From an uncultured Gammaproteobacteria bacterium (GTDB lineage Bacteria; Pseudomonadota; Gammaproteobacteria; UBA6002): a DNA stretch of 64,000 nt. The translations under genes were made by a program, and so were the position numbers. Positions 1 through 64,000 of the stretch are shown in pieces. The notes beneath the pieces are model-generated. The model did not search any database and had not been told where the DNA came from. It saw only the letters and a program-made list of their open reading frames with translations. How positions within the stretch are numbered: the first letter of the stretch is position 1; the number at the start of each line of letters is the position of its first letter. Location of the stretch: assembly GCA_963705725.1 (NCBI GenBank), contig CAVPKM010000007.1, positions 64,001-128,000 on the forward strand, given 5' to 3'.

Positions 1-100
1 GTAATAACCCATTCTCTAAACCCTGAACTAAGTCGTTGATTGCTTGTGGTTGATCCCCAGCAGGCGGAAATTTTGCATCGAGGGTTAACTTTTTGCTCAT
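1..100 (-). CDS. uvrB: Excinuclease ABC subunit B, N-terminus (partial, runs off window)
   Basis: Reverse strand from ATG at 100 reads MSKKLTLDAKFPPAGDQPQAINDLVQGLENGLL, the UvrB FxPAGDQPxAI start. Divergent from the aminotransferase, the usual uvrB-aspC-tRNA-Asn layout. Not in the ORF track. Confidence 0.9.
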   Translation of the reverse strand, partial: MSKKLTLDAKFPPAGDQPQAINDLVQGLENGLL

Positions 101-172
101 AGAAATTGTTGCTTCAAATTTGTGATTTTAACGATTATCATACTATTTTTTGCTCTTGATAGGATATAAATT

Positions 173-1372
173 ATGAACTTACTACTTTCCAAAAAAGTTG
201 AATCGGTTAAGCCTTCTCCAACTTTGGCGGTATCTAATCGCGCTACAGAATTAAAAGCCAGCGGCAAAGATATTATTGATCTCGGGGTGGGTGAACCGGA
301 TTTTGATACCCCAGAACATATTAAAGAAGCAGCAATCAAAGCAATACACGATGGTTTTACTAAATACACAGCCGTTGAAGGAATTGCAAGCTTAAAAAAA
401 GCCATCTCAATAAAATTTGCTAAAGAAAATAACCTCCATTATGCAATCAACCAAATTCTCGTATCAAATGGCGCTAAGCAAAGCTTATATAATTTATTCC
501 AAGCGGTTCTTAACCCGGGTGATGAAGTGCTTATTCCCGCTCCTTACTGGGTGTCTTACCCAGACATGGCGCTGCTGGCTGATGCTACCCCTATCATTCT
601 TCCTGCCGAAATTGAGCACTTGTTTAAAATTACTGCCGTTCAACTAGAAAAGGCCATTACGCCAAAAACAAAATTGATGGTAATCAACAGCCCCTCTAAT
701 CCTACCGGGGTGGCCTATACCCGTGAGGAACTCACAGCGATCGCTGCTGTTTTGCTAAAACATCCACAAGTTATTATTGTTACAGATGATATATATGAAC
801 ATATTTTATGGCGCGATGAGCCCTTCGTTAACATTTTAAATGTCTGTCCTGAATTATCTGATCGAACTGTTGTTGTCAATGGTGTATCTAAAGCCTATGC
901 CATGACTGGCTGGCGTATTGGTTATGCGGCAGGTCCTATTCAAATTATTAATGCAATGAAAAAAGTGCAATCCCAAAGCACTTCTAATCCAAATTCAATT
1001 GCTCAAATTGCAGCTCAAGCCGCCTTAGAAGGGGATACGCGAGATTTAATTCGAATGGTGAGTGCTTTCAAAGAAAGACATGATTTTGTTGTCCCCGCGT
1101 TAAATAAAATTGAAGGAATAGAATGTTTACAGGCAGATGGAACTTTTTATGCCTTCCCTAATGCTAAAAAACTAATTTCAAATTTAAATTTCAATAATGA
1201 TATTGAGCTTGCTGATTTCATTTTAAATGAGGCCGAGGTTGCAGTGGTTCCCGGATCAGCATTTGGCTCTGAAGGTTATTTGCGGTTGTCTTATGCAACC
1301 AACTTGGATGCGTTAAGCAAGGCTATGGATAGAATCAAGCAAGCGATCGAAAAAAAACTAAAAGTCGGTTAA
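173..1372 (+). CDS. aspC: PLP-dependent aspartate aminotransferase, class I/II
   Basis: GEPDF, NSPSNPTG, DDIY and SKAYAMTGWRIGY (PLP lysine) motifs; 399 aa. Confidence 0.92.
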   Translation: MNLLLSKKVESVKPSPTLAVSNRATELKASGKDIIDLGVGEPDFDTPEHIKEAAIKAIHDGFTKYTAVEGIASLKKAISIKFAKENNLHYAINQILVSNGAKQSLYNLFQAVLNPGDEVLIPAPYWVSYPDMALLADATPIILPAEIEHLFKITAVQLEKAITPKTKLMVINSPSNPTGVAYTREELTAIAAVLLKHPQVIIVTDDIYEHILWRDEPFVNILNVCPELSDRTVVVNGVSKAYAMTGWRIGYAAGPIQIINAMKKVQSQSTSNPNSIAQIAAQAALEGDTRDLIRMVSAFKERHDFVVPALNKIEGIECLQADGTFYAFPNAKKLISNLNFNNDIELADFILNEAEVAVVPGSAFGSEGYLRLSYATNLDALSKAMDRIKQAIEKKLKVG

Positions 1373-1402
1373 ACCAGGCATTAAAAAAAGTGATAAAACC
1401 TA

Positions 1403-1431
1403 TTGACCAAACTTTAATGCCTCAGTAGTAT
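1403..1431 (+). promoter_or_regulatory. Sigma70-like promoter of tRNA-Asn
   Basis: TTGACC-17 bp-TAGTAT, 12 nt upstream of the tRNA. Confidence 0.65.
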
Positions 1432-1443
1432 ACCTTTTCCCGT

Positions 1444-1519
<76 letters not shown>

Positions 1520-1523
1520 AATA

Positions 1524-1536
1524 ATCAAGCACTTAC
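1524..1536 (+). repeat. 13-bp motif ATCAAGCACTTAC, 4 nt after the tRNA-Asn CCA
   Basis: Exact reverse complement at 49992-50004, 4 nt after the tRNA-Phe CCA. Confidence 0.85.
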
Positions 1537-1866
1537 AACAAAATTCAAAAATTTCCCATTTATGTGTGCGGGATTTTTCGGGAGCTTGCTCCCGAAATAT
1601 TTTTTAGCATGGTAAGTGAATGCCATTCACCTTCTTTTCGTTAATATAGCGCTTGATAAACATCACACTTAAACCGCTGCCCCCTGATAAAGCCGCTAAC
1701 TTTATCCTGATTATTTTCTTATATCAAAATCATTGTTAATGGATTGGTCTTTACAAAATGGAAGATGCTTTCCTTAAAATTTAAAAATAAATTTAAATAT
1801 TTTAACTACAAATAATGGAATTTTTTGCTAAAATTTTATTGGATATGTCGATAATAGGAGAAAAAA

Positions 1867-2013
1867 ATGACGATAAGCAGAAATTCTTCAAAAAATTCTC
1901 AGAGTCATCAGACTAGAGTCCAAGCAGGTAAAAAAGCTGCTAAAACAAGAGGCCGTGCCAGCCTAGCAGAAGCTGGACGAAAAGGAGGAAAAGTAAGAGG
2001 GAAAAAGATGTAA
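1867..2013 (+). CDS. Small KGG-motif stress protein (48 aa, single repeat unit)
   Basis: AGGAG RBS at 1856-1860; MTISRNSSKNSQSHQTRVQAGKKAAKTRGRASLAEAGRKGGKVRGKKM; one copy of the unit repeated in the next gene. Not in the ORF track. Confidence 0.8.
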   Translation: MTISRNSSKNSQSHQTRVQAGKKAAKTRGRASLAEAGRKGGKVRGKKM

Positions 2014-2042
2014 GCAATTAACTTTTAATGGAGGAATTTAAT

Positions 2043-2483
2043 ATGATAAATAATCCAAAATCTAAAAATCAATACCAACAAACTCGTGTGGAAGCAGGTA
2101 AAAAAGCGGCTGAAACACGTGGCCATGAAAGTCTAGGTGAAGCTGGACGAAAAGGCGCAGAAGCTAGAACGCATGAAAGTCGTGTAGAAGGCGGTAAAAA
2201 GGCTGCGGAAACACGTGGTCATGAAAGCTTAGCTGAAGCTGGAAGAAAAGGAGCTGAAGAAAGAACGCATGGAAGTCGTGTAGAAGGCGGTAAAAAGGCT
2301 GCGGAAACACGTGGTCATGAAAGCTTGGCTGAAGCTGGAAGAAAAGGAGCTGAAGAAAGAACGCATGAAAGTCGTGTAGAAGGCGGTAAAAAGGCTGCGG
2401 AAACACGTGGTCATGAAAGCTTAGCTGAAGCCGGAAGAAAGGGTGGGGAAGCAAGAGGAAAAGATAATAAAAATAGAGAATAG
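2043..2483 (+). CDS. KGG-repeat hydrophilin (GsiB/YciG/LEA-like stress protein)
   Basis: Four 32-aa units HESRVEGGKKAAETRGHESLAEAGRKGAEERT ending AGRKGG; GGAGGA RBS favours ATG 2043 over 2028. Confidence 0.85.
   Translation: MINNPKSKNQYQQTRVEAGKKAAETRGHESLGEAGRKGAEARTHESRVEGGKKAAETRGHESLAEAGRKGAEERTHGSRVEGGKKAAETRGHESLAEAGRKGAEERTHESRVEGGKKAAETRGHESLAEAGRKGGEARGKDNKNRE
2084..2458 (+). repeat. 96-bp coding tandem repeat, about 4 copies
   Basis: GCATG(A/G)AAGTCGTGTAGAAGG recurs at 2171, 2267 and 2363. Confidence 0.95.
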
Positions 2484-2496
2484 TTCTTTAAACCAA

Positions 2497-4013
2497 GAGG
2501 CTATAAAATTTTTTGTGTAACTGGATTTAGTCAGTATAAACTAACTGAAACAAGGAGTACTGACTATGGCGACAAAACTCACTTCATTTGATCCGCAAAT
2601 GATAGATAATTTGATTAAGGACTGCAAAACCCAAGAAGATATGTTTGGCGAAGGAGGTCTTCTGAAAAACTTGACGAAGGCACTTTTGGAAAGGGCCATG
2701 CAAGGAGAGATGAGCAGCCACTTGGGCTACGAGAAAAATGAGGCTAAAGGTAAGAATAGCGGCAATTCTCGAAATGGATATTCAGAAAAAACTTTAAAGG
2801 GCGAAAATGGCGAATTTACTATCCAGGTACCGAGAGATCGAAATGCAGATTTTTCTCCCCAGATTGTTGCTAAGAACCAAACGCGTTTTGAAGGGTTTGA
2901 TGACAAAATCATCAGCCTTTATGCGAGAGGGATGACGACACGTGATATACAGGGGCAATTGCAAGAGCTCTATGGGGTAGAAGTCTCTCCTACTTTCATT
3001 TCCAATGTGACCAACGAAGTCATTGAGGAAGTGAAAACTTGGCAGTGTCGTCCCTTGGATAAACTTTATCCCATTGTTTACTTTGATGCCTTAATGATCA
3101 AAGTTAAAGAAGATAAGCGAGTGATTAACAAAGCCTTTTATCTTGCTTTGGGTGTAGATCTTGAAGGGCAAAAAGAATTACTGGGAATTTGGATTAGCCA
3201 AACGGAAAGTTCAAAATTTTGGCTCAATGTGTTATCTGAATTGCAGCATCGTGGTGTGGGAGATATTTTGATTGCTTGCGTTGATGGCCTTACGGGCTTT
3301 CCTGATGCCATTTCAACGGTATTTCCCAAGACCCAGGTTCAACTTTGCATTGTTCATATGATTCGAAATTCACTACGCTATGTTCCTTGGAAAAGCCGTA
3401 AGCAAGTGGCGGCGGATTTAAAAACGATTTATGGCGCAAAGACACTCGATGAAGCCGAATTATGTCTCGCTACTTTTTCCGAGAAGTGGGACGAGCATTA
3501 CCCTTCTATCAGTAAAAGTTGGCTGACTCACTGGGAAAATGTCACGCCTTTTTTTGGCTACTCTTCTGAAATTCGTCGCGCGATTTATACTACGAATGCA
3601 GTTGAATCCGTGAATATGAGCCTTCGGAAGGTTATTAAAAGTAAGCGCGTTTTTCCTTCGGATGATGCGGCTTTGAAGCAGCTATATTTAGCGCTTAAAA
3701 ATATTTCAAAAAAATGGACAATGCCAATACGAAATTGGGGTGATGCCATGAATCGTTTTATGATCCTGTTCGAAGACAGGCTAAAAGGAGCGATTTAGTT
3801 TAAGAACTGATTTAAAATTTTGTGCCTTCGATCGCCTGTGGATATATGCACAAACTGACTCGTTGCACTCGTCAGTATTGCGCACATACCCACAGGCACA
3901 ATAATTTTATTTGTTTATTTAAAAAATTTTTGTTATTTTAATTTCGCTATCTGGAATTCGGTAGCAAAAAATCTGCTGACTCAACCTGCTTACACAAAAT
4001 TATTTACGCTACC
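2497..4013 (+). mobile_element. IS256-family insertion sequence, complete, with 8-bp target-site duplication
   Basis: Imperfect IRs GAGGCTATAAAATTTTTTGTGTAA / (rc) GGTAGCGTAAATAATTTTGTGTAA; TAAACCAA duplicated at 2489-2496 and 4014-4021. Confidence 0.93.
2566..3798 (+). CDS. IS256-family (Mutator) DDE transposase
   Basis: NSRNGY, VPRDR, YFDAL, CVDGLTGF, QLCIVH and YTTNAVES motifs; 410 aa. Confidence 0.97.
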   Translation: MATKLTSFDPQMIDNLIKDCKTQEDMFGEGGLLKNLTKALLERAMQGEMSSHLGYEKNEAKGKNSGNSRNGYSEKTLKGENGEFTIQVPRDRNADFSPQIVAKNQTRFEGFDDKIISLYARGMTTRDIQGQLQELYGVEVSPTFISNVTNEVIEEVKTWQCRPLDKLYPIVYFDALMIKVKEDKRVINKAFYLALGVDLEGQKELLGIWISQTESSKFWLNVLSELQHRGVGDILIACVDGLTGFPDAISTVFPKTQVQLCIVHMIRNSLRYVPWKSRKQVAADLKTIYGAKTLDEAELCLATFSEKWDEHYPSISKSWLTHWENVTPFFGYSSEIRRAIYTTNAVESVNMSLRKVIKSKRVFPSDDAALKQLYLALKNISKKWTMPIRNWGDAMNRFMILFEDRLKGAI

Positions 4014-4025
4014 TAAACCAAGGTT

Positions 4026-4057
4026 TAAGCACTCGTTTGATTCGAAGCGAGTGCTTA
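4026..4057 (+). terminator. Hairpin, likely the original terminator of the KGG genes
   Basis: TAAGCACTCG...CGAGTGCTTA stem immediately after the right TSD. Confidence 0.55.
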
Positions 4058-4513
4058 CCTTGAGCTCTATAGCATTAACTTGATGTTGAGTTAAAACCGC
4101 TTGCGATTTTTATAAGCGCTGTGTGTTTTTAGCAAATGCAATCCCCTCCTTTTTCCTTTTTTCCTTAATTGGCAAAAGCTTCCAGGGCAGAGAGGAGCAA
4201 TAATGTTAACATAGGCGAATCTCCACCAGTGAGTCAGCTTTCTTTCATCCACCCTAATCAGTTAACTGGATAACCCACACATAAGTCATTTATTCGCGTG
4301 CTAGGGACCCCTTCAATTACTGAATTGTACTGAATTGGCTAAAGCCGAGGTTCGTGCATTTCCGAGAAGGGAAGGATTAAATAGCTGGAAACTCCCATTC
4401 CCTATATCCAGGGCATACAGATGCTACAGGCAATGGTTTTAGCACCAAAGCTATTGGTATTGTATAGATAAAGAATCTAAAATATAAATAATGTATATTT
4501 TTGGAGGAATATT

Positions 4514-4591
4514 ATGTGGTACATCATAGGTTGGTTACTTGGAATTCCAGTCATTCTGCTTTTAATAATTTGGATAATTTCACATATTTAG
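4514..4591 (+). CDS. 25-aa single-TM membrane peptide
   Basis: GGAGGA RBS at 4503-4508; MWYIIGWLLGIPVILLLIIWIISHI; directly upstream of a membrane-protein gene. Not in the ORF track. Confidence 0.7.
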   Translation: MWYIIGWLLGIPVILLLIIWIISHI

Positions 4592-4630
4592 ATAACAAAA
4601 AAATATTTTTCCCACAAATAGGAGACTGCT

Positions 4631-5284
4631 ATGCAAAAAGATCTTAAAGAGTTTATCATTCCGGAATGGGCTAGGCTCAAGATAATTTCCTGGAAGGCTA
4701 TCATTGCTGGTACCGTGGCAGCAATTTCAGTAGGCTTATTACTCAATACATTAGGCATCGGTATTGGGCTTGCAGCATTTACCACCAGTGAAAGCGGTGC
4801 GTTAACCTATGCCATTAGCGGAATATTATGGTTAATAATTAGTACATTCATTGCAATGACAATCGGTGGGTTGGTTGTAGGGATGCTTGTCAGAACGGAT
4901 TATAAATCGTTCGGTGGTGCATTACATGGCTTTTTAGTTTGGGGCTTGTCTTCAATATTACTCTTCTTACTAACGAGCATGGTAATCATTCCAACCGTCG
5001 CTGAAATAGCACATGGTGCGGCAAGTAACCCCGCCTTAATTAACCAAGCACAAGCTGATTCTCGTCCGGCTTCTCATGTTATGGTGACATATAATAGTCG
5101 TACTGACACAAAAACAATTTCTACGTCTGTTAATACTCAAAAGTCACTAAATTTTGCAGGTGGGTTTTCACTATTATTTTTCTTTGCGTCTCTAATGGGC
5201 TTAATTGGAGCCATAATAGGAGCTAAAGTAGGCGTCAAAGATTACTTTGATCATCAACACAATCCTGAATTTAAAAGAGATTAA
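4631..5284 (+). CDS. Multi-pass membrane protein (ISW-x-AIIAG family, function unknown)
   Basis: Four hydrophobic segments; ISWKAIIAG...LGIGIGL and GALHGFLVWGL motifs; GGAGA RBS. Confidence 0.8.
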   Translation: MQKDLKEFIIPEWARLKIISWKAIIAGTVAAISVGLLLNTLGIGIGLAAFTTSESGALTYAISGILWLIISTFIAMTIGGLVVGMLVRTDYKSFGGALHGFLVWGLSSILLFLLTSMVIIPTVAEIAHGAASNPALINQAQADSRPASHVMVTYNSRTDTKTISTSVNTQKSLNFAGGFSLLFFFASLMGLIGAIIGAKVGVKDYFDHQHNPEFKRD

Positions 5285-5518
5285 TTGTTTTTCAATTATC
5301 AGAATGTGCCTTCCTGGAGTTTTTAAAAACATGCTTTTCTCTGCATTGACCTAGATAAGTAGCGAAGAAATTATTCTTCAGCAAATAAAGCCATCCGTCG
5401 AGAAAGCACGGTACGCGCTATTTAAGTATTTTTCTCTGGGGGGGATTCAATTTGGTATAAAAAAATAAAAAATTTGACAATTATTAATAGAAATATAATA
5501 TATTAGGATTTGTAGGTT

Positions 5519-6853
5519 ATGGGGTTTATCATGAAATTAAGCATACGGGATTCAAAAAGAAAAATAATCATTCTAAATGTCGAGCCTAGGATGAGCGTTA
5601 TTGATTTAAGAATTAAGTTGTATGAACTAAATGACCAAATTGATGAAATCATTTTATACCCTGACGATACCGTTGAAAATGGCATCACACTTGAAAATAA
5701 TCAAACTTTAGAAAACTATGCGATCAATGAAAATAGCTTAATCAAATTAGCTCCTCTCCTTGAAATTCCCAGTGAATTTTTTTGTCCCGTTTCTCTGTGT
5801 ATTTTCTTAAAGCCAGTTAAACTGCCTTGTGGCGCCACCATAGAATGTGAAGTCATCGAAAAGCATATCAAGCTGGCAGGGACTTGCCCTTTTACTCGAA
5901 AACCACTCACTACAACAGAATTGATCAAAGACACTATTCTGGAAGATCGAGTTAACAAGTTATTTGAGCAACATAAAAATAGTGCTGCTATTGAAGTATT
6001 AAATATAAAAAGATATCAATTAGAGGCGCCTGCCTTAAGTTTTCAAAATGACAGTCCGAGAGGACCGAGTGAGCCAAGTACAGATGATCAATTAGCGATG
6101 CATGCAGATCAGCCACCATCGAATGAAAATCCTCTAACTCAGGCACTAAGCGTTGTCAGAATGATACTTTCACTTGAACCAAATTTATTTGAATACGTAC
6201 AACCAGAGAACACAATAGCAACAACTGAAAATCAATTAAATGCTTGGCAAGCAGGAGCGCTAGAAAAGTTGCAACATCGCGGCTTAACTGAAGAAATGCT
6301 ACGAGCCTATAATCATAATGATCACAAATTTGATAATCATCATGCCTTTGCATTGGAAACGCTAGTTGAAAGCCGAGAGTTTTCCATCCAAGAAGCACTA
6401 GCTGAAATTGAAGGCTTGTCAGGTCATCAAGCAGAGGGTATTCGAAGGGGTTTAACTCGCCCTGAAGTTATCGATATGAATATTTGGCAGATAGAAACGC
6501 TAGTAAGCCTTAAAAGCTATGGCCTGACAGCAGAAATGCTAAGAGCTCATTTTTATAATGTTCAAGAATTTCATGATGGTCATTGCTACGCCTTGAAAAA
6601 TCTAGTTCAAACTCGAGAGTTTTCCGTCCAAGAAGCACTAGATGAAATTGAAGGCTTATCACCCTATCAAGTAGGGCGTATTCGAAACGGTTCAACTCGT
6701 GCTGAAGCAATCAATACTGGCGAAGCAGCAGCTAACGGTGGCCGTCACATGGCTTTGTTACCTTTTTTTAGCACTCTCCGACCTCGTACTGTGGAACGAC
6801 AGACAGGAAGTAATTACTCAATTAACGATGGGGCATCAAATGCATTCAAATAA
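5519..6853 (+). CDS. Ubiquitin-like + U-box + 2x80-aa repeat protein; candidate E3-ligase effector
   Basis: N-terminus aligns by eye to ubiquitin; U-box IPSEFFCPVS...PVKLPCG...CPFTRKPL; repeats start at 6236 and 6476. Confidence 0.8.
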   Translation: MGFIMKLSIRDSKRKIIILNVEPRMSVIDLRIKLYELNDQIDEIILYPDDTVENGITLENNQTLENYAINENSLIKLAPLLEIPSEFFCPVSLCIFLKPVKLPCGATIECEVIEKHIKLAGTCPFTRKPLTTTELIKDTILEDRVNKLFEQHKNSAAIEVLNIKRYQLEAPALSFQNDSPRGPSEPSTDDQLAMHADQPPSNENPLTQALSVVRMILSLEPNLFEYVQPENTIATTENQLNAWQAGALEKLQHRGLTEEMLRAYNHNDHKFDNHHAFALETLVESREFSIQEALAEIEGLSGHQAEGIRRGLTRPEVIDMNIWQIETLVSLKSYGLTAEMLRAHFYNVQEFHDGHCYALKNLVQTREFSVQEALDEIEGLSPYQVGRIRNGSTRAEAINTGEAAANGGRHMALLPFFSTLRPRTVERQTGSNYSINDGASNAFK

Positions 6854-7450
6854 CAATGAATGGGTGCCGATTTATATCACTGTTCGAGTATTAACAGACA
6901 AGAAGTTTGAAGGATATATGAATAGTAATCCTGATCCAGGGTGCGAGTTTCTTTATATTTATTAAGGCCAGATCAAGTTGAGCTTGGTCCAGCTAACTTT
7001 TCTTTAGCGTTACATGCGGGTTCTATCGAAGGTTCAGGAACAGAATCTAGACTCCATCGCCAGATTTAATGGCCTATCCACAAACATGGCCTCAGCCTCT
7101 GCAATCTCTAAGCCCACTTGACGACCTTTTGAGCCGGAAAATGAAATGGGGGTTGGGCGCGACCAGACTAGCCTGACTAGCTATAAAGTATTGATCGCTT
7201 CCGGCCGACTTGAGAATGCACCTTCGATTGCGTTAATGACGATTGATAAGCTGATTTACTGTATCAAGGAGAAAATAGTGATCGACTTTTCACCAGAGGA
7301 AGCCGCCTTTATTGAGCAAAACAATTCCTTTCAGGGTTAGGCAAAAGAGTTCCTCAATTTGGTGCATTGATTATTCAAATTTTAGAAAACACGCCAAGGC
7401 CTCAAAAGACTGACGCTTGTTCCGTTCAATAAGCTAGCATTGTCCCCTAT

Positions 7451-8392
7451 TTATGGGCCAGGGTGGCGCTCAGGAAATGTATTCATCACATCCTCTATAA
7501 TATCACTAATGGAGGGTTCTATCTCCTGTAAAGCATTTAATATTTGAGGGAGAAGCTGAGCGAGTTCTTCTGGAGAGGTTGTTAGGTAAAATATATCATC
7601 CTCATCTCCAGGAAATAAACCGATGCCAGGAAGATCGGCCGTTATTCCATGATTTTGAAGGGCTTCTTTAAATAGCCGATTGTGCGCTATTGCAGATCTG
7701 AAGGTGTCTCCTTCCATATAAGTAGCCGTGATCCATAAGGTACAGTTTTCGGGATTATTTTTTATTTGCATTTCACTTATATAACTTGGATTACTATTAT
7801 AATAAATTTTTTTTTCTCCTAAATAATGCCAAAGTTCCCAGGTACCCCAATTAATCCGCTGAAGACGAGAGGCTGGTTGCTGCGCTGGAGCCTCAAAAAA
7901 CTGAGGTGCTTGAGGTTGTTGCGCTTGAAACGCCTGCGCACCCACTGCTTGTTGCATAGCTAAAACATCGTCTGGTGTTGGCGCAGCAGGCTGATTGGTC
8001 TGGGTTGAGGTGGGGCTAGGAGCCTCATAAGCATATCTTTCTTTATTAACAGCTTGCATCAAATCCTTGTAATCAGGGCGGTCTTTATTTTCGTTCAAAA
8101 ATTTGTTAATTTCGTTTTCTATTTCGTTTTTCACTGCAACCGCTGTAGCGATATTATTCACTTGTATTAATGTCATCGGCTGTCGATTAAAGGGATTTCT
8201 TCCAGTAATTCTGACAGATTCTTGTACAAAATGCCGTTCAACAGGGTCGGAGGATCCTGCAATAATGATAGGATCGGTTAAGATTGCGCCAGTAAGTTCT
8301 GAAATATACCCAAGTCTACTCATGTGCTTTTTAAATTCTTCGAGCAGCTCGTCTTTATTTTTAATAGGGTTTTCTTCAAATTTATGCTCCAT
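7451..8392 (-). CDS. U-box-like effector protein
   Basis: ISELTGAILTDPIII...VERHFV...RNPFNRQPM resembles a U-box; Q/P-rich linker; unrecognised C-terminal domain. Confidence 0.65.
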   Translation of the reverse strand: MEHKFEENPIKNKDELLEEFKKHMSRLGYISELTGAILTDPIIIAGSSDPVERHFVQESVRITGRNPFNRQPMTLIQVNNIATAVAVKNEIENEINKFLNENKDRPDYKDLMQAVNKERYAYEAPSPTSTQTNQPAAPTPDDVLAMQQAVGAQAFQAQQPQAPQFFEAPAQQPASRLQRINWGTWELWHYLGEKKIYYNSNPSYISEMQIKNNPENCTLWITATYMEGDTFRSAIAHNRLFKEALQNHGITADLPGIGLFPGDEDDIFYLTTSPEELAQLLPQILNALQEIEPSISDIIEDVMNTFPERHPGP

Positions 8393-8590
8393 ACCTCTCT
8401 CCAGTGCCTTTATACCCTAAAGTAAAAGTGATTCGTTCTCTTAACTGGGTGTTTTTGATTATGACTAAGCCAATTGCGATTCAGGTAAAAATTTTAAAAT
8501 TTTCGTATCTGTTAGTATAGGATACCGCGCTTATTTTTAAAAAATAATCACACTGTACTACAATATTTCTAATAATATGAAAGGACAGTA

Positions 8591-9109
8591 ATGATGAAAA
8601 ATAAAGAAAAGGTTATTATTTCAGTTCCCCCTAAACTTGCCACACCAAATGATTTATTACCTCATGGACGCCAAGAAATAGCAGCTGCTATCAACCCACT
8701 TGTTGCTGATTCATTTGCATTGTTCGTCAAGGTTAAAAATTTCCATTGGCATGTCTCTGGAAGTCATTATCGAGATTATCATTTACTTTTTGATGAACAC
8801 GCCACTCAGATCTTTGCAATGGTTGATGTGTTGGCAGAGCGTGTGAGAAAGCTAGGGGGAACTACTATTCGCTCTATTGCTCATATTAATCGAATACAAC
8901 AAATTTCCGATGATGATGAAAAATTTGTTGAACCAAGAGAAATGGTAAGAAGATTAATGCATGATAATGAAAGCTTTTTGAAAAACATGCGTAGTGCCCA
9001 TGAGGTATGCAGTAAATATAATGATTGCGCCACAACCAGCGTTCTTGAGGTATTTATTGACGAGACCGAACGCAGAGTTTGGTTCCTTTATGAAACCCAA
9101 ATTGAGTAG
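8591..9109 (+). CDS. dps: Dps-family DNA starvation/stationary-phase protection protein
   Basis: KNFHWHVSG...YHLLFDE...DVLAERVR ferroxidase motifs. Confidence 0.93.
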   Translation: MMKNKEKVIISVPPKLATPNDLLPHGRQEIAAAINPLVADSFALFVKVKNFHWHVSGSHYRDYHLLFDEHATQIFAMVDVLAERVRKLGGTTIRSIAHINRIQQISDDDEKFVEPREMVRRLMHDNESFLKNMRSAHEVCSKYNDCATTSVLEVFIDETERRVWFLYETQIE

Positions 9110-9180
9110 GCATATGGGTAACATGTTTCAACTTATAATATATTCTTTTTTTGGTCTTACACATAGCGTGAGGTAATTTT

Positions 9181-9912
9181 ATGAAAAATCATCTGCATTT
9201 ATGCCATAATTTATGGTCAAAATTTTTTATTGCTACATTCATTGTTTCAACATTAGCTCTATCCTATCAGTCTCAAGCTGAAAATAAATCTCCCTCCACT
9301 TTACAAACTAAAGCTTTAGCTAATGTGAAATTACCTAATCCTGTCTATAGTAGCCATACATCAATTGAAGAGGCTTTAAAAAAACGTCGATCAATCAGGG
9401 AGTACAAAAATAACCCTATCACATTGCAACAATTAGCTCAGTTACTTTGGGCTGCGCAAGGTATTACTTCTGCTAAGGGATTTAGAACAGCCCCTTCAGC
9501 AGGCGCTTTATATCCTATCGAAATTTATGTTCTGAGTGGAAATGTTAAAGGTTTAATGCCAGGTGTGTATCGTTATCTCCCTAAAAAGCATGTGCTGGAG
9601 CTTCTAGCTAAAGACGATATCCGTTCAAAATTAGCAACAGCAACTTTTAATCAAAGTGGTGTGACTAATGCAGCAGCAGATATCCTCATTACTGCAGCCT
9701 ATGCAAGAACCACTGCTAAATATGGAAATCGTGGAGAACGGTTTGCACAAATGGAAGCAGGCCAGGTAGCAGAAAATATATGCTTACAAGTCACTTCACT
9801 AGGACTTGGAACAGTCACAATTGGTGTCTTCAATGATTCAAAAGTTAAAGCGTTAATGAATTTTTCCAAAGATGAATATCCATTATATATTATGCCGGTA
9901 GGAAAAATATAA
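9181..9912 (+). CDS. SagB/ThcOx-like nitroreductase-family protein with N-terminal signal/anchor
   Basis: KRRSIREY, RTAPSAGALYPIEIY, EAGQVAEN; hydrophobic N-terminus ending SQA. Confidence 0.88.
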   Translation: MKNHLHLCHNLWSKFFIATFIVSTLALSYQSQAENKSPSTLQTKALANVKLPNPVYSSHTSIEEALKKRRSIREYKNNPITLQQLAQLLWAAQGITSAKGFRTAPSAGALYPIEIYVLSGNVKGLMPGVYRYLPKKHVLELLAKDDIRSKLATATFNQSGVTNAAADILITAAYARTTAKYGNRGERFAQMEAGQVAENICLQVTSLGLGTVTIGVFNDSKVKALMNFSKDEYPLYIMPVGKI

Positions 9913-9920
9913 ATTAATAT

Positions 9921-9956
9921 ATCCTCTTAAGTTGCATGCGATTAACTTAAGAGGAT
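9921..9956. terminator. 13-bp perfect stem-loop after the nitroreductase gene
   Basis: ATCCTCTTAAGTT / AACTTAAGAGGAT. Confidence 0.6.
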
Positions 9957-10132
9957 GAAACTAGGACGCCGACCAGCTGCTTTCATTTGAATATTGTTGA
10001 ATAAAATAAATTTATGAAATCTGGAGTTTTAAACGATCCAGAAAATTTTAAGAGAACAAACTTTATAAATTTTTTTTGAACAGAGGGGTGTCATAACAAT
10101 AACCAAGAAAAATATGAAAAAAAGGAAATGAA

Positions 10133-10804
10133 ATGAAAGTATTAATGATATTAACTTCTCATGACCAATTAGGCGATACCGGTCAAAAAACTGGGTTTTG
10201 GCTCGAAGAATTCGCTGCACCTTATTATGTTTTTAAAGACGCCGATATCGAACTAACTTTAGCTTCACCCAAGGGTGGGCAACCTCCAATCGATCCCAAA
10301 AGTGACTTGCCTGAAAATCAAACTGCAGCAATTCAAAGATTTAAGAAAGATGATGAAGCAAACAAAGCACTTTCACAAACAGTAACGTTAACGGATCTAA
10401 AAGCAGAGGATTTCGATGCTATCTTTTATCCCGGCGGTCATGGTCCGATGTGGGATCTTGCCGAAAATTTAATTTCTATCAAACTTCTCGAATCTTTTTA
10501 TAGTCTTGGAAAACCCGTTGCTTTAGTTTGTCACTCTCCCGGAGTCCTTCGCCATGTCATGAATAAAGGTATACCTCTGGTAAAAGGAAAACGTGTAACG
10601 GGTTTTGCTAATAGTGAAGAGGCAGAAATCAAGCTCACCACCGTTGTTCCTTTTCTTGTGGAAGATGAATTAAAGAGATTAGGAGGATGTTACGAAAAGG
10701 CTTTAAATTGGCAAAGTTTTGTTGTTATTGATGGGCATCTTATTACAGGTCAAAATCCTGCTTCTTCTGCAGCAACTGCTGAAGCATTACTGAAAATGCT
10801 ATAA
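10133..10804 (+). CDS. DJ-1/PfpI (type 1 glutamine amidotransferase-like) protein
   Basis: TGFWLEEFAAPY, PGGHGPMWDL, VCHSP, TGQNPASS. Confidence 0.93.
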   Translation: MKVLMILTSHDQLGDTGQKTGFWLEEFAAPYYVFKDADIELTLASPKGGQPPIDPKSDLPENQTAAIQRFKKDDEANKALSQTVTLTDLKAEDFDAIFYPGGHGPMWDLAENLISIKLLESFYSLGKPVALVCHSPGVLRHVMNKGIPLVKGKRVTGFANSEEAEIKLTTVVPFLVEDELKRLGGCYEKALNWQSFVVIDGHLITGQNPASSAATAEALLKML

Positions 10805-10922
10805 TTTCGGAGTATAGCAAGAAGTTTGGATAAAACTTTGTTATTCTATGCTGTTTATCAATTTAAAAACGTTTTGGTATACCTTTGTGGCTTATGCTAG
10901 AGCAAGAAGAGTAGGGGAAGCC

Positions 10923-11444
10923 ATGATATTAAAGACTGCAAGGATAGACACAGTTTTAGGCCCGATGATTGCTATATCCGATGATACATCACTTTACTTG
11001 CTAGAATTTGTTACCAGAAGAGGATTAGAGCGAGAGGTAGAGCGCTTAAGGCATCGAGGGTTTGCCATGGTTCCTGGAAATGCCTTGCCACTTACCTCCA
11101 TAGAAACTGAGTTAGCAGCCTATTTTGAAGGAAAGCTTACTCAATTTAAAACACCATGCCGGACATTTGGTAGCCCTTTTCAGCAATTAGTATGGCAAGT
11201 GCTATGCCAAATTCCTTATAGCGAAACGAGAAGTTATGCAGAGCAATCGATTTGTTTGGGAAAACCAAGCGCATACCGCGCTGTCGCCAATGCGAATGGA
11301 GCCAATCAATTAGCAATTATTATTCCTTGTCATCGCGTTATTGCAAGTGATGGCTCACTGGGTGGGTATGGCGCTGGGTTAGCGGTAAAGCAATGGTTGA
11401 TTGAACATGAAAAACGACATAAAAAAGTATTAAAAAGTGAGTAA
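10923..11444 (+). CDS. ogt: Methylated-DNA-protein-cysteine methyltransferase
   Basis: RAVANAN...IIIPCHRVI active site; GGGGA RBS favours ATG 10923. Confidence 0.9.
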   Translation: MILKTARIDTVLGPMIAISDDTSLYLLEFVTRRGLEREVERLRHRGFAMVPGNALPLTSIETELAAYFEGKLTQFKTPCRTFGSPFQQLVWQVLCQIPYSETRSYAEQSICLGKPSAYRAVANANGANQLAIIIPCHRVIASDGSLGGYGAGLAVKQWLIEHEKRHKKVLKSE

Positions 11445-11455
11445 AGGTAATAGGT

Positions 11456-12706
11456 TTATTGTCGAATCAATCGGAAATTCAAGCCAGGTAAATTGACTTT
11501 CTCTGTCGTTCGATAAGGATTAATATCTAAGCCACCGCGTCTTGTATAACGTCCATAAACCGTGAGTTTTTCTGGGCTGCAACGATTCATGATATCCATA
11601 AAAATGCGCTCAATGCATTGCTCATGAAATTCATTATGATTACGAAAAGAAACAAGATACTGAAGCAAACCTTCTCGATTGATTTGTTTTCCAGTATATG
11701 CAATTTGCACACTACCCCAGTCTGGTTGATTTGTGACTAAGCAATTAGACTTTAATAAGTCAGAATACAAAATTTCTTCTACCGTGTTATCTTTTACCGA
11801 GAGATAATTGGGTTCAACAAGATAGACGGAGCAAGTCACATCTAGGTCATCAATACACTCGCCTTTTGGCGCTGATTGAATTGTAGCAAGCGTTTTTTCT
11901 TTTAAAGATAGCAGTCTTACCTGAACCTCTCCATTTACACGGGAGCTCAAATCACGTTCGACAGTCAACCTAACTTCTTCGCTGTTGGTAAACTGTGTGT
12001 TATTGAACGAATTAAAATAAAGTTTCAATGATTTTGACTCAATTAAATTGTCTGTTGCACAATCTAAATTAATGTTAGCAATCGCAACAATGGGTTTGCC
12101 TTTTTTATTGAGCCATGACACTTCATAATGATTCCAACAATCAAAACCATAAAAAGGAAGATTTTGGGGGTCAACGCCAATTTCTTTCCGTTTGGACTCC
12201 CTTGGAATTGCAAATAACCGTTCTGGATTATAATGCAAATCATAGCTGGATGACTGACCTAATTCAGATTGTCTAAGACCAGCTTGATATCGTTTTTCTA
12301 ATGTTTCATTCATACGCTGACTCTCCAAAATATTGATAATTTGTAATGAACTATACCAGTTCACAAGTACTCCTGCCTTAATCTGATTGGCAATATAGAT
12401 CGTAAGCCTTGCAGCCTCATGGATACAATGTGCTTTCTCCTTCAAAGCTTCCGCCTGAAGGTGCATAGAAGGCAACACCTCAAACTCAGGCCGTTCTAAA
12501 ATTTTTTTAATGGAATCTAATGAAAACCCTAGGAATTTTAAAGTGGCCACTTGTTGTAATCGGATTACATCCTCATCTGAGTACAAGCGATAACCTGCAT
12601 CAGTTCGAAAAGAGGGTTTTAACAAACCAATCTCATCGTAGTATTGCAACGAACGAATACTTAATGCCGTCATTTGACTGATATCTTTAATTTTATGGTA
12701 TTTCAT
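11456..12706 (-). CDS. queF: MerR-family HTH fused in frame to NADPH-dependent 7-cyano-7-deazaguanine reductase QueF
   Basis: N-terminus IRSLQYYDEIGLLKPSFRTDAGYRLYS (MerR). C-terminus ESKSLKLYFNSF, KSNCLVTNQPDWG, HNEFHEQC, YTRRGGLDINPYR (bimodular QueF). AGGAGT RBS supports start 12706. Confidence 0.92.
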   Translation of the reverse strand: MKYHKIKDISQMTALSIRSLQYYDEIGLLKPSFRTDAGYRLYSDEDVIRLQQVATLKFLGFSLDSIKKILERPEFEVLPSMHLQAEALKEKAHCIHEAARLTIYIANQIKAGVLVNWYSSLQIINILESQRMNETLEKRYQAGLRQSELGQSSSYDLHYNPERLFAIPRESKRKEIGVDPQNLPFYGFDCWNHYEVSWLNKKGKPIVAIANINLDCATDNLIESKSLKLYFNSFNNTQFTNSEEVRLTVERDLSSRVNGEVQVRLLSLKEKTLATIQSAPKGECIDDLDVTCSVYLVEPNYLSVKDNTVEEILYSDLLKSNCLVTNQPDWGSVQIAYTGKQINREGLLQYLVSFRNHNEFHEQCIERIFMDIMNRCSPEKLTVYGRYTRRGGLDINPYRTTEKVNLPGLNFRLIRQ

Positions 12707-12723
12707 TTTGACTCCTGAATTGG

Positions 12724-12754
12724 AGTTTATGCTATCACGCAAGGTGAAGGTCAA
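12724..12754 (-). promoter_or_regulatory. MerR-type promoter/operator
   Basis: TTGACC-19 bp-TAAACT with the dyad TCAC-CTTGC-GTGA in the spacer. Confidence 0.85.
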
Positions 12755-12841
12755 GAAAAATTATGAGGAAAAAGCCAGGTCAGTGTTTTTCACTGGGTAG
12801 TGTTAGGTAAATAATTTATGGTACAGTCGTTACGAGAAAGC

Positions 12842-13350
12842 AAAATAAGCTAACCTTAATTTTTCACATTGCTTTTTTTAAAAAATCTGCCACTATAGGA
12901 CACACGAGCGGGAAATTCCCGCCCGTGCGGAACCACTAAGGTGTTAGCGCGCCTAAGGGGTTCTAGCCACAAATTAACCTAACAACACGAGGTTAACTCA
13001 TGACTAACACTAGAATATCACCTATTTGCGCAAACGCGCAAAGTCCTTTTTCTTATTCCTCCCATTTTTTGCCAAACACAAAAGCAAATTCTACCCGTAA
13101 ACCCTCGGTTAGCCGTGAGCATTTGTGGCCGGCGACAGTTTGCTTAGTTTGGCAAGAGGGGTGGATGTTCTCAAGTAACAGGACAATATTCTAAGCAGAG
13201 GGGGATTGATGGCGGGTTGGCTTACTTCCCGCCTTCAATTTTTGAACACAAACCATTGTGCTCAACCTCTCTGCTGTGTTCAGACCTGTAGATAGGTTTT
13301 GCACTGCATTAAGGAAAATCTATGCAGTCGCCTTCAATTCGAAGCGAAAT
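12842..13350 (+). ncRNA. Structured ~500-nt leader element, copy 1 (orphan; ends after the first codons MQSPSI)
   Basis: Colinear with 19445-19947; conserved promoter-like start, several hairpins with compensatory changes, embedded 64-codon ORF 13000-13194. Confidence 0.55.
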
Positions 13351-14174
13351 TTCCAATCTTGAGGAAGTGCTATAGATGAAGAGGAAATCATTCAGTTATT
13401 CAAGAATCAATCAACAATTGATCCCTATACCAATAAAGTTGTAAAAGCGAAATCTGAATGTGAAGGTCGTCCCATAACACTGTTTGGTTTTCCTAACAGA
13501 GAGCGTGCGGCAAGAATTGAACTTAAATGGCACAAAAAAGTCATCCATAAGTTTTTTAGAGTGGGTGAGCCCTTAGCAGAAGGAAAACAATCAACACCAT
13601 TTTTAATATGGTTAACAACTGTATTGAACAAAAGCATCAAAACCCCATTCCTATCCAAGGCTACTCTAGGCGCAGCTTTATTATTGCGAGTCTAAAATTC
13701 TTACGCATTATGGCGATATGCCAGAATTAATTTTCATGTTGGGGATGACTAAAATTAAACTACTCGAGTAAATTCCGTGACGCAAAGGCAGAAGGGGATT
13801 TAAAATGAGGGCTCCCAATTATGGACATTGCATATGGTGAGGATGTATTAATAGGCTTTCGAACTTTATCATGCCTAAAAGGGATAGAAATCCAGATAAC
13901 CCGCAAGTGCGCTATAAAAAATTTCTTGAGATTTTTAAAGAACGATTAGCTACGATGGAGCCTTTTAGCCATTTGGATTTGAACAAATATGGAAATATCC
14001 TGATTGGTGTAGAGCCGGAGGCAAATGAATCTGATGAAAAAACACAAAACAACCTTCATCTGTTAAGGAGCATTATAATCAATCAGGTTTTTCTAACCTG
14101 ATAAGATTTGAATTTGTGAGCCATTATATTTCCTTCTAACTAGATAGTTGTGAATAGTGAAAAACATGAACGAA

Positions 14175-14637
14175 TTTTTTGCTACTCTCCTGAAATTTGT
14201 CGCGCGATTTATACTACGAATGCAGTTGAATCCGTGAATATGAGTCTTCGGAAGGTCATTAAAAGTAAGCGCGTTTTTCCTTCGGATGATGCCGCTTTGA
14301 AGCAGCTATATTTAGCGTTTAAAAATATTTCAAAAAAATGGACAATGCCAATACGAAATTGGGGTGATGCCATGAATCGTTTTATGATTCTGTTCGAAGG
14401 CAGGCTAAAAGGGGCGATTTAGTTTAAGAACTGATTTAAAATTTTGTGCCTTCGATCGCCTGTGGATATATGCACAAACTGACTCGTTGCACTCGTCAGT
14501 ATTGCGCACATACCCACAGGCACAATAATTTTATTTGTTTATTTAAAAAATTTTTGTTATTTTAATTTCGCTATCTGGAATTCGGTAGCAAAAAATCTGC
14601 TGACTCAACCTGCTTACACAAAATTATTTACGCTACC
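14175..14637 (+). mobile_element. IS256 3' fragment including the right IR
   Basis: Near-identical to ~3550-4013. Confidence 0.92.
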
Positions 14638-14669
14638 AATATTATTTCTATAAAAATTAAAGAGTTATC

Positions 14670-16154
14670 TTGATATTAAAATTTAAAATCTTTTTTTTTG
14701 TATTTTTAGCCACAATTTTTTGTAATTGTTCTGCAAATACAGCTGAAAGTAAAACAAAACATTACCTATTAAAGCCTAGTGGTGAATATTGCGTATCTTT
14801 TGAAGATATACATCTATTAAATACCACTCTTTGTCCTGACCCAAATTTTAATGGTAAGAATGATGCGGACTTTAGCTCAGGGAATAAAGTGCACTGCCAT
14901 GAAATCATGGTCAGGATATATTATCCTACTAGAGAGTTAAATCAAAAAGCACCTTACAATTCTCCTTTTATTAAACAGTTGCAGGATAATATTAAAAACT
15001 CTAAGGATGGCTCTATAAATTTGCAACAGTCCTTAAATGAAATTTATAGTAATACATCTGAAAAAAAATCGGCTATTGATAATAAAGCCTTCCCGATTAT
15101 TTTTTTTAGCCCGGGTTTAGGTTGTTCTGTACAAACTTACGAGAACATTATTACTGAGCTAGTCAGTCATGGATATATTGTGGCTGGAGTGAATACCCCC
15201 TTTTTAAGCGGTAGTATTGAACTCCCTAATCATTATATTGTTAAACCAGTCATACCCCGTTCTACGGATGAGATTGAGAAGTCTTTTATCAATATACAAA
15301 GTAAGGATCTGGAGTTTTGTATTAATAATATTAAAAATTGGAAACATTTACGTGCATATAAAAATATGGACTTTATACACGTAGGCGCTTTTGGACATTC
15401 CATTGGCGGTAGAATTGTAGCAAATTTAACTCATTCGCAATCAAATAAGCTACAAGCCGCAGCTGCTATGGATACGGCAATCGATCCTTCAGGAGATTCG
15501 TTGAGAGGATTTGCTATCCCTTTTATGCATGAAATTGCGGCAAATAAGCTCTCAATTTCCTCATCTCCCTTAAGCTTTGTGCTAAATCAAAATGGCTTTT
15601 TGGTTCATATCTCACCTAGCCCTAATGATAAAAATTACAGTTACCACATGAATTTCTCAGATTTTTCCACCTTACAATATCAGCCAGCTGTTAAGGTTTT
15701 TCTTAATTCTTTGAAACAAAATTCGGAGAAGGATTTTAATATCAAAATTCATCAAAATTCAGTCAATGATGAAATATCACTTGGTTTGGATGAGGAGACT
15801 TATCTTTTAGCTAAAAGAAATAGCAAATGGGAATTAACATACTACAAAGGAAGAAAGAAAATAATAGATCTTGATATTATGAATATTAAAGGACTCAGTG
15901 CGCTGCTAGCCCCTTTAAACAAGCCTAAAGAGTTGAACGCTGCAAGATTAAAACAAGTTAAATTCTCTTTAACTTGTTTTAGAAAAAACATGAATGAACT
16001 AGTGGGTATAGGCAATGGCTGGGAGCTAACAAAATCTATTAATACCCATTTGATAGCTTTTTTTGATACTTTTTTAAAAGGGCAAGATAATATATCATTC
16101 AAGCAGTGTCAGCCCTTAACAACGAATGTTTATATTAAATGTAACCTAAGGTGA
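14670..16154 (+). CDS. Exported alpha/beta hydrolase (PAF-acetylhydrolase-like)
   Basis: Signal-like N-terminus, RIYYP, FSPGLG, ELVSHGYIV, GHSIGG nucleophile elbow, HMNFSD. Confidence 0.8.
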   Translation: MILKFKIFFFVFLATIFCNCSANTAESKTKHYLLKPSGEYCVSFEDIHLLNTTLCPDPNFNGKNDADFSSGNKVHCHEIMVRIYYPTRELNQKAPYNSPFIKQLQDNIKNSKDGSINLQQSLNEIYSNTSEKKSAIDNKAFPIIFFSPGLGCSVQTYENIITELVSHGYIVAGVNTPFLSGSIELPNHYIVKPVIPRSTDEIEKSFINIQSKDLEFCINNIKNWKHLRAYKNMDFIHVGAFGHSIGGRIVANLTHSQSNKLQAAAAMDTAIDPSGDSLRGFAIPFMHEIAANKLSISSSPLSFVLNQNGFLVHISPSPNDKNYSYHMNFSDFSTLQYQPAVKVFLNSLKQNSEKDFNIKIHQNSVNDEISLGLDEETYLLAKRNSKWELTYYKGRKKIIDLDIMNIKGLSALLAPLNKPKELNAARLKQVKFSLTCFRKNMNELVGIGNGWELTKSINTHLIAFFDTFLKGQDNISFKQCQPLTTNVYIKCNLR

Positions 16155-16285
16155 ATTAGATTACACTAACCAAAAAATTTATGATGATTGTCAAGAGATC
16201 AGTCATTTGTATCTGGGAAACAAATTTTAAAAGTATCTGAAATGTAATTGATATGATAGAAATATCTGTTACTACTCTTTGGGAT

Positions 16286-17107
16286 TTACAGTTTAGCTAC
16301 AAGATTCTGTCCGGCTGATTTTAATTCTTGATCAGTTTTTTCTCTTTGAATGACTTCCCCTGATTCTGCCCAGAATTGATGATGCCAGGTATCATATATA
16401 TTCCAATCTCCCTTTGAAAAAGATTCATTTTCTTGAGTAAGCATTAACCAAGCTATAAATTTAGCGGCTATTTGAGGTGGCAATAATTCACTTCGATTAA
16501 AAAACCCTTGAAAAATATTAAGGGAAGGTAATTGATTTTTATTGGCAAGGCGTAGATTTTTTTGAATGTCTGTTTCAATAATGCCAGGCATGACGGATCC
16601 AAAGACTACATTTTGAGCTTGAAATTCCGCATTGAAATACTCTTTAAGCATAAGTAAGGCAGATTTGGTTATTCCATAAGCAGCCATACCTGGCAGTGGA
16701 TGGTGAGCAAGTCCAGATGAAATATGCAAGACACGACCGCCATCTTCTAAGTGGGGAAGTAATAACTGTGTTAAACGCAGTGGTGCTTTTACATGCAATT
16801 CATAATGCAAATCCAAGATGCTGTTATCCATTACCCGAAGAGGAGAGGGTATGGCAACCCCTGCATTATGAATCAAAAATATTCCTTTCTCGGTTATAGA
16901 ATTTTTAATTTTTTGTCTATCCTGATCTTGAGTCATATCACCATCAATAATTTCAATTAAATGAGGGTACAATGCCTGTAAACTTTTTAATAATCGTTCA
17001 TTGCGCGCAACTGCGATCACTCTATGCCCCATGGAAGCAAATTTGATGCTGAGAGCTCTTCCGATTCCTCTGCTTGCACCTGTGATGATAACTGTTTTAT
17101 TTTTCAT
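16286..17107 (-). CDS. Short-chain dehydrogenase/reductase
   Basis: TGASRGIG, HNAG, SSG, YGITK. Confidence 0.92.
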   Translation of the reverse strand: MKNKTVIITGASRGIGRALSIKFASMGHRVIAVARNERLLKSLQALYPHLIEIIDGDMTQDQDRQKIKNSITEKGIFLIHNAGVAIPSPLRVMDNSILDLHYELHVKAPLRLTQLLLPHLEDGGRVLHISSGLAHHPLPGMAAYGITKSALLMLKEYFNAEFQAQNVVFGSVMPGIIETDIQKNLRLANKNQLPSLNIFQGFFNRSELLPPQIAAKFIAWLMLTQENESFSKGDWNIYDTWHHQFWAESGEVIQREKTDQELKSAGQNLVAKL

Positions 17108-17442
17108 TATGATTTCTCAAGTTATTCAATAAATTCTTTCATAATTTTGGTGTTCTTGAAGTTATGCTATGATGACCAAAGTAAGAGATTCCCTTTTCAA
17201 ATTCAAGAACAAGATTATCCTGATCTATTCAGGTTGAAACTTATTATTCTGATGACGATAATCTATTGCTAATTGCTACCTATGAGCAAAAAACTGTTGA
17301 AACGATAGTCTGTAATAGGCTGCTGAACCGTTCTATTTGGGAAAAATGGATTTCATGAAATTTCGAGGGATAACTTACCTATATGATGAAAAAAATAATT
17401 TTATGATAGATTGGATTAGTTTTTATAAGAGAGGGCTAGAGA

Positions 17443-18100
17443 ATGAATAAAGAATATTGGCATAGAAAATGGCAATTTAAAGAAATTGGTTTTAATCAAT
17501 TACAACCAAATAAACTTATGCAACAATATTTTTTCTTTTTTAAAACTGGTTCCTGGCAATTCTATTTTTATTCCCTTGTGTGGCCAAAGTCTTGATATGA
17601 TTTGGCTTGCAGAGCAAGGTTACCAAGTCATTGGCGTTGAGCTTAGTCAGATTGCTTGTGATGCTTTTTTTGAGGATAATAAAATTCCTGCCAAAATAAC
17701 GAAGCTCGAAGACTTTATTCTCTATTCTAGTGGTAACATTCGGATTTTTTGTGGTGATTTTTTTAGGATCAATCAAGCAATTCTCGGTAAAATTGATGGA
17801 ATCTATGATAGGGCAGCTTTGATTGCTTTGCCCACAAAAGTTCGCCAATCTTACTCTGAGCATTTAATTAAACTAATGACAGAAAAAACGGTCCTATTTT
17901 TAATTACTATGATGTACGACCAAGAAGAGTTGCAGGGGCCGCCATTCTCTGTTGATCAGGAAGAGATTATTGCGCTGTATGCCGCTCATTTTGATATTAA
18001 TCAGTTGTACAGTAAATCATTTGAAATACCCGCATATCTTCAGGATAAAGGATTACATTACGCTACGGAGCAAGTCTATTTGTTAACTCGTGGAAAATAG
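17443..18100 (+). pseudogene. tpm: Thiopurine S-methyltransferase, frameshifted
   Basis: ATG 17443 reads MNKEYWHRKWQFKEIGFNQ..., then the frame changes in a T-run near 17530 into PLCGQSLDM, GVELS, GDFF, YDRAAL, GPPFSV. The 3' end abuts an IS fragment. Confidence 0.8.
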
Positions 18101-18411
18101 CGGCAATTCTCAAAATGGATATTCAGAAAAAACTTTAAAGGCGAAAATGGTGAATTTACTATCCAGGTACCGAGAGATCGAAATGCAGATTTTTCTCCCC
18201 AGATTGTTGCTAAGAACCCAACGCGTTTTGAAGGGTTTGATGACAAAATCATAGCCTTTATGCGAGAGGGATGACGACACGTGATATACAGGGGCAATTG
18301 CAAGAGCTCTATGGCGTAGAAGTCTCTGCTACTTTCATTCCAATGTGACCAACGAAATCATTGAGGAAGTGAAAACTTGGCAGTGTCGTCCCTTGGATAA
18401 ACTTTATCCCA
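18094..18411 (+). mobile_element. Degraded internal IS256 transposase fragment
   Basis: Matches ~2752-3074 with several 1-bp deletions. Confidence 0.9.
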
Positions 18412-18664
18412 GGCCTATTTTTAAAGCCATGAACCCGATACTGAGACAAACTTTTTTACTTCATCCTGAAGCAAGTAAAGTTCTGCTTAAATTAGTTAAA
18501 GAGCACAATTTCCCCTTAATAAACTTAATTCCGGAAGAGGAACGTCTGATTTGCTATTTGCAGGAACCTGCAGATCTTTTGTTTTATCCAAAACTTGCTT
18601 AGGAGTTGGTTAATTTGATTTGTCATTATCCAGTGATAACTTTTTCGCCTTAAGATGAGATAAA

Positions 18665-18808
18665 TTTATTGCTAGAAAAAACTATTCGTTAATGAGCAGA
18701 ATTGGAATATCGCAATAGGATGTAAAAACATTTAAAGAAAATATCTCTCTCAGAAAATCACTGTATTTTCTTGATCCCGTTGGACACAAGCTTGAAATCC
18801 AGAAATGA
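18665..18808 (+). pseudogene. Remnant of a FosA/FosX-like VOC protein
   Basis: Reads VKTFKENISLRKSLYFLDPVGHKLEIQ, matching the YFLDPDGHKLE C-terminal motif; in-frame stop upstream. Confidence 0.5.
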
Positions 18809-19007
18809 GAATAGCTGTTAAAAAAATCGGATGCTGGTCATTAGAAAAATGTAGAGTGGTTTGTATGAGCCCCAAAAATCATTGGTATTAGTGGCAATAT
18901 GGGTGCTGGAAAAACAACTCTCGCCCACACTCTTCAACAAGATTTACAATCAATTCGGAGTTAAAATCAGCGCAAAGTTTCCTATGCATCATGTCTTTAT
19001 TTCCAAA

Positions 19008-19406
19008 TCAATCAGATACCATAGATGGATGATGAGTAAATTCAACCTCATTGCCTGAGGGATCAAGGATACTAAAAGCTTTTGTTCCAATGCCAAACGT
19101 CTTAGGTTCATCCAGAATTATAACAGGGTATTGTTTGATATATTGATACCAGGCATCCACATCCTGTGGGCAGCTAATGGCAAAACCAAAGTGCTCGAGT
19201 CTTTGAGGTTGAGCAAAATTTGCAGTGTCACCTTGATGCAAAGAAATGTTATCTTCGCTGGAGGTTAAATAGGCATAATCGTTTGTTTCATGCTCGAGCG
19301 TCATTCCAATGATATTTGTATAAAAATCAATGCATTCCTGTAGATTATTGACGCGCAGTGCAATGTGTCTAAGCCCTCTCATTTTTGGCTTTGTATTTGC
19401 ATTCAT
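19008..19406 (-). CDS. VOC/glyoxalase-family protein
   Basis: LRHIALRV...FYTNIIG, HFGF, DPSGNEVEF. Confidence 0.9.
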   Translation of the reverse strand: MNANTKPKMRGLRHIALRVNNLQECIDFYTNIIGMTLEHETNDYAYLTSSEDNISLHQGDTANFAQPQRLEHFGFAISCPQDVDAWYQYIKQYPVIILDEPKTFGIGTKAFSILDPSGNEVEFTHHPSMVSD

Positions 19407-19444
19407 TGCTTAATCCTTTCTCTTGAGTAATGAGAAGGCAGGAA

Positions 19445-19925
19445 AAAATAATCTCCTCTTAATTTTTCAGATTGCTTTTTTTAAAAAATCTGCCACTATA
19501 AACACACGGACGGGGAAACCCCCGCCCGTGCGGAACCACGAAGGTGTTAGAGCACCCAAGGGTTCTAGCCACAAACTAACCTAACAACACGAGGTTAACT
19601 CATGACTAGCATTAGGATATCACCTACTTGCGCCAACACGCAAAGTCCTTTTTCTTATTCCTCCCATTTTTTGCCCAATACAAAAGCCAATTGCACCCGT
19701 AAACCCTCGGTTAGCCGTGAGCAGTTGTGGCCGGAAGCAATTTGCTTGGTTCGGCAAGCGGGAGGGAGATTCCCGAGAATTAGGACAATATTCTAAGCAG
19801 AGGGGGTTGATGGCGGGCTGAATTGTCACCCGCCTTCAATTTTGAACACAACAACTTGTGCTCAACCTCTCTGCTGTGTCCCAACCCTTTAGATAGGTTG
19901 TGCACTGCGTATAAGGAAAATCTTT
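19445..19925 (+). ncRNA. Structured ~500-nt leader element, copy 2, upstream of the CDPS operon
   Basis: Same architecture as copy 1; embedded 64-codon ORF 19602-19796; ends in an AAGGA RBS for ORF 19926. Confidence 0.6.
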
Positions 19926-20357
19926 ATGCAGTCACCTGCCATTCAATTTGATGCTGCCCCTTGGCCGCTTAAGCCTAATGAAATTATGCAGCTCTCATCA
20001 TTCATTGCCATTGTGCTGCGCCATTTTCGCCAATGTGCTTCTTCCTGTGAAGCGAGCTATTTATCTCAGTTACAAGTCATTTCAGACTGTCATTACTTAG
20101 TTCATTTAGCACAGCAGGAAGATAGCCTCTTTTCCAGGCCTCTCTCGCTTGAGCAGATTTCAAGCGTTGCGCTTAATCTGGCAGAAGCCATCAATACCCT
20201 TAGCGATAAAATCCGGTTAATGGATTCTCCCTGGTTTTATGCGGATTTTTACTCAAGCGTCAATTATCTCTTAAGCGATAAGTTTGGTTACTTAAGTCAA
20301 GACTTCACGCTCATCAAGCAACTGCGAAAAAAAATTAATCGGGTTAAAGGAGAATAG
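19926..20357 (+). CDS. Hypothetical helical protein, first gene of the CDPS operon
   Basis: AAGGA RBS; stop 2 nt before the CDPS start; no family recognised. Confidence 0.7.
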   Translation: MQSPAIQFDAAPWPLKPNEIMQLSSFIAIVLRHFRQCASSCEASYLSQLQVISDCHYLVHLAQQEDSLFSRPLSLEQISSVALNLAEAINTLSDKIRLMDSPWFYADFYSSVNYLLSDKFGYLSQDFTLIKQLRKKINRVKGE

Positions 20358-20359
20358 GC

Positions 20360-21079
20360 ATGGAAACAACCCATACAGAGATCTGTCGTCCCCTTAAAGC
20401 AAGCTTTGCAGGAGCCAAAGCTTTTCGCCACCATTTCAGCCGGGCAACTGCCCAGCTCACCATCAGCATTGGCCAAGCGGTGCACGAAGGAGAGCGCTTA
20501 GCCGCTACCTTAGCGCTCATCAATCGCTCCTTTGCCAGTTGTAAGGTGATGATCGATGATAGTATTCAATGGTATACCTTAGCGATTAACGCGCCGGAAC
20601 AATCCTCCTCCCTCTTACTCCAAAACGCAATTGCAGCAGGGGATCACTACCTGAATACCACCTCAGCACTCTTTCAGTCATCACTCACCATTCCTTATGA
20701 AATTGTCCGCTGGAAAGATTGGCACGGCCTGCCCAGTTGGCAAACGGCGGTGGCCTTGATGCATCAAGACTATGAGGAAAATACGCTCCTTCGCAGCGAA
20801 ATTCAAAAAAACATCACGACCTTTCTAGATCGCTATGAGAAGCGGGGAACGGATAAGACCTATGATCGATCTCGCGCCTGGCGACTCTGCCTTCATTACT
20901 TATTAGAAGAATGTGCGGTGATGCGTACCTTTTGGGTGGAACTGGGTTGTCATTATGAGGTGTATCCGAGTGGTCGCAATGAAGCGATGCGCGCCACCTA
21001 TGAGCATTATATTCAGCCTTATCATCCGCATTTATTAACATCGATTGCGCTGCGTTTTCATCGACTCGGCAGGGAATAA
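20360..21079 (+). CDS. tRNA-dependent cyclodipeptide synthase (CDPS), XYP subfamily
   Basis: ISIGQAVHEGE (catalytic Ser), DDSIQ, RWKDW, YLLEECA (Tyr/Glu), EVYP (XYP signature); 239 aa is typical CDPS size. Confidence 0.82.
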   Translation: METTHTEICRPLKASFAGAKAFRHHFSRATAQLTISIGQAVHEGERLAATLALINRSFASCKVMIDDSIQWYTLAINAPEQSSSLLLQNAIAAGDHYLNTTSALFQSSLTIPYEIVRWKDWHGLPSWQTAVALMHQDYEENTLLRSEIQKNITTFLDRYEKRGTDKTYDRSRAWRLCLHYLLEECAVMRTFWVELGCHYEVYPSGRNEAMRATYEHYIQPYHPHLLTSIALRFHRLGRE

Positions 21080-21084
21080 AAGGA

Positions 21085-22722
21085 GTGGCGATGAACCCCA
21101 CGAAAAGAGTAGCAGCAGGCAAGCAAGCGGTGAATTGTCAACTGGTGCTAGAAAGTTTACTGCGACATTTACCCGGTCATGTCTATTGGAAAAATACAGA
21201 TGGGATTTATCTTGGTTGTAATGATCGTCAAGCACAAAGTTTAGGTCTGACTTTAGGCCGTGAAGTAATCGGTAAAACCGATTTTGAGCTCCCTTGGCAG
21301 GCAGAATTAGCAGCGCATTTTTGGGAAAATGATCGCCAAGTGTTAGTGAGCGGCTTATCAAAAACGGTAGAAGAAATGGCGGTGATAGATGGGAAGGCAG
21401 CCATGGTGTGGAGCATCAAGGTTCCCTTAAAAACCGATCAAGGTCAAATGGTCGGGGTGCTGGGGATTTCCATTGATATCACGGCGCAAAAAAAGGCAGA
21501 AGCCAAATTAATCCAAGCTAAGGAGAATGTGGAAGCGGCCTATTTGACTAAAACCCGATTTTTAGAAAACCTGCGTCATGATATTCGCACCCCGATCAGC
21601 GGGATGCGTGGCTGCATCCAGTTGTTGCAAGACTGCTTAGAGGAAAAAAATCCAGAAATAAAGCAAGCCAAAGAGTATTTGCAGGATGTAGATAGTTCGA
21701 GTAGCGAGCTCTTAAGCTTATTAAATAAGGTGACGATGAGCACTCAAGCCATGGATGGGGTGTCTGCGCTTAAAAAGCAGCGCGTTAATCTAAAGTGTCA
21801 ACTGCTTTCTCTATTAAAGCTCAATCAAGCACGAGCAAAAGAAAAAGGACTGAAGTTAGCGCTGAAATATGATGAATCGATTCCCTTATTAATTGGGGAT
21901 GGCGAGCGTATTGAGCAAATTCTGGTAGAGTTAATGAGCAATGCCTTAAATTTTACGGATAAGGGCGGCATTACCCTCACCGCTCAGCTTGCAAAGCAAG
22001 CAGGAGAGCGGGTCATTATTAAAATGATGGTTCAAGATACCGGAATTGGCATGACCCTTGAAAAGCAGCAAGCCCTATTTACGCGCTTACCACATTTATC
22101 TGCTGCTTATTCAGGCTTATCACGTGGGATGGGCCTAGGATTAGCCTTAATCAAACAAATCATCGATGAACTGGAGGGAGAGATTTATGTCGACAGTTGT
22201 CCAAAAAAAGGCACGACTTATACCTGTATCTTGCCGCTACAAGTTGCATTATTAAATGAGCAGGAACTGCAGCTGAATAAAAAAGCAGGCAATACGATTT
22301 CGCTCACTATGGCTGCAAAAGCACAGCCATTTTCTTCCCCAAAGGCGAGTGCAATTCGGGTATTGTTAGTGGAAGATGACCTGATCGCCCGGAAAGTGAG
22401 CGCGGTCTTGCTCACCAAGCTTGGATGTCAGGTCAGCCTAGCTGAAACGGTGGCTTCTGCTCTTGAAAAAATTAAATCGGAAAGTTATGAATTAGTTTTT
22501 ATGGACATTGGGTTACCAGATGGCAGTGGGATAGAGGTAGCAAAAGTAGCGAGGCGAAATAAGGCCAGTCAAAATCAAGCCACACCCATTATTGCGGTGT
22601 CGGCCCATGTTGATGAGGCAGGCAAAGCCGCTTGTCATCTTGCGGGGATGGATATCGTGCTTGCTAAGCCCTTATCGGAGGAAAAGGTGCGAGCTATATT
22701 GGCGCTTTTTGTTCGGAAATGA
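21085..22722 (+). CDS. Cytoplasmic hybrid sensor kinase PAS-HisKA-HATPase-REC
   Basis: PAS LPGHVYWKNTDGIYLGCN...GKTDF; H-box RHDIRTP; NALNFT, DTGIG, GLGL; receiver VEDD/MDIGLPDG/AKP; no TM segment. Confidence 0.93.
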   Translation: MAMNPTKRVAAGKQAVNCQLVLESLLRHLPGHVYWKNTDGIYLGCNDRQAQSLGLTLGREVIGKTDFELPWQAELAAHFWENDRQVLVSGLSKTVEEMAVIDGKAAMVWSIKVPLKTDQGQMVGVLGISIDITAQKKAEAKLIQAKENVEAAYLTKTRFLENLRHDIRTPISGMRGCIQLLQDCLEEKNPEIKQAKEYLQDVDSSSSELLSLLNKVTMSTQAMDGVSALKKQRVNLKCQLLSLLKLNQARAKEKGLKLALKYDESIPLLIGDGERIEQILVELMSNALNFTDKGGITLTAQLAKQAGERVIIKMMVQDTGIGMTLEKQQALFTRLPHLSAAYSGLSRGMGLGLALIKQIIDELEGEIYVDSCPKKGTTYTCILPLQVALLNEQELQLNKKAGNTISLTMAAKAQPFSSPKASAIRVLLVEDDLIARKVSAVLLTKLGCQVSLAETVASALEKIKSESYELVFMDIGLPDGSGIEVAKVARRNKASQNQATPIIAVSAHVDEAGKAACHLAGMDIVLAKPLSEEKVRAILALFVRK

Positions 22723-22933
22723 ATAAAGCAGAATATTGAATATCAGAAATGGCTTACAAATTTATTCGAACATTTTCTACATACAGCAGGATAAATTTTT
22801 TATTATGGTGGCAGAATAAGAGGTCAAACATGAATATTTTTAAAGGATTGATCTGACTGCTTAATGGACCCTATTCTCCTTGCCTCCTGAGTTTTATCTC
22901 GCAATTAACACATAAATCACATTAAGGTCTGAC

Positions 22934-25900
22934 ATGCAATACAAGCAGCAAGCGTATCCCTTTAGTTTAATTTCAAGTAAGGGATTAGGAAAAACCTACT
23001 CGTCCTTCGATAAAATTGGACCGCTTCTGCCGATGAAAGGATTTGGCGCGGCAGGATTAACATTTTATCCGAATGTGGCAATAGGGAACTTATTTTTTCA
23101 AGACCATATGCTAAAAATTGAAGAGCAGGGCGGGATCCTTGAGCTTGGGTTTATTTACAATAGTCAAGCAGCAAGCGTGGATCCGGTTTGGCAGTTTGCG
23201 CATCCTAAATTTTATTTGTTATCGCGTTATTCTCAGCAAGTAGTGCTTTCTGAAGCAGATGGCTATCGTACAATCTATACGTTAGATCTCAAAAGCGGTT
23301 TTTTTTATAGTGAGACAGGCTCAAGAAAGGGAATCGCTTGGCTTTATTATCAGGAAGCCAATCAGCAATGGGTGCATTATCGACCTTTTGATCAAGTGAC
23401 GGAATATTTTAATGCGGAAGGATTGCTAGTAAAGCGTGAAACGAAAGCCGGTAACATCACAATCTATTATTATGATGCGTATTTACGCTTAAAAGAAATC
23501 ATTGGTGCAAGTGGTAACCGGTATAAATTTCACTATCAAGAAAATACACTTTCTCTTTATTTAGTGACGCTTGATTCCTCCGAGCAATTGTTGCAATCCT
23601 ATTTGTTTGATCTTGAGGGAAGACTTACCTTAAGCCAAACGCCGGATGGGTATCAAACCCAGTATTTTTACAGTGAAGTGTCTGCTCGGCAATTATTGGC
23701 GGTGAAACAATCTGACCAAACGATGTTAGGTTTTGGTTATGATCATTCCAATCGATTAGTGGAATGTTGTTTAGGCGATGCCTCCACGTTTACTTTGCAG
23801 TATCCAAATGAAACACAGCCGGATTTTTTGTTCAGCGATCCTGTTGGTGGCACGACCTCACTCAAGCTAAATGACCAGGTAGCTATCATTGAAATTGCGC
23901 GATCTCAAGGTATCGGTGCTGATTTTAAGGAAAAATTGATTACCGCCTATCATTACAATGCGCTGACACAACTGACGCTTATCCTTCATCCTAACCAGGG
24001 CCAGGAAGGCTTAAGTTATACCGATCGCTTTGGGTTGGTGCGCCTGAACGAAGGGCCAAATGGGCAAATGGTCGAGCAGGTCTATGAAGAAGAAGCGATG
24101 GCTGTTCGTTTGGTTGCTGACATTCAGTATGAAACGGTTCATGGCAGAAAAAATACGCTTTTAGCGACTTATTATGTTTATGACACCGATTTTAATCATC
24201 AATATACTTTTTTACGATTTAAGATTAACCCCTTAGGCAACGTGACGGAATATCGTCCGGATCGATGTGGCAATATTGCATCTGAACGAACCTATTTGGG
24301 CGGGATTTTTGATCGAAATCAGCGAGATCCCCGCCAGGCGCCGACTTTATCAGAGATAAAAGCTTGGGTGAGCCTGCAAGATGCCGCTAAGGTGAATTTA
24401 GTTGCCTATGAATATAATCTGAGAGGGCAATGGCAACATTACTGTCAATACGCTGAGGTCGATCAAGCAGGAAAGGGGAAACTCGATGAAGCCATGGGTC
24501 AGATTTATACCTTTCGAACGCTGTATGGGGAACCTTTTTTTAAGCAGGTGAAACAAAATAATATTCAGGCAGCAGTGACCCGGCAGCGCTTTGATGCGCT
24601 AGAGCGCCTGCTGAGTAGGACCGATGCCCTTAATCAAACCACGACGGATGACTATTTTGATGCTAAAGGCCAGGTAAAAATCATTTATCCGAATGGGAAA
24701 ATTGAGATTCGGCAACAAGATGCGAGAGGAAATGGCGTTTCCCTGCAAGAGATCGTAGCGGAACAAGAGAGACTCACGCAGTATCGGCGAGATGCAAACG
24801 GGCGGGTGGTATTAACGACCAGGCCCGATGGGGAGTTTCTTTATACTTTTTTTGATCATCAAGATCGCCTCAAGTTTTGTGTCACAGCGCTTGGAATCGT
24901 CACCCAGCAGGTTTATGCGGTTAAAAACCGTTTTGTTTCGACCACCGTTTATGCCAAGTGCATTGATACTCGGCAATTATGGCCGAGTGATCCGCCACCA
25001 CCTGGCTCCCTGCCGCAAGTTGATCGCTTGATCGCCTTATTGCCGGGTATTGCGGATGAGAGTATTGATCAAACACATTATACCTTTTTTGATTTTTCTG
25101 ATCGCCCGATTTATGAGGTGGATGAGGAAGGGTATGTCACGCAATTTCAGTACAATGCGCGCAATCAAAAGCGGGTTGAGATTGCGTATGCCAACCCTTT
25201 AGAGGATGAGCAGTTAGCGGAGTTAAAAGCAGGAAAGACACTTGCTCTTCCCATTGATTTCAATCAAGACCGAGTAAAACGGGATTTCTATGATAATAGT
25301 GGCGCGCTAATTGGTGAGCAGAATAGCGCAGGTTATGTGACTGAGTATGTGTTAGATGGGGCAGGAAATACGAAAGAATGCATTCGATATCACACCCCGA
25401 TGCCGCTTGATTTAGCACTACGCGATTTTGATCAAGTGCGGCCAAATGCTGCTTTACTCGATGCGCATACCTATTATTTTCGCAATAGCAAAGGAGCGCT
25501 GGTCGGACAATTCGATCCCGCAGATAGATGGGGAGAATATTATTATACGGCGCATCACGCTTACCCCAATGGCTTAATCCAAAAAAGTATTCGATATAGC
25601 ACTAAGGTGAGTTTTCCTCTGCTTCTGCCCCCTCCAGCCAATCCCGAAGCCGATGAAATCACTCTCTATCGCTATGATCTATTAGGTAGGCTTTTAGAGA
25701 CCGTTTTTCCGAATCAGAAAAAAGACCGTCTTCAATATAATGTGTCGGGTAACGTGATTTCAGCTAAATCTCAGGATTTACACTTTCCTGACTTGATGGA
25801 TCCTGATCATCAGCGAGCCAGGCATGCGCATTACGATGCTTGGGGCCAAAAAGTTAAGGAAACGAATGAGTTTGATGGGGAAATCTTCCATCATTATGAC

Positions 25901-27538
25901 CCGATAACCGGGCTGAAAACCCATACCACGGATGCCCTAAATCGGACCACGTATTATTTTTATGATCTTGATCAACGGTGGGTGGCCTCAGTCAATCCGG
26001 TAGGGGCAGTAGTGAAATACGAGCGGGATGCGTTTGGGGAGCGAATTAAAACGATTCGTTATGCCACGCCTGCTAAGGGAATCCCTACAGGGGGTTACCT
26101 CACGCCAGAGATTGAGAAACACTTTATTGCGGATCCTGAAAAAGACCAAGTGGTGTTATTCAAACGCAATCGTTTGAGCCAAGTTGTAGAGCAAATCGAT
26201 GCGAAAGGCAACATGAGCACGTTTAAGCATAATGGCTTTAAGCAAGTAGTGGAAAAAAATTTACCGGTAGCAGGTCCCCATCCGACGTTGAGGTTATCCC
26301 ACGAATTTGAAGTGCGTGGATTAGCGATTAACACGCGGATTGAAGCACTGGATACCCCGGTTGAGCACATTGAGCGGGCTTATGCGAATTTTTATGGCAA
26401 AGAGACTTATAAAAAAGATGCGCGTGGCGGGGTTTATCGTACGTTTTATGGTTGTCGCGGTTTAGTGAGTCAAAAAATTCAAGAAAGCGGCGCTGGCGAG
26501 GCGAGTCATTTTTTCACTTATAATGCGTTTGAAGCGTTGGCTACTGAAACCGATGCGTTGAATCAGACTACCACCTATCACTACAATCATCTGGCCCGTC
26601 AACATACTCTGCATTTCCCGGTTCATGGTGTCACGCAAACCCTTATCCACAATATTTTTGATGAAAAAATTCAGGAAACGGACAGTTTGGGCAATCGCCA
26701 ACGCTTCGAGCATGCAGCAAATGGTCAAGTGCAGATTGATGAAGATCCACTGGGACACATCACGCGTAGCGAGTTTGACCTGATGGGGCAGCTCGAGAGC
26801 AAGATTGATGCTAAGGGAGTGGAAACAAGGTTTAAATACAATGAAGCGGGGGATCTATTATTCCAAATTGAAGATGCGGCGGGCTTAGGGCTTCAAACCC
26901 ACTATCAACGCGATGTGTTTGGCAATGCGCTGCAAATCACGAATCCCCGTCAAGTCGTCACGCAAAATACCTATGACCAAACAAACTGCTTAACTTCAAG
27001 CGTGCTGGATGCGATTGATTCCGGTTTAAATTTAACGATTCATCCCACTTACAATGCAATGGGAAAGGAAGAGGGCAAGCAGCAAGGCGATAAGGTTAAC
27101 CCTTTGCAGTATGAAGAAAAATATCCTCTCGATGGCCGTGGTCGACAGATCGGTAAAACCCTCGATCCAACTGGCTTAGCGCTCGCTGCTCACCAGCACT
27201 TGAATGCAGCAGGAGACGTTATTGCTGAAGTGGATTTCAATGGCAATGTGACGCGCAAATTTTATGATGATTTCGGGCAGCTTCGTTTTGTGGTGGACCC
27301 AGAAGGTGGGGTGACTGAGACAAATTATGATCTTGTGAATCGAATCCATTATACGCGTCTTTATGAAAAAAGCATTAATCCGGATCAACTGACCGATCAA
27401 ACCGATCTTCACACCTTGTTAGGGTTAGTCGAGGTAGATTCGCAAGATAGCATCCTGTTTTATTTTTATGATGCAGATGGGTTAGCGCGGTTTGAAGTCA
27501 ACGGGTTAGGAGTAGTGGCGGAAGGTGCTACGACCTAG
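22934..27538 (+). CDS. RHS/YD-repeat toxin, N-terminal part (frameshifted from the next ORF)
   Basis: NVAIGNL...YNSQ RHS-type N-terminus and dozens of YD repeats; the frame continues as RCYDLARRRIKTIHYATP after a 1-nt slip at ~27523. Confidence 0.9.
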   Translation: MQYKQQAYPFSLISSKGLGKTYSSFDKIGPLLPMKGFGAAGLTFYPNVAIGNLFFQDHMLKIEEQGGILELGFIYNSQAASVDPVWQFAHPKFYLLSRYSQQVVLSEADGYRTIYTLDLKSGFFYSETGSRKGIAWLYYQEANQQWVHYRPFDQVTEYFNAEGLLVKRETKAGNITIYYYDAYLRLKEIIGASGNRYKFHYQENTLSLYLVTLDSSEQLLQSYLFDLEGRLTLSQTPDGYQTQYFYSEVSARQLLAVKQSDQTMLGFGYDHSNRLVECCLGDASTFTLQYPNETQPDFLFSDPVGGTTSLKLNDQVAIIEIARSQGIGADFKEKLITAYHYNALTQLTLILHPNQGQEGLSYTDRFGLVRLNEGPNGQMVEQVYEEEAMAVRLVADIQYETVHGRKNTLLATYYVYDTDFNHQYTFLRFKINPLGNVTEYRPDRCGNIASERTYLGGIFDRNQRDPRQAPTLSEIKAWVSLQDAAKVNLVAYEYNLRGQWQHYCQYAEVDQAGKGKLDEAMGQIYTFRTLYGEPFFKQVKQNNIQAAVTRQRFDALERLLSRTDALNQTTTDDYFDAKGQVKIIYPNGKIEIRQQDARGNGVSLQEIVAEQERLTQYRRDANGRVVLTTRPDGEFLYTFFDHQDRLKFCVTALGIVTQQVYAVKNRFVSTTVYAKCIDTRQLWPSDPPPPGSLPQVDRLIALLPGIADESIDQTHYTFFDFSDRPIYEVDEEGYVTQFQYNARNQKRVEIAYANPLEDEQLAELKAGKTLALPIDFNQDRVKRDFYDNSGALIGEQNSAGYVTEYVLDGAGNTKECIRYHTPMPLDLALRDFDQVRPNAALLDAHTYYFRNSKGALVGQFDPADRWGEYYYTAHHAYPNGLIQKSIRYSTKVSFPLLLPPPANPEADEITLYRYDLLGRLLETVFPNQKKDRLQYNVSGNVISAKSQDLHFPDLMDPDHQRARHAHYDAWGQKVKETNEFDGEIFHHYDPITGLKTHTTDALNRTTYYFYDLDQRWVASVNPVGAVVKYERDAFGERIKTIRYATPAKGIPTGGYLTPEIEKHFIADPEKDQVVLFKRNRLSQVVEQIDAKGNMSTFKHNGFKQVVEKNLPVAGPHPTLRLSHEFEVRGLAINTRIEALDTPVEHIERAYANFYGKETYKKDARGGVYRTFYGCRGLVSQKIQESGAGEASHFFTYNAFEALATETDALNQTTTYHYNHLARQHTLHFPVHGVTQTLIHNIFDEKIQETDSLGNRQRFEHAANGQVQIDEDPLGHITRSEFDLMGQLESKIDAKGVETRFKYNEAGDLLFQIEDAAGLGLQTHYQRDVFGNALQITNPRQVVTQNTYDQTNCLTSSVLDAIDSGLNLTIHPTYNAMGKEEGKQQGDKVNPLQYEEKYPLDGRGRQIGKTLDPTGLALAAHQHLNAAGDVIAEVDFNGNVTRKFYDDFGQLRFVVDPEGGVTETNYDLVNRIHYTRLYEKSINPDQLTDQTDLHTLLGLVEVDSQDSILFYFYDADGLARFEVNGLGVVAEGATT

Positions 27539-27591
27539 CGCGCCGTAGAATCAAGACAATCCATTATGCCACGCCGATTAACCCCGCGCTG

Positions 27592-30500
27592 TTGCCGGTC
27601 CTAACCACGGCCGCACTGAGCAGGCTGGTCAAACTGGAAGAAAAAAATCCCAAAAACCGCATCTCATATTTTATTTTAGATGCAAAAGGCCAGCAGCGAT
27701 TTTGCATTGATGCTGAACATTATCTCTCTGAACAGCGCTATGATGCCAATGGAAATGGGATTGCCAACATTGCCTATGCGCATCGCCTTGCTGATCCAGA
27801 GAAAATTGCTCGACTCGCGCCACTTGAGGTATTAAAAAATATCACGCTCGATCCTTTACTCGATCGCACCAGCTATCAGGTTTTTGATCACGTAAACCGA
27901 CCGGCATTTCGTGTGGATGGGGAAGGGGCGGTCACACAATATTTTCATGATGAAAATGGAAATCTTATTCAAACGTGTCAATATGCAACCAAAATTGCGG
28001 TGCCAAGTGAGTACCAAGACTTAGTGATTCGATTAAGGCAATTGACACCGAGTCCCCAGATTGATCGCATTAATGAATACAGATTTGACCACGCCGATCG
28101 TCAAATTGGCGAAAAAGATCCCTTGGGTTATGTGGATGAATTTAGAAAAGATGCGGTAGGAAACACGATTTTGCATCGTGATCGTGCAGGCAATGATTGG
28201 GGATATCAGCATGATGGGGCCAATCGCTTAACCCTTGAAACGCTGCCAAAGGTGGGTGTGACCGCTATGACAAAAAAGATCGCGCATAACCAGGTGACAT
28301 TGTCTGACCAAACCCGCGACATGGCCATTGAAAATAAAAAAATTTTAGATGCCAATGGCAATGAAACACAAATCATCCGAGCGGCGAATACGGATGCCCC
28401 AAGAATTCTCCACTGTACTTACAATAAGCGCCGTCAACTTGTTGGAACGCGCATGAATCAAGTGCTGATTGATGATGAAACGAAAGCCCCAAGCTTTGAT
28501 TTCCCGCCGGTTAAAGTCGTCGATCTCACTACCCAGATTGTTTATAACGCAAAAAAATTAAAAGTTTGTCAGCAGGATGAATCCGGCAATTGGTCTTTTT
28601 TTGTTTATGATTGTGAAGGCAATTTATGTGATGAGGTCGATCCCCTTGGCGCGGTCAAGCAGTATGAATACAGTGCCTTTGGAGAGGTGATCCACGAAAG
28701 GGCCTTTGCCACTCCCATTCAGTTAGATTTAGCGCTTTTTACGCAAACCGGTATTCCGCTTTCAGTGATTCAAGCACCCGGCGTGATCGAACCCAGCCTT
28801 GATGATCGTCTAAAAACCTATGTGCGGGATAATCGTGGTGATATTATCTTAATTGAACAAGGTCCCACCTTCTATTATTTGCCAAACGGCAGCGATCAGC
28901 CGAGCTATCAATTGGGATATTCTCAAGTGAAGTCGCATTATAATGCCTTTCGAGAATGCGTGCACCAAGGTGTGTTAATCGATCCGAAAGCCGATACTTG
29001 GACACAACGGCTTGAGTGGTTTGATCGAAATGGTAAGCAGGTAGCCAAATGTGATCCCGAGTTTAGGGTGGTCCGCATCCGCTTTGATGCATTTAGCAAT
29101 GCTATTCAAAAAATGGAATGGGCAAATCCACCAAAAATGCTGCCAACTAGGCTCACCCCTTTACTCGAACTAGACCACAGTCATGTTCCTTCTCTAGCGG
29201 ATCGCCATTTTATTTTTGATTATGACTTGGCGGGGCAGTGTATTCAAAAAACCACCAAACAAGTGATCGTGCAGCAGATTCGTTTTGGGGTCAATAATAT
29301 TCCCGCTATGGAAAACAAACCCGCTCAAGATTTGATCCAACAATACCAATATAATCCCTTAAGAAAACAAATTCGCCTCACCTATGAAGACGGCTCAACA
29401 GCTTTCACCTATTACAATGCGTTAAGCTTAGTCATCGCGAGAACGGGTTGCCCGCGCGAAACCCTGTTTGCTACGACACTGATTCCGTTAAGTTATTTTG
29501 GCTATGATGCGTTTTTGCAGCAAGTGATGACGACGCGCTTTAAAAAAGGGACAGCGGCAGCCAACTTGGATTCGTTGCCTGTGCCAATTAAGCGAGATAA
29601 CGGCGATCAAACGGAGTTAACCTACCTGGATTCTCGCGGTCGTGTAATTTATGCACAAGATGCAGCCGGTGAGGTTGAGGGCTTTACCTATAATGCGATG
29701 GCGAAGGTTGCCCTGCAGTGCTGGCGCTTGACGAACACGGTCAATGGAGTGGTGGTGCACTTGGATGCCAAACGCTTTCATTATGATGCGATAAATCACG
29801 TGATCCGTCTTTTTTTGCTTCGTGATAATCAAGCAATACAAATGACCGCTTACCAATGGAATCTTTTTGGCAACTGCATAGCAGAAGGACCGGGTAACCC
29901 TAGCTGCCCCCTCATTCGCCGCTTTGATGGTCTGAATCACCCTTGGTTTGATAATGAAGGCGGCCTCGACAAAATCACGCTCAGAAATTTATCAGGGGAA
30001 GTGACCGTGCGGTTAACCTCACCGACCAAAGATTTAAGACAGGTGACTTATGATGCGTTGCCCACTGTCCTCACTTGGACCCACTTAGACTTACTGCGAG
30101 AAGAAACCGTTCGCGATCGATTGGGACGCAAGATTTTGAGCACGAAGCCAGCTTATAGCCGGCCCGATACCCGCCATCCCATTGATATTCCCTTAAGTCT
30201 TGCTGTGGGCAAACAGTATCCAGCATTCGGCGAGGTGAGCTTAAGTTGGATTGTCCCACAAGAAAAGACGGTGGTGCTAGAGTGTTTCCTCTGGCCTTTT
30301 GGCCATCCTGAACAAAAGCAAGCCTTGCCTATTCAGACAATAAATGGGCGTTGTGGCTTGGGGGTTTCACACTTATTGGATCGTTATCGGTATCAAATTA
30401 ATTATTATTTTATCAATCCCCTCACCAAACAGCTTGAGGCAACCCCGATGTTTCAAACAGAAGGGGAAGTGCAGATTGTGGGGAATTCGCTCAATCCATG

Positions 30501-33500
30501 TTTCAACCTCCTGGTCACCGTCGAAAAGGAAAATCAGCTGATATTATCGGGGAATACAGAAGGGATAGAATCGATCTCGCTCTGGCAGGATAATCAAGAA
30601 ATTGCAAAGATCCCCGTGCAAGTTCAGCAAGATAAGCGGTGGGTTAATTTAAGTGCTTACCCTTCCGGTTGTTATACCTTACTCCCTTTAAAAAAGGACA
30701 ATGTCGCCTTACCTGAAAGCTTGCCCTTTACTATTTATACGACAACACCGTCAAAGGTGCCGCTTGCAAAAGAAATTCAAGCAAGTTTTAGCTTATCGTT
30801 TTTAGCGCAAAATGGGTACCATGGGCAGCTAGGTTGGCAAGTATCTGATTATGCAGCAAGCCCGATCGTGATGACCTGTCATTACTTAGATCAAGAAGAT
30901 CAAAGGCGCATTCATGAAGACACGATTTTTCCGGGTACAGATAAAGGCCAGTATACCGACAGCCGAGGAAACACCTTAATTTGCAATACGGAATTTGCCT
31001 ATCCTGTTCAGGCAGTGTTGGCTCTTTCTTTATCGATTCAATTGGATGAAGACGATTTAGTGCCAATTGCGGCTTATGCCCAACCGAGCGCCGCAGCAGG
31101 GGATGGCACAAATGTCATTCTAGCCAGTTATTTTCCCGGAACCACGGTTCTTTATATTGCGCCGCTAAGCGGGTTTGATCGGCTGCCCACGTTATCGTAT
31201 TTGGATAGGACATTGGATCGCTTAGCCGATTGGAAGCCCTTGCCGGCGATGGGGATGACGCGAAGCGGTATTATTGTGGACGTGTCCGATTTCTTGCCTT
31301 GTGTGTATCCGTTTAAATTAGCAGATTCCCTTAGCTTTCTGCCGGATTTTGGGCAGGGAGCGGCCTATTTCGCCAACCTGCCCGATAATTCGACTTCGCT
31401 TACTTTAACAGAAGTCATTCCCTTCGCACTCCCTTATCGAGAAGAAAATTTTCGGTTGTTTTTTACCGATCGGACATCGGTCGTTGATGTATTAATGCAG
31501 CATCAAACAAATGAGACGATAAGAAAGCAGTTAGCTCCCGAAATCTTAGAAGCCTTAATTCAGGCATCCTTTACTCTGGGGAAAGCAGCAGAGCTTAATC
31601 TGAAAAATCCCTCGCTTGAATTTTGCGCTAAGCAGGAAGTCTTTGAACGTTACCTGCATTTCTTAAAGGAAAAAGGCGAACTGGGTTGGATCGCGGCGTT
31701 GATTTATGCCAAATCGCAAGACATGAGCGTTTATTTTTGGGAAAAATCGCTGGATAAGCCAGGATCACTTCACTTAGTTGGGTTTCATGACGCAGGTCAA
31801 CTGGCGAAAAAAACCTTATATTTTATGGTCTCAGGCTATACCCAATTTCATGTATTCTTACCAGAAGGAATAGGTTTAGCAGACCGCTATTCCCTCAATC
31901 CCACTTATTCTTTTACGGTATCCAAGGGCAGTCAACTTTATCCCAGTAGTCCTTTGCCGGCACCTGAACCTATTCATGTGTTGCCGAGTCAGCATTTTGA
32001 TTATGATCATTGGCACAACCTCACCCAGTTTGTCGATACGCTGGGTCATCCTATTGATTATACCCATAACCATCTCAATCAGCGCCTCACACAACGTGAT
32101 CCCGAAGTGTACATTGTTGAGCCAACCGGACAGCTTACCTTAGGTCGCCCACTGACGTTATGGGGTTATAACGAGCGAGGCTTTAAAGTGGGGATGACCA
32201 ATCCCAATGGCGATACTCAAGCCTTCCTTTGTAATGCCGGTAGCGAGGAAATCTATTGGATACTTGAAAATGGCGGCGTTGGCCGCAGGCAACAGTTTAA
32301 CGCCTTAGGGCAGCGCGACAGTCACTGGGATGAGAAAAATCATCGCTGGCAGTATGAACATAATCCCCATAATCGTGTGACAAAAATTATTTATCCTTCA
32401 GGAAAATTCCAGGAGTTTGCCTATAACGAATGCAATTGGCGTTGTTTAGACACAGATTTTGACGGCACAACAACGGGTTACAACCAGGATTTGCTGGGCA
32501 ATGTCACCGATCGGCGGGAGCCTTCTAGCTATGTGACAAGCATGAATTATGATCGAAACGGCGAATTATTAGGGGTGCAGAATCCCGATGGCAGTCAGCT
32601 CAGGTGGGTGCGCAATTACTTTGGTCGTGTGGATCGAGAGTTTGATTTAGCAGGTGTCCAAACGGTGCATATTTATAATTTAGCCAATCAAGAGATTAGA
32701 AGATATTCAGATAGCAGGCGATTAAACCACCGCGCCTCCGTGCTGGCTTTCCCTGATCCCACGCTCCCCACTCTCCTCAACTATGATATTGTGCTGTCAA
32801 AGGTTTATACTCAAGACCTTCACTTCCAGTACCTGGGTGGCCAGTTGATGCAGGTGTATGACAGAAGCCTGCAAACGCTCACGAAGTATACGCGCGATAC
32901 CGAAGGGCAGGAGCAATCGGTTTGGCTTTATAACCAAGGCAGTCTCGTCAGGCAAGTCACGACTATTCTGGATGGGATGAGGCGTGAAGCTTGGACAGCT
33001 GATTCTGACTTAGTGGTCGCCACGCGCTATGACGCCGCTAGTAATCGCCGGCACATTACCACAACAGGCATTAACAGCCTTCCCCCACAAGACCTATGGT
33101 ATTTTTACGATGCAACCGGTCATGTGATCTATGACGGCGCAACCGGCCTACAATTAGTTTATGAAGCCGGATTTCGGACACGAGAAATCAACGGAAAGGG
33201 GCTGTTTCGAACGCTTAATTATAATGCCGATGGCATTTTTAACCGAGCCATTTACCACCAACTTGGCCGAGTGTCTGTGACGACTGATCGCTACTATCAA
33301 GTGAATGGCTTGTTAACGCGTTATACCGAAGCAGATGCTCGAGGTATTTACTACGATCACCACATCGCCACTTACCCCGGCAGTCACTGGCAGTATAGTG
33401 ACCTGCAAGTGCTAGATGGCAAACTGCAAAGCTATACGATGTATGGCGGATTCACTCCAATTGGCTTGCCCACCACTCAGCGTACGGACTATGAGTCGAT

Positions 33501-36000
33501 GCGCGATGAGATGGCCAATTATTATATTGCCTATCGAGACATTAAGCTTGCCGCCGTCACCGGGGATCGCTATACCAGGCAGGGGAAGAAGAATAAACTT
33601 CAGATTGCTCATCGCTACTTTACGCCAAATGGCACGATCACGTGTGATGAGGGGATAGCAAATGAGGATGATCCTAATCATACGCTCACGCGGGTCTATA
33701 CGAGCACGCAGGATGGCAAGATCCTGATAAGAAATGATTACCAGCCGGTAGAATTTACCCGTCATGGAGAAAAAATCTCTATTATGCAATGGGTGTCAAG
33801 TTCTCGGAATTTTTTTAATGCGAGCGGCGAGATGATCGCGAGCCTCATTAACGACATTACCAACCCGAATGCAGCAGTCATGGATCACTATTTTGCCCAC
33901 TGCGAGAATCGCTTTAAGAGTGTTTTCCGCCACCCCAACCGCCTGAGCAGTGATTTAGCCGATGGCGCATCAGAGAGAAGGGCATTTGAAAAAGCCGCTA
34001 GAGCCCCACATCTTTTATTGCCCGATTTTGCGATGACCTATCCGGCGGCGGTGCCACAAAAATACACTGTCTCACCCGGGGATCATTTTAAGCAGATTGC
34101 ACAAAAGTTTTATGGAGATGAAGGCTTTGCTGGCGTGGTGGCACAAATGAATGGCTATGCGTTAACCGATCCTTTAGTGGTGGGACAAATTTTAATTCTG
34201 CCGCAGTACTTACCAAGTACCAATCATGCAGGAAATGTGACTCCCTACGAGCAATTTATGCAGATCATGATCGGCAGGCTATCCCCCCATCTTAACTTAA
34301 CGCTATCGCACCATCATGGATTCGTGGAAGTGGTACATGGGATAGTCGAGAGTGTGGCCTTGATTGCAGGGGTAGTGATCTCTGCCTTCGTGCCAGTTTT
34401 TGCCCCGCTGACGGTAGCAGTCTTCAGTGCGTTAGTAGAAGCAGCCTATCAGGGCGTAGCGGTAGCCACACACTTACAGGCACAGTTTAGTTTAGCGCAA
34501 GTGATCACAGTGGGATTAGAGGCAGGGATAAGCGCGGGCATATTAGGGGCCGGTCAAGCAGGATTAAGCACTTGGATGCAAAACCTTGCCAGTCAATCGC
34601 TACAAACGGTAATTAAACAAACAGCTCAAATTGGAGTCATGAATCAATTCACCGAAATGATGACAGGCCTTCGCCACCAGTTTGATTTTGGCGCAGTAGT
34701 GGGAGAAGTGGTGAGCACGGCCATGTTGCATCAAGTTAGCCCACAAGCCCAGGCGATATTTAAGGAATCGCCTTTTGTGGGTAACATTGTACAAAATGAA
34801 GCACGAAGCTTGGTGGGGAACGGCATCCGTGCGGTGATTGATCGCCAAGAGTCAGGGCTAGATCTGAAGCAGATTACCCTGAATGCATTAGGGACAACGC
34901 TGAGTCAGGCGATTAACACGAAGTTAGAGCAAGAAGCGTTAATGGCAGAATATGAGCGAGCCAGGCAGGAAAGCCTCGCGGCCTCCAGAAATGCGAGGCT
35001 TCATTCTCACGCTAACACAATTGATCAATCACGAAACCAGGCTAGTGGAAATAACCATAGCTTTTTTGCGAGTAATAACAATAATAGGAAAAAAGCAGCC
35101 GGCGCCCCGCAGCCGCACTTTTTTACTTCAACCCAAACGACAAAAACAGAACAAGCCAATGCTAAAAAAACGAATTGGTTGTTCGATAGGTTTGATCAAC
35201 TCCAAGAAGCAAAAAACACCTCATCATCATTTAGTCATTCCATGACGCCCCTAAATGAAATCCTGGAGCACAATCCAAATCTTAAGATTGTTGCTCGCGG
35301 GCCAGCGGGTGTTGAGTTGTATGATAGAAAAAGTGGTGAGTATTTTACCTATAATATGGCTCGGGGCATTCACCAAACTGAGAGAGGAGTTGACCCTGTT
35401 TATCCTGAAACACCATTTATGCGTGGCCCGTATGGCTTATTATTTGCTCTTCAGAAAATAGTGCAGATTGAGAATTGTAGTATAAATGAATCATTTCAGG
35501 AAAAGAGTTTAGAAAATTCAGAATTGCGAGCAAGAGTTCTTAGCAATATTGCTGAAAGTAAAGTTGCAAATTTGGCATCCAATTTTAAAATATTAACTGC
35601 GAAAGAGAATCAATACAGGAATAGCTATAATCCAGATACTTGGAATATGGCTAATCTAAAGGAAGGTGATATTATTTTTGGTGGGTTACCTGGGCGTTCG
35701 TCCTATTATACTAATTTTCAGACTATATTAACTTCCCTAGGAAATAAAACAGATTTAGGTAAAATTTTGCAAGTAAAACCTCATAGTAAATTTGGTTATA
35801 GGCCTTACATAGGTCAATATGAAGTGCTTCATGATATCCGGATTCCGGCAGGTACCGCAATTAATAATCCTGAGCTTGGCGAAGGAATGGGATATCAGTT
35901 CTTTATAAATAATAATTTAAGCAATCTTCGTTTAGTAAATCAATTTGATTTAGGAGAATTTTATGAGCAATCCATGTCAGCACATAAGCTTAGCTATTAA
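27592..36000 (+). CDS. RHS/YD-repeat toxin, C-terminal part: YD repeats, inserted domains, LysM, hydrophobic region, toxin tip
   Basis: YD repeats; LysM YTVSPGDHFKQIAQKFYGD...LVVGQILILP (~34057-34203); AT-rich variable tip after ~35400. Confidence 0.9.
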   Translation: MPVLTTAALSRLVKLEEKNPKNRISYFILDAKGQQRFCIDAEHYLSEQRYDANGNGIANIAYAHRLADPEKIARLAPLEVLKNITLDPLLDRTSYQVFDHVNRPAFRVDGEGAVTQYFHDENGNLIQTCQYATKIAVPSEYQDLVIRLRQLTPSPQIDRINEYRFDHADRQIGEKDPLGYVDEFRKDAVGNTILHRDRAGNDWGYQHDGANRLTLETLPKVGVTAMTKKIAHNQVTLSDQTRDMAIENKKILDANGNETQIIRAANTDAPRILHCTYNKRRQLVGTRMNQVLIDDETKAPSFDFPPVKVVDLTTQIVYNAKKLKVCQQDESGNWSFFVYDCEGNLCDEVDPLGAVKQYEYSAFGEVIHERAFATPIQLDLALFTQTGIPLSVIQAPGVIEPSLDDRLKTYVRDNRGDIILIEQGPTFYYLPNGSDQPSYQLGYSQVKSHYNAFRECVHQGVLIDPKADTWTQRLEWFDRNGKQVAKCDPEFRVVRIRFDAFSNAIQKMEWANPPKMLPTRLTPLLELDHSHVPSLADRHFIFDYDLAGQCIQKTTKQVIVQQIRFGVNNIPAMENKPAQDLIQQYQYNPLRKQIRLTYEDGSTAFTYYNALSLVIARTGCPRETLFATTLIPLSYFGYDAFLQQVMTTRFKKGTAAANLDSLPVPIKRDNGDQTELTYLDSRGRVIYAQDAAGEVEGFTYNAMAKVALQCWRLTNTVNGVVVHLDAKRFHYDAINHVIRLFLLRDNQAIQMTAYQWNLFGNCIAEGPGNPSCPLIRRFDGLNHPWFDNEGGLDKITLRNLSGEVTVRLTSPTKDLRQVTYDALPTVLTWTHLDLLREETVRDRLGRKILSTKPAYSRPDTRHPIDIPLSLAVGKQYPAFGEVSLSWIVPQEKTVVLECFLWPFGHPEQKQALPIQTINGRCGLGVSHLLDRYRYQINYYFINPLTKQLEATPMFQTEGEVQIVGNSLNPCFNLLVTVEKENQLILSGNTEGIESISLWQDNQEIAKIPVQVQQDKRWVNLSAYPSGCYTLLPLKKDNVALPESLPFTIYTTTPSKVPLAKEIQASFSLSFLAQNGYHGQLGWQVSDYAASPIVMTCHYLDQEDQRRIHEDTIFPGTDKGQYTDSRGNTLICNTEFAYPVQAVLALSLSIQLDEDDLVPIAAYAQPSAAAGDGTNVILASYFPGTTVLYIAPLSGFDRLPTLSYLDRTLDRLADWKPLPAMGMTRSGIIVDVSDFLPCVYPFKLADSLSFLPDFGQGAAYFANLPDNSTSLTLTEVIPFALPYREENFRLFFTDRTSVVDVLMQHQTNETIRKQLAPEILEALIQASFTLGKAAELNLKNPSLEFCAKQEVFERYLHFLKEKGELGWIAALIYAKSQDMSVYFWEKSLDKPGSLHLVGFHDAGQLAKKTLYFMVSGYTQFHVFLPEGIGLADRYSLNPTYSFTVSKGSQLYPSSPLPAPEPIHVLPSQHFDYDHWHNLTQFVDTLGHPIDYTHNHLNQRLTQRDPEVYIVEPTGQLTLGRPLTLWGYNERGFKVGMTNPNGDTQAFLCNAGSEEIYWILENGGVGRRQQFNALGQRDSHWDEKNHRWQYEHNPHNRVTKIIYPSGKFQEFAYNECNWRCLDTDFDGTTTGYNQDLLGNVTDRREPSSYVTSMNYDRNGELLGVQNPDGSQLRWVRNYFGRVDREFDLAGVQTVHIYNLANQEIRRYSDSRRLNHRASVLAFPDPTLPTLLNYDIVLSKVYTQDLHFQYLGGQLMQVYDRSLQTLTKYTRDTEGQEQSVWLYNQGSLVRQVTTILDGMRREAWTADSDLVVATRYDAASNRRHITTTGINSLPPQDLWYFYDATGHVIYDGATGLQLVYEAGFRTREINGKGLFRTLNYNADGIFNRAIYHQLGRVSVTTDRYYQVNGLLTRYTEADARGIYYDHHIATYPGSHWQYSDLQVLDGKLQSYTMYGGFTPIGLPTTQRTDYESMRDEMANYYIAYRDIKLAAVTGDRYTRQGKKNKLQIAHRYFTPNGTITCDEGIANEDDPNHTLTRVYTSTQDGKILIRNDYQPVEFTRHGEKISIMQWVSSSRNFFNASGEMIASLINDITNPNAAVMDHYFAHCENRFKSVFRHPNRLSSDLADGASERRAFEKAARAPHLLLPDFAMTYPAAVPQKYTVSPGDHFKQIAQKFYGDEGFAGVVAQMNGYALTDPLVVGQILILPQYLPSTNHAGNVTPYEQFMQIMIGRLSPHLNLTLSHHHGFVEVVHGIVESVALIAGVVISAFVPVFAPLTVAVFSALVEAAYQGVAVATHLQAQFSLAQVITVGLEAGISAGILGAGQAGLSTWMQNLASQSLQTVIKQTAQIGVMNQFTEMMTGLRHQFDFGAVVGEVVSTAMLHQVSPQAQAIFKESPFVGNIVQNEARSLVGNGIRAVIDRQESGLDLKQITLNALGTTLSQAINTKLEQEALMAEYERARQESLAASRNARLHSHANTIDQSRNQASGNNHSFFASNNNNRKKAAGAPQPHFFTSTQTTKTEQANAKKTNWLFDRFDQLQEAKNTSSSFSHSMTPLNEILEHNPNLKIVARGPAGVELYDRKSGEYFTYNMARGIHQTERGVDPVYPETPFMRGPYGLLFALQKIVQIENCSINESFQEKSLENSELRARVLSNIAESKVANLASNFKILTAKENQYRNSYNPDTWNMANLKEGDIIFGGLPGRSSYYTNFQTILTSLGNKTDLGKILQVKPHSKFGYRPYIGQYEVLHDIRIPAGTAINNPELGEGMGYQFFINNNLSNLRLVNQFDLGEFYEQSMSAHKLSY
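33804..35312 (+). repeat. ~1.5 kb direct repeat, copy 1 (LysM to pre-toxin region)
   Basis: Near-identical to 36394-37901. Confidence 0.95.
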
Positions 36001-36229
36001 AATTTGTAAGCTATCAGGTAATACAATAAAAGAAATTTCACAAGGCTGGACAAATGCAAAAAAGGTATTTCATTTTACTTATTCAATTAGCTTTGAACTA
36101 AAAAATAGGATCAAGACAAAAATACCTACCTTAGAATATTGGACGGAAGAAGACAATCACTACGAATACACAGAAGGTTTTTTTTGTAACGAATGTAAGG
36201 AAGGAATCTCATTCCCTTTAAAAGGGTGA
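35963..36229 (+). CDS. Putative immunity protein for the primary tip (C-x-H...CxxC)
   Basis: Overlaps the toxin stop; AGGAG RBS; PCQH and FFCNEC motifs. Confidence 0.7.
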   Translation: MSNPCQHISLAIKICKLSGNTIKEISQGWTNAKKVFHFTYSISFELKNRIKTKIPTLEYWTEEDNHYEYTEGFFCNECKEGISFPLKG

Positions 36230-36393
36230 TTTTTTAATTCAATCCGGTCTTGTTACTTTAGAGGTGAAGGCATAAATTTCTGTGAAAACCTTACTAAACA
36301 AGAGGCCTTCATTTATTAGAAGCAATTTAATTTAAATAGTGAAAATCAGGTTAAGGTAAGCGGAAAAAATTGATACAATCAATCAATTTGTAA

Positions 36394-37901
36394 TCGGAAT
36401 TTTTTTAATGCGAGCGGCGAGATGATCGCGAGCCTCATTAACGACATTACCAACCCGAATGCAGCAGTCATGGATCACTATTTTGCCCACTGCGAGAATC
36501 GCTTTAAGAGTGTTTTCCGCCACCCCAACCGCCTGAGCAGTGATTTAGCCGATGGCGCATCAGAGAGAAGGGCATTTGAAAAAGCCGCTAGAGCCCCACA
36601 TCTTTTATTGCCCGATTTTGCGATGACCTATCCGGCGGCGGTGCCACAAAAATACACTGTCTCACCCGGGGATCATTTTAAGCAGATTGCACAAAAGTTT
36701 TATGGAGATGAAGGCTTTGCTGGCGTGGTGGCACAAATGAATGGCTATGCGTTAACCGATCCTTTAGTGGTGGGACAAATTTTAATTCTGCCGCAGTACT
36801 TACCAAGTACCAATCATGCAGGAAATGTGACGCCCTACGAGCAATTTATGCAGATCATGATCGGCAGGCTATCCCCCCATCTTAACTTAACGCTATCGCA
36901 CCATCATGGATTCGTGGAAGTGGTACATGGGATAGTCGAGAGTGTGGCCTTGATTGCAGGGGTAGTGATCTCTGCCTTCGTGCCAGTTTTTGCCCCGCTG
37001 ACGGTAGCAGTCTTCAGTGCGTTAGTAGAAGCAGCCTATCAGGGCGTAGCGGTAGCCACACACTTACAGGCACAGTTTAGTTTAGCGCAAGTGATCACAG
37101 TGGGATTAGAGGCAGGGATAAGCGCGGGCATATTAGGGGCCGGTCAAGCAGGATTAAGCACTTGGATGCAAAACCTTGCCAGTCAATCGCTACAAACGGT
37201 AATTAAACAAACAGCTCAAATTGGAGTCATGAATCAATTCACCGAAATGATGACAGGCCTTCGCCACCAGTTTGATTTTGGCGCAGTAGTGGGAGAAGTG
37301 GTGAGCACGGCCATGTTGCATCAAGTTAGCCCACAAGCCCAGGCGATATTTAAGGAATCGCCTTTTGTGGGTAACGTTGTACAAAATGAAGCACGAAGCT
37401 TGGTGGGGAACGGCATCCGTGCGGTGATTGATCGCCAAGAGTCAGGGCTAGATCTGAAGCAGATTACCCTGACTGCATTAGGGACAACGCTGAGTCAGGC
37501 GATTAACACGAAGTTAGAGCAAGAAGCATTAATGGCAGAATATGAGCGAGTCAGGCAGGAAAGCCTCGCGGCCTCCAGAAATGCGAGGCTTCATTCTCAC
37601 GCAACACAATTGATCAATCACGAAACCAAGCTAGCGGAAATAACCATAGCTTTTTTGCGAGTAATAACAATAATAGGAATAAAGCCGCCGGCGCTTCGCA
37701 GCCGCACTTTTTTACTTCAACCCAAACGACAAAAACAGAACAAGCCAATGCTAAAAAAACGAATTGGTTGTTCGATAGGTTTGATCAGCTCCAAGAAGCA
37801 AAAAACACCTCATCATCATTTAGTCATTCCATGACGCCCCTAAATGAAATCCTGGAGCACAATCCAAATCTTAAGATTGTTGCTCGCGGGCCAGCGGGTG
37901 T
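36394..37901 (+). repeat. ~1.5 kb direct repeat, copy 2
   Basis: Offset 2590 changes to 2589 after a 1-bp deletion (CACGCTAACA to CACGCAACA) near 37602. Confidence 0.95.
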
Positions 37902-38565
37902 AGAATTATATGATAAAGCAAGCGGCCAATATTTTACTTATGATATTGCTCGAGGCATTCACCAAACTGAAAGAGGAATTGAACCTGCTTATCCTGATAA
38001 ATTGGTAATGCGTAAATCCTATGCAGTTATAAAACTTCTTGAGAGAGTAATTCAGCTTGAAAGAGGTGGCACATTTGAGCCATTTGGCGCAAAGAGCCTA
38101 AAAAATTTAGCATTACGATCGCATGTGCTTGCTAATATATCAGAGAGTCAGGTTGCACGAGCTGGTAGCTTTTTTAAGATTCATTCCTATGTTGAACAAG
38201 CTTTATTTAAATTAGATGTGAATACTGAATTAGATTCAGCAACTTTTTGGTCTGGTAAAGATAATCAGCAACGTGCTACTAGCTTTGCGACAAATATGCA
38301 TAAAAAAACATTAGAGATGACGACAGGAGGAGAATATTTGGATTCTCTAGATTTGTTTAAGAAATCTGCTTATGAGCAAGCAGTAAAACCTTGGGATGCT
38401 TTATCAAAAAGATTTGCAGAAAATGCTTCTGGTGATGTTTATGCATTTGTGGAGGGAACGCGTCCTACAAGTGTATTTAACCGAATAGAATATCTAATCT
38501 TAATTGAGAATCCTAAAGTAAATGAAATAGTTCATTCATCAAATGGCATTATATTCAGACCTTAG
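36422..38565 (+). pseudogene. Orphan toxin module: duplicated LysM/linker plus ADP-ribosyl-cyclase (CD38/ARC)-like tip, frameshifted
   Basis: ORFs 36422-37834 and 37768-38565 join across the 1-bp deletion; tip motifs FWSG, TLEMT, WDALSKRFAENASGDV, SVFNRIE. Confidence 0.75.
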
Positions 38566-38864
38566 TGTTAATGGAGAACAGAATGTTGAAAAAAATAAAT
38601 GAAGGTGGTGTTGTTAGTGATAGTGGTTATTCCATACAAATAACTGGTCCAGAAGAGCTTGAGTACAAATATAAAGATAATATTTTAAAAATTGATATTG
38701 GTTACGATCCTAAAAAAAGAACAGTTTTCATTTATGCTAGTGATATAACTCGCTGGGATCGTTCAAGGAACCACGCTAATGTTTCTAGGGCAGAAAAAGA
38801 AAATATAATCGAAAATATAAAAAAAGCGATAAAATTATTACCTGGGAAATTTGAGATTGCTTAA
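38565..38864 (+). CDS. Imm74-like immunity protein
   Basis: Abuts the ARC-like tip; IYASDITRWD...EKENIIENIKKA pattern. Confidence 0.65.
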   Translation: MLMENRMLKKINEGGVVSDSGYSIQITGPEELEYKYKDNILKIDIGYDPKKRTVFIYASDITRWDRSRNHANVSRAEKENIIENIKKAIKLLPGKFEIA

Positions 38865-39143
38865 AAGTTTCTGGTATCCCAATTCGCCCTTTAGCTGTTT
38901 TGTTATGCACATTGTTGATAAGATTAAATTTAAATGGTACATTGTGCCTAAAAATTCGCTTGGTAATTAATCTGACGGTTTATCTCTGTAATCACGCTAT
39001 TACAAATAAGTCACTGACTAAGATACTTTTTTGATGAGCAACTTCAGGCGGAACTTATGAATCATTGCACTAAAATAAGACCCATTAAGCCACACACTCT
39101 TATCCTTAAAAAAAAGCAGATTACATAAAGATATCAATTCAAT

Positions 39144-39470
39144 ATGAGAGGAATTGATTTTTCAGATCCAGTCGAGCTTTTGGTATTTCCTAGAGGTACT
39201 GAAGCGATACAATACATATTTCCAGGACAAATAAATCCTGGAAATTATTTTGCTCCGATTGGAACCACTGGTAATAAACTTGGTATTTACACATCAGGTC
39301 GCTCTCCGATTACATTTTTTGCTACAAAGGACATACAAGTATTGAAATCAACTACGGCAGCAATGATTGACAATTACTCTATGGCCCAATATGCATGGGA
39401 AATCCAAACAGAGGGTGGTGCAGCCCAATATTTTAATCTTTCCATTGATGGATGGAGGATTAAACAGTGA
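39144..39470 (+). CDS. Orphan Ntox46/Tse6-like NAD(P)+ glycohydrolase tip
   Basis: GIDFSDPV...GNYFAPIGT...LGIYTSGR...VLKST...GGAAQYF. Confidence 0.7.
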   Translation: MRGIDFSDPVELLVFPRGTEAIQYIFPGQINPGNYFAPIGTTGNKLGIYTSGRSPITFFATKDIQVLKSTTAAMIDNYSMAQYAWEIQTEGGAAQYFNLSIDGWRIKQ

Positions 39471-39742
39471 ATCGAATTAATTTTTTTAGGGATACCCTCG
39501 TTTGTTGCAAGGCTGCATTGGCAAAAAATCCAAGCGTTTTTCCATTGCAATTAGTAATAAATCAAATAGAATTTCTCTTGGAGTTGGAAGAAGGCTGTTC
39601 TAACGATATATCAAAATTGTGTACAATTAAAATTGGTTGGATTGCTGCTAGAGAATTAGATGGTTTTTCTGATGAAACGCTTATAAATAAGCTTCATTTA
39701 ATTTCCGCTGAGGTTGAAAAAATGAGAAAAGAGAAGTTTTAA
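39467..39742 (+). CDS. Tsi6-like immunity protein
   Basis: GTGA overlap with the tip; VINQIEFL...IKIGWIAARELD pattern; 91 aa. Confidence 0.7.
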   Translation: MNRINFFRDTLVCCKAALAKNPSVFPLQLVINQIEFLLELEEGCSNDISKLCTIKIGWIAARELDGFSDETLINKLHLISAEVEKMRKEKF

Positions 39743-39850
39743 TGATTAAAAAAACAAAGAGTATAGAAGACATCCAGATATTGCTAGGAAAACCTAAAAA
39801 CTATCCTAATATTTTTTTTATCATTTTTATGAATTTAACTCCTCATTAAC

Positions 39851-40040
39851 TGATATCAATACAGCAAATTTCTATTCAGGTAATAATGGTCTAAACCGAA
39901 TACAAGCAATTAATTATGCGCGGTAAAACCGTGGTAATATTATAGATTTTACTCCTGGAGGGAAGTTTTAATGGGAGAAAATTGTATGAACGGTTACCTC
40001 TAGGTTTAGCTGATGCAGTTTGGAGATCCCTTTCATTTTC
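39851..40040 (+). pseudogene. Degraded second ARC-like tip
   Basis: DINTANFYSG...IIDFTPGG...ADAVWRSLS parallels ATFWSG...TLEMTTGG...PWDALS; contains a stop and a frameshift; partial copy at ~43750-43855. Confidence 0.55.
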
Positions 40041-40128
40041 GAGAAATCACATATGGACTTAGTTAATCCGTGCACTTCTCATTATGAAACTGCGGTTCAC
40101 AATCGTTTAAGATTTAATGTAAGGATTT

Positions 40129-40389
40129 ATGACAATACTTATTCAATTGGATTATATAGCCTATGTGGAAAATAAACACGGATTATATATCGGAATGACA
40201 CGCATTAACAGGCAAGACGGGAAAACTTTTATTAAAATCGATGCAGCTAGCGGATTTACAAATTGGCTGCCACCACATGCAGAAAAACCTTTAACTCAAC
40301 GCAAAAAAATTGAAATATTAGCCTTTCTTGAAAAGGCTTTAAGTCTTTTAGATTACGGGTTTGAAATTAGCAATAAACCTAGACATTAA
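40129..40389 (+). CDS. Imm74-like immunity protein (second)
   Basis: NWLPPHAEKPLTQRKKIEILAFLEKAL; follows the ARC-like remnant; 3' part repeated at ~43856-43966. Confidence 0.55.
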   Translation: MTILIQLDYIAYVENKHGLYIGMTRINRQDGKTFIKIDAASGFTNWLPPHAEKPLTQRKKIEILAFLEKALSLLDYGFEISNKPRH

Positions 40390-40580
40390 AAAAAATTGTT
40401 GAAAATTTTATTGATCTAGGAGTTGCTTATGGTATTGAATATTTTACAGCAGGTTTAGGGACATTAATCCTAATTCCTGCATTAGCTATAACAAATCATT
40501 ATATAGATCCCTTATTATAGCTAAGAGTGATGAGGTGTATGACAATTATCATTCCTTGTGGAATAAATAAAGGAAATAAA

Positions 40581-41001
40581 ATGCAAGTTAATTTTATAAT
40601 CAAAGAGAAAATAATTGATGTATCTTTATTATTTATCCTCATCACAATAATTAATCATATTTTTAATATTGCCATTATTTTTTAATTTCAAAATTATTCC
40701 TAATATTGAGAGGAAAGTGGGAAAAAAATTAAAATTTGAACTATTTTATTATAGTCTACATATTTTTAATGGCTACTTTATTCGTTATGGCGAGATATTT
40801 TTATATATCCTCACAATATATTTAAAAATTCCAAAAAAAATGAATCCCAAATATGTTTTACTAGAAGTCGCTTATTCGCGTGAATTATTTTCAACATCAG
40901 AAATATTTTGGAGTTTTATTGCACTATTTAATTTTGTATTCTTTTTTGTCTTTTTTATTATTTTTATAAATTTAATTCCTCATAAAATTTCAATTAACTG
41001 A
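40581..41001 (+). pseudogene. Membrane immunity-like paralogue 1 (1-bp insertion)
   Basis: Same start as 42349 and 44072; an extra A near 40659 shifts the frame. Confidence 0.7.
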
Positions 41002-41024
41002 GGCAGCTTCTCATCCCTAATAAA

Positions 41025-41630
41025 ATGAACAAATTAACGAGCAGAAATGATAGCAATCCTCCTTTGTATAAAGATTGGAGTACCTGGTTAGAGGCAAGCT
41101 TAGATGGTACGGCAAGGACTGCCAAACACATGTCACCCCTATATCAAATAATGCAGGAGACTTATCATGATGCAGCAATGCTTAGTATCAATCGCGCAAT
41201 TGAAATGGCAAGGATGAGCCATGAAGTTTCTCATGAGATGTCATACTGGAATGCGAGAAGAAATATGGCAGTGAGGTCTGCTAATTTTAATTTAATTCAA
41301 TCAGAACGATATGGGCGATTTTGGTCGGTTACTGATAAACTAAAGCATTTAGGTAAAGTATCCACTGCGCTTGATGTGGGGCTTAGAGCAGAAAAAATTA
41401 TTAAGGCTGCTCCCGATCAGCGCGGTCGAGTGGCTTTTGAGCAAAGTGCGACTTTTGTATTAGAAAATATTGTTGATGTGGGAGTTGCTTCTGCTGTCGA
41501 GAGTACTACAGGAGGTTTAGGAATATTAATACTAATTCCAGCGCTGGCTATAGTAAATCATGTTATTGATCAATCTCAATTGGTCAAAAAATATAGCGAT
41601 ATTACTTATAATATGTTCATTGGAAAATGA
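41025..41630 (+). CDS. Orphan toxin tip A with C-terminal hydrophobic hairpin (pore-former-like)
   Basis: LKHLGKVSTALDVG...RGRVAFEQ followed by GGLGILILIPALAIV. Confidence 0.55.
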   Translation: MNKLTSRNDSNPPLYKDWSTWLEASLDGTARTAKHMSPLYQIMQETYHDAAMLSINRAIEMARMSHEVSHEMSYWNARRNMAVRSANFNLIQSERYGRFWSVTDKLKHLGKVSTALDVGLRAEKIIKAAPDQRGRVAFEQSATFVLENIVDVGVASAVESTTGGLGILILIPALAIVNHVIDQSQLVKKYSDITYNMFIGK

Positions 41631-41641
41631 TTGGGGGTTAG

Positions 41642-42052
41642 ATGATAGATTATGATTCATTATTATCAAATGAAGTTGTATTTTATGTAATAACAGCTTC
41701 TCTTTGTATCACTATATTTGATTGTCTTTTTTTATTGCCAATGATTTTTAATTTTAAGATTATTCCAGGTATTGAGAAAAAAATAAAAAAAAAATTAAAA
41801 TTTACTTTTATTTCCTATGAAATGTTTTTTTTCCGTGATTATTTTGCTAGATATTGTGAAATATCATTATATATTCTTATGAAGTACCTGAGAATTTCAA
41901 AAAAAATGAATTCTAGATGTGCTTTAGTAAAGGCTGAATACCATCGTGAGCTATTTTCAAAATTTGAAATATTTTGGAGCTTTTTTTCGCTATTTAATTA
42001 TCTAATATTTTTTGCTTGCCTATTTATAATTACACATGGCTTTTCAGGATAA
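41642..42052 (+). CDS. Membrane immunity-like paralogue 2
   Basis: IIPGIEKK...RYCEI...RELFS-x-x-EIFWSF family motif; three hydrophobic segments. Confidence 0.7.
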   Translation: MIDYDSLLSNEVVFYVITASLCITIFDCLFLLPMIFNFKIIPGIEKKIKKKLKFTFISYEMFFFRDYFARYCEISLYILMKYLRISKKMNSRCALVKAEYHRELFSKFEIFWSFFSLFNYLIFFACLFIITHGFSG

Positions 42053-42080
42053 TATATGGCCAGTGGCTTTTGATGCTAGG

Positions 42081-42135
42081 GGTGAGTAGACCAGTGCATT
42101 TCAGCCCTAGCTCCTCGCAGGACAGTGCATGAACC
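42081..42135 (-). mobile_element. Possible group II intron 3'-end remnant (part of DV plus DVI)
   Basis: Reverse complement GGTTCATGCACTGTCCTGCGAGGAGCTAGGGCTGAAATGCACTGGTCTACTCACC resembles intron 3' ends; GC-rich patch in AT-rich DNA. Confidence 0.35.
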
Positions 42136-42348
42136 AATCTAGAGATACCTGGCAAATCCGAACTGATGACAGGCTTTAATCTTTAATATTGAATATTGAA
42201 TATTGAATATTTTACAGCAGGTTTAGGGATATTAAGGCTGATTCCTGCGTTAGCTGTAACAAATCATTATATAGAGCCCTATGCTCTAGCCAGCGGTGAT
42301 TACATATATGACAATTATCATTCCTTGTGGAATAAATAAGGAAATAAA

Positions 42349-42762
42349 ATGCAAGTTAATTTTATGATCAAAGAGAAAATAATGGATGTATCTTTATTAT
42401 TTATCCTCATCACAATAATTAATTTTTTAATATTGCCATTAGTTTTTAATTTCAAAATTATTCCTAATATTGAGAGGAAAGTGGGAAAAAAATTAAAATT
42501 CGAACTATTTTATTATAGTCTACATATTTTTAATGGCTACTTTGTTCGTTATGGCGAGATATTTTTATATATCCTCACAATATATTTAAAAATTCCAAAA
42601 AAAATGAATCCCAAATATGCTTTAGTAAAAGTTGCTTATTCGCGTGAAGTATTTTCAACATCAGAAATATTTTGGAGTTTTTTTGCACTATTTAATTTTG
42701 TATTCTTTTACATTTTTTTTATTATTGTTATGAATTTAACTCCTCATAAAAAACTCAATTGA
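42349..42762 (+). CDS. Membrane immunity-like paralogue 3
   Basis: Same family motifs; AAGGA RBS. Confidence 0.75.
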   Translation: MQVNFMIKEKIMDVSLLFILITIINFLILPLVFNFKIIPNIERKVGKKLKFELFYYSLHIFNGYFVRYGEIFLYILTIYLKIPKKMNPKYALVKVAYSREVFSTSEIFWSFFALFNFVFFYIFFIIVMNLTPHKKLN

Positions 42763-42780
42763 CGCATCACCCCTAATAAA

Positions 42781-43324
42781 ATGAACAAATTAACGAGCAG
42801 AAATGATAGCAATCCTCCTTTGTATAAAGATTGGAGTAACCTAGTTAGAGGCAAGCTTAGGATGCAGCAATCTTAGTATCAATCGTGCAACTGAAATGGC
42901 AAGGATGAGCCATGAAGTTTCTCATGAGATGTCATACTGGAATGCGAGAAGAAATATGGCAGTGAGGTCTGCTAATTTTAATTTAATTCAATCAGAACGA
43001 TATGGGCGGTTTTGGTCGGTTACTGATAAACTAAAGCATTTAGGTAAGGTATCCACTGCGCTTGACGTGGGGCTTAGAACAGAAGCAATTATTAAGGCTA
43101 CTCCCGATCAGCGTGGTCGAGTGGCTTTTGAGCAAACTATAGCTTTTGTGTTTGAAAATATTATTGATAGAGGAGTTACTTATGGTATTGAATATTTTAC
43201 AGGAGGTTTAGGGACATTAATCTTAATTCCTGCGTTAGCTATAACAAATCATTATATAGAGCCCTATATTATAGCCAAGAGTGATGTTGTGTATGATGAT
43301 TTTTTACATAAAATGAGGAAATAG
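42781..43324 (+). pseudogene. Orphan tip B (65-bp internal deletion relative to tip A, different C-terminus)
   Basis: Same start as 41025; lacks the equivalent of 41104-41168. Confidence 0.65.
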
Positions 43325-43325
43325 A

Positions 43326-43748
43326 ATGCAAATTTGTTCTCTGTTAGTAGTAAAAGAAATGATGTTTAATATATATTTATTATTTTGTCCTATTGTTGCA
43401 ATTAATATACTCTTTATAATTCCATTAATTTTTAATTTAAAAGTTATTCCTGGTATAGAGAGAAAAGTGGGAAAAAAATTAAAGTTTGAACTATTTTCTT
43501 ATAGTCTACATTTTTTTAATAGCTACTTTGTTCGTTATGGCGAAATATTTTTATATATTCTCACAATATATTTAAAAATTCCACAAAAAATGAATCCCAA
43601 ATATGCTTTAGTACAAGTTGCTTATCCGCGTGAACTATTTTCAACATCAGAAATATTTTGGAGTTTTTTTGCACTATTTAATTTTGTAATATTCTTTATT
43701 TTTTTCATTATTTTTATGAATTTAACTCCTCATAAAAATCTCAATTAA
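43326..43748 (+). CDS. Membrane immunity-like paralogue 4
   Basis: Same family motifs; adjacent to the tip B stop. Confidence 0.75.
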   Translation: MQICSLLVVKEMMFNIYLLFCPIVAINILFIIPLIFNLKVIPGIERKVGKKLKFELFSYSLHFFNSYFVRYGEIFLYILTIYLKIPQKMNPKYALVQVAYPRELFSTSEIFWSFFALFNFVIFFIFFIIFMNLTPHKNLN

Positions 43749-44071
43749 CTGATATCAATACAGCAAATTTCTATTCAGGTAATAATGGTCTAAATCAAAT
43801 ACAAGCAATTAATTATGTGCGGCAAAATCGTGGTAATGTTATAGATTTTACTCCATGCAGAAGAATCTTTAACTCAAAGCAAAAAAATCGAAATATTAGC
43901 CTTTTTTGAAAAGGCTTTAAGTCTTTTAGATTACGGGTTTGAAATTAGCAATAAACCTAAACATTAAAAATATTAGCTATAACAAATTATTATATGGAGC
44001 CCTATGCTATAGCCAGCGGTAATTACATATATGACAATTATCATTCCGTGTGGAATAAATAAGGAAATGAA

Positions 44072-44488
44072 ATGCAAGTTTATTTTATGATCAAAGAGAA
44101 AATAATGGATGTATCTTTATTATTTATCTTGATCACAATAATTAATCATTTTTTAATATTGCCATTAGTTTTTAATTTCAAAATTATTCCTAATATTGAG
44201 AGGAAAGTGGGAAAAAAATTAAAATTTGAACTATTTTCTTATACTATAGATTTTTTTAATGGCTACTTTGTTCGTTATGGCGAGATATTTTTATATATCC
44301 TCACAATATATTTAAAAATTCCAAAAAAAATGAATCCCAAATATGCTTTAGTAAAAGTTGCTTATTCGCGTGAAGTATTTTCAACATCAGAAATATTTTG
44401 GAGTTTTTTTGCACTATTTAATTTTGTATTCTTTTACATTTTTTTTATTATTGTTATGAATTTAACTCCTCATAAAAAACTCAATTAA
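44072..44488 (+). CDS. Membrane immunity-like paralogue 5
   Basis: Nearly identical to 42349-42762. Confidence 0.75.
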   Translation: MQVYFMIKEKIMDVSLLFILITIINHFLILPLVFNFKIIPNIERKVGKKLKFELFSYTIDFFNGYFVRYGEIFLYILTIYLKIPKKMNPKYALVKVAYSREVFSTSEIFWSFFALFNFVFFYIFFIIVMNLTPHKKLN

Positions 44489-44510
44489 CTGAGGCATCAC
44501 CCCTAATAAA

Positions 44511-45054
44511 ATGAACAAATTAACGAGCAGAAATGATAGCAATCCTCCTTTGTATAAAGATTGGAGTACCTGGTTAGAGGCAAGCTTAGGATGCAGCAAT
44601 GCTTAGTATCAATCGCGCAACTGAAATGGCAAGGATGAGCCATGAAGTTTCTCATAAAATGTCTTACTGGAATGCGAGAAGAAATATGGCAGTGAGGTCT
44701 GTTAATTTTAATTTAATTCAATCAGAACGATATGGGCGGTTTTGGTCGGTTACTGATAAACTAAAGCATTTAGGTAAAGTATTCACTGCGCTTGATGTGG
44801 GGCTTAGAGCAGAAAAAATTATTAAGGCTGCTCCCGATCAGCGCGGTCGAGTGGCTTTTGAGCAAACTGTGGCTTTTTGGGGGGAAAGAATTGCAGATTC
44901 GTTTATCTCTCCTGCAGTAGCCGAAGCTGCAGGTGGTTTAGGGATATTAGCTTTAGTTTCTATATTGGCGACAACTAATTATTATCTAGACAAAGACCTT
45001 AAGCCTATAAGTGATTTTCTTTATGATAAATATAACTCTTTCCAGAAGAAATAA
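44511..45054 (+). pseudogene. Orphan tip C (same deletion as tip B, third C-terminus)
   Basis: Shared N-terminal part, diverges after RVAFEQ. Confidence 0.65.
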
Positions 45055-45062
45055 GGAACAAA

Positions 45063-45473
45063 ATGCATACCTTCTCACTACAGCTAACGAAAAATGTAAT
45101 AATGAATATCTCTGCATTTTCTCTTTTAATTACAATGATAAATCTTCTTCCAGTATTACCATTCATCTTTAACCATGTCATTATACCAAAAATTGAAAAA
45201 AAAATTGGCAAAAGACTCCAATTCGATCCAATATACGATTCTTTATTTTTATGGGGTAATTATTTTGTAAGATATTTAGTGGTTTCAATGTATATAATGA
45301 TAAAGATTTCTAATTTTTCTTTTTTGAAATTAAAAAGAAATGCATTAGAAAAGGCAAATTATCGACGTGAGCTTATTACAAATTGGGAAATTTTTTGGAG
45401 TTTAATTACATTATTAAATGCAATAGTATTTTGGGTTTCTCTTCTTTTGCTAATGAAGTTAGTTCCTAGATAG
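45063..45473 (+). CDS. Membrane immunity-like paralogue 6 (divergent)
   Basis: IIPKIEKKIG...YFVRY...YRRELITNWEIFWSL. Confidence 0.75.
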   Translation: MHTFSLQLTKNVIMNISAFSLLITMINLLPVLPFIFNHVIIPKIEKKIGKRLQFDPIYDSLFLWGNYFVRYLVVSMYIMIKISNFSFLKLKRNALEKANYRRELITNWEIFWSLITLLNAIVFWVSLLLLMKLVPR

Positions 45474-45649
45474 TTAAGGCTGTTGACAAGTATGCCTCAC
45501 ACGTTGGAGTGACCAATCCCAATGACGATACATAAGCCTTCCATTTACCATCAACTTGGCCGAGCGGCCTGCTACTATCAAGTGAATGGCTTGTTAACGC
45601 GTTATACCGAAGCAGATGCACGAGGTATTTACTATGATCACCACTAGGT

Positions 45650-46093
45650 AGCAATGATTGACAATTACTCTATGGCCCAATATGCATGGGAAATCCAAAC
45701 AGAGGGTGGTGCAACCCAATATTTTAATTTTTCCATTGATGCATGGAGGATTAAACAGTGAATCGAATTGATCTTTTAGGGATACTCTCGTTTGTTGCAA
45801 GGCTGCATTGGCAAAAAATCCAAGCGTTTTTCCATTGCAATTAGTAATAAATCAAATAGAATTTCTCTTGGAGTTGGAGGCTGTTCTAACGATATATCAA
45901 AATTGTGTACAATTAAAATTGGTTGGATTGCTGCTAGAGAATTAGATGGTTTTTCTGATGAAACGCTTATAAATAAGCTTCATTTAATTTCCGCTGAGGT
46001 TGAAAAAATGAGAAAAGAGAAGTTTTAATGGTTAAAAAAACAAAGAGTATAAAAGACATCCAGATATTGCTAGGAAAACCTAAAAATTATCCT
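45650..46093 (+). pseudogene. Degraded duplicate of the Ntox46 3' end plus Tsi6-like gene
   Basis: Matches ~39359-39808 with frameshifts. Confidence 0.85.
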
Positions 46094-46393
46094 ATCAGGG
46101 CGTAGCGGTAGCACACACTAAACGGTAATTAAACAAACAGCTTAAATTGTGTCAAACAGATAGCAGTTTAGTATCGTTTGACGAAAAACAATTGAGCTGG
46201 TTATCAGCAGGACTGGATTGGGTTTTGGTGTCTACGTGGGAAGAGTTAGAGTACGATAATTATTTTTAAAGTTAAGAAATTTTTCAGAATCTGTTAAAAT
46301 TGATTGCCATGACAAGCCAATGGTATTAAATAGTTTTGGATTGCTAAGAGACACTATGTTTAACCCTACTTACTTAATTGTTGAAACAATAAA

Positions 46394-46957
46394 ATGAAAA
46401 GATTTATAGAATTTTTTTCAGTCATCTATTTTTTAATTTATATTTTCACAGAGTCAACTCCATACATTGGCCCAGATTATTATAACCTTCTAATTTGGAA
46501 AATTTGTTTTCCAATGACAGCTATTATTTTCATTTTGATGACAATAATATATAGAGTAAACGTACTTGCTTATTGTCGAAAAAAATTCGAAGAAAGAAAA
46601 ACATCGAAACCCATGCGCTTTGTTATTATCTATGTGGGGTTTCCTTTATTAGGATCGCTTTGTTTAGTGCATTTCTTCAGCATGGTTCCGGTGCTTCTAA
46701 CAAAAGAATTCGCTCAAGAGCCTCTGCTTGAAAGGAGAATTATTTCGAAGCTAGAATTTACTCAGGGAAAAAAACCCTCTAGAAGGAGGACGGTAATAAC
46801 TTTTACTAAAAATCTTGCTATCGGTCAAAATAATATTAGCTTCATCGGAGACTTACGTGAAAAAAACCCCAATATTTGTTTGCAAAAAGGGACAGAAATT
46901 ATTTTATATGGAAAGAAATGTTTTTTTGGAAGCTATATAGAAGGCTTTAATTGGTGA
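46394..46957 (+). CDS. Membrane protein, possibly orphan immunity
   Basis: Three hydrophobic segments then a soluble basic domain; last gene of the toxin array. Confidence 0.6.
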   Translation: MKRFIEFFSVIYFLIYIFTESTPYIGPDYYNLLIWKICFPMTAIIFILMTIIYRVNVLAYCRKKFEERKTSKPMRFVIIYVGFPLLGSLCLVHFFSMVPVLLTKEFAQEPLLERRIISKLEFTQGKKPSRRRTVITFTKNLAIGQNNISFIGDLREKNPNICLQKGTEIILYGKKCFFGSYIEGFNW

Positions 46958-47273
46958 TCGTGATGCACCATCATCCAGTTGAAATAAACACACCACTCAT
47001 CGATCAGTATATTTTAAAAAATAAAGCAGAATCTGGAGAATCATCGAAGGATCGAATGTGAAATTAATTATTTGTGGGCATGTGCATGGTGATTACCAAG
47101 TTAAATATAAAAATGTGATGATCGAAACCGCTCCCGCTACTTGCTTACAATGGCTTCGTGGAACAAAAATACTGAAAATTGATCAAAAAATAGGTTACAA
47201 AATCTATCATTTCGATGACGAATACTATGAGGCGACAACAAAACTTTGGGAAATTAATCAATATGCAAAATAA
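46954..47273 (+). pseudogene. C-terminal remnant of a CpdA/Icc-like metallophosphoesterase
   Basis: VMHHHP motif then, after a frameshift, IICGHVHG...APATCLQW. Confidence 0.7.
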
Positions 47274-47470
47274 GGAAAAGCTTTCAGTACAATTCTGCGT
47301 GAATGCACAAAACTGATTTAACGGATAACGGAGTACTGGAAAATATAAATCATATAATTTTCTCAAATGATTCGTTCATTTTTTTCTTAACGCTTCTCTT
47401 ATATCAGAATCCGCTTTTTCTGGTGATCCAGAATCAAAAGGAGGTTCAGGGTTAGACTCTTATATCATTA

Positions 47471-49636
47471 TCATAAATCGAATAAATCTGGCCTTTTTTC
47501 TTCATCTGAAGAAAAATTCGCCGTTGCTTTTTGCTCATTTCTATTCATAAACTGAGTCAGCGACCTGCCTAAATTTGCTGCGATGCTTGGTCCAGTTTCA
47601 ACAAGAGCAGCGTTAAGTCCATGAGCCGCATAGGCGGACTCCACCGCCTGTCGACATTTTCCAAAATGTGGGAAGTTCAGCATATCGGGATGTTGCATTA
47701 GTGCTTGATAAAAATCTTGTCGGTCTATTAATTGTTCAGATGATGAAGTCGCCTTGAGCTCAGCTAGTTCTCGACAGAATAACTCACAAAATAAAGTAGA
47801 ATTTCTTTTCCAAGCCAGGTCTAGCATGTCATTAAGGTTTCTCAATAAAGAAGCGATGGAATAATCAATTGCAATATCCTGCTGAATAGAGAGTTGATCT
47901 AAGGTGGAGGGGATATGGGGCTGATCCCAGTGCGTTTTTAAAGTGTAAAATACCATTAAGTAAAACCCGAGCTTCCCTGCTTCAAGTTGTTCTGCAGATA
48001 AAGTAAGGGCATGATGAAAAAGTATGCCGATGGCTTCTTTTTTATGCGCCTCACCTAAATGAAGGGCAATCGTGACTACTAGGTCTGGGTTGTTGATAGA
48101 GGCTAAAATGGGTTGATTCAGAATTAATTGATAGAGATAGCTTCCTGGCGCTCCCATCACTTCATTTAACACCCCTAAATCATATGCTTCGGCTAAAATA
48201 GCCGCACGTTCGGATGCATCGTGAATAGTTCGCATTGCTTTTTTGAATTTAAATGCCACCATAAACTGAACATCCTTAAGCTCCTCTTGATGTTTAAGGA
48301 CAAGCTCTAATAATTGATCAAATTGCTTAGAATCATCCAGTTGTTCTAATAGCGCGATCACGCGAGAAGGGTCTTCTTTAATGACTTTTATTACGTAATC
48401 TTCTGCTGGAGCGATTCCAGCTAACCAATCGTGAACATAAGTCGCTGCTTGTTCTCGATTATAAATTACTCGTTCAGGATCTTCTTCAAGTCCTAAATAA
48501 TGCAAGGCCCGTTCTTGCTGCTCCTTTATTGAAACGGTCAGTCTCATTTCATTGCATTCTTGCCAGATAGTCATATAAGTTTGGTAATTTGTTTGATTAA
48601 TCGAAGCTTGCATCACTCTTTCACGGGAATTAGCACAGTATTTAATACGCTTATATAAGGCCTGGTTCTCAGGGTCAAAATCAACGCTTCGAAAAGAGGG
48701 GTCTTCTTTATTCATTAAAATATCTTTAAGACCTTCACGCACGAATGATTCTGCTGCATAGATATCATGATAGAGAAAATCTATTACATAATAGGTAATG
48801 CAGTCTGGGTGTGGCGTATAAGTCATGCCCCCTTCCTCTTTCGAAAGTAAGTAGTACATCGATAGTTGTGATTGCGGCTCACTATAGTCTTCCTTATTCT
48901 GCTTCTTTTCCATAAGAACTAAACGAAGATTTTCTATTGTTTGAGCGCTATTTTCATTTGGGTTGGTGACCTTGGGGGATCTATTCCTGTTATAAAAGAA
49001 ATTGGCAGGTTTATCTGAAATGGGTTTAACAAATGTAGGATCTTTCGACTGCAAGTAATCACAAATATCCTTTAACGTACCCCTCTCTAGACTAGGCGCC
49101 CTTATGCTATAGGGTTCATGTTTCCAAAAGCGGTCACCGAGTGGAGTGTTCCCATCCAAACAGTCCTTTAAAAATTTAATTGTTGTATCAAGACCTGAAT
49201 AATATTCTAGTTTTTTAATCCAATTAAAAAGAGTTTCTTTAGGTATTTCGTCTAATTCTCCATGTTGTATATTCGGCAATGAAAGCCCTAAAATATAAAG
49301 GCTTCTCATCGTGTCTTTATTATTTTGATTAATGGCATCCAAAATGGCTTCTTTGTGCTTTCCAAGACAACAGTATGATTGACTACGGGAATTATAATCT
49401 ATTTCGCAACCAAGCCTTTCCGCTTCGAGGTAATCCTGAACAGCGTTAGCATGTTTCCCTATATAGGCGTATGCATGGGCACGATTATTAAACGCCATTT
49501 TACAATTTTGATCTAAGTTTATTGCCTCACTAAATGCAGTGATCGCCAGTGAATATTTTTTAAGCATGAAATAGCTTCTACCCATTATAAGTTGCTTATA
49601 GACTGTATTGTGCTGTTCTGCTCTACTTGTAGACAT
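47471..49636 (-). CDS. TPR-containing effector-like protein
   Basis: N-terminal TPRs (AITAFSEAINLD...AFNNRAHAY); long helical body; acidic C-terminus SSDEEKRPDLFDL. Confidence 0.7.
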   Translation of the reverse strand: MSTSRAEQHNTVYKQLIMGRSYFMLKKYSLAITAFSEAINLDQNCKMAFNNRAHAYAYIGKHANAVQDYLEAERLGCEIDYNSRSQSYCCLGKHKEAILDAINQNNKDTMRSLYILGLSLPNIQHGELDEIPKETLFNWIKKLEYYSGLDTTIKFLKDCLDGNTPLGDRFWKHEPYSIRAPSLERGTLKDICDYLQSKDPTFVKPISDKPANFFYNRNRSPKVTNPNENSAQTIENLRLVLMEKKQNKEDYSEPQSQLSMYYLLSKEEGGMTYTPHPDCITYYVIDFLYHDIYAAESFVREGLKDILMNKEDPSFRSVDFDPENQALYKRIKYCANSRERVMQASINQTNYQTYMTIWQECNEMRLTVSIKEQQERALHYLGLEEDPERVIYNREQAATYVHDWLAGIAPAEDYVIKVIKEDPSRVIALLEQLDDSKQFDQLLELVLKHQEELKDVQFMVAFKFKKAMRTIHDASERAAILAEAYDLGVLNEVMGAPGSYLYQLILNQPILASINNPDLVVTIALHLGEAHKKEAIGILFHHALTLSAEQLEAGKLGFYLMVFYTLKTHWDQPHIPSTLDQLSIQQDIAIDYSIASLLRNLNDMLDLAWKRNSTLFCELFCRELAELKATSSSEQLIDRQDFYQALMQHPDMLNFPHFGKCRQAVESAYAAHGLNAALVETGPSIAANLGRSLTQFMNRNEQKATANFSSDEEKRPDLFDL

Positions 49637-49991
49637 TTATTTCTCCAAAAATAACTTAATGAAAACCTAATGAAAATATTATATTAAATTAATTAAAATT
49701 GTATTAAGAAGAAAACATTACTCGAAAAATGAATTGAATCAGATTAAAGGTAACCCTAGCCTCCCGAAAAAGAGGCTAAAAAGCATTCGTTGAATCATAT
49801 TGTAGGAACCCTACGATAGGAGCTAACGGGATGGAAAAGTCAAGTAAGAAATGCTTTTTACACCAGTTCCCGCTGTAATAAACTAAGCTTTACATTAAAT
49901 TACCCTGGAATTTTAAGCGAAAAGCGGGCTATGGGCAGGATTTATACCCAGAGTATATTTAAAAAATAAAGCAGGATTTTGAAAAGTCATC

Positions 49992-50004
49992 GTAAGTGCT
50001 TGAT
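49992..50004 (-). repeat. 13-bp motif ATCAAGCACTTAC, 4 nt after the tRNA-Phe CCA
   Basis: Plus strand reads GTAAGTGCTTGAT; partner at 1524-1536. Confidence 0.85.
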
Positions 50005-50008
50005 CCTA

Positions 50009-50084
<76 letters not shown>

Positions 50085-50094
50085 AGGGAATGTA

Positions 50095-50123
50095 ATTAAA
50101 GCGATTGTTCAGCCTGGAGTCAA
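50095..50123 (-). promoter_or_regulatory. Sigma70-like promoter of tRNA-Phe
   Basis: TTGACT-17 bp-TTTAAT. Confidence 0.6.
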
Positions 50124-50130
50124 GAGAATT

Positions 50131-50400
50131 TTATTCTTTAGGAGTGAAGCCTGGTGGTAGCTCGCTACCCCCACTAAAAAGAAATTTTTTCATTTCTTTA
50201 ACTAGGAATTCTCTGGCATCGGGATCTAACATATTTAATCGATATTCATTAATTAACATAGTTTGATGGCTAAGCCACATTTGCCATGCGTGTTTTGAAA
50301 TATGATCAAAAATTTCTTGACCCAACGCACCAGGAAAGGGGGGGTATTCTAAACCTAACTCTTCAGCGCCTAGCTTCTTGCAAAAAACTGTTCGACTCAT
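50131..50400 (-). CDS. yggX: Oxidative damage protection / Fe(II)-trafficking protein
   Basis: MSRTVFC...[14 protein letters not shown]; next to mutY. Confidence 0.95.
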
Positions 50401-50499
50401 ATTACCTCTAATTAATAATGGTTACAGGGCATTATAAATAATTTTCAAAAAAAATCATTTAATAAAATGCGCTCTAGCGCGGTTATTTAATTGACATTT

Positions 50500-51546
50500 C
50501 TATCCAGTGCAGAATTGCAGAATTTTCTTTACTGGAGTGGTTAATCCAATGGCTGGAAGCGCTAGAGGATTCAACCAACGCCCATTATTTTCATTTAACG
50601 ATAAAGTTAAGTTTCTTACCATTAAAATAACCGGTGTAATTTCTAAATGAAAGTGAGTAAAAGTATGGCGAAATTTAGGTTGTAGAGATTTACTTAAAAT
50701 ATGCAAATGATTATCTTTGCAATATTGTTCAATTTTTATTTCTTCGCATTCAGGAAAGCTCCAGAGGCCACCCCATAGCCCGATATTGGGTCGTTTTTCG
50801 AAATAAAATTGTTTTATTTCGTTTTCCAAAATTAACAGACATGTCGTTCTTAAAGGTAGCGCTGCTCTGACTTTTTTTGTTGGAAACTCTTTCGTCATAT
50901 TATTTAAATAAGCTTTACAAGAACCTTGTAAAGGACAAATGTGGCAGGAGGGAGTGGTGCGAGTGCAAAGCGTGGCGCCTAAATCCATTATTGCTTGGGT
51001 ATAGATATGACAATTAGTCTCAGGCGTGTGTTCTTCAGCAAGTTGCCAGAGAAGATTTTCAACTTTTTTATTTCCTGGATAACCCACAATTGCATGATGT
51101 CGGGTGAGTACTCTTTTTACATTACCATCTAGAATTGTTGCTTTTTTTTTGAATGCGATTGAGAGAATTGCACCTGCTGTTGATCGACCAATTCCGGGCA
51201 ACTGCATTAATAACGTAAGAGACATAGGAAATTGTTGTTGATACTGATTACAAATGATTTGAGCAGTTTGATAGAGATGTCGGGCCCTTGCATAATAGCC
51301 AAGACCACTCCAGTAATGCAAGACCTGATCAATACTGGCTTTCGCTAGTGCAAAAACAGTAGGGAAAACAGACATAAATCTTTCAAAGTAAGGAATAACA
51401 GTGGCAACTTGTGTTTGTTGCAGCATGATTTCAGAGACCCATACTTTATATGGCGAAATATCTTGTTGCCAAGGTAAATTTTTTCGGCCAAAAAGAGAGT
51501 GCCAGTTTAAAATTTTTTTTGCGAAATCTGACATAATTAAAATCAA
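50500..51546 (-). CDS. mutY: A/G-specific adenine glycosylase
   Basis: VSEIMLQQTQV, WSGLGYYAR, LPGIGRSTA, DGNVKRV, 4Fe-4S CxxxxxxCxxCxxxxxC; real start may be 51534. Confidence 0.97.
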   Translation of the reverse strand: MILIMSDFAKKILNWHSLFGRKNLPWQQDISPYKVWVSEIMLQQTQVATVIPYFERFMSVFPTVFALAKASIDQVLHYWSGLGYYARARHLYQTAQIICNQYQQQFPMSLTLLMQLPGIGRSTAGAILSIAFKKKATILDGNVKRVLTRHHAIVGYPGNKKVENLLWQLAEEHTPETNCHIYTQAIMDLGATLCTRTTPSCHICPLQGSCKAYLNNMTKEFPTKKVRAALPLRTTCLLILENEIKQFYFEKRPNIGLWGGLWSFPECEEIKIEQYCKDNHLHILSKSLQPKFRHTFTHFHLEITPVILMVRNLTLSLNENNGRWLNPLALPAIGLTTPVKKILQFCTG

Positions 51547-53636
51547 CGATCACCGATTAGCTTGCTTAAGATTTTAGCAGCGGGATATTTTTGAAATTTA
51601 TGTTTCATTTTATCTTGTAATCCATTTTTTAGTTTTTGTAGATGGTCAGTAAGCGGTTTTTCAATTTTTTTGACTAATAGCATTTTTGTAAGTACGGAAA
51701 AATCAAGATTGACATTGGGTTTAATGAATGTGCCGGTGATTTTGATAGGTACGTTATAGGTAGTGATTTCTTTTCCAATTTCTCGGTATTCATCCGATAA
51801 TTTAGGTTGTGCTAGTGCATTAAGATGGTAGCGTATTTCATTTGAGCTAAGATTTGTACTGCCTTTTCCTGAAACTTTTAAATATTCAGAAGTTAATAAA
51901 ATGTCATCTGTAGATAAGATTCCATTAGTAATGAGAGCATTTGCCGAGAGTGCAGAAAAAGCAGTTTTTTTACTATTCGTCATGGAGGGAGGATGTAAAT
52001 GTTTAATAAAAGAATGTGCCTTACTCAATTGGTAAATAATATCAATTCCTCTTAGTGAGCCATCATTTAATATAAATGCAACTTTGCCATTTAGTGTAGA
52101 TAGAAAAGTTCTTTTTCTATCTATTGTTGACGTGAGGTCTAATGTTAGTTCTGCATTGCCAGTTAATTTATCTGCATTAGAAAATTGATGTAATAATTCC
52201 TGGATTTTCAAATTGGTAATCTTTTGTTTGATGAAAACAGTAGTTAAATTAGGCTGGCGTTTATCAATGATTAAGCTGCCATTAATCCTTCCTTGACAGC
52301 AAGAGGCTTGAAGCGGTGAAATGTTAATAATATGATTTGCAGCTGCAATCTGCGCATTAAGATTAGTTAACAATAATTTGTTTACAATAAGTTTTGCAAG
52401 TTGGAACCTGCCTTTAATGGCATAGGTAGCAGGTGGGAGTTTTTTTTCTTTTGATTGATTTTTCGCTATTATTGAAGACGTTTTAGATTTGGTTGATTCA
52501 GTGCAATAATTTTTTAAATCAATGGCATTCGCACTTAAATCAAATAATACGCTTTTATTTTTTTTAGAAACTATAATGGAACCATAAATATCTGTTTGGT
52601 CAATAATGGCATGTAATTGTTGAAATTGAATTATATTCTTCGTCAGACGTAACTTGCTAATTAACGATGCTGAACTGAGCGCCGTAGGGTTTTCAAAATT
52701 TAAATTTTGACCTAGGGCTAGCAGAAATTTATTACCATTAAAGTTGTTAGTGCTAATCAAGCCTGTTAACTGGTCAGGATTATTTTTATCAGTCTCAAGT
52801 TCAAGCCTTCCACTCATATCATTTAGATTGAAATTGAATTTTGCATTTGTAGTTTTTTGAGAAATGTCAGTTGCTAAATCCCCGACTAATTGTAGATGAA
52901 TATTTTTATCTTGAGATTGGCTATTAATTACAAAATTTTTCAAAAAAACTTGTTCTGTATGATGGGGTATTAAAATATTTGCATGGAGTTGAACCGCAAC
53001 ATCCTGCCCCTTTTTCTCTGCAAATTTGAGTTCTAATGCAAATGGGAAAAATTTTCCAAATTGAATGTGATGACTGATCACATTAATCGATGTAAACCTT
53101 GTTTGTGTATGGTCGAGTTGATCTAGCCAATTAATTTTACCGTCTTTGATTCTTAAACTTTCAATGATCATTGTTGCTAATTTATTTGAAGAAAGATTAT
53201 TTTTTTCTGTTATTATTTTTTTATCCGTTTTAGCAAAACTCTGCCAATTGACAGTGCCATCCTTATTTCGTGTGAGATTAATGATCGCGTTATTAAGGGT
53301 GATATTTCCAATTTCAATTTTTTTAGTTAGGAGAGGGATAAGCTTTATTTTCATATCCATTTCTTTAGCTGAAATGAATACTTTAGGCGAGAATTGATGT
53401 GCATTATAATAAAGCAGGTTTTTTACTTTAAGTCCAACCCAGGGAAAAACTGACCATTTTATGTCACCATTAATTACTAGAACTTGACCAGTTTTGGCAA
53501 ATACATATTGACTAATCCGTCCTTTATATTTATTCGGGTCGATATAATGACTTAAATAAAAGGCAGAGCCAATAAGTAAAAAAACGATGAACAATAAAAT
53601 AAGTGCAATCGAACTAATAATTTTTTTCATAATCAC
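51543..53636 (-). CDS. asmA: AsmA-family protein
   Basis: N-terminal TM, DPNKYK...TG...INGDIKWSVFP, C-terminal GxGxxNL/VPIKITGT; asmA-mutY-yggX synteny. Confidence 0.85.
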   Translation of the reverse strand: MIMKKIISSIALILLFIVFLLIGSAFYLSHYIDPNKYKGRISQYVFAKTGQVLVINGDIKWSVFPWVGLKVKNLLYYNAHQFSPKVFISAKEMDMKIKLIPLLTKKIEIGNITLNNAIINLTRNKDGTVNWQSFAKTDKKIITEKNNLSSNKLATMIIESLRIKDGKINWLDQLDHTQTRFTSINVISHHIQFGKFFPFALELKFAEKKGQDVAVQLHANILIPHHTEQVFLKNFVINSQSQDKNIHLQLVGDLATDISQKTTNAKFNFNLNDMSGRLELETDKNNPDQLTGLISTNNFNGNKFLLALGQNLNFENPTALSSASLISKLRLTKNIIQFQQLHAIIDQTDIYGSIIVSKKNKSVLFDLSANAIDLKNYCTESTKSKTSSIIAKNQSKEKKLPPATYAIKGRFQLAKLIVNKLLLTNLNAQIAAANHIINISPLQASCCQGRINGSLIIDKRQPNLTTVFIKQKITNLKIQELLHQFSNADKLTGNAELTLDLTSTIDRKRTFLSTLNGKVAFILNDGSLRGIDIIYQLSKAHSFIKHLHPPSMTNSKKTAFSALSANALITNGILSTDDILLTSEYLKVSGKGSTNLSSNEIRYHLNALAQPKLSDEYREIGKEITTYNVPIKITGTFIKPNVNLDFSVLTKMLLVKKIEKPLTDHLQKLKNGLQDKMKHKFQKYPAAKILSKLIGDR

Positions 53637-53698
53637 ATTATGCTACCTAATATTGTCGTTTGAATCTAGAAAATTTGTCATTCATCATAGGATAAGAA

Positions 53699-54355
53699 AT
53701 GAAGCGAGAATTAAGAAGTTTTATCATTCGTTCACGAATGACTAATCGTCAAAAACAAGCCATGCATGATTATTGGTCTTATTTTGGTATTGAAATAGCC
53801 GCCGAGCTGCTTGATTTGCAAACGATTTTTCAGAATACGGCGCCGATTATTTTAGAAATTGGCTTTGGTATGGGCGGGACGTTATTGCAGCTAGCACAAG
53901 CTTATCCGCAGTATAATTTCCTAGGTGTGGAAGTTCATCCTGCTGGTGTAGGAGCGCTATTAGCGGAATTAGCTGAAAAGCAAATTTTTAATGTGCGAAT
54001 ACTTTTTACGGACGCTGTGCCTATTTTGCAAAATCATATCCCAGATAACAGCTTTAGCCAGATATTATTATTCTTTCCTGACCCTTGGCCAAAGCGAAGA
54101 CACCATAAGCGAAGAATTGTTCATCCAAGTTTTGTTAATTTGATTTATCAAAAACTTTGCAAAGCTGGTTATTTTCATTTGGCAACGGATATTACAAATT
54201 ATGCTGACCATATGGTTAAAGTTCTATCAATGCATCCTGGTTTTGCTATGATTAATGGATGTTCAAGTTACTTACCGCGACCCAAGACCAAGTTTGAAAA
54301 ACGTGGAGAACGCTTAGGGCATAGTATTATTGATCTAGTTTACCAAAAACAGTGA
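53699..54355 (+). CDS. trmB: tRNA (guanine-N7)-methyltransferase
   Basis: LEIGFGMG, GVEVH, FFPDPWPKRRHHKRR, TKFE. Confidence 0.96.
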   Translation: MKRELRSFIIRSRMTNRQKQAMHDYWSYFGIEIAAELLDLQTIFQNTAPIILEIGFGMGGTLLQLAQAYPQYNFLGVEVHPAGVGALLAELAEKQIFNVRILFTDAVPILQNHIPDNSFSQILLFFPDPWPKRRHHKRRIVHPSFVNLIYQKLCKAGYFHLATDITNYADHMVKVLSMHPGFAMINGCSSYLPRPKTKFEKRGERLGHSIIDLVYQKQ

Positions 54356-54391
54356 ATTGATATCTTTTAGTTAGGTTGGAAGGAAAGGATA

Positions 54392-54943
54392 ATGAAAAAA
54401 GGATGTATATTCTTACTCGGACTGTTGATTGCTTCTACTAGCGAGGCAGCAATTGTTCAAGGCATCATTTATGGAACGGTGCCTGGAAACCCTTATATCA
54501 ATGGGACAGCTTCACAAGGCTATGATCTCATTGCGAGGAGGTCTTGTAAGGATATGAGTTGTGTGCAGCAAAATATTAAAGTCATTGACAGCCAGATTGC
54601 GGACCTCTTGGCAAGACGATTAGCCTTTGTGAAAAGAGCAGCGCAACTAAAAGGCACTGCAGTTTTTTCGGGCAATACCCAGCAAAATCCAAATGTGATT
54701 ACCCAAGTAACGAGACAAGCGCAAGCGCAAGGTTATCCTCCTGAAATCGCACAAGCGGTGTTCCAGGAAATTGATAAGCAATCACATGCCTATGAAAATA
54801 AATTTGCGGGTCAAATTCCTCAGCCTTCACCTAATTCCTTAGGTGTGCCAACTCCTAATATCAATAATCCTGTGATTACCCCGACAATTATACCCGGTCA
54901 AGGTATTACTCCAACTGTTACACCAGGAGCGGGCCCCCCTTAA
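54392..54943 (+). CDS. Exported chorismate-mutase (AroQ)-like protein with Pro/Thr-rich tail
   Basis: Signal peptide ending SEA; IDSQIADLLARRLAFVKRAAQLK AroQ helix. Confidence 0.65.
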   Translation: MKKGCIFLLGLLIASTSEAAIVQGIIYGTVPGNPYINGTASQGYDLIARRSCKDMSCVQQNIKVIDSQIADLLARRLAFVKRAAQLKGTAVFSGNTQQNPNVITQVTRQAQAQGYPPEIAQAVFQEIDKQSHAYENKFAGQIPQPSPNSLGVPTPNINNPVITPTIIPGQGITPTVTPGAGPP

Positions 54944-54966
54944 GAATTGACTAAAAACAATGAAGT

Positions 54967-56097
54967 TTAATAGAAAATTTGAAGCAAATCATTTAAAAAG
55001 CGTTTTCCCAGTTCGGTTGTGATCAATGCGTTATCAGTACTAATGAGCAAACCTTTTTGAGTAGCGATATTAATTTGATGTTCGATAGCGGATAAGGGTA
55101 AACCTGTTCTTTCTTGAAATAAAAGCTTTGGGATGGGCTCATAAAGTCGCAAGGCATTTAATAAAAATTCTAAGGGTTTTTCCTGATCAGTCACAATTTT
55201 TTCTTCATCTGTAAATTGTTTTCCGTGGAGGTAATGTTTGGGATGACGGATTTTTCTTTTACGAAGGATTTGATGCGTGTCAAATAAAGTAATTTTACTA
55301 TGGGCACCTGCTCCAATGCCGAGGTAATCTCCGTACTCCCAATAATTGCGATTATGCAAGCATTGATAATGAGGTTCGCTGTAGGCTGAGATTTCGTATT
55401 GAGATAAGCCGTGAGCGTGAAGCAAGGCTTGTCCTTGCTCTTGCATTTTCCAAATTAAATCATCCGGAGGTAAGCTTGGCGGAAATTGTGCAAAGTAAGT
55501 ATTTGACTCGATGGTGAGTTGATACCAAGATAAATGTTTGGGTTGAAAAGATAGGGCAATTTCTAGGTCAAGTAGAGCCTCATCCGGGGTTTGTTCAGGT
55601 AGTCCAAACATCAAATCTAAATTGAAATTCTCAAATCCTGCTTCTTTAGCAATTAAAATCGCTTCCCTTGCTTCTTTCCCATCATGCACCCTGCCAAGGG
55701 AGTGCAGCTTGTCTTCCAGAAAGCTTTGTATTCCAAGTGAAAGGCGATTTATTCCAATTTGTCGATAAGCTTTAAATTTTTTTTGTTCCACCGTACTTGG
55801 GTTGGCTTCTAAAGTGATTTCAAGATTGGGAGTGAGTGGCAATCGAGCATTGATTTCTTGAAGTAAATGATCAATGGCTTCTACAGAAAATAGGCTAGGA
55901 GTCCCGCCGCCCATAAAAATTGTGGTAATTTTACGCCCCCAAATAGTTGGCAGCGCTTGTTCTAGGTCTTGGATGAGGGTATGAATATATTCTTCTTCAG
56001 GTAGCGACTGGTTTATTGGATGTGAATTGAAGTCACAATAGGGGCATTTTTTAATACACCAAGGAAAATGGATATAAAGGCTTAAGGGAATAGTCAT
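54967..56097 (-). CDS. hemW: Radical SAM heme chaperone
   Basis: LYIHFPWCIKKCPYCDFNSH, GGGTPS, YEISAY, HNRNYW; start set at MTIPLSLY. Confidence 0.93.
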   Translation of the reverse strand: MTIPLSLYIHFPWCIKKCPYCDFNSHPINQSLPEEEYIHTLIQDLEQALPTIWGRKITTIFMGGGTPSLFSVEAIDHLLQEINARLPLTPNLEITLEANPSTVEQKKFKAYRQIGINRLSLGIQSFLEDKLHSLGRVHDGKEAREAILIAKEAGFENFNLDLMFGLPEQTPDEALLDLEIALSFQPKHLSWYQLTIESNTYFAQFPPSLPPDDLIWKMQEQGQALLHAHGLSQYEISAYSEPHYQCLHNRNYWEYGDYLGIGAGAHSKITLFDTHQILRKRKIRHPKHYLHGKQFTDEEKIVTDQEKPLEFLLNALRLYEPIPKLLFQERTGLPLSAIEHQINIATQKGLLISTDNALITTELGKRFLNDLLQIFY

Positions 56098-56175
56098 GCT
56101 CACAATCTTATCCTGCTTTAAATTCAATGGCAAATCACGTATAACGTTCATTAGAATTCTATGAGGGCAATTTAG

Positions 56176-56718
56176 ATGCGCAAAAAACCGATTATCCTTG
56201 AAACTAGGGTGATTGCTAATACACAAATTTTTCAAGTTGAAGAGGTTCGTTTGCGTTTTTCAAATGGGGTAGAAAGGCGGTACGAACGTTTAAAGGGTCA
56301 AAGGCATGAATCTGTTTTAATCGTGCCTGTTCTTGATAAAGATACCATTTTATTAGTAAAGGAATACGGGGTAGGAGTAGAGGAATATTATCTTGGGCTG
56401 CCTAAAGGATCGGTTGACCAGGGTGAAGATGTCTTAACTGCGGCTAATCGAGAATTAATGGAAGAAACTGGTTATGGTGCAAACAAACTACAATTAATGA
56501 AATCTCTTTCATCGGCGCCTTCGTATACTGTACGTAAAATGTCTGTAGTGATAGCAACAGATCTTTATCAAAAAAGTTTGATTGGCGATGAGCCTGAAGA
56601 AATTGAAGTTATTCCATGGAAATTAAGTGCACTCCATCAACTAATTGAACGTGAGGATTTTCATGAGGCAAGAAGTATTGCTGCTTTATATATGGTTCGC
56701 GACATGTTAAACAAATAA
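56176..56718 (+). CDS. nudE: ADP compounds hydrolase (Nudix)
   Basis: LRFSNGVERRYERL; Nudix box GEDVLTAANRELMEETGY; GDEPE. Confidence 0.92.
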   Translation: MRKKPIILETRVIANTQIFQVEEVRLRFSNGVERRYERLKGQRHESVLIVPVLDKDTILLVKEYGVGVEEYYLGLPKGSVDQGEDVLTAANRELMEETGYGANKLQLMKSLSSAPSYTVRKMSVVIATDLYQKSLIGDEPEEIEVIPWKLSALHQLIEREDFHEARSIAALYMVRDMLNK

Positions 56719-56773
56719 TAACTATTCGGCACAGGACTGAACGTCCATAAATAACTATTATTAGGAGAAATCA

Positions 56774-57769
56774 ATGACCATAAAAAAACATGTAAAAATT
56801 GCCATAACAGGAGCGGCAGGCCACATTGGTTATGCGCTTGTTTTTCGCATTGCAAGTGGAGTGATGTTTGGACCTGATACGCGAGTTGATCTGCATTTGC
56901 TTGAGTTAGAGTCAGCACTGCCGGCATTGGATGGGGTAAGAAAGGAGCTTGAAGATTGTGCTTTTCCCTTGTTAGGAAATATTGTTTGTACAGCAGACTT
57001 AAGCGTTGGGATGAAGGATGCTAATTGGGTTATTTTAGTCGGTGCAGTTCCGCGAAAAGAGGGGATGGAGCGGTCTGATTTGCTAAAAATTAATGGAGGA
57101 ATATTCACCAATCAAGGTCGAGCAATTAATGATTACGCATCAGATGATGTGCGTGTATTAGTTGTTGGAAATCCTTGTAACACTAACTGTTTAATTGCCA
57201 TGAATCATGCACCTGACATGCCAAATGATCGCTTTTTCGCTATGACGATGTTGGATGAGAATCGAGCGAAAGCGCAGCTCGCACTAAAAGCAGGAGTGCA
57301 AGTGACGACAGTCAAAAATATGAATATTTGGGGCAATCATTCCTCCACCCAATATCCAGACTTTTATAATGCAATAATTAATGATAAGCCAGCTATAGAA
57401 GTTATCCCTGATGAATCTTGGCTACAAACTAAATTTGTTGAAATTATTCAAAAACGTGGCGCAGAAATTATTAAAGCACGTGGTTTATCTTCTGCCGCTT
57501 CTGCAGCGAATGCCATCATTGCAAGTGTAAATAATATCATTTTTGATACAGTTGGCATGGAAACTTATTCTTTATGCGTTTGTTCAAATGGCCAATATGG
57601 TGTGGATAAAGGTTTAATCTTCTCCTTTCCTTGTCGTACAGAAAATGGCGAAATCGTCGTAGTGCAAAATTTAGAGCATAATGAATTTGGAAAAAAGAAA
57701 TTAGCGATAACCCTTGATGAGTTACGTCAAGAAAGAGATACAGTGAAGGAAATGGGCTTGATTGAGTAA
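56774..57769 (+). CDS. mdh: Malate dehydrogenase (type 2)
   Basis: [34 protein letters not shown]. Confidence 0.96.
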
Positions 57770-58268
57770 AAAAATGGGAGTAGTACTTGCTTTACAAGAT
57801 CTTGCCGCGCCAGAGGGGGTGTGTTTTGGTTGCGGCCCGAAAAGTGTGCATGGCTTGAGAATCAAAAGTTATTGGCATGCGGACAATACGCATGTTGTGA
57901 CAACCTATGCACCAGATTCGCGTTATGTCGGCCATCCGTCTTTAGTTTATGGAGGGCTGATTAGCTGTCTGGTCGATTGTCATTCAAATTGGACGGTAAT
58001 AGCAAATCACTATCGCTGCGAAGGCCGTGAAGATGGAACATTTCCACGCATTGATTGTGTAACTGGTACATTGAGCGTGAAATATATCAAGCCAACGCCA
58101 ATGGGTGTACCACTCATGCTTAAGGCACGCGTTGAAGGTGAGATAAAGCGCGCGACCCGTGTGCTGTGCGAAGTATATGCGGGAAATACTTTGACAGCGC
58201 TCGGTGACTCGGTATTTGTAAAAGTAGATATAGGACATTTAGCAAAAACAGCACGTAACTCTGGCTAA
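57762..58268 (+). CDS. PaaI/hotdog-fold thioesterase
   Basis: CFGCG...[20 protein letters not shown]. Confidence 0.85.
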
Positions 58269-58305
58269 AATTTGAACGTTTAGCGAATTCTGGCATTTGT
58301 GCTGA

Positions 58306-59064
58306 TTAGACCCAAATAGCTAATAGGCCCATTAATCCCATTCCAAGCAGTAAGGATGAAAAATCATTAAGATTTTGCTTCAGACGATGAAATTTGAATT
58401 GTTGAATAAGTGCATCCAGTGCTCCAATATAGAGAAAAGTTCCTGCAGCCAAAGCATTTAAGCTAGATTGCATTAAAATACCACCACGATTCGTCAGCAA
58501 ACTAATTACTTCAGATGCAAGCGCAATGCCAAAGGGCGTCATGAAGGCATAGAGTAAGATAATAGAAGTGCTATGTTTTGGGAAAATTTGATATCTTTTT
58601 AATGTATTTGCTAATGCAAAACTGTCGCAACTTTTATGGGCTGCGATAGCAATGAAAATAACAAGTGCGCTGGCGATGGTAGTGTTGATTCCAAGGGTAA
58701 TGCCTTCGATAACGGAGTGAATGCAAAGCACGATAAGAATGATGCCGCCATTTAATTTAGAATGATCAGAATTTTGTTTAAAATAGAGAGTGAAATATTT
58801 GACTAATTGCAGCAAGATAAAGCCTGCAAGGCAAAGTAAGATTGCATAAGGGTAGGGTTTAAGGCCAAGGCTTAAAAATCCTGCTTGCGCATCGGGTAGC
58901 ATGTGAAAGATAGCTGCACCGAGGAAGATTCCGTTGGTAATTGAGTCTGTAATATGGTGCGATCCATCATGATGATGTTGCATTTTCATGGGCAATAAGC
59001 CTGCCAAGGCTGCCACTGTTAAAATGATAACGCCAGCCAGTATCTTAAATGTTATTATCGACAT
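58306..59064 (-). CDS. ZIP-family metal transporter
   Basis: GIFLGAAIFHMLPDA, IHSVIEGITLG, HKSCD, AAGTFLY. Confidence 0.9.
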   Translation of the reverse strand: MSIITFKILAGVIILTVAALAGLLPMKMQHHHDGSHHITDSITNGIFLGAAIFHMLPDAQAGFLSLGLKPYPYAILLCLAGFILLQLVKYFTLYFKQNSDHSKLNGGIILIVLCIHSVIEGITLGINTTIASALVIFIAIAAHKSCDSFALANTLKRYQIFPKHSTSIILLYAFMTPFGIALASEVISLLTNRGGILMQSSLNALAAGTFLYIGALDALIQQFKFHRLKQNLNDFSSLLLGMGLMGLLAIWV

Positions 59065-59188
59065 GCTTTCTACTTTAAGTCAGTATTGAATCGTTTTATT
59101 GCTCAAGGCTATAATAACCAAATCGACATAATCTTTCTAACAAATCCCGCACATAAGTAGAATCAATCTTACGAATAAAGGATCCATA

Positions 59189-60136
59189 ATGAATTTTAAC
59201 TTTCTGGAGTTCGAAAAACCCATCGTAGAGCTAGAAGCCAAAATTGAAGAACTAAGGAGAGTAGGAACGGATACGGAGTTAAATATTATTGAAGAAATTA
59301 CTCTTTTAGAACGTAAAAAAGAGGAATTACAACGAACCGTTTTTTCTCATCTTACCCCAGTTCAAACCTTACAAGTTGCCCGGCATCCGTTACGCCCTTA
59401 TACATTTGACTATATTTCTAGAATTTTTACTGATTTTACTGAGCTTCATGGTGATCGCCATTTCAATGCTTCACCCACTATCGTCGGTGGGCTAGCGCGA
59501 CTCGCAGGTCAGTCGGTTATGATTCTCGGTCATCAAAAGGGTCGTAATACAAAGGAAAAACTAGAACGTAATTTTGGTATGCCAAAACCTGAGGATTACC
59601 GTAAAGCCTTGCGTTTGATGAAAATGGCGCAGTCTTTCAAATTACCTGTTATTACTTTTATTGATACGCCTGGCGCATACCCAGGAATTGGTGCTGAAGA
59701 AAGAAACCAAAGCGAAGCGATTGCAAGGAATTTGTATGAAATGTCCTTACTCCAAACTCCAATTATCTGCATTGTCATTGGGGAAGGAGGTTCTGGAGGT
59801 GCTTTGGCAATTGGAGTAGGCGATCGCGTCTTAATGCTTCAGTACAGTGTGTACTCAGTGATTTCCCCCGAAGGCTGTGCTTCTATCTTATGGAAAAGTG
59901 CAGACAAGGCATCGCTTGCTGCAGAAGCGATGGGTGTGACTGCAGATCGCATTCTTAAGCTTGGATTAATTAATGGCATAATATCTGAACCACTAGGTGG
60001 TGCGCATCGAAACTACGATCAAATAGCCACTAGAATCAAAGAAACCTTACTGCTAAATCTTGAGGAGCTAAAAAGAAAATCGATGGATCAATTAATGCAA
60101 GAACGCTATCAAAGATTAATGTCATTTGGTTGTTGA
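59189..60136 (+). CDS. accA: Acetyl-CoA carboxylase carboxyltransferase alpha
   Basis: [31 protein letters not shown]. Confidence 0.97.
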
Positions 60137-61449
60137 TTGGTAACCATTCAGCTGCGACAACGCATAAAATCAATCACGAAGGGTATATGGTATTAACATT
60201 TATAAAACAATTACGTGCGGTGACATCTTTAAAAAACTTTTGTCTTGCTTTTAGTGGCGGTGTGGATTCTACAGTGCTTGTGCATCTATTTAATAAATTT
60301 AAACAAATTGAACCGAACCTCTCGTTGCGCGCTATTCACGTGCATCATGGTTTGAATCAATTTGCTGATGACTGGGTGATCAGTTGCCAAGATATATGTG
60401 ATCGCTATCACATGCCATTGCTTATTACTTATTTGAATCTACCCAAAAAAACAAAATACAGCCTTGAAGAGCTAGCTCGCATTGAACGCTATCAAATTTT
60501 CAAAACAGAACTTCGTCAAAATGAAGTATTAGTAACTGCTCATCATCAAGAAGATCAAGCAGAAACATTATTATTGCAATTATTTAGAGGAGCGGGGCCA
60601 AAAGGGTTGGCTTCCATGCCAATGCTGACAAATTTTGGACAGGGATTTTTGCTGCGGCCATTATTAAATTTCGCAAAAAAAAAATTATTACAATTTGCTG
60701 AAAAAGAGAATCTAAACTGGATTGAAGATGAAAGTAATCGAGATTCAGCTTTTGATCGCAACTTTTTACGCCAACAAATATTTCCTCTTCTTACACAAAG
60801 ATGGCCATCTATTTCAAAAAATTTAGCAAGATCAGCCTGGCATTGTGCGCAAGCAGATCATTTCATCGAAGCGAAAATCAAGTTGTTTTTCGAAGAAATT
60901 TTTTCATCTGAATCAAAAACATTAGATATTTTTAAACTAATTCAACATGATTTTGTCACACAATCCTACATAGTAAGATTTTGGCTAAAATTTTTGAAAT
61001 TTCCTCTTCCAAATACTAAAAAAATTTTTATGTTACTTGAGCAAATGGTCAATGCGAAAATTGATTCCATGCCTTTACTTTGCTGGCAAGAGGTAGAGAT
61101 ACGTCGATTTAAGGGACAGCTTTATGCTATGCCCTCATTGCCGGCTCATGATGTGACCAAGATAATCCCCTGGGATCTCAAGGCCGATTTGGTTTTAGAT
61201 CAAGATAAAATTATTACGCGCCATGAACTAACAGAATTAGGCTTACACTTAGCAGATCTTCAAAATGTGACAATTCGCTATCGTCGTGGAGGAGAAAACT
61301 GCCGATTACCTGGACGACACCACCACCATGCATTAAAAAAACTTTTGCAAGCGTGGCGTGTGCCTCCTTGGGAGAGAGATCGAATCCCTTTACTCTATAC
61401 TAACGAAATGTTATGCGCGATTGTGGGTTATACGGCTTGTGGGACCTAA
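60130..61449 (+). CDS. tilS: tRNA(Ile)-lysidine synthetase
   Basis: [32 protein letters not shown]; real start may be ATG ~60187. Confidence 0.95.
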
Positions 61450-61497
61450 TTAGTGTTTTAGCAATTTTTTGTAACTATTCAACCCTGTGCTAAATAG

Positions 61498-62928
61498 TTA
61501 CAATTTTTTCTTAAGAAGCTCATTAACCTGATTAGGATTAGCCTTTCCCTTTGTTTCTTTCATGATTTGGCCAACCAGAAAGCCAAATACTTTATCCTTG
61601 CCAGCGCGATATTGTGTTACTTGCTGTGGATTAGCAGAAAGCACATTATCAATTATTCTTTCAATTTCAGTGGTATCTGTGATTTGTATTAGACCTTTTT
61701 TTGCGATGATTTCATCAACATTCCCTTCCTTTTGCCACAGGCTTTCGAAAACTATTTTCGCTATTTTGCCTGAAATCGTATTATCAGTAATGCGGTTAAG
61801 CAGCGTTGAAAACTCTAGAGCGGAAATAGGGGAATCAGAAATCTCTAGGTTGGATTTGTTTAAAGCGGCGGATAGGTCTCCTATCATCCAATTTGCAACA
61901 AGCTTGGGAGAAGCCTGCGACTGAGTCAGGACTGTTTCGAAATATTCTGCCATTTCTTTGCTAGAAATTAAAATATTGGCGTCATAAGTGGATAGACCAT
62001 AGTCCCTTTCAAATCGATCACGTTTGGCAAGCGGAAGCTCAGGCAGGGTCTCTTTAATCTTAGCGATATAATCTTCATCGAGTATGACAGGCAATAAATC
62101 GGGATCAGGAAAATAGCGATAATCCATTGCCTCTTCCTTGCTACGCATTGAGCGGGTTTCATTTTTATCTGCATCATATAACCGAGTTTCTTGGATCACC
62201 TTTTGACCAGATTCAATAAGATCAATTTGTCTCTCTACTTCATAGTTAATCGCACGTTCAATAAAACGAAATGAGTTAATATTTTTAATCTCAGCTCGTG
62301 TTCCAAAGGTTGTTTGACCTTTTGGTCTGACAGAAACATTGGCATCACAACGGAATGAGCCTTCCTGCATATTTCCATCGCTAATGCCTAAATATCGCAC
62401 AAGTGAGTGGAGCATTTTTAGATAGGCAATGGCTTCTTTAGCGCTGCGAAGTTCAGGTTCAGATACGACTTCAATAAGTGGCGTGCCAGCGCGATTAAGA
62501 TCAATTCCTGAACGATCTAGCATTTCCTCATGAATAGTCTTTCCCGCATCTTCTTCAAGATGTGCGCGTGTTATACCAATGCGTTTTTGCTCGCCATTTT
62601 CTAGTGTAATATCAAGATATCCTTGATAAACAATAGGGAGTTCATACTGGCTAATTTGGTAACCTTTGGGAAGATCAGGGTAGAAGTAGTTTTTACGAGC
62701 GAATACACTTTTTCTAGCAATTTGTGCATCAAGACTGAGCGCTAATTCGACCGCCATTCTAACAGCTTCTTCGTTTAGTACCGGTAAAACACCCGGAAAA
62801 CCCAGATCAATTGCGCAAGCTTGCGTGTTAGGTTCACCGCCATATGCAGTTGATGCACCTGAAAATAATTTTGATTTTGTAGCAAGCTGGACGTGAACTT
62901 CCAGCCCAATAACGGTTTCCCACTCCAT
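61498..62928 (-). CDS. gatB: Asp/Glu-tRNA amidotransferase subunit B
   Basis: [43 protein letters not shown]. Confidence 0.98.
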
Positions 62929-62944
62929 TTAATACCTCTTAAGC

Positions 62945-64000
62945 TTATGCATATAATTCTGGCATTTGTTCATGCCACTTTGTGACTTGCTGATATTGAT
63001 GAGCAATATTTAATAACTTATTTTCCGTAAAATAATTAGAAATTAGTTGAATGCCAACAGGCAAATTTTCAACAAAACCAATTGGCAAGGATATTCCCGG
63101 TAGCCCTGCAAGGTTAGCAGAGATAGTGTAGATATCAGATAAATACATACTGACTGGGTCACTAAATTTTTCACCTAGTTTAAATGCTGGAGTTGGCGTA
63201 GTCGGGCCAAGTATCACATCTACTGTTTTAAATGCTTCAGAAAAATCTTCGCTAATTAAACGACGAATTTTTTGGGCTTTTAAGTAGTAGGCATCATAAT
63301 AACCAGCAGAAAGCACATAAGTTCCAACCATGATGCGACGTTTTACTTCTTCGCCAAAACCTTCACCACGAGATCGTTTATAAAAATCTTCTAGATCTTT
63401 TGTTTGTTTAGCATGATAACCAAAACGCACTCCATCATAGCGAGCAAGATTAGACGAACACTCAGCTGGTGCGACAACATAATAGGCAGGAACAGATAGC
63501 TGTTGATTAGGCAAGCTTATTTCTGTGATGATGGCACCTAGTTTTTGGTACTCTTTTATAGATTCTTCGATAAGTTTAGCGATATCACTATTCAAGCCGG
63601 GACCAAAGTATTCTTTAGGCAGTCCTATTCTAAGCCCGTGAAGCGAATCATTGAGCGATGCAATAAAGTTGGGCTTGGGTTGGTTGGCGCAAGTTGAATC
63701 TTTTTCATCATGTCCTGCCATTACATTTAATAATAAAGCCACATCTTCAGCAGTTAAGGCCATTGGGCCACCTTGATCTAAACTCGATGCAAAGGCAATC
63801 ATGCCATAGCGTGAGACCCTTCCATAAGTGGGTTTTAGGCCAGTAATCCCGCAGAATGCTGCGGGTTGACGAATGGAACCACCCGTATCTGTGCCGGTGG
63901 CTGCTGGTGTTAAGCGAGCTGCCACTGCAGCAGCAGATCCCCCGGAAGAACCTCCTGGCACTCGTTCTAAATCCCAGGGATTTCGTACTAATCCATAATA
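62945..64000 (-). CDS. gatA: Asp/Glu-tRNA amidotransferase subunit A (partial; start outside window)
   Basis: [31 protein letters not shown]. Confidence 0.97.

Follow-up and report, generated by a model that had tools for sequence, protein, structure and literature searches.

A MerR-QueF fusion gene behind its own MerR-type promoter: a probable autoregulated queF cassette of Legionella origin

Why should an enzyme of queuosine-precursor synthesis carry a MerR-type DNA-binding module, and does the resulting protein govern its own gene? The question is raised by a single gene in a 64,000-nucleotide stretch of DNA (the window) from an uncultured gammaproteobacterium. The gene lies at positions 11456-12706 of the minus strand and encodes a 416-residue protein made of a MerR helix-turn-helix (HTH) with coiled coil, a helical linker and a complete bimodular QueF. 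Pfam places MerR_1 at residues 5-71, QueF_N at 155-265 and QueF at 328-403. The original prediction had described one open reading frame, 11456..12754, joining MerR to a full QueF. The frame is present as noted and the fusion is real; the TTG at 12754 with which the listed frame opens is not a start codon but belongs to the -35 box, of which it makes up the first three bases. The architecture, a fused gene with a MerR-type promoter and operator, is established here (Table 1). The reading that we favor, with a probability of roughly 0.65, is that the locus constitutes a self-contained, autoregulated queF cassette of Legionella origin, in which the QueF part sets the switch and from which two products are made.

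Table 1. Coordinates of features in and around the fused gene (positions of the window; residues of the 416-residue protein).
Feature	Position	Strand	Basis or remark
MerR winged helix-turn-helix, residues 1-72	12491-12706	-	Pfam MerR_1 6.5e-16
Long dimerisation helix, residues 77-110, predicted antiparallel coiled coil	12377-12478	-	AF2 helix 77-110
Linker: two helices 117-127 and 130-145; hinge 143-153 reaching into QueF part	12275-12376	-	AF2
Complete bimodular (type II) QueF, residues 145-416	11459-12274	-	TIGR03138 and V. cholerae QueF alignment
Catalytic Cys322 codon (KSNC)	11741-11743	-	aligns with position mutated to Ala in 3rj4
MerR-type promoter	12724-12754	-	-35 TTGACC 12749-12754, 19-bp spacer, -10 TAAACT 12724-12729
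Operator dyad TCACC-TTG-CGTGA	12735-12747	-	slightly degenerate against family consensus palindrome TCACGT-N-ACGTGA
Shine-Dalgarno AGGAG of long form	12712-12716	-	read from sequence; 5 nt before ATG
Start codon (ATG) of 416-residue long form	12704-12706	-	shared by all 44 aligned orthologues
Internal GGAG from Leu127 (TTG) and Glu128 (GAG) codons	12323-12326	-	9 nt before Met132 codon
Met132 codon, candidate internal start of free 285-residue QueF	12311-12313	-	conserved in at least 90% of 44 sequences
Stop codon of fused gene	11456-11458	-	
Whole transferable cassette (promoter, operator, fused gene), Legionella type	11455-12770	-	blastn bounds
Repeat element, upstream flank of cassette	12842-13340	.	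two other genomic copies, 84-86% identity
Truncated IS end	14175-14637	.	at least 7 copies elsewhere in genome, about 97.7% identity
Mutator-family transposase fragment ORF in IS end	14150-14422		Pfam Transposase_mut positions 323-377 of 379

The QueF half matches the NCBIfam profile for bimodular QueF (TIGR03138) with 401.9 bits against a cut-off of 293.45, residues 145-416 covering profile positions 4-275 of 275, and V. cholerae QueF (PDB 3bp1) aligns with it end to end (E 1e-82). All three catalytic motifs that the prediction had seen as kept (KSNC, QPDW and FHE) are found in this alignment. No row lacks Cys322, whether fused (17 of 17) or unfused (67 of 67), and C322, D329 (QPDW), H357, H361 and E362 (HNEFHE), C364 (HEQC) and R390 are all kept in the 17 fused ones. 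The N-terminal T-fold of QueF carries the motif E-S-K-S-x-K-L-Y. Here it reads ESKSLKLYF at residues 223-231, with E223, S224, K225, S226, K228, L229 and Y230 invariant among 44 sequences. Judged by its sequence, the module should be a catalytically complete and fully competent preQ0 reductase. Comparison of the 17 fused with the 67 unfused rows revealed no residue of the QueF domain specific to the fused form; three cysteines considered as a fused-specific redox or metal site (C190, C216 and C292) were rejected because they are common in unfused QueFs too. A search for another queF in the host genome (G000), as the prediction had advised, found none: the fused gene is the sole copy found, alongside queC, tgt and queA. 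It is also the sole QueF in three of the four Legionella genomes checked (G005, G007 and G009).

The N-terminal part scores above the cut-offs of two MerR HTH profiles (PF13411, 58.6 bits against 21.6; PF00376, 44.2 bits against 28.2). Its closest solved structures are MtaN 1jbg (E 2.4e-21), 3qao, TipAN 2vz4 and SkgA 7cla, and by these matches it is a MerR HTH and coiled coil of the Mta/TipA class. In the AF2 model the HTH helices span residues 6-13 and 17-26 and the wing 40-42; farther on, N116-W117 in the linker is invariant across 44 orthologues. The HTH is under the same constraint as QueF_N, the mean majority fraction being 0.75 in each. Rigid allosteric coupling of the two modules is not evident, as the hinge between them (residues 143-153) is of low confidence in the AF2 monomer. 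Homodimer prediction gave an ipSAE of 0.77 (0.00 for the best of three controls), with a partner pLDDT of 83 and runs agreeing in at least 95% of contacts, a pass that may reflect memory of structures because like dimers have been solved for both modules. Of proteins solved as one-chain pairs, 20 of 30 reach the ipSAE mark; of those solved as single chains, 1 of 23 does. Predicted contacts include 88-95, 92-92 and 85-102 in the coiled coil; the interface also takes in a QueF-QueF surface and linker residues 115-131.

The promoter originally read as TTGACC-19 bp-TAAACT with a TCAC-N5-GTGA dyad was confirmed. A degenerate form of the pattern has one match in the window and none in 100 shuffles; no sigma-70-like site with a 16-18-nt spacer was found upstream of the gene on the same strand. 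A site of 26.5 to 51 bits precedes the gene in every one of the 37 fused loci examined; all 67 unfused QueF loci lack it. Its spacer is exactly 19 bp in all 35 fused loci for which the site is printed, and the ATG follows the 31-bp site at a distance of 16-29 nt in the 15 loci where this was measured. Columns inside the site have a mean identity of 0.87, as opposed to 0.47 in the 31 nt upstream. Promoter and dyad are a phylogenetic footprint of the fused gene. Since the site is specific to the fused gene and the fusion is conserved, autoregulation, as originally proposed, is the natural reading; comparative sequence data lend good support to the view that the fused gene controls its own production.

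A matrix (PWM) scan of the 1.58-Mb host genome returned the gene's own site, at 41.8 bits, as the sole one above 12 bits. Each of three Legionella genomes has the exact palindrome a single time, in every case at the fused gene. One-mismatch matches number 3-6 against 1-5 for a reversed-pattern control. A wider regulon was rejected, with only the own site in the host genome and one-mismatch matches no commoner than those of the control in five Legionella genomes. The operator in the window is weaker than the consensus, 2 of its 13 positions being changed. Some cross-regulation by another MerR protein could occur, because a TipA-like paralogue in L. drancourtii has a look-alike promoter of 24.7 bits whose operator matches 12 of 13 bases.

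The same message may give a second product. The internal GGAG preceding Met132 is found in 13 of 15 fused genes, and one more has GAGG. Gene-wide, TTG and CTG together account for 33% of Leu codons and GAG for 33% of Glu codons, and just 2 of 28 other Leu-Glu pairs use xTG-GAG. These figures indicate that the internal GGAG is held by synonymous-codon choice. In unfused QueFs of Legionellaceae, an ATG stands at the corresponding position (window residues 127-135) in all 10 cases, 9 of them with an SD-like motif, and exactly the 285-residue form is annotated in some NCBI records (P0090, P0103 and others). Probably, the conserved internal ribosome-binding site and Met132 also provide a free 285-residue QueF from the fused mRNA.

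The fusion is conserved: the domain-architecture check suggested with the prediction found both MerR and QueF domains in 109 of the 120 homologues listed. Of 198 Legionellaceae genomes scored, at least 49 have a full-length fused match, so that the fused gene is the usual form of queF in no less than a quarter of the Legionellaceae species genomes sampled. Among the best 150 representatives out of 1.84 billion, the MerR-QueF architecture is confined to one cluster and one fragment of the same, a pattern pointing to one single family. Longer representatives considered as other DNA-binding-QueF architectures (P0161, P0194, P0164, P0173, P0140 and P0189) have no extra Pfam domain and were rejected. 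Within Legionellaceae, loss or decay of the MerR part has been frequent: the tree requires a minimum of 3 changes on starred branches, and 7 by parsimony. Relics of it with stop codons exist as well; the regulation must therefore be dispensable. L. steigerwaltii has a second copy, which adjoins a D12-class DNA methyltransferase-like gene.

In the window, blastn similarity to Legionella loci begins and ends at the borders of the cassette, and there is no flank synteny. Nucleotide identity is 79-80% to L. drancourtii over 11496-12764 and just 79-84% to any known Legionella copy; the QueF domain nests inside an all-Legionellaceae clade (support 96, starred). Close genes on both sides match genomes of the host's own genus (DJ-1, 70% nucleotide identity to G001; a 494-residue protein, 65% to G004). 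The host assembly, a draft of 20 contigs with 92% completeness and 1.56% contamination, has the cassette in a 157-kb contig (C7). Together, these comparisons indicate that the host is not Legionella and that a cassette of exactly promoter and gene was acquired as a unit by horizontal transfer. The prediction had placed the gene in accessory DNA away from other que genes. The DNA does look acquired, with queC on contig C17 and tgt-queA on C9; the gene is not an extra copy, being the sole QueF found. A sub-stretch of the upstream repeat (about 12955-13063) has many copies in the same-genus genome G004. In G001 and G004 the native queF locus has flanks that were sought in the host genome and not found, a result uninformative on synteny. 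As a sign of transfer, G+C content was rejected as not discriminating (0.371 in the cassette, 0.391 in the window); GC3 is slightly higher in the cassette gene (0.32) than in neighboring native-like genes (0.23-0.28).

How might such a cassette operate? The 416-residue product would act as a homodimer, its Mta/TipA-class module binding the palindromic operator in the 19-bp spacer of its own promoter. As with other MerR regulators, one state of the bound dimer would keep the over-spaced promoter silent and another would realign it. Most likely the QueF module would determine which state prevails, with the long form serving as sensor and the 285-residue short form as bulk enzyme. QueF forms a covalent thioimide with preQ0 and has a protective disulfide that rearranges the substrate loops as it forms (PMC5372742). 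Candidate signals would be occupancy by preQ0 (the covalent Cys thioimide), NADPH, and oxidation of the Cys322/Cys364 pair; through its QueF domain the protein may thus sense preQ0, NADPH or the redox state. Sensing of preQ1 or of a deazapurine toxin, which the prediction had also put forward, is conjectural as well. Within this scheme we infer that the fused protein binds DNA, in which direction it regulates, which signal it reads and that the internal start is used. More tentatively still, the preQ0-Cys322 thioimide adduct could itself be the inducing signal, a possible but doubtful proposal by which the promoter would come on when preQ0 exceeds the reducing capacity, and free QueF made from Met132 would clear the preQ0.

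A simpler account would have the MerR part bind its own promoter and damp or set expression with QueF as a passenger, no ligand state being passed on, and the fusion would be the outcome of read-through from a regulator gene into the gene that it controlled. The low-confidence hinge at 143-153, the lack of a fused-specific residue in QueF and the ease with which the MerR part is lost all suit it, and the ancestral QueF start and Shine-Dalgarno sequence still lie inside the fusion, as a simple gene fusion predicts. It does not readily explain why the linker helices (117-145, with the invariant N116-W117) are conserved and fall in the predicted dimer interface. Moreover, MerR proteins at promoters with 19-bp spacers normally require an effector for activation (compare PMC9909328), and without one the sole queF would stand behind a poor promoter. 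Overall, we regard the passenger account as unlikely. Control of the promoter by a different MerR paralogue, for instance a TipA-like one, would reduce the fused MerR to a vestige or a mere dimerisation scaffold. Such paralogues exist: besides the L. drancourtii gene with its 24.7-bit look-alike and operator matching at 12 of 13 bases, stand-alone MerR paralogues in G001 and G004 have look-alikes of 15-25 bits, and the MerR part is frequently decayed. We nonetheless find this quite improbable, given that the HTH equals the enzyme's N-domain in conservation, that operator and fusion always go together (37/37 as against 0/67 in unfused loci) and that both parts are kept in the new host, where the sole other MerR-like match shows 36% identity and a 10.9-bit site.

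Could the cassette be an assembly or binning chimera within its contig and not truly belong to the host? Its junctions do lie in repeats and IS debris of an incomplete 20-contig draft (92% complete, 1.56% contamination). Against this, it is embedded in 157 kb whose flanking genes match same-genus genomes (DJ-1, 70% to G001; the 494-residue protein, 65% to G004), shares only 79-84% identity with whichever Legionella copy is known, has a G+C of 0.37 like its surroundings and supplies the sole queF of a genome that has queC, tgt and queA, all of which makes a chimera very improbable. 7-Deazaguanines occur in the DNA of some bacteria and phages. The MerR part might accordingly tether QueF to DNA, where it would convert preQ0 to preQ1 on DNA 7-deazaguanines and play no role in transcription, and the neighbor of the second L. 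steigerwaltii copy would fit such an activity. A single operator per genome, set exactly between the -35 and -10 of the gene's own promoter, together with a host genome in which tRNA pathway genes are present and the fused gene is the sole QueF found, renders a DNA-directed enzyme scarcely credible. An autoregulated cassette switched by its QueF part is thus the reading that we retain.

In TipA, thiostrepton is bound covalently via a cysteine. QueF is alike in that the ligand of the C-terminal module, preQ0, becomes covalent on Cys (PMC5372742). The TipA class is presented in PMC7762955 as a minimal autoregulated MerR system, in which the apo effector domain blocks DNA binding. TipAL/TipAS, SkgA, Mta and AlbA share with the fused protein an N-terminal MerR HTH/coiled coil and a C-terminal effector module, and the class likewise has its own promoter with 19-bp spacer and central dyad. 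The parallel with TipAL/TipAS extends to a likely shorter in-frame product, the C-terminal module by itself. The fused protein differs in carrying a complete T-fold housekeeping enzyme instead of the helical TipAS drug-binding domain, and its system serves tRNA-modification metabolism, with one target promoter found, in place of drug resistance. No TipAS domain is matched by Pfam in the fused protein, the C-terminal part being QueF_N and QueF; it is therefore not a TipA-class member, though it appears to work like one. With type II QueF (V. cholerae 3bp1, 3rj4 and 3s19; E. coli YqcD) it shares end-to-end alignment, catalytic and binding motifs, a TIGR03138 score above cut-off and the predicted QueF-QueF interface; it differs in 131-144 extra N-terminal residues, which form the predicted DNA-binding dimerisation module.

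PutA, BirA and NadR are trigger enzymes with a DNA-binding domain. Like the fused protein they combine in one polypeptide a pathway enzyme and a transcription factor for own or pathway genes, so that flux through the enzyme becomes readable as transcription. They differ in being RHH, winged-helix or other HTH repressors, whereas here a MerR-type activator/repressor would act on an over-spaced promoter. The preQ1 riboswitches (RF00522 and relatives), by which control of queuosine-precursor genes has so far mainly been known, have the same task as that proposed here, control by a pathway intermediate, and differ in being RNA-based and acting in cis on the mRNA. RF00522 has no match in the host genome or in four Legionella genomes, and no riboswitch reaches gathering scores in the window or at the queC, tgt and queA loci.

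A dedicated protein regulator of queuosine-precursor genes would be new. Should the thioimide indeed be the signal, queuosine-precursor synthesis would have in the fused protein its first protein-based regulator, in the role that preQ1 riboswitches play elsewhere, and the cassette would be a TipAL/TipAS-style circuit built round a housekeeping enzyme and small enough, at 1.3 kb, to pass as a unit from one genus to another. MerR proteins serve as a model for ligand-driven promoter remodelling; one with a well-studied enzyme as its effector domain, whose substrate intermediate is covalent, would offer a clean system for following how catalytic state leads to DNA distortion. In the literature searched we found no paper on a MerR-QueF fusion or on a MerR-enzyme example with QueF; the portion seen of PMC9241155 names QueF and a MerR-like regulator in unrelated sentences only. 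Nor did a search for a map of Legionella transcription starts turn up a usable one. Losses of the MerR part, retention of the internal start and transfer of promoter with gene depict a regulator-enzyme fusion that was gained, moved and shed while the enzyme was retained. The fusion is present in many Legionella species, including L. pneumophila, where it is annotated just as QueF; well-studied genomes would therefore contain a regulator that has gone unrecognised.

One open reading frame joins a MerR DNA-binding module to a full QueF, in agreement with the original prediction; the start did not stand. The TTG at the far end of the frame was rejected as start codon since it forms the first half of the -35 box, and translation is assigned to an ATG downstream. 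The 416-residue product, P0001, contains the Pfam domains MerR HTH (residues 5-71), QueF_N (155-265) and QueF (328-403), and scores 401.9 bits with the NCBIfam bimodular QueF model (cut-off 293.45). The alignment of its last 273 residues with V. cholerae QueF (3bp1, E 1e-82) is end to end, and C322 is the catalytic Cys, with Ala at the aligned position in the mutant entry 3rj4; QPDW, HNEFHEQC and RRGG motifs are also present, and all these residues are kept in 17/17 fused rows and in essentially all unfused rows compared. The MerR part belongs to the Mta/TipA class, its closest structures being MtaN (1jbg, 2.4e-21), 3qao, TipAN and SkgA. In the AF2 model (pLDDT 82.6), HTH and wing are followed by a 34-residue helix (77-110), two more helices within 117-145, a low-confidence hinge (143-153) and QueF.

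Coordinates of features in the window
Feature	Position	Strand	Remark
U-box domain protein	5519-6853	+	
U-box domain protein	7451-8392	-	
O6-methylguanine-DNA methyltransferase gene	10848-11444	+	ends 12 nt from cassette
Cassette (fused gene plus promoter)	11455-12770	-	limits of DNA similarity to Legionella loci
Open reading frame	11456-12754	-	
Start codon (ATG)	12704-12706	-	AGGAG 5 nt before
Promoter TTGACC - 19 bp - TAAACT	12724-12754	-	read upstream of fused gene
Rejected start codon (TTG)	12754	-	
Repeat	12842-13340		upstream flank of cassette; genome comparison
Truncated IS	14175-14637		beyond repeat; at least 7 other copies in genome
1534-aa open reading frame	22934-27538	+	

The predicted promoter, with a dyad (TCACC-TTG-CGTGA) inside its 19-bp spacer, is present and recurs at other fused genes. 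Its degenerate pattern has a single match in the window and none in 100 shuffles, and no normally spaced sigma-70-like site was found upstream of the fused gene on the minus strand. In the window and 14 fused loci of named Legionella records, the 31-bp site lies 16-29 nt upstream of the ATG, with a mean column identity of 0.87 against 0.47 in the preceding 31 nt; the consensus spacer of fused loci contains a perfect palindrome, TCACGT-N-ACGTGA. The site also precedes the fused genes of loci L045 and L106 and those of 20/20 further genomes forming an independent test set (13 with sequences absent from the training set), bringing the total to 37/37 fused loci. In contrast, none of 67 unfused QueF loci has a site above 10 bits in the matrix scan. 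In the 1.58-Mb genome of the window (G000), the sole site above 12 bits is the fused gene's own, and the exact palindrome occurs once in each of three Legionella genomes, always at the fused gene. Matches with one mismatch (3-6 per Legionella genome, versus 1-5 for a reversed control) show no excess. This distribution assigns the operator to the fusion, which it apparently serves to the exclusion of anything else; the 31-bp promoter is a phylogenetic footprint of the fused gene.

The history of the cassette differs from that of its host, whose family and order are wholly made up of five species genomes, G000 included. Tgt and QueA of G000 are 76-80% and 60-65% identical to those of same-genus genomes, versus 44-45% and 54% to those of Legionella; among named relatives, the closest Tgt sequences come from gammaproteobacterial MAGs and Colwellia. 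The QueF of P0001 is only 53-56% identical to unfused QueFs of two same-genus genomes, G001 and G004, while P0001 reaches 81-84% with fused proteins of L. adelaidensis and a metagenome contig (nucleotide identity to L. drancourtii, 79-80%). In the QueF-domain tree (84 rows, quick IQ-TREE) the window falls in a supported nine-row clade (96*) whose other members are all Legionellaceae; G001 and G004 form a pair in another part of the tree (98*). Similarity to Legionella loci at the DNA level covers just gene and promoter, with unshared flanks. The near neighbours, a DJ-1 gene on one side and a 494-aa hydrolase-like gene on the other, match same-genus genomes. It is improbable that the cassette is a chimeric assembly. 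The truncated IS on the upstream side is of Mutator/IS256 type (copies about 97.7% identical), with seven other places in G000 (contigs C7, C9, C10 twice, C11, C13 twice); a 13-base word that recurs some 600 bp away from every copy probably belongs to this element. The cassette had been placed in accessory DNA away from other que genes: it does look acquired, with queC, tgt and queA at other places, but it holds the sole QueF, a search of G000 having revealed no second one. Together, these features argue that the cassette moved, and was acquired by the host, as a working unit now supplying its only QueF. The neighbouring O6-methylguanine-DNA methyltransferase gene has 74% nucleotide identity to a gene at an unlinked place in the Legionella genome G005 and no DNA match in same-genus genomes; it may be a second, separate acquisition.

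Both domains are found together in 109/120 of the best homologues listed, from Legionella, Fluoribacter and related MAGs, whose source records call them just QueF, preQ1 synthase or GTP cyclohydrolase. A search of 1.84 billion representatives at 50% identity gave, in its best 150, P0064 as the sole full-length fusion cluster and P0233 as a fragment of it; the rest are QueF alone, and the longer ones checked showed no additional domain. In a sample of the family to which a named Legionella genome belongs, QueF is present in 185 of 198 scored genomes, and at least 49 contain a match that begins no later than residue 24 and extends to residue 416 (two internal TGA in one of them). Ahead of QueF, many unfused copies retain remnants of residues 65-135, in some cases interrupted by stop codons, and fused and unfused forms interleave in the tree (at least three changes forced by starred branches, seven by parsimony). 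Evidently, the MerR part was shed repeatedly. The fusion is the sole QueF in the Legionella genomes G005, G007 and G009; L. steigerwaltii (G008) has two fused copies. The second intact copy (L106, contig C38), divergent to a D12-class DNA methyltransferase-like ORF, has a QueF domain identical to that of an unrelated MAG (L019), which suggests that the cassette also moves between Legionella species.

In L. anisa (L044) and F. gormanii (L045), the same pair of frame-shifted matches changes frame near residue 181, and the QueF domains are identical across the two species. The first piece corresponds to P0233, a 228-aa MerR-only cluster. A partial match of equal score (182-416) occurs in G138, G169, G175, G185, G193, G199 and G201, all of which also have a full-length fused match (with two internal stops in G138). 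The frame-shifted form is a pseudogene that is spreading, or else a split form. In L. bozemanae (L013, 2921-3223 and 3284-3931, both minus strand), a 100-aa MerR-only paralogue is encoded two genes upstream of the fusion; it is 45% identical to the fusion's HTH and has a look-alike promoter of its own (23 bits). The intervening ORF is presumably Nudix-like, as named by motif.

The fused gene likely yields a second product. At least 90% of 44 fused proteins share Met132, and L127 and E128 show little or no variation among them. For Leu127-Glu128, 12 of the 13 genes with Leu-Glu there (14 analysed) use TTG/CTG followed by GAG, which puts a GGAG 9 nt ahead of the Met132 ATG in 13/15 fused genes (GAGG in one more). 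Gene-wide, TTG+CTG and GAG are minority codons (33% each), and the other Leu-Glu pairs use the combination in just 2/28 cases; this comparison is no formal test, the rows being related, though about one base in three differs between the genes. Translation from Met132 would produce 285 aa, which is the typical length of a QueF and matches the annotation in some NCBI records. In unfused orthologues from Legionellaceae, the corresponding position holds an ATG (10/10), with an SD-like motif (9/10), so the fusion retains the ancestral QueF start, which explains the harmless loss of the MerR part. The retained start suggests a pair of products similar to TipAL/TipAS.

MerR regulators act on over-spaced promoters, a state change in the effector domain flipping repression to activation (compare PMC9909328); in the TipA class, as outlined in PMC7762955, the apo effector domain blocks DNA binding until ligand releases it, and the system regulates itself. 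The QueF catalytic Cys binds preQ0 covalently and can also pair with a second Cys in a protective disulfide, a change accompanied by large rearrangements of loops (PMC5372742); C322 and C364 are the P0001 equivalents. A P0001 homodimer is predicted (ipSAE 0.77 versus 0.00 for the best of three controls; at least 95% of contacts agree between runs; partner pLDDT 83), at a mark reached by 20/30 solved one-chain pairs versus 1/23 single chains, although the pass may reflect memory, both dimer kinds being already solved for relatives. The predicted two-fold interface comprises an antiparallel coiled coil, helices 117-130 and a QueF-QueF surface. The most economical model, in which we infer binding, direction of control and signal, is that the long form would relay its active-site state to the promoter of its own gene and the short form would perform most of the catalysis. 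The signalling state would most likely be substrate-loaded, with NADPH-bound or oxidised as alternatives. Against active-site reporting stand the flexible hinge between the two modules, the lack of fused-specific residues in QueF, the dispensability of the MerR part in evolution and a TipA-like paralogue with an almost identical operator.

A literature search found no paper on a MerR-QueF fusion, and no preQ1-I riboswitch was detected in G000 or four Legionella genomes. Trigger enzymes and the TipA class already illustrate the principle of fusing an enzyme to its own regulator; new here are QueF as the effector, the pathway involved and the portability.

The window encodes two U-box domain proteins, and next to queC (locus L108, 196-1188 and 2123-3595) lie genes for ankyrin-repeat and TPR-methyltransferase proteins. 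Such eukaryote-like domains are typical of bacteria living inside amoebae or other hosts, a lifestyle in which this organism would encounter Legionella. A same-genus genome, G002 (97% complete), has tgt and queA and no QueF match; it may depend on salvaged preQ1 or queuine. Finally, the Tgt of G000 is 44-45% identical to Legionella Tgt (G005, G007) versus 72% to Colwellia Tgt, and Legionella Tgt therefore looks unusually divergent, or replaced.

Follow-up and report, generated by a model that had tools for sequence, protein, structure and literature searches.

A duplicated small-protein cassette with a predicted SymR-type antisense RNA upstream of enzyme–kinase operons

Two copies of the cassette and their surroundings

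The window, a stretch of 64,000 nucleotides, contains two copies of a cassette of about 500 nt, at 12842-13350 (copy 1) and 19445-19947 (copy 2), which align end to end. Promoters, start sites and terminators among the features below were read from sequence only.

Copy 1
12869..12896, plus strand: putative sense promoter (TTGCTT 12869-12874, CACTAT 12891-12896)
12893..13007, minus strand: predicted antisense sRNA, three hairpins, scored by model R2 (below)
13000..13194, plus strand: small ORF of 64 codons
13012-13020, minus strand: predicted antisense promoter, extended -10 TG-A-TATTCT
13194..13275, plus strand: 3' element, outer helix round a hairpin, then a U-run
13322..13375, plus strand: remnant of the start of ORF143 (MQSPSI...), operon lost
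14150-14419: Mutator-family transposase fragment, 3' of copy 1

Copy 2
19472..19499, plus strand: putative sense promoter (TTGCTT 19472-19477, 16-nt spacer, CACTAT 19494-19499)
19495..19609, minus strand: predicted antisense sRNA resembling SymR, about 110 nt, three hairpins, both ends inferred
19569..19604, plus strand: translation-initiation region (CCACAAA 19569-19575; hairpin TAACCT/AGGTTA with SD GAGG 19577-19597; ATG 19602-19604)
19602..19796, plus strand: 64-codon small ORF; its halves pair as a rod
19614..19622, minus strand: predicted antisense promoter within small-ORF codons 5-7 (extended -10 TG-A-TATCCT)
19797..19875, plus strand: 3' element (outer helix GCAGAGGGGG/CCTCTCTGC, 19797-19806 with 19863-19875; hairpin 19807-19839; U-run 19840-19843)
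19926..22722, plus strand: downstream operon (ORF143, cyclodipeptide-synthase-like protein, kinase)
19926-20357, plus strand: ORF143
20360-21079, plus strand: distant cyclodipeptide-synthase-like protein, 239 aa (TIGR04539, sub-threshold)
21085-22722, plus strand: PAS hybrid histidine kinase (PAS_4, HisKA, HATPase_c, Response_reg)

The duplication described in the original prediction is real: the copies are 86% identical by BLAST, with a mean column identity of 85% when flanks are included and 88% identity between 12958-13204 and 19560-19806 (family D10). Homology starts near 12842/19445 and ends about 24 nt inside the downstream reading frame, and copy 1 is indeed cut after MQSPSI, where its homology to copy 2 is lost. 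The proposed BLAST search of the genome for more copies found a third, with 94% identity to copy 2, on another contig (G000:C10:2206-2704, minus strand). Segmental duplication that included the operon gave rise to the copies. Counts given below for the long-type set refer to 24 copies that form 10 sequence clusters and come from three genomes only, and they therefore overstate independence.

As had been claimed, the cassette sits ahead of operons, since 22 of the 24 copies directly precede genes of the same orientation, in most cases for an enzyme and a PAS hybrid histidine kinase. The clusters of the element follow operon types, and the position is kept across three of these. Enzyme and hybrid-kinase genes begin within 83-290 nt of the cassette; at L019 the distance from the stop codon to the start of a methyltransferase gene is 83 nt, 78 of which are the 3' hairpin. 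The operon of copy 2 had been called a CDPS–kinase operon, and for the kinase the domain matches bear this out, but the 239-aa protein has no Pfam match and reaches only 28.4 bits with TIGR04539 against a cut-off of 45.

The small protein and the fold of its mRNA

The small ORF is open in all 24 copies, encodes 59-78 aa and carries the conserved motif PSVxHExLW; the protein also aligns with small proteins encoded 3' of distant copies of the module. Between clusters its dN/dS is 0.30-0.65 (0.35 for copy 1 vs copy 2), with values above 1 inside one near-identical cluster. Searches against Pfam (E up to 0.1) and NCBIfam gave no family match, SymE included, and the protein lacks a membrane segment (Kyte-Doolittle means over 19 residues peak at 1.14 or less). 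The protein is modelled as helical with low confidence (pLDDT 61.8), and in the three copies of the window's genome its C-terminal half has diverged and the conserved histidine is lost. We judge the 64-codon ORF to be a real small gene of a conserved small-protein family, and its original description as merely a folding element is set aside, as the frame is open in every copy and the family is conserved.

The ORF does also fold. The plus strand of copy 2 (426 nt) has a folding energy of -150.4 kcal/mol (z = -5.51), and none of 100 shuffles was as stable. The stems named in the original prediction were found, namely 12903-12914/12916-12927, TAGCCACAAATTAACCT/AGGTTAACTCATGACTA, AAGCAAATT.../...AGTTTGCTT and AGCAGAGGGG/CCTCTCTGCT (13194-13203/13266-13275 in copy 1, 19796-19805/19866-19875 in copy 2), as was the SD sequence GAGG inside the TAACCT/AGGTTA hairpin. 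The rod within the ORF, also part of that description, recurs in all 10 cluster representatives, where a block of pyrimidines, ORF nt 45-55, forms a helix with a block of purines that lies 9-22 nt ahead of the stop codon; a central helix shows covariation. An internal CCAUGAG..UUUGUGG stretch of the mRNA is complementary to its own initiation region. For the ORF and 3' part together the sense strand has a modest folding advantage over the antisense strand (-101.3 vs -93.9 kcal/mol; better in 20 of 24 copies and 7 of 10 representatives).

The stop codon lies 0-5 nt before the 3' helix in the 24 copies, so that the ORF does end directly before a terminator-like hairpin, as first noted. The 3' element has folding energies of -42.5 kcal/mol (z -6.86) in copy 2 and -43.4 kcal/mol (z -7.33) in copy 1, and it folds alike in 13 of 14 cases, with z from -2.6 to -7.3. 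In its outer helix only one compensatory event is seen, C-G to U-A, in four sequences of one clade, and MAFFT-based consensus folding of the element gave no further consensus fold. The geometry gives no evident coupling of translation to termination, as a ribosome that has reached the stop codon would sit over the outer helix, not over the inner hairpin.

The antisense strand of the 5' module

On average the minus strand of this module folds at -53.5 kcal/mol and the sense strand at -39.4; the antisense fold is the more stable one in 23 of the 24 copies and in all 10 cluster representatives. All eight antisense RNAs that were folded form the same three hairpins (z -4.4 to -8.3), at -55.4 kcal/mol (z -5.76) in copy 2 and -54.0 kcal/mol (z -7.26) in copy 1. 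In copy 2 the first hairpin (H1) holds the anti-AUG and anti-SD sequences, H2 has a UU/UU internal loop and H3 is GC-rich; H3 with its tail was flagged by a scan as terminator-like on the minus strand (19532..19503), whereas the same scan flagged no minus-strand terminator in copy 1. Start codon, SD and 5' UTR are all fully complementary to the RNA, as is the entire stretch 19569..19604 in copy 2. A covariance model of the antisense RNA, R2, built only from sequences gathered in this analysis, scored copy 1 at 53.4 bits and copy 2 at 50.4 bits.

The compensatory changes that had been claimed are real once relatives are added. Across 44 sequences 92.7% of cells are paired, compared with 72.9% in shuffles and 35-46% with partners slid; 22 of 26 antisense pairs have changed on both sides, and none of 500 shuffles reaches the observed values. 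Read as antisense, these 26 pairs comprise 398 Watson-Crick, 104 G-U and 33 A-C cells in seed alignment A6, and the sense strand would thus carry 104 A-C mismatches. Two G-U pairs are near-invariant (columns 10-48 in 41 of 44 and 11-47 in 36 of 44 sequences). The conserved G-U pairs exist on the minus strand only, and we read the 5' hairpins as a predicted SymR-type antisense sRNA and not primarily as the plus-strand leader that was originally proposed.

A candidate promoter for this RNA is present. In every one of the 24 long-type copies the extended -10 box TGnTAnnnT precedes the anti-start codon by exactly 9 nt, and in 9 of 9 distant copies TAnnnT precedes it by 9-10 nt. Since the box falls on conserved codons (Ile/Leu-Pro/Ser), its invariance may be due in part to constraint on the protein. 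A consensus scan flagged this promoter in neither window copy. The same is true of the sense promoter TTGCTT...CACTAT, which is nevertheless present in both copies as first described; relatives have homologous boxes of the form TTGATT/TTGCTT ... GATAGT.

Relation to known systems and interpretation

The window copies match no Rfam family, and with the SymR and PtaRNA1 models they gave no match at any threshold. In the reverse direction, R2 applied to 20 kb of Escherichia coli K-12 found the annotated symR as its sole match (43.1 bits, E 1.9e-8; 9832-9911 vs 9836-9912 as annotated). SymR is described as overlapping the SD and start codon of symE and blocking translation (PMC4147584). As in SymE/SymR (RF01809), the cis-encoded RNA predicted here begins just inside its target ORF and covers start codon and SD, with an anti-AUG/anti-SD hairpin closed by CCAUGA/UUGUGG-type pairing and another long hairpin after it. 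With RF01809, short-type relatives in the genus reach 28-46 bits, and the antisense strand of distant copies gives 30-40 bits with SymR, but no score in the genus is as high as the cut-off of 61 bits. The present RNA also differs in its third hairpin and length (about 110 nt vs 77), its target is a helical protein of 59-78 aa that matches neither SymE nor any other Pfam family, and the cassette heads operons. PtaRNA1/XCV2162 (RF01811, 'plasmid transferred antisense RNA') shares the antisense layout, and distant copies score 24.7-30.2 bits with it on the antisense strand, all below the 47-bit cut-off; the window's genome has no match. XCV2162 has been described as erratic in distribution and its toxin as having a predicted membrane domain (PMC5367252); the proteins here lack such a domain, but the distribution is similarly patchy, matches occurring in 13 of 151 sampled genomes of the class, which suggests horizontal transfer.

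Ribosome-mediated attenuators such as pyrBI and trp have a leader ORF followed by a terminator. The cassette resembles them in that 0-5 nt separate the end of an upstream ORF from a hairpin and U-run that stand between promoter and operon, but with 59-78 codons this ORF is long, its protein is conserved, no alternative antiterminator was identified, and it is the outer helix, not the terminator stem, that the stop codon adjoins. The hok/sok and aapA/IsoA systems have compactly folded type I toxin mRNAs; the cassette bears no sequence relation to these, and its protein is not a hydrophobic peptide. The mRNA nevertheless has the 5' stem-loop, sequestered SD, long-range pairing and 3' stem-loop that are described as typical of compact type I toxin mRNAs (PMC8594479).

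From the sequences, folds, strand asymmetry, covariation, conserved promoter box, open frames and gene order, we propose, with a probability of about 0.6, that the cassette is a cis-antisense system of the SymR type with a second role as leader of an operon. On the plus strand, a sigma-70-type promoter would drive an mRNA of about 380 nt that begins with the 5' hairpin, holds the SD in a small hairpin, encodes the 64-aa protein in an ORF whose halves pair as a rod, and would end at the long hairpin and U-run. On the minus strand, the extended -10 promoter in codons 5-7 would start the three-hairpin sRNA, which may pair with the translation-initiation region and block synthesis of the small protein, as SymR does; the mRNA's own folding could be a second lock on translation. 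In some copies there is no room for a promoter of the downstream genes' own, so the enzyme and kinase genes are probably transcribed by read-through of the 3' hairpin, in which case the cassette would double as a regulated leader of the operon. Of the original interpretation as a riboregulator/attenuator or a mobile cassette, the conserved, structured operon leader is retained; the assignment of the 5' hairpins to the leader and the mobility are not, as the former appear to be antisense and terminal inverted repeats are lacking.

Another possibility, which we consider unlikely, is that the cassette is a genuine type I toxin-antitoxin module, for addiction or stress, with a putative toxic small protein and an antisense antitoxin, which lies before kinase operons through co-duplication and not function. 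An antisense RNA of SymR/PtaRNA1 type, a compact mRNA with a sequestered SD like those described for type I toxins (PMC8594479), the multiple copies (33 R2 matches in genome G002) and the type II toxin-antitoxin-like genes adjoining distant copies, labelled by reading sequences and not by a family scan, would all fit. The small protein has neither a membrane segment nor a SymE, Pfam or NCBIfam match; SymE, too, is described as a non-membrane type I toxin (PMC4147584), but a toxin is harder to reconcile with the divergent C-terminal half and lost histidine in all three copies of the window's genome, or with the 22 of 24 long-type copies that keep their place before co-oriented genes in three operon types, with element clusters that follow these types. 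It is less probable still that the cassette is only a plus-strand cis-regulatory leader, a riboswitch or ribosome-mediated attenuator whose 5' hairpins act in the mRNA with no antisense RNA. The plus strand folds well, not only over copy 2 (z -5.51) but also in the 5' module, which beats shuffles (z -4.12), so the SD hairpin may have a role on the sense strand too; the end of the upstream ORF adjoins a hairpin with a U-run, and on the plus strand of both copies the scan picked out a small hairpin and U-run inside the ORF as terminator-like. Against such a leader are the conserved A-C mismatches in the 5' helices that become G-U pairs on the minus strand, an antisense fold more stable by 14 kcal/mol on average, the conserved minus-strand promoter box, the reciprocal SymR match and the lack of an identified antiterminator pairing.

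The probability that the cassette is a mobile expression cassette or MITE-like repeat spreading by itself is very small. It is multicopy, with three copies here and 20 full copies in G002, and copy 1 is detached from its operon beside a transposase fragment, but MITE-like terminal inverted repeats were not found at its ends. Copy 3 was duplicated along with the operon, the repeat in G002 runs at least 1.8 kb into the genes downstream, and the copies do not vary in orientation or position with respect to those genes.

A minor observation concerns the surroundings of locus L017, where, by labels given from reading the sequences alone, RHH/BrnA-like C-termini lie upstream and a RelE-like ORF lies downstream.

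Copies of the cassette and its relatives

The ~500-nt leader was duplicated as originally predicted, copies 1 and 2 being alignable from a promoter-like stretch to ~24 nt inside the next reading frame, with an identity of 85% by column with flanks, 88% over 247 nt and 86% by BLAST. The cassette comprises a predicted SymR-like antisense sRNA on the minus strand, a small ORF on the plus strand and a 3' hairpin, and its main features in the window are as follows.

12842-13350: cassette copy 1
19445-19947: cassette copy 2
19493-19610, minus strand: predicted antisense RNA region of copy 2
13025-13052 and 19628-19655, plus strand: small conserved hairpin, copies 1 and 2
13116-13134 and 19718-19736, plus strand: repeated closing-stem sequence within the small ORF, copies 1 and 2
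19926-20357: ORF143, first gene of the copy 2 operon, followed by a 239-aa protein and a PAS hybrid kinase

The proposed BLAST search of the genome for further copies (G000, the genome of the window; 1.58 Mb, 20 contigs) returned a third, which has 94% identity to copy 2 and lies on contig C10. Copy 3 heads the copy 2 operon as well, in a form where an internal deletion has joined ORF143 to the end of the following gene; since the operon is shared, the copies arose by segmental duplication that included it. A MITE or other non-autonomous mobile element was considered and rejected, as the copies are without terminal inverted repeats and were duplicated along with their downstream genes. Downstream of copy 1, 14150-14474 holds a fragment of a Mutator-family (IS256-like) transposase, with a 97% identical 300-nt repeat at 3551-3850; the fragment probably marks the rearrangement that removed the operon of copy 1.

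In one congener, G002, BLAST gave 10 partial matches. Two covariance models were built here, R1 from the plus-strand 5' part and R2 from the antisense RNA. R1 gave weak matches in five other genomes, in a 151-genome sample of the class; R2 matched 13 of the 151 sampled genomes (E up to 0.001) and 33 places in G002.

Matches of model R1 in the five genomes of the genus
G000 (genome of the window): 3
G002: 22
G001: 1
G004: 2 (weak)
G003: 0

The full cassette, termed long-type, was analysed in 24 copies (3 from G000, 20 from G002 and 1 from G001) forming 10 sequence clusters; these are paralogues from three genomes and not independent. In alignment with the relatives the whole element is conserved and the compensated hairpins noticed in the two window copies are visible. 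A 24-base gapped long-type signature, scanned over a collection of genome contigs that may leave out records of the window's own genome, occurred in 16 stretches from three MAG records only: 14 in the one titled uncultured Gammaproteobacteria bacterium and one each in those titled Coxiellaceae bacterium and uncultured proteobacterium. It replaced a naive 17-mer scan, which was dropped after at least 119 chance matches in unrelated taxa.

A predicted antisense RNA of the SymR type

The stems named in the original prediction are present, but its assignment of the 5' hairpins to a plus-strand leader did not hold: they belong primarily to the minus strand. The 5' module was more stable as antisense in 23 of the 24 copies (mean -53.5 vs -39.4 kcal/mol), and the 26 pairs of the seed alignment, read as antisense, contain 104 G-U cells and 33 A-C cells, the former becoming mismatches if read on the plus strand. 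On the minus strand of copy 2, 19493-19610 folds into three uninterrupted hairpins (-55.4 kcal/mol, z -5.76; -38.2 kcal/mol for the same stretch on the plus strand), a fold repeated in seven further representatives with z from -4.4 to -8.3. The distant matches have only this module in common, consisting of a long hairpin, CUA(A/G)CCACAA, the SD hairpin and AUG. The RNAalifold check suggested at the outset missed helices on MAFFT alignments wherever hairpin lengths differ, and for this reason structures were given by hand, with covariance-model realignment and each sequence folded singly. After R2 realignment of 44 sequences, 92.7% of cells were paired and 22 of 26 pairs changed on both sides, in an alignment that is fitted to the model and favours the structure; none of 500 shuffles reached the observed values and slid controls gave 35-46%. 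Both the slid control and the G-U pairs, which hardly vary, speak for a real covariation signal.

A minus-strand TG-n-TAnnnT box lies exactly 9 nt before the anti-start codon in all 24 long-type copies, and TAnnnT 9-10 nt before it in 9/9 distant copies. A start ~7 nt past the box would give an RNA beginning (A/G)nCAUGA, like the starts of the SymR and PtaRNA1 models. This putative promoter box was not flagged by a generic promoter scan; it overlaps conserved codons, yet two of the invariant bases in it fall at third positions of codons. For copy 2, the third hairpin and its tail were flagged on the minus strand as terminator-like; for copy 1 there was no such flag. A small conserved hairpin on the plus strand (13025-13052 and 19628-19655; TTGCGC/GCGCAA, compensated as TTGTGC/GCACAA in relatives) is followed by GUCCUUUUUCUU and is flagged as terminator-like on that strand in both copies; read on the minus strand, this block would supply the antisense promoter with its -35 and an A-rich stretch upstream.

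The Rfam scan of the window at the gathering threshold returned two tRNAs only, with nothing at the copies, and the E-value scan of copy 2 gave chance-level matches. SymR (RF01809) had no match in 19400-20000 at E up to 10 and none in G000; its gathering score of 61 bits was reached nowhere in the five genomes of the genus, the best being 45.9 bits for a short-type copy of G002. The 47-bit cut-off of PtaRNA1 (RF01811) was likewise not reached, with none in G000, a best score of 34.0 bits in the genus and 30.2 bits in the distant copies. On the opposite strand of those distant copies, sub-threshold scores were 30.3-39.5 bits for SymR and 24.7-30.2 bits for PtaRNA1. In the reciprocal search, R2 was run on a 20-kb stretch of E. 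coli K-12 and its only match was the annotated symR (43.1 bits, E 1.9e-8), correctly stranded and with ends no more than 4 nt from the annotation. As R2 recovers symR while the Rfam cut-offs are not reached, we place the predicted antisense RNA in a SymR superfamily, by architecture and reciprocal model search, and not in the Rfam family. PMC4147584 reports that SymR overlaps the symE SD and start codon and mainly affects translation; the folds, consensus alignments and R2 give the predicted RNA the same overlap with its target and the two-hairpin layout of SymR. The cassette is a real, conserved feature and most likely a SymR-type cis-antisense system. Four short-type antisense modules (L041 and three further R2 matches) were seen on one contig, G002:C53; one precedes an 87-aa family member and then an ORF resembling, by eye, a plasmid replication initiator, which suggests that this contig is plasmid-like.

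The small ORF, its mRNA fold and the 3' element

The original description of the 64-codon ORF as a folded rod proved half of the matter: the rod was present in 10 of 10 representatives, and the ORF, judged from its sequence, is also a gene and not just folding. It is open in all 24 copies (59-78 aa), and its stop precedes the 3' helix by 0-5 nt. Two motifs are conserved: AQ(S/R)PFS, close to the N-terminus, and PS(V/A)xHExLW, which falls in the second half. Its dN/dS was 0.30-0.65 between clusters and 0.35 between copies 1 and 2, and exceeded 1 inside one near-identical cluster, where changes lie near the N-terminus. In the three G000 copies the C-terminal half has diverged and Arg replaces a conserved His.

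The protein can be aligned with 68-96 aa proteins downstream of distant modules, and a profile search found 24 proteins, none with a functional name or Pfam domain. A Pfam scan at E up to 0.1 gave no credible family for the ORFs of both window copies, a long-type relative or four of the distant small proteins, and NCBIfam likewise gave none. AlphaFold2 modelled two helices at low confidence (pLDDT 61.8, pTM 0.31). Classical type I toxins are small and hydrophobic with a membrane segment, whereas none was found here in 10/10 representatives (top Kyte-Doolittle 19-residue mean 0.41-1.14). SymE and RalR are known exceptions to this feature (PMC4147584), but the target protein here also lacks a Pfam match to SymE. 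ORF143 compared with the small-protein profile by hhalign gave a probability of 0.5% (E 0.12), with no relation shown. At L077 1046-1576 (contig C10 of G002), a short-type antisense module (R2 53 bits; SymR 45.9 bits) stands directly before a 154-aa protein that by eye resembles ORF143/ORF151 and whose N-terminus, MANKIVPAQPFSS, is like that of the small ORF; this likeness hints that part of an ORF143-type gene may have been duplicated to give the small ORF.

The plus strand of copy 2 folds overall at -150.4 kcal/mol (z -5.51). By RNAalifold, the rod has a central 14-bp helix with many both-side changes, and its inner hairpin, CCAUGAG/UUUGUGG, has invariant G-U pairs on the plus strand. Within the small ORF, at the codons around HExLW, CC(A/G)UGAG..UUGUGG (19718-19736; 13116-13134 in copy 1; likewise in L015-type copies) repeats the closing stem of the antisense RNA. 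Since this stretch is the complement of the initiation region of the same mRNA (CCACAAA...CUCAUG; the pair was seen in copy 2), it may be a built-in anti-initiation element. The 3' element begins 0-5 nt past the stop codon. Its outer helix, GCAGAGGGG/CCCCUCUGC (in one clade GUAGAGGGG/CCCCUCUAC), stacks on a long hairpin, behind which comes a U-run. The element folds alike, with hairpin and U-run, in 13/14 representatives (z -2.6 to -7.3); L023 is without the 3' strand. Hairpin and U-run were not flagged by the terminator scan, whose loop limit is 8 nt, and no alternative antiterminator pairing was found.

Downstream operons and possible regulation

Genes downstream of the 24 long-type copies
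Distant CDPS-like protein, then PAS hybrid kinase where the sequence extends: 7 (copy 2, copy 3, L027, L028, L034, L030, L035)
Methyltransferase, then kinase: 5 (L019, L036-L039)
Carbamoyltransferase-like protein, then kinase in L015, the one copy extended: 8 (L015 cluster)
ORF143 homologue, then receiver protein: 1 (L016)
Other ORFs: 1 (L031)
Orphan: 2 (copy 1, L023)

The next gene begins 83-290 nt past the small-ORF stop codon. In L019, the 3' hairpin takes up 78 of the 83 nt and leaves no room for a promoter. As to the cyclodipeptide-synthase (CDPS) label given to the 239-aa protein, TIGR04539 matched at 28.4 bits (E 1.1e-6, profile positions 16-174 of 220), below the cut-off of 45, and there was no Pfam match; the protein would be at most a distant relative. 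A homologue of ORF143 was seen in a second genome of the genus (L091 3398-3850; 32% identity, E 9e-17) and likewise sits right behind the element; both are without a Pfam family.

Most likely, the antisense RNA would pair with the initiation region and block translation of the small ORF, as with SymR, its complementarity to the target being complete because it is encoded in cis. Self-folding of the mRNA may provide a second block. With less certainty than the antisense block, we propose that transcription of the operon runs through the 3' hairpin, so that the cassette would serve as the operon leader. Coupling of translation to termination is not clearly favoured by the geometry, since only the outer helix would lie beneath a ribosome placed at the stop codon. 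The small protein may be a toxin, a regulator or a kinase partner. The cassette stands out by its new target protein family, its unusually elaborate mRNA fold and its consistent leader position before enzyme and kinase operons.

In a cluster of nine G002 copies ~95% identical over at least 1.8 kb (L015, L022, L024-L026, L029, L031-L033), differences gather in the antisense-RNA hairpin loops and the 3' hairpin loop. Variable columns numbered 49/120 in the antisense-RNA region vs 34/320 in the ORF and 3' part, nine of the 34 being in the 3' hairpin loop, and several loops are exact flips (GTTTAC vs GTAAAC, ATTT/AAAT). The pattern would suit recognition loops under diversification, but it may likewise come from relaxed constraint or gene conversion. 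One reading, which we hold to be unlikely at roughly one chance in five, is that in this lineage the SymR-type module acts as a programmable gate for paralogous signal-synthase and hybrid-kinase operons (~20 in one genome), each with its own antisense RNA, whose loops would have diverged faster than synonymous sites and so prevent cross-reaction; the small protein, rod mRNA and 3' hairpin would then form a new antisense-controlled leader or attenuator and not a toxin-antitoxin system. If so, many quorum-sensing-like circuits could be switched independently.

Should transcripts be confirmed, the SymR/PtaRNA1 class of antisense RNAs would gain members in an uncultured lineage of the Gammaproteobacteria, for which one related MAG record bears the title Coxiellaceae bacterium, with one antisense module serving different target proteins, including an unannotated small-protein family. 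The cassette would also show an architecture like that of type I toxin-antitoxin systems put to use as a leader of enzyme and sensor-kinase operons, with an expansion to ~20 copies in one genome; this raises the question of how cis-antisense pairs so nearly identical escape cross-talk. For annotation, the lesson is that structured 5' leaders beside small ORFs need a test of both strands before being labelled riboswitch or attenuator.

Other repeats were seen in the window. The stretch 22934-36000, after the kinase operon, holds two ORFs of very large size, 1534 and 2802 aa, whose repeats by eye are YD/Rhs-like, and there are exact 300-nt internal duplications at 33804-34103/36394-36693 and 35014-35313/37603-37902. 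A 96-nt tandem repeat at 1906-2456 (five units, 71-100% identical) would encode a repeated Lys/Gly/Ala/Glu-rich peptide. The dense direct-repeat family at 39350-46100, with five copies of ~1 kb units that are 67-94% identical and share AT-rich junction motifs conserved over 40 nt, has the look of paralogous genes arrayed in tandem.

Follow-up and report, generated by a model that had tools for sequence, protein, structure and literature searches.

A cyclodipeptide synthase gene next to a VqmA-like PAS hybrid kinase gene in an uncultured gammaproteobacterium: a probable make-and-sense pair

Gene block and leader element

The stretch of DNA analysed, here called the window, is 64,000 nt long and originates from an uncultured gammaproteobacterium of lineage UBA6002 (contig CAVPKM010000007.1, positions 64,001 to 128,000). 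Three closely packed genes are coded on its + strand: orf143 (19926-20357, 143 aa), which is the first ORF of the block, a gene for an XYP cyclodipeptide synthase (CDPS; 20360-21079, 239 aa), and a gene for a soluble hybrid histidine kinase (21085-22722, 545 aa counted from GTG). The gaps are 2 nt between orf143 and the CDPS gene and 5 nt between the CDPS gene and the kinase GTG. The CDPS ATG has AAAGGAG 9 nt upstream. For the kinase, an ATG at 21091, located 5 nt 3' of AAGGAG, is the likelier real start than the GTG, and the CDPS-kinase gap is then 11 nt. The ORF of an RHS toxin begins at 22934 on the same strand, 211 nt past the kinase end. The packing of the three genes, the RHS gene about 210 nt downstream and the lack of a recognisable tailoring enzyme had been described in a sequence-only reading of the window, and all three points agree with the ORF coordinates and with Pfam and NCBIfam scans of the block. 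The block had also been called more GC-rich than its flanks. This holds against the upstream side, where GC content is 0.32-0.39 compared with 0.43-0.49 in the block, but not against the downstream side, as the raised GC content runs on through the RHS genes (0.44-0.49). The contigs of the genome range from 0.375 to 0.414.

A duplicated unit of 3.4 kb is present on contig C10 of the same genome, with window positions 21019-22796 being 99.2% identical in blastn to C10 positions 2060-283. The tail of this unit (22723-22796, + strand) ends 74 nt past the kinase, before the RHS gene, and there is no RHS gene in the C10 copy. Window positions 22705-22796 are also 90% identical to C11 positions 4967-4878. 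When sequencing runs were searched with positions 19400-23000, no RNA run was listed, and one soil-metagenome DNA run matched with 0.06 of the words.

A leader element (19431-19925, + strand) precedes the block and contains promoter-like hexamers TTGCTT (19472-19477) and TATAAA (19497-19502), hairpins at its 5' side, a small ORF and a terminator-like hairpin. It represents a multi-copy structured element of about 360 nt, with copies 94% identical on C10 and 86% identical at window positions 12842-13340, and it was found by nhmmer upstream of all five CDPS genes in the sister genome G002. The structured nature of the leader, which had been suggested from the window, was borne out in RNAalifold by 51 pairs, 18 of them with compensatory changes. 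No Rfam family reached its gathering threshold, and the matches obtained were at chance level (E 0.08-0.7). Searches of CDPS loci from other genera turned up neither the leader nor the motifs of its small ORF; remote copies there may be missed by the nhmmer profiles used. The small ORF (19602-19796, + strand) has 64 codons and GAGG upstream. It is open in 17 out of 17 copies at 59-75 codons, with ATG and stop context kept; the excess of variation at third positions is weak (variable sites 33/27/40), synonymous-only codons number 23 against 55 residue-changing ones, and Pfam recognised no family. A GC-rich hairpin (GGCGGG..CCCGCC followed by TTCAATTTT; 19812-19843, + strand), read from the sequence, resembles a terminator or attenuator. 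Its stem is kept in other copies through changes on both sides, and it was not listed in a consensus terminator scan. The three genes may be co-transcribed from the leader; as this terminator-like hairpin lies between the leader ORF and orf143, transcription of all three from there is unproven.

In the 79 CDPS loci surveyed below, no homologue of orf143 was detected, and its inclusion in the conserved module is not supported. The family has 13 representatives at E<=1e-3 among 1.84 billion proteins, with His33, Cys55 and Pro102-Trp103 invariant, and its sequence had no match in Pfam, the PDB or the Atlas. The predicted model (pLDDT 81.6) is all-helical with six helices, and Foldseek against the PDB gave nothing at E<=0.001. 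In a sister genome, related genes accompany the gene of a receiver protein. The family of orf143 is real but uncharacterised, and orf143 lies outside the conserved pair of CDPS and kinase. The idea of orf143 as a hidden Hpt domain was ruled out (hhalign probability 0.6%).

Cyclodipeptide synthase

The middle ORF is assigned to the XYP subfamily of CDPSs by homology, as had been proposed, and formation of a cyclodipeptide is predicted. In phmmer comparison with solved structures, residues 12-235 matched 5OCD with E=7.2e-55, and 5MLQ and 9I5M with E of about 1e-22. Pfam found no family, and NCBIfam model TIGR04539 scored 28.4 bits, under its 45-bit cut-off. Residues Ser36, Tyr180, Glu184 and Tyr202-Pro203 are invariant in the 24 sequences of the CDPS alignment, and X of the X-Y-P signature is Gln39. 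In AlbC numbering, these residues correspond to the catalytic Ser, Tyr178, Glu182 and Tyr202, then Pro. The catalytic residues align with S34, Y172, E176 and Y194 of Nbra-CDPS (5MLQ), the roles of which are given in the consulted part of PMC13062777.

The XYP enzymes Fdum-CDPS (5OCD), Nbra-CDPS and Rgry-CDPS have the family and the catalytic residues in common with the window CDPS, which differs from them in belonging to a sister clade with LTISxGQ and DDSIQWYTL. According to the excerpt consulted of PMC12945691, two of these three enzymes originate from Legionellales and Fdum-CDPS uses two Gly-tRNA. The stretch YPSGRN is identical in the window CDPS and Fdum-CDPS, and at position 2 before the catalytic Ser the former has Thr and the latter Pro. 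A small dipeptide is a likely but unproven product of the window enzyme. In those portions of the literature on characterised XYP CDPSs that were consulted, the enzymes are treated in isolation, and neither a biological role nor a kinase partner is discussed.

The albonoursin, pulcherriminic acid and mycocyclosin clusters also contain a CDPS as the scaffold-forming enzyme. Unlike in those clusters, a sensor kinase is the only conserved partner of the window CDPS clade: no conserved oxidase, P450, methyltransferase or dedicated exporter was found beside it in the 79 loci, and a C39-ABC exporter, not conserved, is near five of them only.

Hybrid kinase and its PAS domain

The kinase has the soluble PAS-HisKA-HATPase-REC architecture read earlier from its translation. 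All four domains scored above the Pfam cut-offs: PAS_4 at residues 26-136, HisKA at 156-216 (21550-21732), HATPase_c at 271-386 (21895-22242) and Response_reg at 426-539 (22360-22701), all on the + strand. No membrane segment was recognised, with the top 19-residue Kyte-Doolittle mean at 1.25. His165 in HDIRTP, nearly invariant in the kinase alignment, and Asp474 in FMDIGLPD are the predicted phosphorylation sites. The protein is without an Hpt domain, which its relatives at loci L024 and L032 have. When the genome (1.58 Mb) was searched with PF02518 and PF00072, the signalling inventory was small: three intact histidine kinases, two of them of the present type, a further kinase of this type broken by an insertion sequence, one stand-alone Hpt (contig C4) and one REC-GerE/LuxR-type regulator (contig C18). 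As two of only three intact kinases are of this type, the organism likely relies on the CDPS-kinase module for a main part of its sensory input.

The sensing domain (21127-21519, + strand; kinase residues 15-145) resembles the PAS domain of the receptor VqmA. A profile of 25 CDPS-linked PAS domains matched VqmA structures 6UGL, 6KJU and 6IDE with E=1.3e-14, followed by BvgS with 1.2e-8, and the window PAS domain used as a single sequence matched VqmA with E=9e-10. Its AlphaFold2 model has pLDDT 94.2, and the six top Foldseek matches in the PDB were all VqmA chains (TM 0.80-0.81, rmsd 2.1-2.4 A, 29-30% identity), with BvgS and LOV domains among further matches. By both sequence and modelled fold, VqmA is the closest solved relative, and the domain is of the VqmA-receptor type. 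Lys101 of VqmA, which hydrogen-bonds the ligand carbonyl, corresponds to Lys112 of the kinase, and Lys is present here in all 25 CDPS-linked PAS domains. The equivalent of Phe67 is Phe79 (F in 11 out of 25 including the window, and kept in the window's clade, otherwise L, I, V or Y), and that of Phe99 is Ser110 (S in 23 out of 25). Of the contacts F67, F99 and K101, the window domain thus retains the equivalents of F67 and K101, those reported in the consulted part of a preprint (bioRxiv 10.1101/2019.12.19.881847) as essential for DPO binding, with F99 contributing. Lys112, Phe79 and Ser110 mark the likely ligand pocket; Glu97 was also marked in the domain. As the second stacking residue of VqmA is Ser in the window, the pocket differs from that of VqmA. 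The motif G[CAS]N...xxKxP was found in 66 out of 72 adjacent kinase ORFs.

VqmA and the window kinase have in common a cytoplasmic ligand-binding PAS domain of the same subtype, and the VqmA ligand, the pyrazinone DPO, is an amino-acid-derived N-heterocycle with a small six-membered ring. The output of VqmA is a LuxR-type DNA-binding domain, whereas the window protein has a kinase core and a receiver and is not an orthologue of VqmA. DPO is made via threonine dehydrogenase, not by a CDPS, and to our knowledge its synthase gene is not adjacent to vqmA.

Conservation of the pair and its possible role

The survey covered 79 CDPS loci from 63 assemblies, as counted by contig prefix. The adjacency of CDPS and kinase is kept: a PAS-kinase homologue is located within 1.5 kb of the CDPS gene in 76 loci, downstream on the same strand in 50, convergent in 19 and divergent in 7. 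As a background, another kinase match more than 4.5 kb away occurred in 3 out of 79 loci (153.7 kb of far flank). No such kinase was found within 6 kb of the CDPS gene of Legionella tucsonensis (L046). In four loci (L076, L077, L094 and L097), CDPS, PAS, HisKA, HATPase and in part REC are coded by one ORF, with roughly 15-20 residues linking CDPS to PAS; residues 22-225 of the L094 protein matched 5OCD with E=1.6e-47. A search among longer proteins also gave a 436-aa CDPS+PAS_4 protein and the 767-aa fusion. In G002, all five full CDPS genes are followed by such a kinase gene, one of them broken, and the second CDPS gene of the window genome by a kinase gene interrupted by IS66. One other assembly has four divergent modules, and in G038, from another family, a CDPS gene again precedes a PAS kinase gene. 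On a plasmid of Ca. Endohaliclona renieramycinifaciens, a CDPS homologue is coded 37 nt upstream of a gene annotated as 'putative sensor histidine kinase', the product of which is 34% identical to the window kinase, and this pair adjoins the renieramycin genes. Beyond close Legionella synteny, no other gene family is common to the 79 loci.

The pairing is kept, and sometimes fused, across Legionella-like bacteria, and together with the VqmA-type PAS domain and its conserved Lys this makes a synthase with its cognate sensor the best reading; the earlier proposal of such a relation is strongly supported by these data. We regard a make-and-sense signalling pair as the probable function of CDPS and kinase. 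The CDPS would join two aminoacyl-tRNAs to a small cyclodipeptide (2,5-diketopiperazine), which would bind the VqmA-like PAS domain of the kinase coded next door. Binding would alter, in either direction, autophosphorylation of His165 and transfer to Asp474, and the phosphoryl group could then pass to the stand-alone Hpt on C4 and the receiver-LuxR-type regulator on C18 as putative partners. The signal may act between cells, as a diffusible reporter of cell density as had been proposed, or within its producer. The fusions point to some self-sensing at minimum, and together with the cytoplasmic sensor they accord with self-sensing or with metabolic sensing no less well than with a density signal.

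Were the kinase only a regulator of the synthase, or in direct contact with it, adjacency and fusion would be expected as well. In the former case, the kinase would sense another cue, such as redox state, oxygen or a host metabolite, and switch CDPS expression via the phosphorelay, the cyclodipeptide being an output, for example host-directed or antimicrobial. Pathway regulators often adjoin biosynthetic genes, many PAS domains bind unrelated ligands, and the fold matches to BvgS and LOV and the location of the Ca. Endohaliclona pair fit this as well. Host manipulation was proposed for CDPSs of intracellular bacteria by Aravind's group, in the consulted part of PMC2922099. Such control seems rather unlikely here, as a hybrid kinase without a neighbouring DNA-binding partner would be an unusual pathway-specific regulator and fusion of enzyme to sensor in 4 out of 79 loci is hard to square with transcriptional control. 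The nearest solved PAS relative, moreover, recognises a six-membered N-heterocycle similar in size to a small diketopiperazine, and the Lys that contacts this ligand is invariant. In the latter case, the CDPS, separate or fused, would itself provide the kinase's input domain, and its aminoacyl-tRNA loading or acyl-enzyme state would be passed on by contact with no free messenger. The natural fusions with their short linker and the 2- to 11-nt gaps in the window speak for this coupling; the 19 convergent and 7 divergent kinases, by which co-translation is not required, and the Lys kept without exception where VqmA contacts its ligand, which points to a small-molecule pocket, speak against it and make it quite improbable. 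Complex prediction for the CDPS and the PAS-containing residues 1-150 of the kinase scored 0.00, the mark being 0.32, and this counts neither for nor against contact. CDPS and kinase trees correlate (Mantel r=0.53, reached in 0 out of 999 permutations, 51 pairs) with some clades in disagreement, and this is not proof of co-evolution because shared species history confounds it.

It had further been suggested that the circuit controls toxin deployment, in which case the module would time when the RHS toxin is expressed or delivered. The toxin gene shares strand and raised GC content with the block across the 211-nt gap, no terminator-like site past the kinase was listed in the terminator scan, and the Ca. 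Endohaliclona pair beside a cytotoxin gene cluster offers a loose parallel. This part of the proposal is not supported, and we consider it very improbable: the 79 loci gave no RHS match within 6 kb, the C10 duplicate stops short of an RHS gene, and none of the five G002 modules has an RHS neighbour.

The pairs CqsA/CqsS of Vibrio and LqsA/LqsS of Legionella resemble the window pair in that a signal synthase is coded next to a sensor kinase with output into a phosphorelay. CqsA and LqsA are PLP-dependent and make alpha-hydroxyketones, and CqsS and LqsS are membrane sensors without PAS, whereas the synthase of the window is tRNA-dependent, its sensor is soluble, and fusion of both is possible. 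A signalling role of diketopiperazines in bacteria is a long-standing proposal, and we know of no dedicated synthase-receptor pair for them. PAS domains near CDPSs were noted, with quorum sensing suggested, in one sentence of the part of Skinnider et al. 2018 that was consulted (PMC5767969). The quorum-sensing idea is thus not new; no paper on a CDPS-kinase system, its fusions or the likeness to VqmA was found in the literature searched. Work on the CDPSs of intracellular bacteria, Legionella-like ones among them, has so far treated them as enzymes, and a receptor candidate can now be named. With the pairing recognised as a widespread and sometimes fused unit, the old question of what these CDPSs are for becomes directly addressable.

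A further reading of the CDPS-PAS-kinase module, which we hold to be doubtful, is that it gauges charged tRNA inside the cell: the supply of two particular aminoacyl-tRNAs would set the level of a cyclodipeptide second messenger, read by the fused or neighbouring VqmA-like kinase and passed into a very small phosphorelay. If true, several divergent modules per genome, as the five in G002, would track several amino acids separately. The gauge would let amino-acid-dependent intracellular bacteria time differentiation, and it would complement the sensing of uncharged tRNA in the stringent response.

In the same genus, the leader is also located upstream of methyltransferase-PAS-kinase genes and of carbamoyltransferase-like genes. 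Four methyltransferase genes lie behind this leader and are each followed by a kinase of the same PAS type, which suggests a general enzyme-plus-sensor design.

Gene block and its pairing in other genomes

By ORF call, the block consists of orf143 (19926-20357, 143 aa), the cyclodipeptide synthase (CDPS) gene (20360-21079, 239 aa), and the hybrid kinase gene (21085-22722, 545 aa), all on the forward strand; the kinase more probably starts at ATG 21091, 5 nt after AAGGAG. Spacers of 2 nt and 5 nt (11 nt from ATG 21091) separate the genes, Shine-Dalgarno-like sequences precede the CDPS and kinase genes, and the ORF of the giant RHS toxin starts 211 nt downstream of the kinase, so the layout proposed in the sequence-only reading was confirmed. 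The G+C content of the block is 0.43-0.49, against 0.32-0.39 upstream and 0.375-0.414 in the contigs of the genome (assembly of 1.58 Mb, 92% complete). The block had been described as richer in GC than its flanks, which is true of the upstream flank only, because the RHS genes are equally GC-rich.

The middle ORF matched solved CDPSs over its whole length (5OCD, E=7.2e-55; 5MLQ and 9I5M, about 1e-22), and catalytic residues Ser36, Tyr180, Glu184, and Tyr202-Pro203 were invariant among 24 relatives, which verifies its assignment as a CDPS. According to the review PMC12945691, 5OCD is Fdum-CDPS of Fluoribacter dumoffii, with two Gly-tRNAs as reported substrates. The ORF had no match in Pfam, and TIGR04539 of NCBIfam scored 28.4 bits, under the cut-off of 45 bits. 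In the kinase, PAS_4, HisKA, HATPase_c, and Response_reg all score over their Pfam cut-offs, His165 and Asp474 stand in the usual motifs, and there is no membrane segment, in agreement with the soluble PAS hybrid kinase predicted earlier.

In a scan of species-representative genomes, 79 CDPS loci were found in 63 assemblies (by contig prefix). They originate from Legionella, Fluoribacter, Tatlockia, Coxiellaceae, and further metagenome-assembled genomes that are mostly Legionellales-like, and a few are labelled Rickettsiaceae, Francisellaceae, Burkholderiales, Neisseriaceae, and Bacteroides. At 76 loci, the CDPS has a homologue of the PAS kinase no more than 1.5 kb away: downstream on the same strand at 50, convergent at 19 (Legionella/Fluoribacter clade), and divergent at seven. 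Two of the remaining three have a flank of 335 nt or 1 nt on the relevant side, and L. tucsonensis has no such kinase within 6 kb. As background, another kinase match more than 4.5 kb from the CDPS occurred at 3/79 loci (153.7 kb scanned). Besides the kinase, no gene family was common to the 79 loci beyond close Legionella synteny; minor neighbours are a C39-ABC exporter (five loci), an XRE-type regulator (six), and an unknown protein (seven). In the sister genome G002, a homologous kinase directly follows each of five full CDPS genes (one kinase is broken), and G038, a genome of another family, also carries a CDPS-kinase pair. On plasmid p-ren of Ca. Endohaliclona renieramycinifaciens, a CDPS homologue annotated as hypothetical lies 37 nt upstream of a 'putative sensor histidine kinase' beside the renieramycin genes, and this kinase is 34% identical to that of the window.

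At four of the 79 loci (L076, L077, L094, and L097), CDPS and PAS-HisKA-HATPase(-REC) are coded in a single ORF of 595-867 residues. Residues 22-225 of the L094 fusion match 5OCD (E=1.6e-47) and the remainder matches kinases. A search for longer proteins also recovered a 436-aa CDPS+PAS_4 protein and the 767-aa fusion. Three of the fusions form one clade in both the CDPS and the kinase tree, and at least two fusion events are indicated, because L097 falls outside it in both. The neighbourhood survey called for in the sequence-only reading bears out conservation of the CDPS-kinase linkage. Direct coupling of the CDPS and kinase proteins without a free ligand is very unlikely.

A second CDPS of the window genome, 31% identical, is coded on contig C10 (41343-45483; L018:9299-13475), and the PAS kinase downstream of it is interrupted by a transposase of the IS66 family, accompanied by two small accessory ORFs. 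The renieramycin plasmid, from a sponge symbiont, is 33 kb with 16 annotated features; in its locus (MK748464.1, 1-10234 reversed), the CDPS homologue and a tandem-PAS sensor kinase adjoin the RenA gene.

VqmA-like PAS domain and proposed signalling

The profile built from 25 PAS domains of CDPS-linked kinases (A5) had its best match in Vibrio cholerae VqmA (6UGL, 6KJU, 6IDE; E=1.3e-14), the receptor of the autoinducer DPO, followed by BvgS (1.2e-8). The window PAS domain as a single query matched VqmA with E=9e-10. Its AlphaFold2 model has pLDDT 94.2, and the top six Foldseek PDB matches of the model are VqmA chains (TM 0.80-0.81, rmsd 2.1-2.4 Å, 29-30% identity); a phage VqmA-DPO complex is also among the matches. 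The structural report (bioRxiv 10.1101/2019.12.19.881847) gives 3,5-dimethylpyrazin-2-ol as the VqmA ligand, with F67 and F99 stacking and K101 hydrogen-bonded to the ligand carbonyl, and describes loss of binding in F67A and K101R. When the window PAS domain was aligned with VqmA and conservation was counted over the 25 domains, K101 corresponded to Lys112 of the kinase (K in 25/25), D85 to Glu97 (E in 25/25), F67 to Phe79 (F in 11/25, L/I/V/Y in the rest), and F99 to Ser110 (S in 23/25). Of 72 adjacent kinase ORFs, 66 carry a spacing-restricted motif that includes this Lys112 equivalent; two of the other six lack a complete PAS domain, and in four the Lys motif is spaced differently. A small diketopiperazine is near DPO in size and shape, and Ser instead of Phe at one stacking site would presumably accommodate a ring that is non-aromatic and bears amide groups.

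In the proposed mechanism, the CDPS would produce a small cyclodipeptide as ligand for the PAS domain of the soluble kinase, adjacent or fused, which would then signal into a phosphorelay. That the kinase responds to what its own CDPS makes is rather probable. That it senses another cue and regulates the synthase is unlikely; the adjacency of the two genes would suit this as well, and the VqmA-like pocket speaks rather for the CDPS product as ligand. Quorum sensing by a cytoplasmic PAS receptor is feasible, as VqmA shows, and the cyclodipeptide may act between cells or inside the producing cell; self-sensing would fit the CDPS-kinase fusions, the lack of an exporter shared by the loci, and the life of many carriers inside host cells. 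One form of such self-sensing, a gauge of charged-tRNA supply, is unlikely. The window genome has three intact hybrid kinases (that of the window, its 99% duplicate on C10, and a third), the IS66-broken kinase, one stand-alone Hpt, one REC-GerE regulator, and two single receivers. With so small a two-component inventory the relay route would be short, and the partners of the kinase are putative.

Skinnider et al. 2018 (PMC5767969) count PAS with the most frequent non-biosynthetic Pfam domains at up to 2.5 kb from CDPSs, and name CDPS products as possible quorum-sensing metabolites, as in the Vibrio system. The available text of Gondry et al. 2018 (PMC5816076) lists Legionella XYP enzymes and their products and never uses the word kinase, and host manipulation is suggested in that of Aravind's group (PMC2922099). 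No literature on the CDPS-kinase pair, CDPS fusions, or a VqmA-like domain beside a CDPS was found in a literature search that covered listings of hits and the papers cited in this paragraph. The module appears to be a synthase-plus-receptor arrangement, foreshadowed by one printed sentence and otherwise uncharacterised.

Leader element

The leader at 19431-19925 is a copy of a GC-rich, multi-copy, genus-restricted element of about 360 nt. Three copies are present in the window genome, the others being an orphaned one at 12842-13340 and one at C10:2232-2719 (-). It occurs in about 20 places in G002 (e.g., L021:5527-5888, L110:1433-1795, and L124:1504-1886) and once in G001, the other sister genome (L115:2016-2396, -); none was found by BLAST in genomes G003 (77% complete) and G004 (97% complete). 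In G002, it precedes five CDPS-kinase pairs, four pairs of a methyltransferase and a PAS kinase of the same PAS type, and about nine carbamoyltransferase-family genes. A promoter-like TTGCTT...TATAAA is conserved, its helices covary (compensatory changes in 18 of 51 predicted pairs), and an ORF of 59-75 codons with only weak third-position bias is uninterrupted in the 17 copies examined, followed by a GC hairpin and T-rich tail resembling a terminator. No Rfam family matched. Our guess is a translated leader with an attenuator, common to varied cargo genes.

At G002 loci L103:1818-3092, L124:2019-3386, L125:2017-3385, and L131:1919-3340, the leader is followed by a gene for a SAM-dependent methyltransferase, called as an ORF of 254-274 aa, that overlaps by 4 nt the start of a kinase with the same VqmA-like PAS type (WWKD..YLGCN..TNKSP). 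The genus thus seems to have another combination of enzyme and sensor. At L105, L107, L108, L110-L113, L126-L130, and L132, it precedes a near-identical (96.6-100%) 349-aa aspartate/ornithine carbamoyltransferase-family gene with no adjacent kinase; this gene is absent from the window genome.

Orf143, RHS, and partial copies

The orf143 product has a predicted all-helical structure and no match to known families or folds. Its family has 13 representatives (E<=1e-3) among 1.84 billion proteins, with His33, Cys55, and Pro102-Trp103 invariant. It is absent from the 79 CDPS loci, so that from the three-gene unit suggested earlier the CDPS-kinase pairing is conserved but not orf143. In G001 (87% complete, no CDPS match), an orf143 homologue and a receiver protein of 171 aa are coded behind the leader copy, which hints that the family works with this receiver type. 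This locus (L115:974-2396, -) codes for an orf143 homologue of 151 aa overlapping the receiver gene by 4 nt; the receiver domain is 47% identical to that of the window kinase, and neither CDPS nor kinase core is present.

Control of the RHS toxin by the module, the function first proposed, was not borne out and is scarcely to be expected: the toxin gene follows the kinase closely in the window, but no RHS match was found at any of the 79 CDPS loci or beside the G002 modules, and the segment duplicated on C10 comprises window 19431-22796 only.

In this second copy (C10:283-2718, -; L019), a 94% identical leader is followed by an ORF of 109 codons, made of the first 61 codons of orf143 and the last 19 of CDPS (window 20096-21018 deleted). 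Its kinase is intact and 99.4% identical, with a single receiver gene just upstream; the copy could represent an orphan receptor or, alternatively, reflect strain variation in the assembly. The 92 nt spanning the kinase gene end (22705-22796) recur with 90% identity at C11:4878-4967. The orphan leader copy in the window continues at 13340-14650 with the first few orf143 codons and about 1.3 kb without an ORF of at least 100 codons, which may be decayed DNA.

RHS-repeat ORFs 22934-27538 and 27592-36000 are in different frames, both open across 27493-27538, and together resemble a single gene of about 4,350 codons interrupted by a frame change or by an error in assembly. Window 33804-35408 has a 98% identical repeat at 36394-37997, reminiscent of an orphan C-terminal cassette whose tip differs, and each copy has a LysM-like stretch just under the cut-off. 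The RHS cassettes are followed at 41025-45473 by a run of eight ORFs (136-201 codons), all on one strand, which are possible immunity genes; seven of them were scanned, with no Pfam family found.
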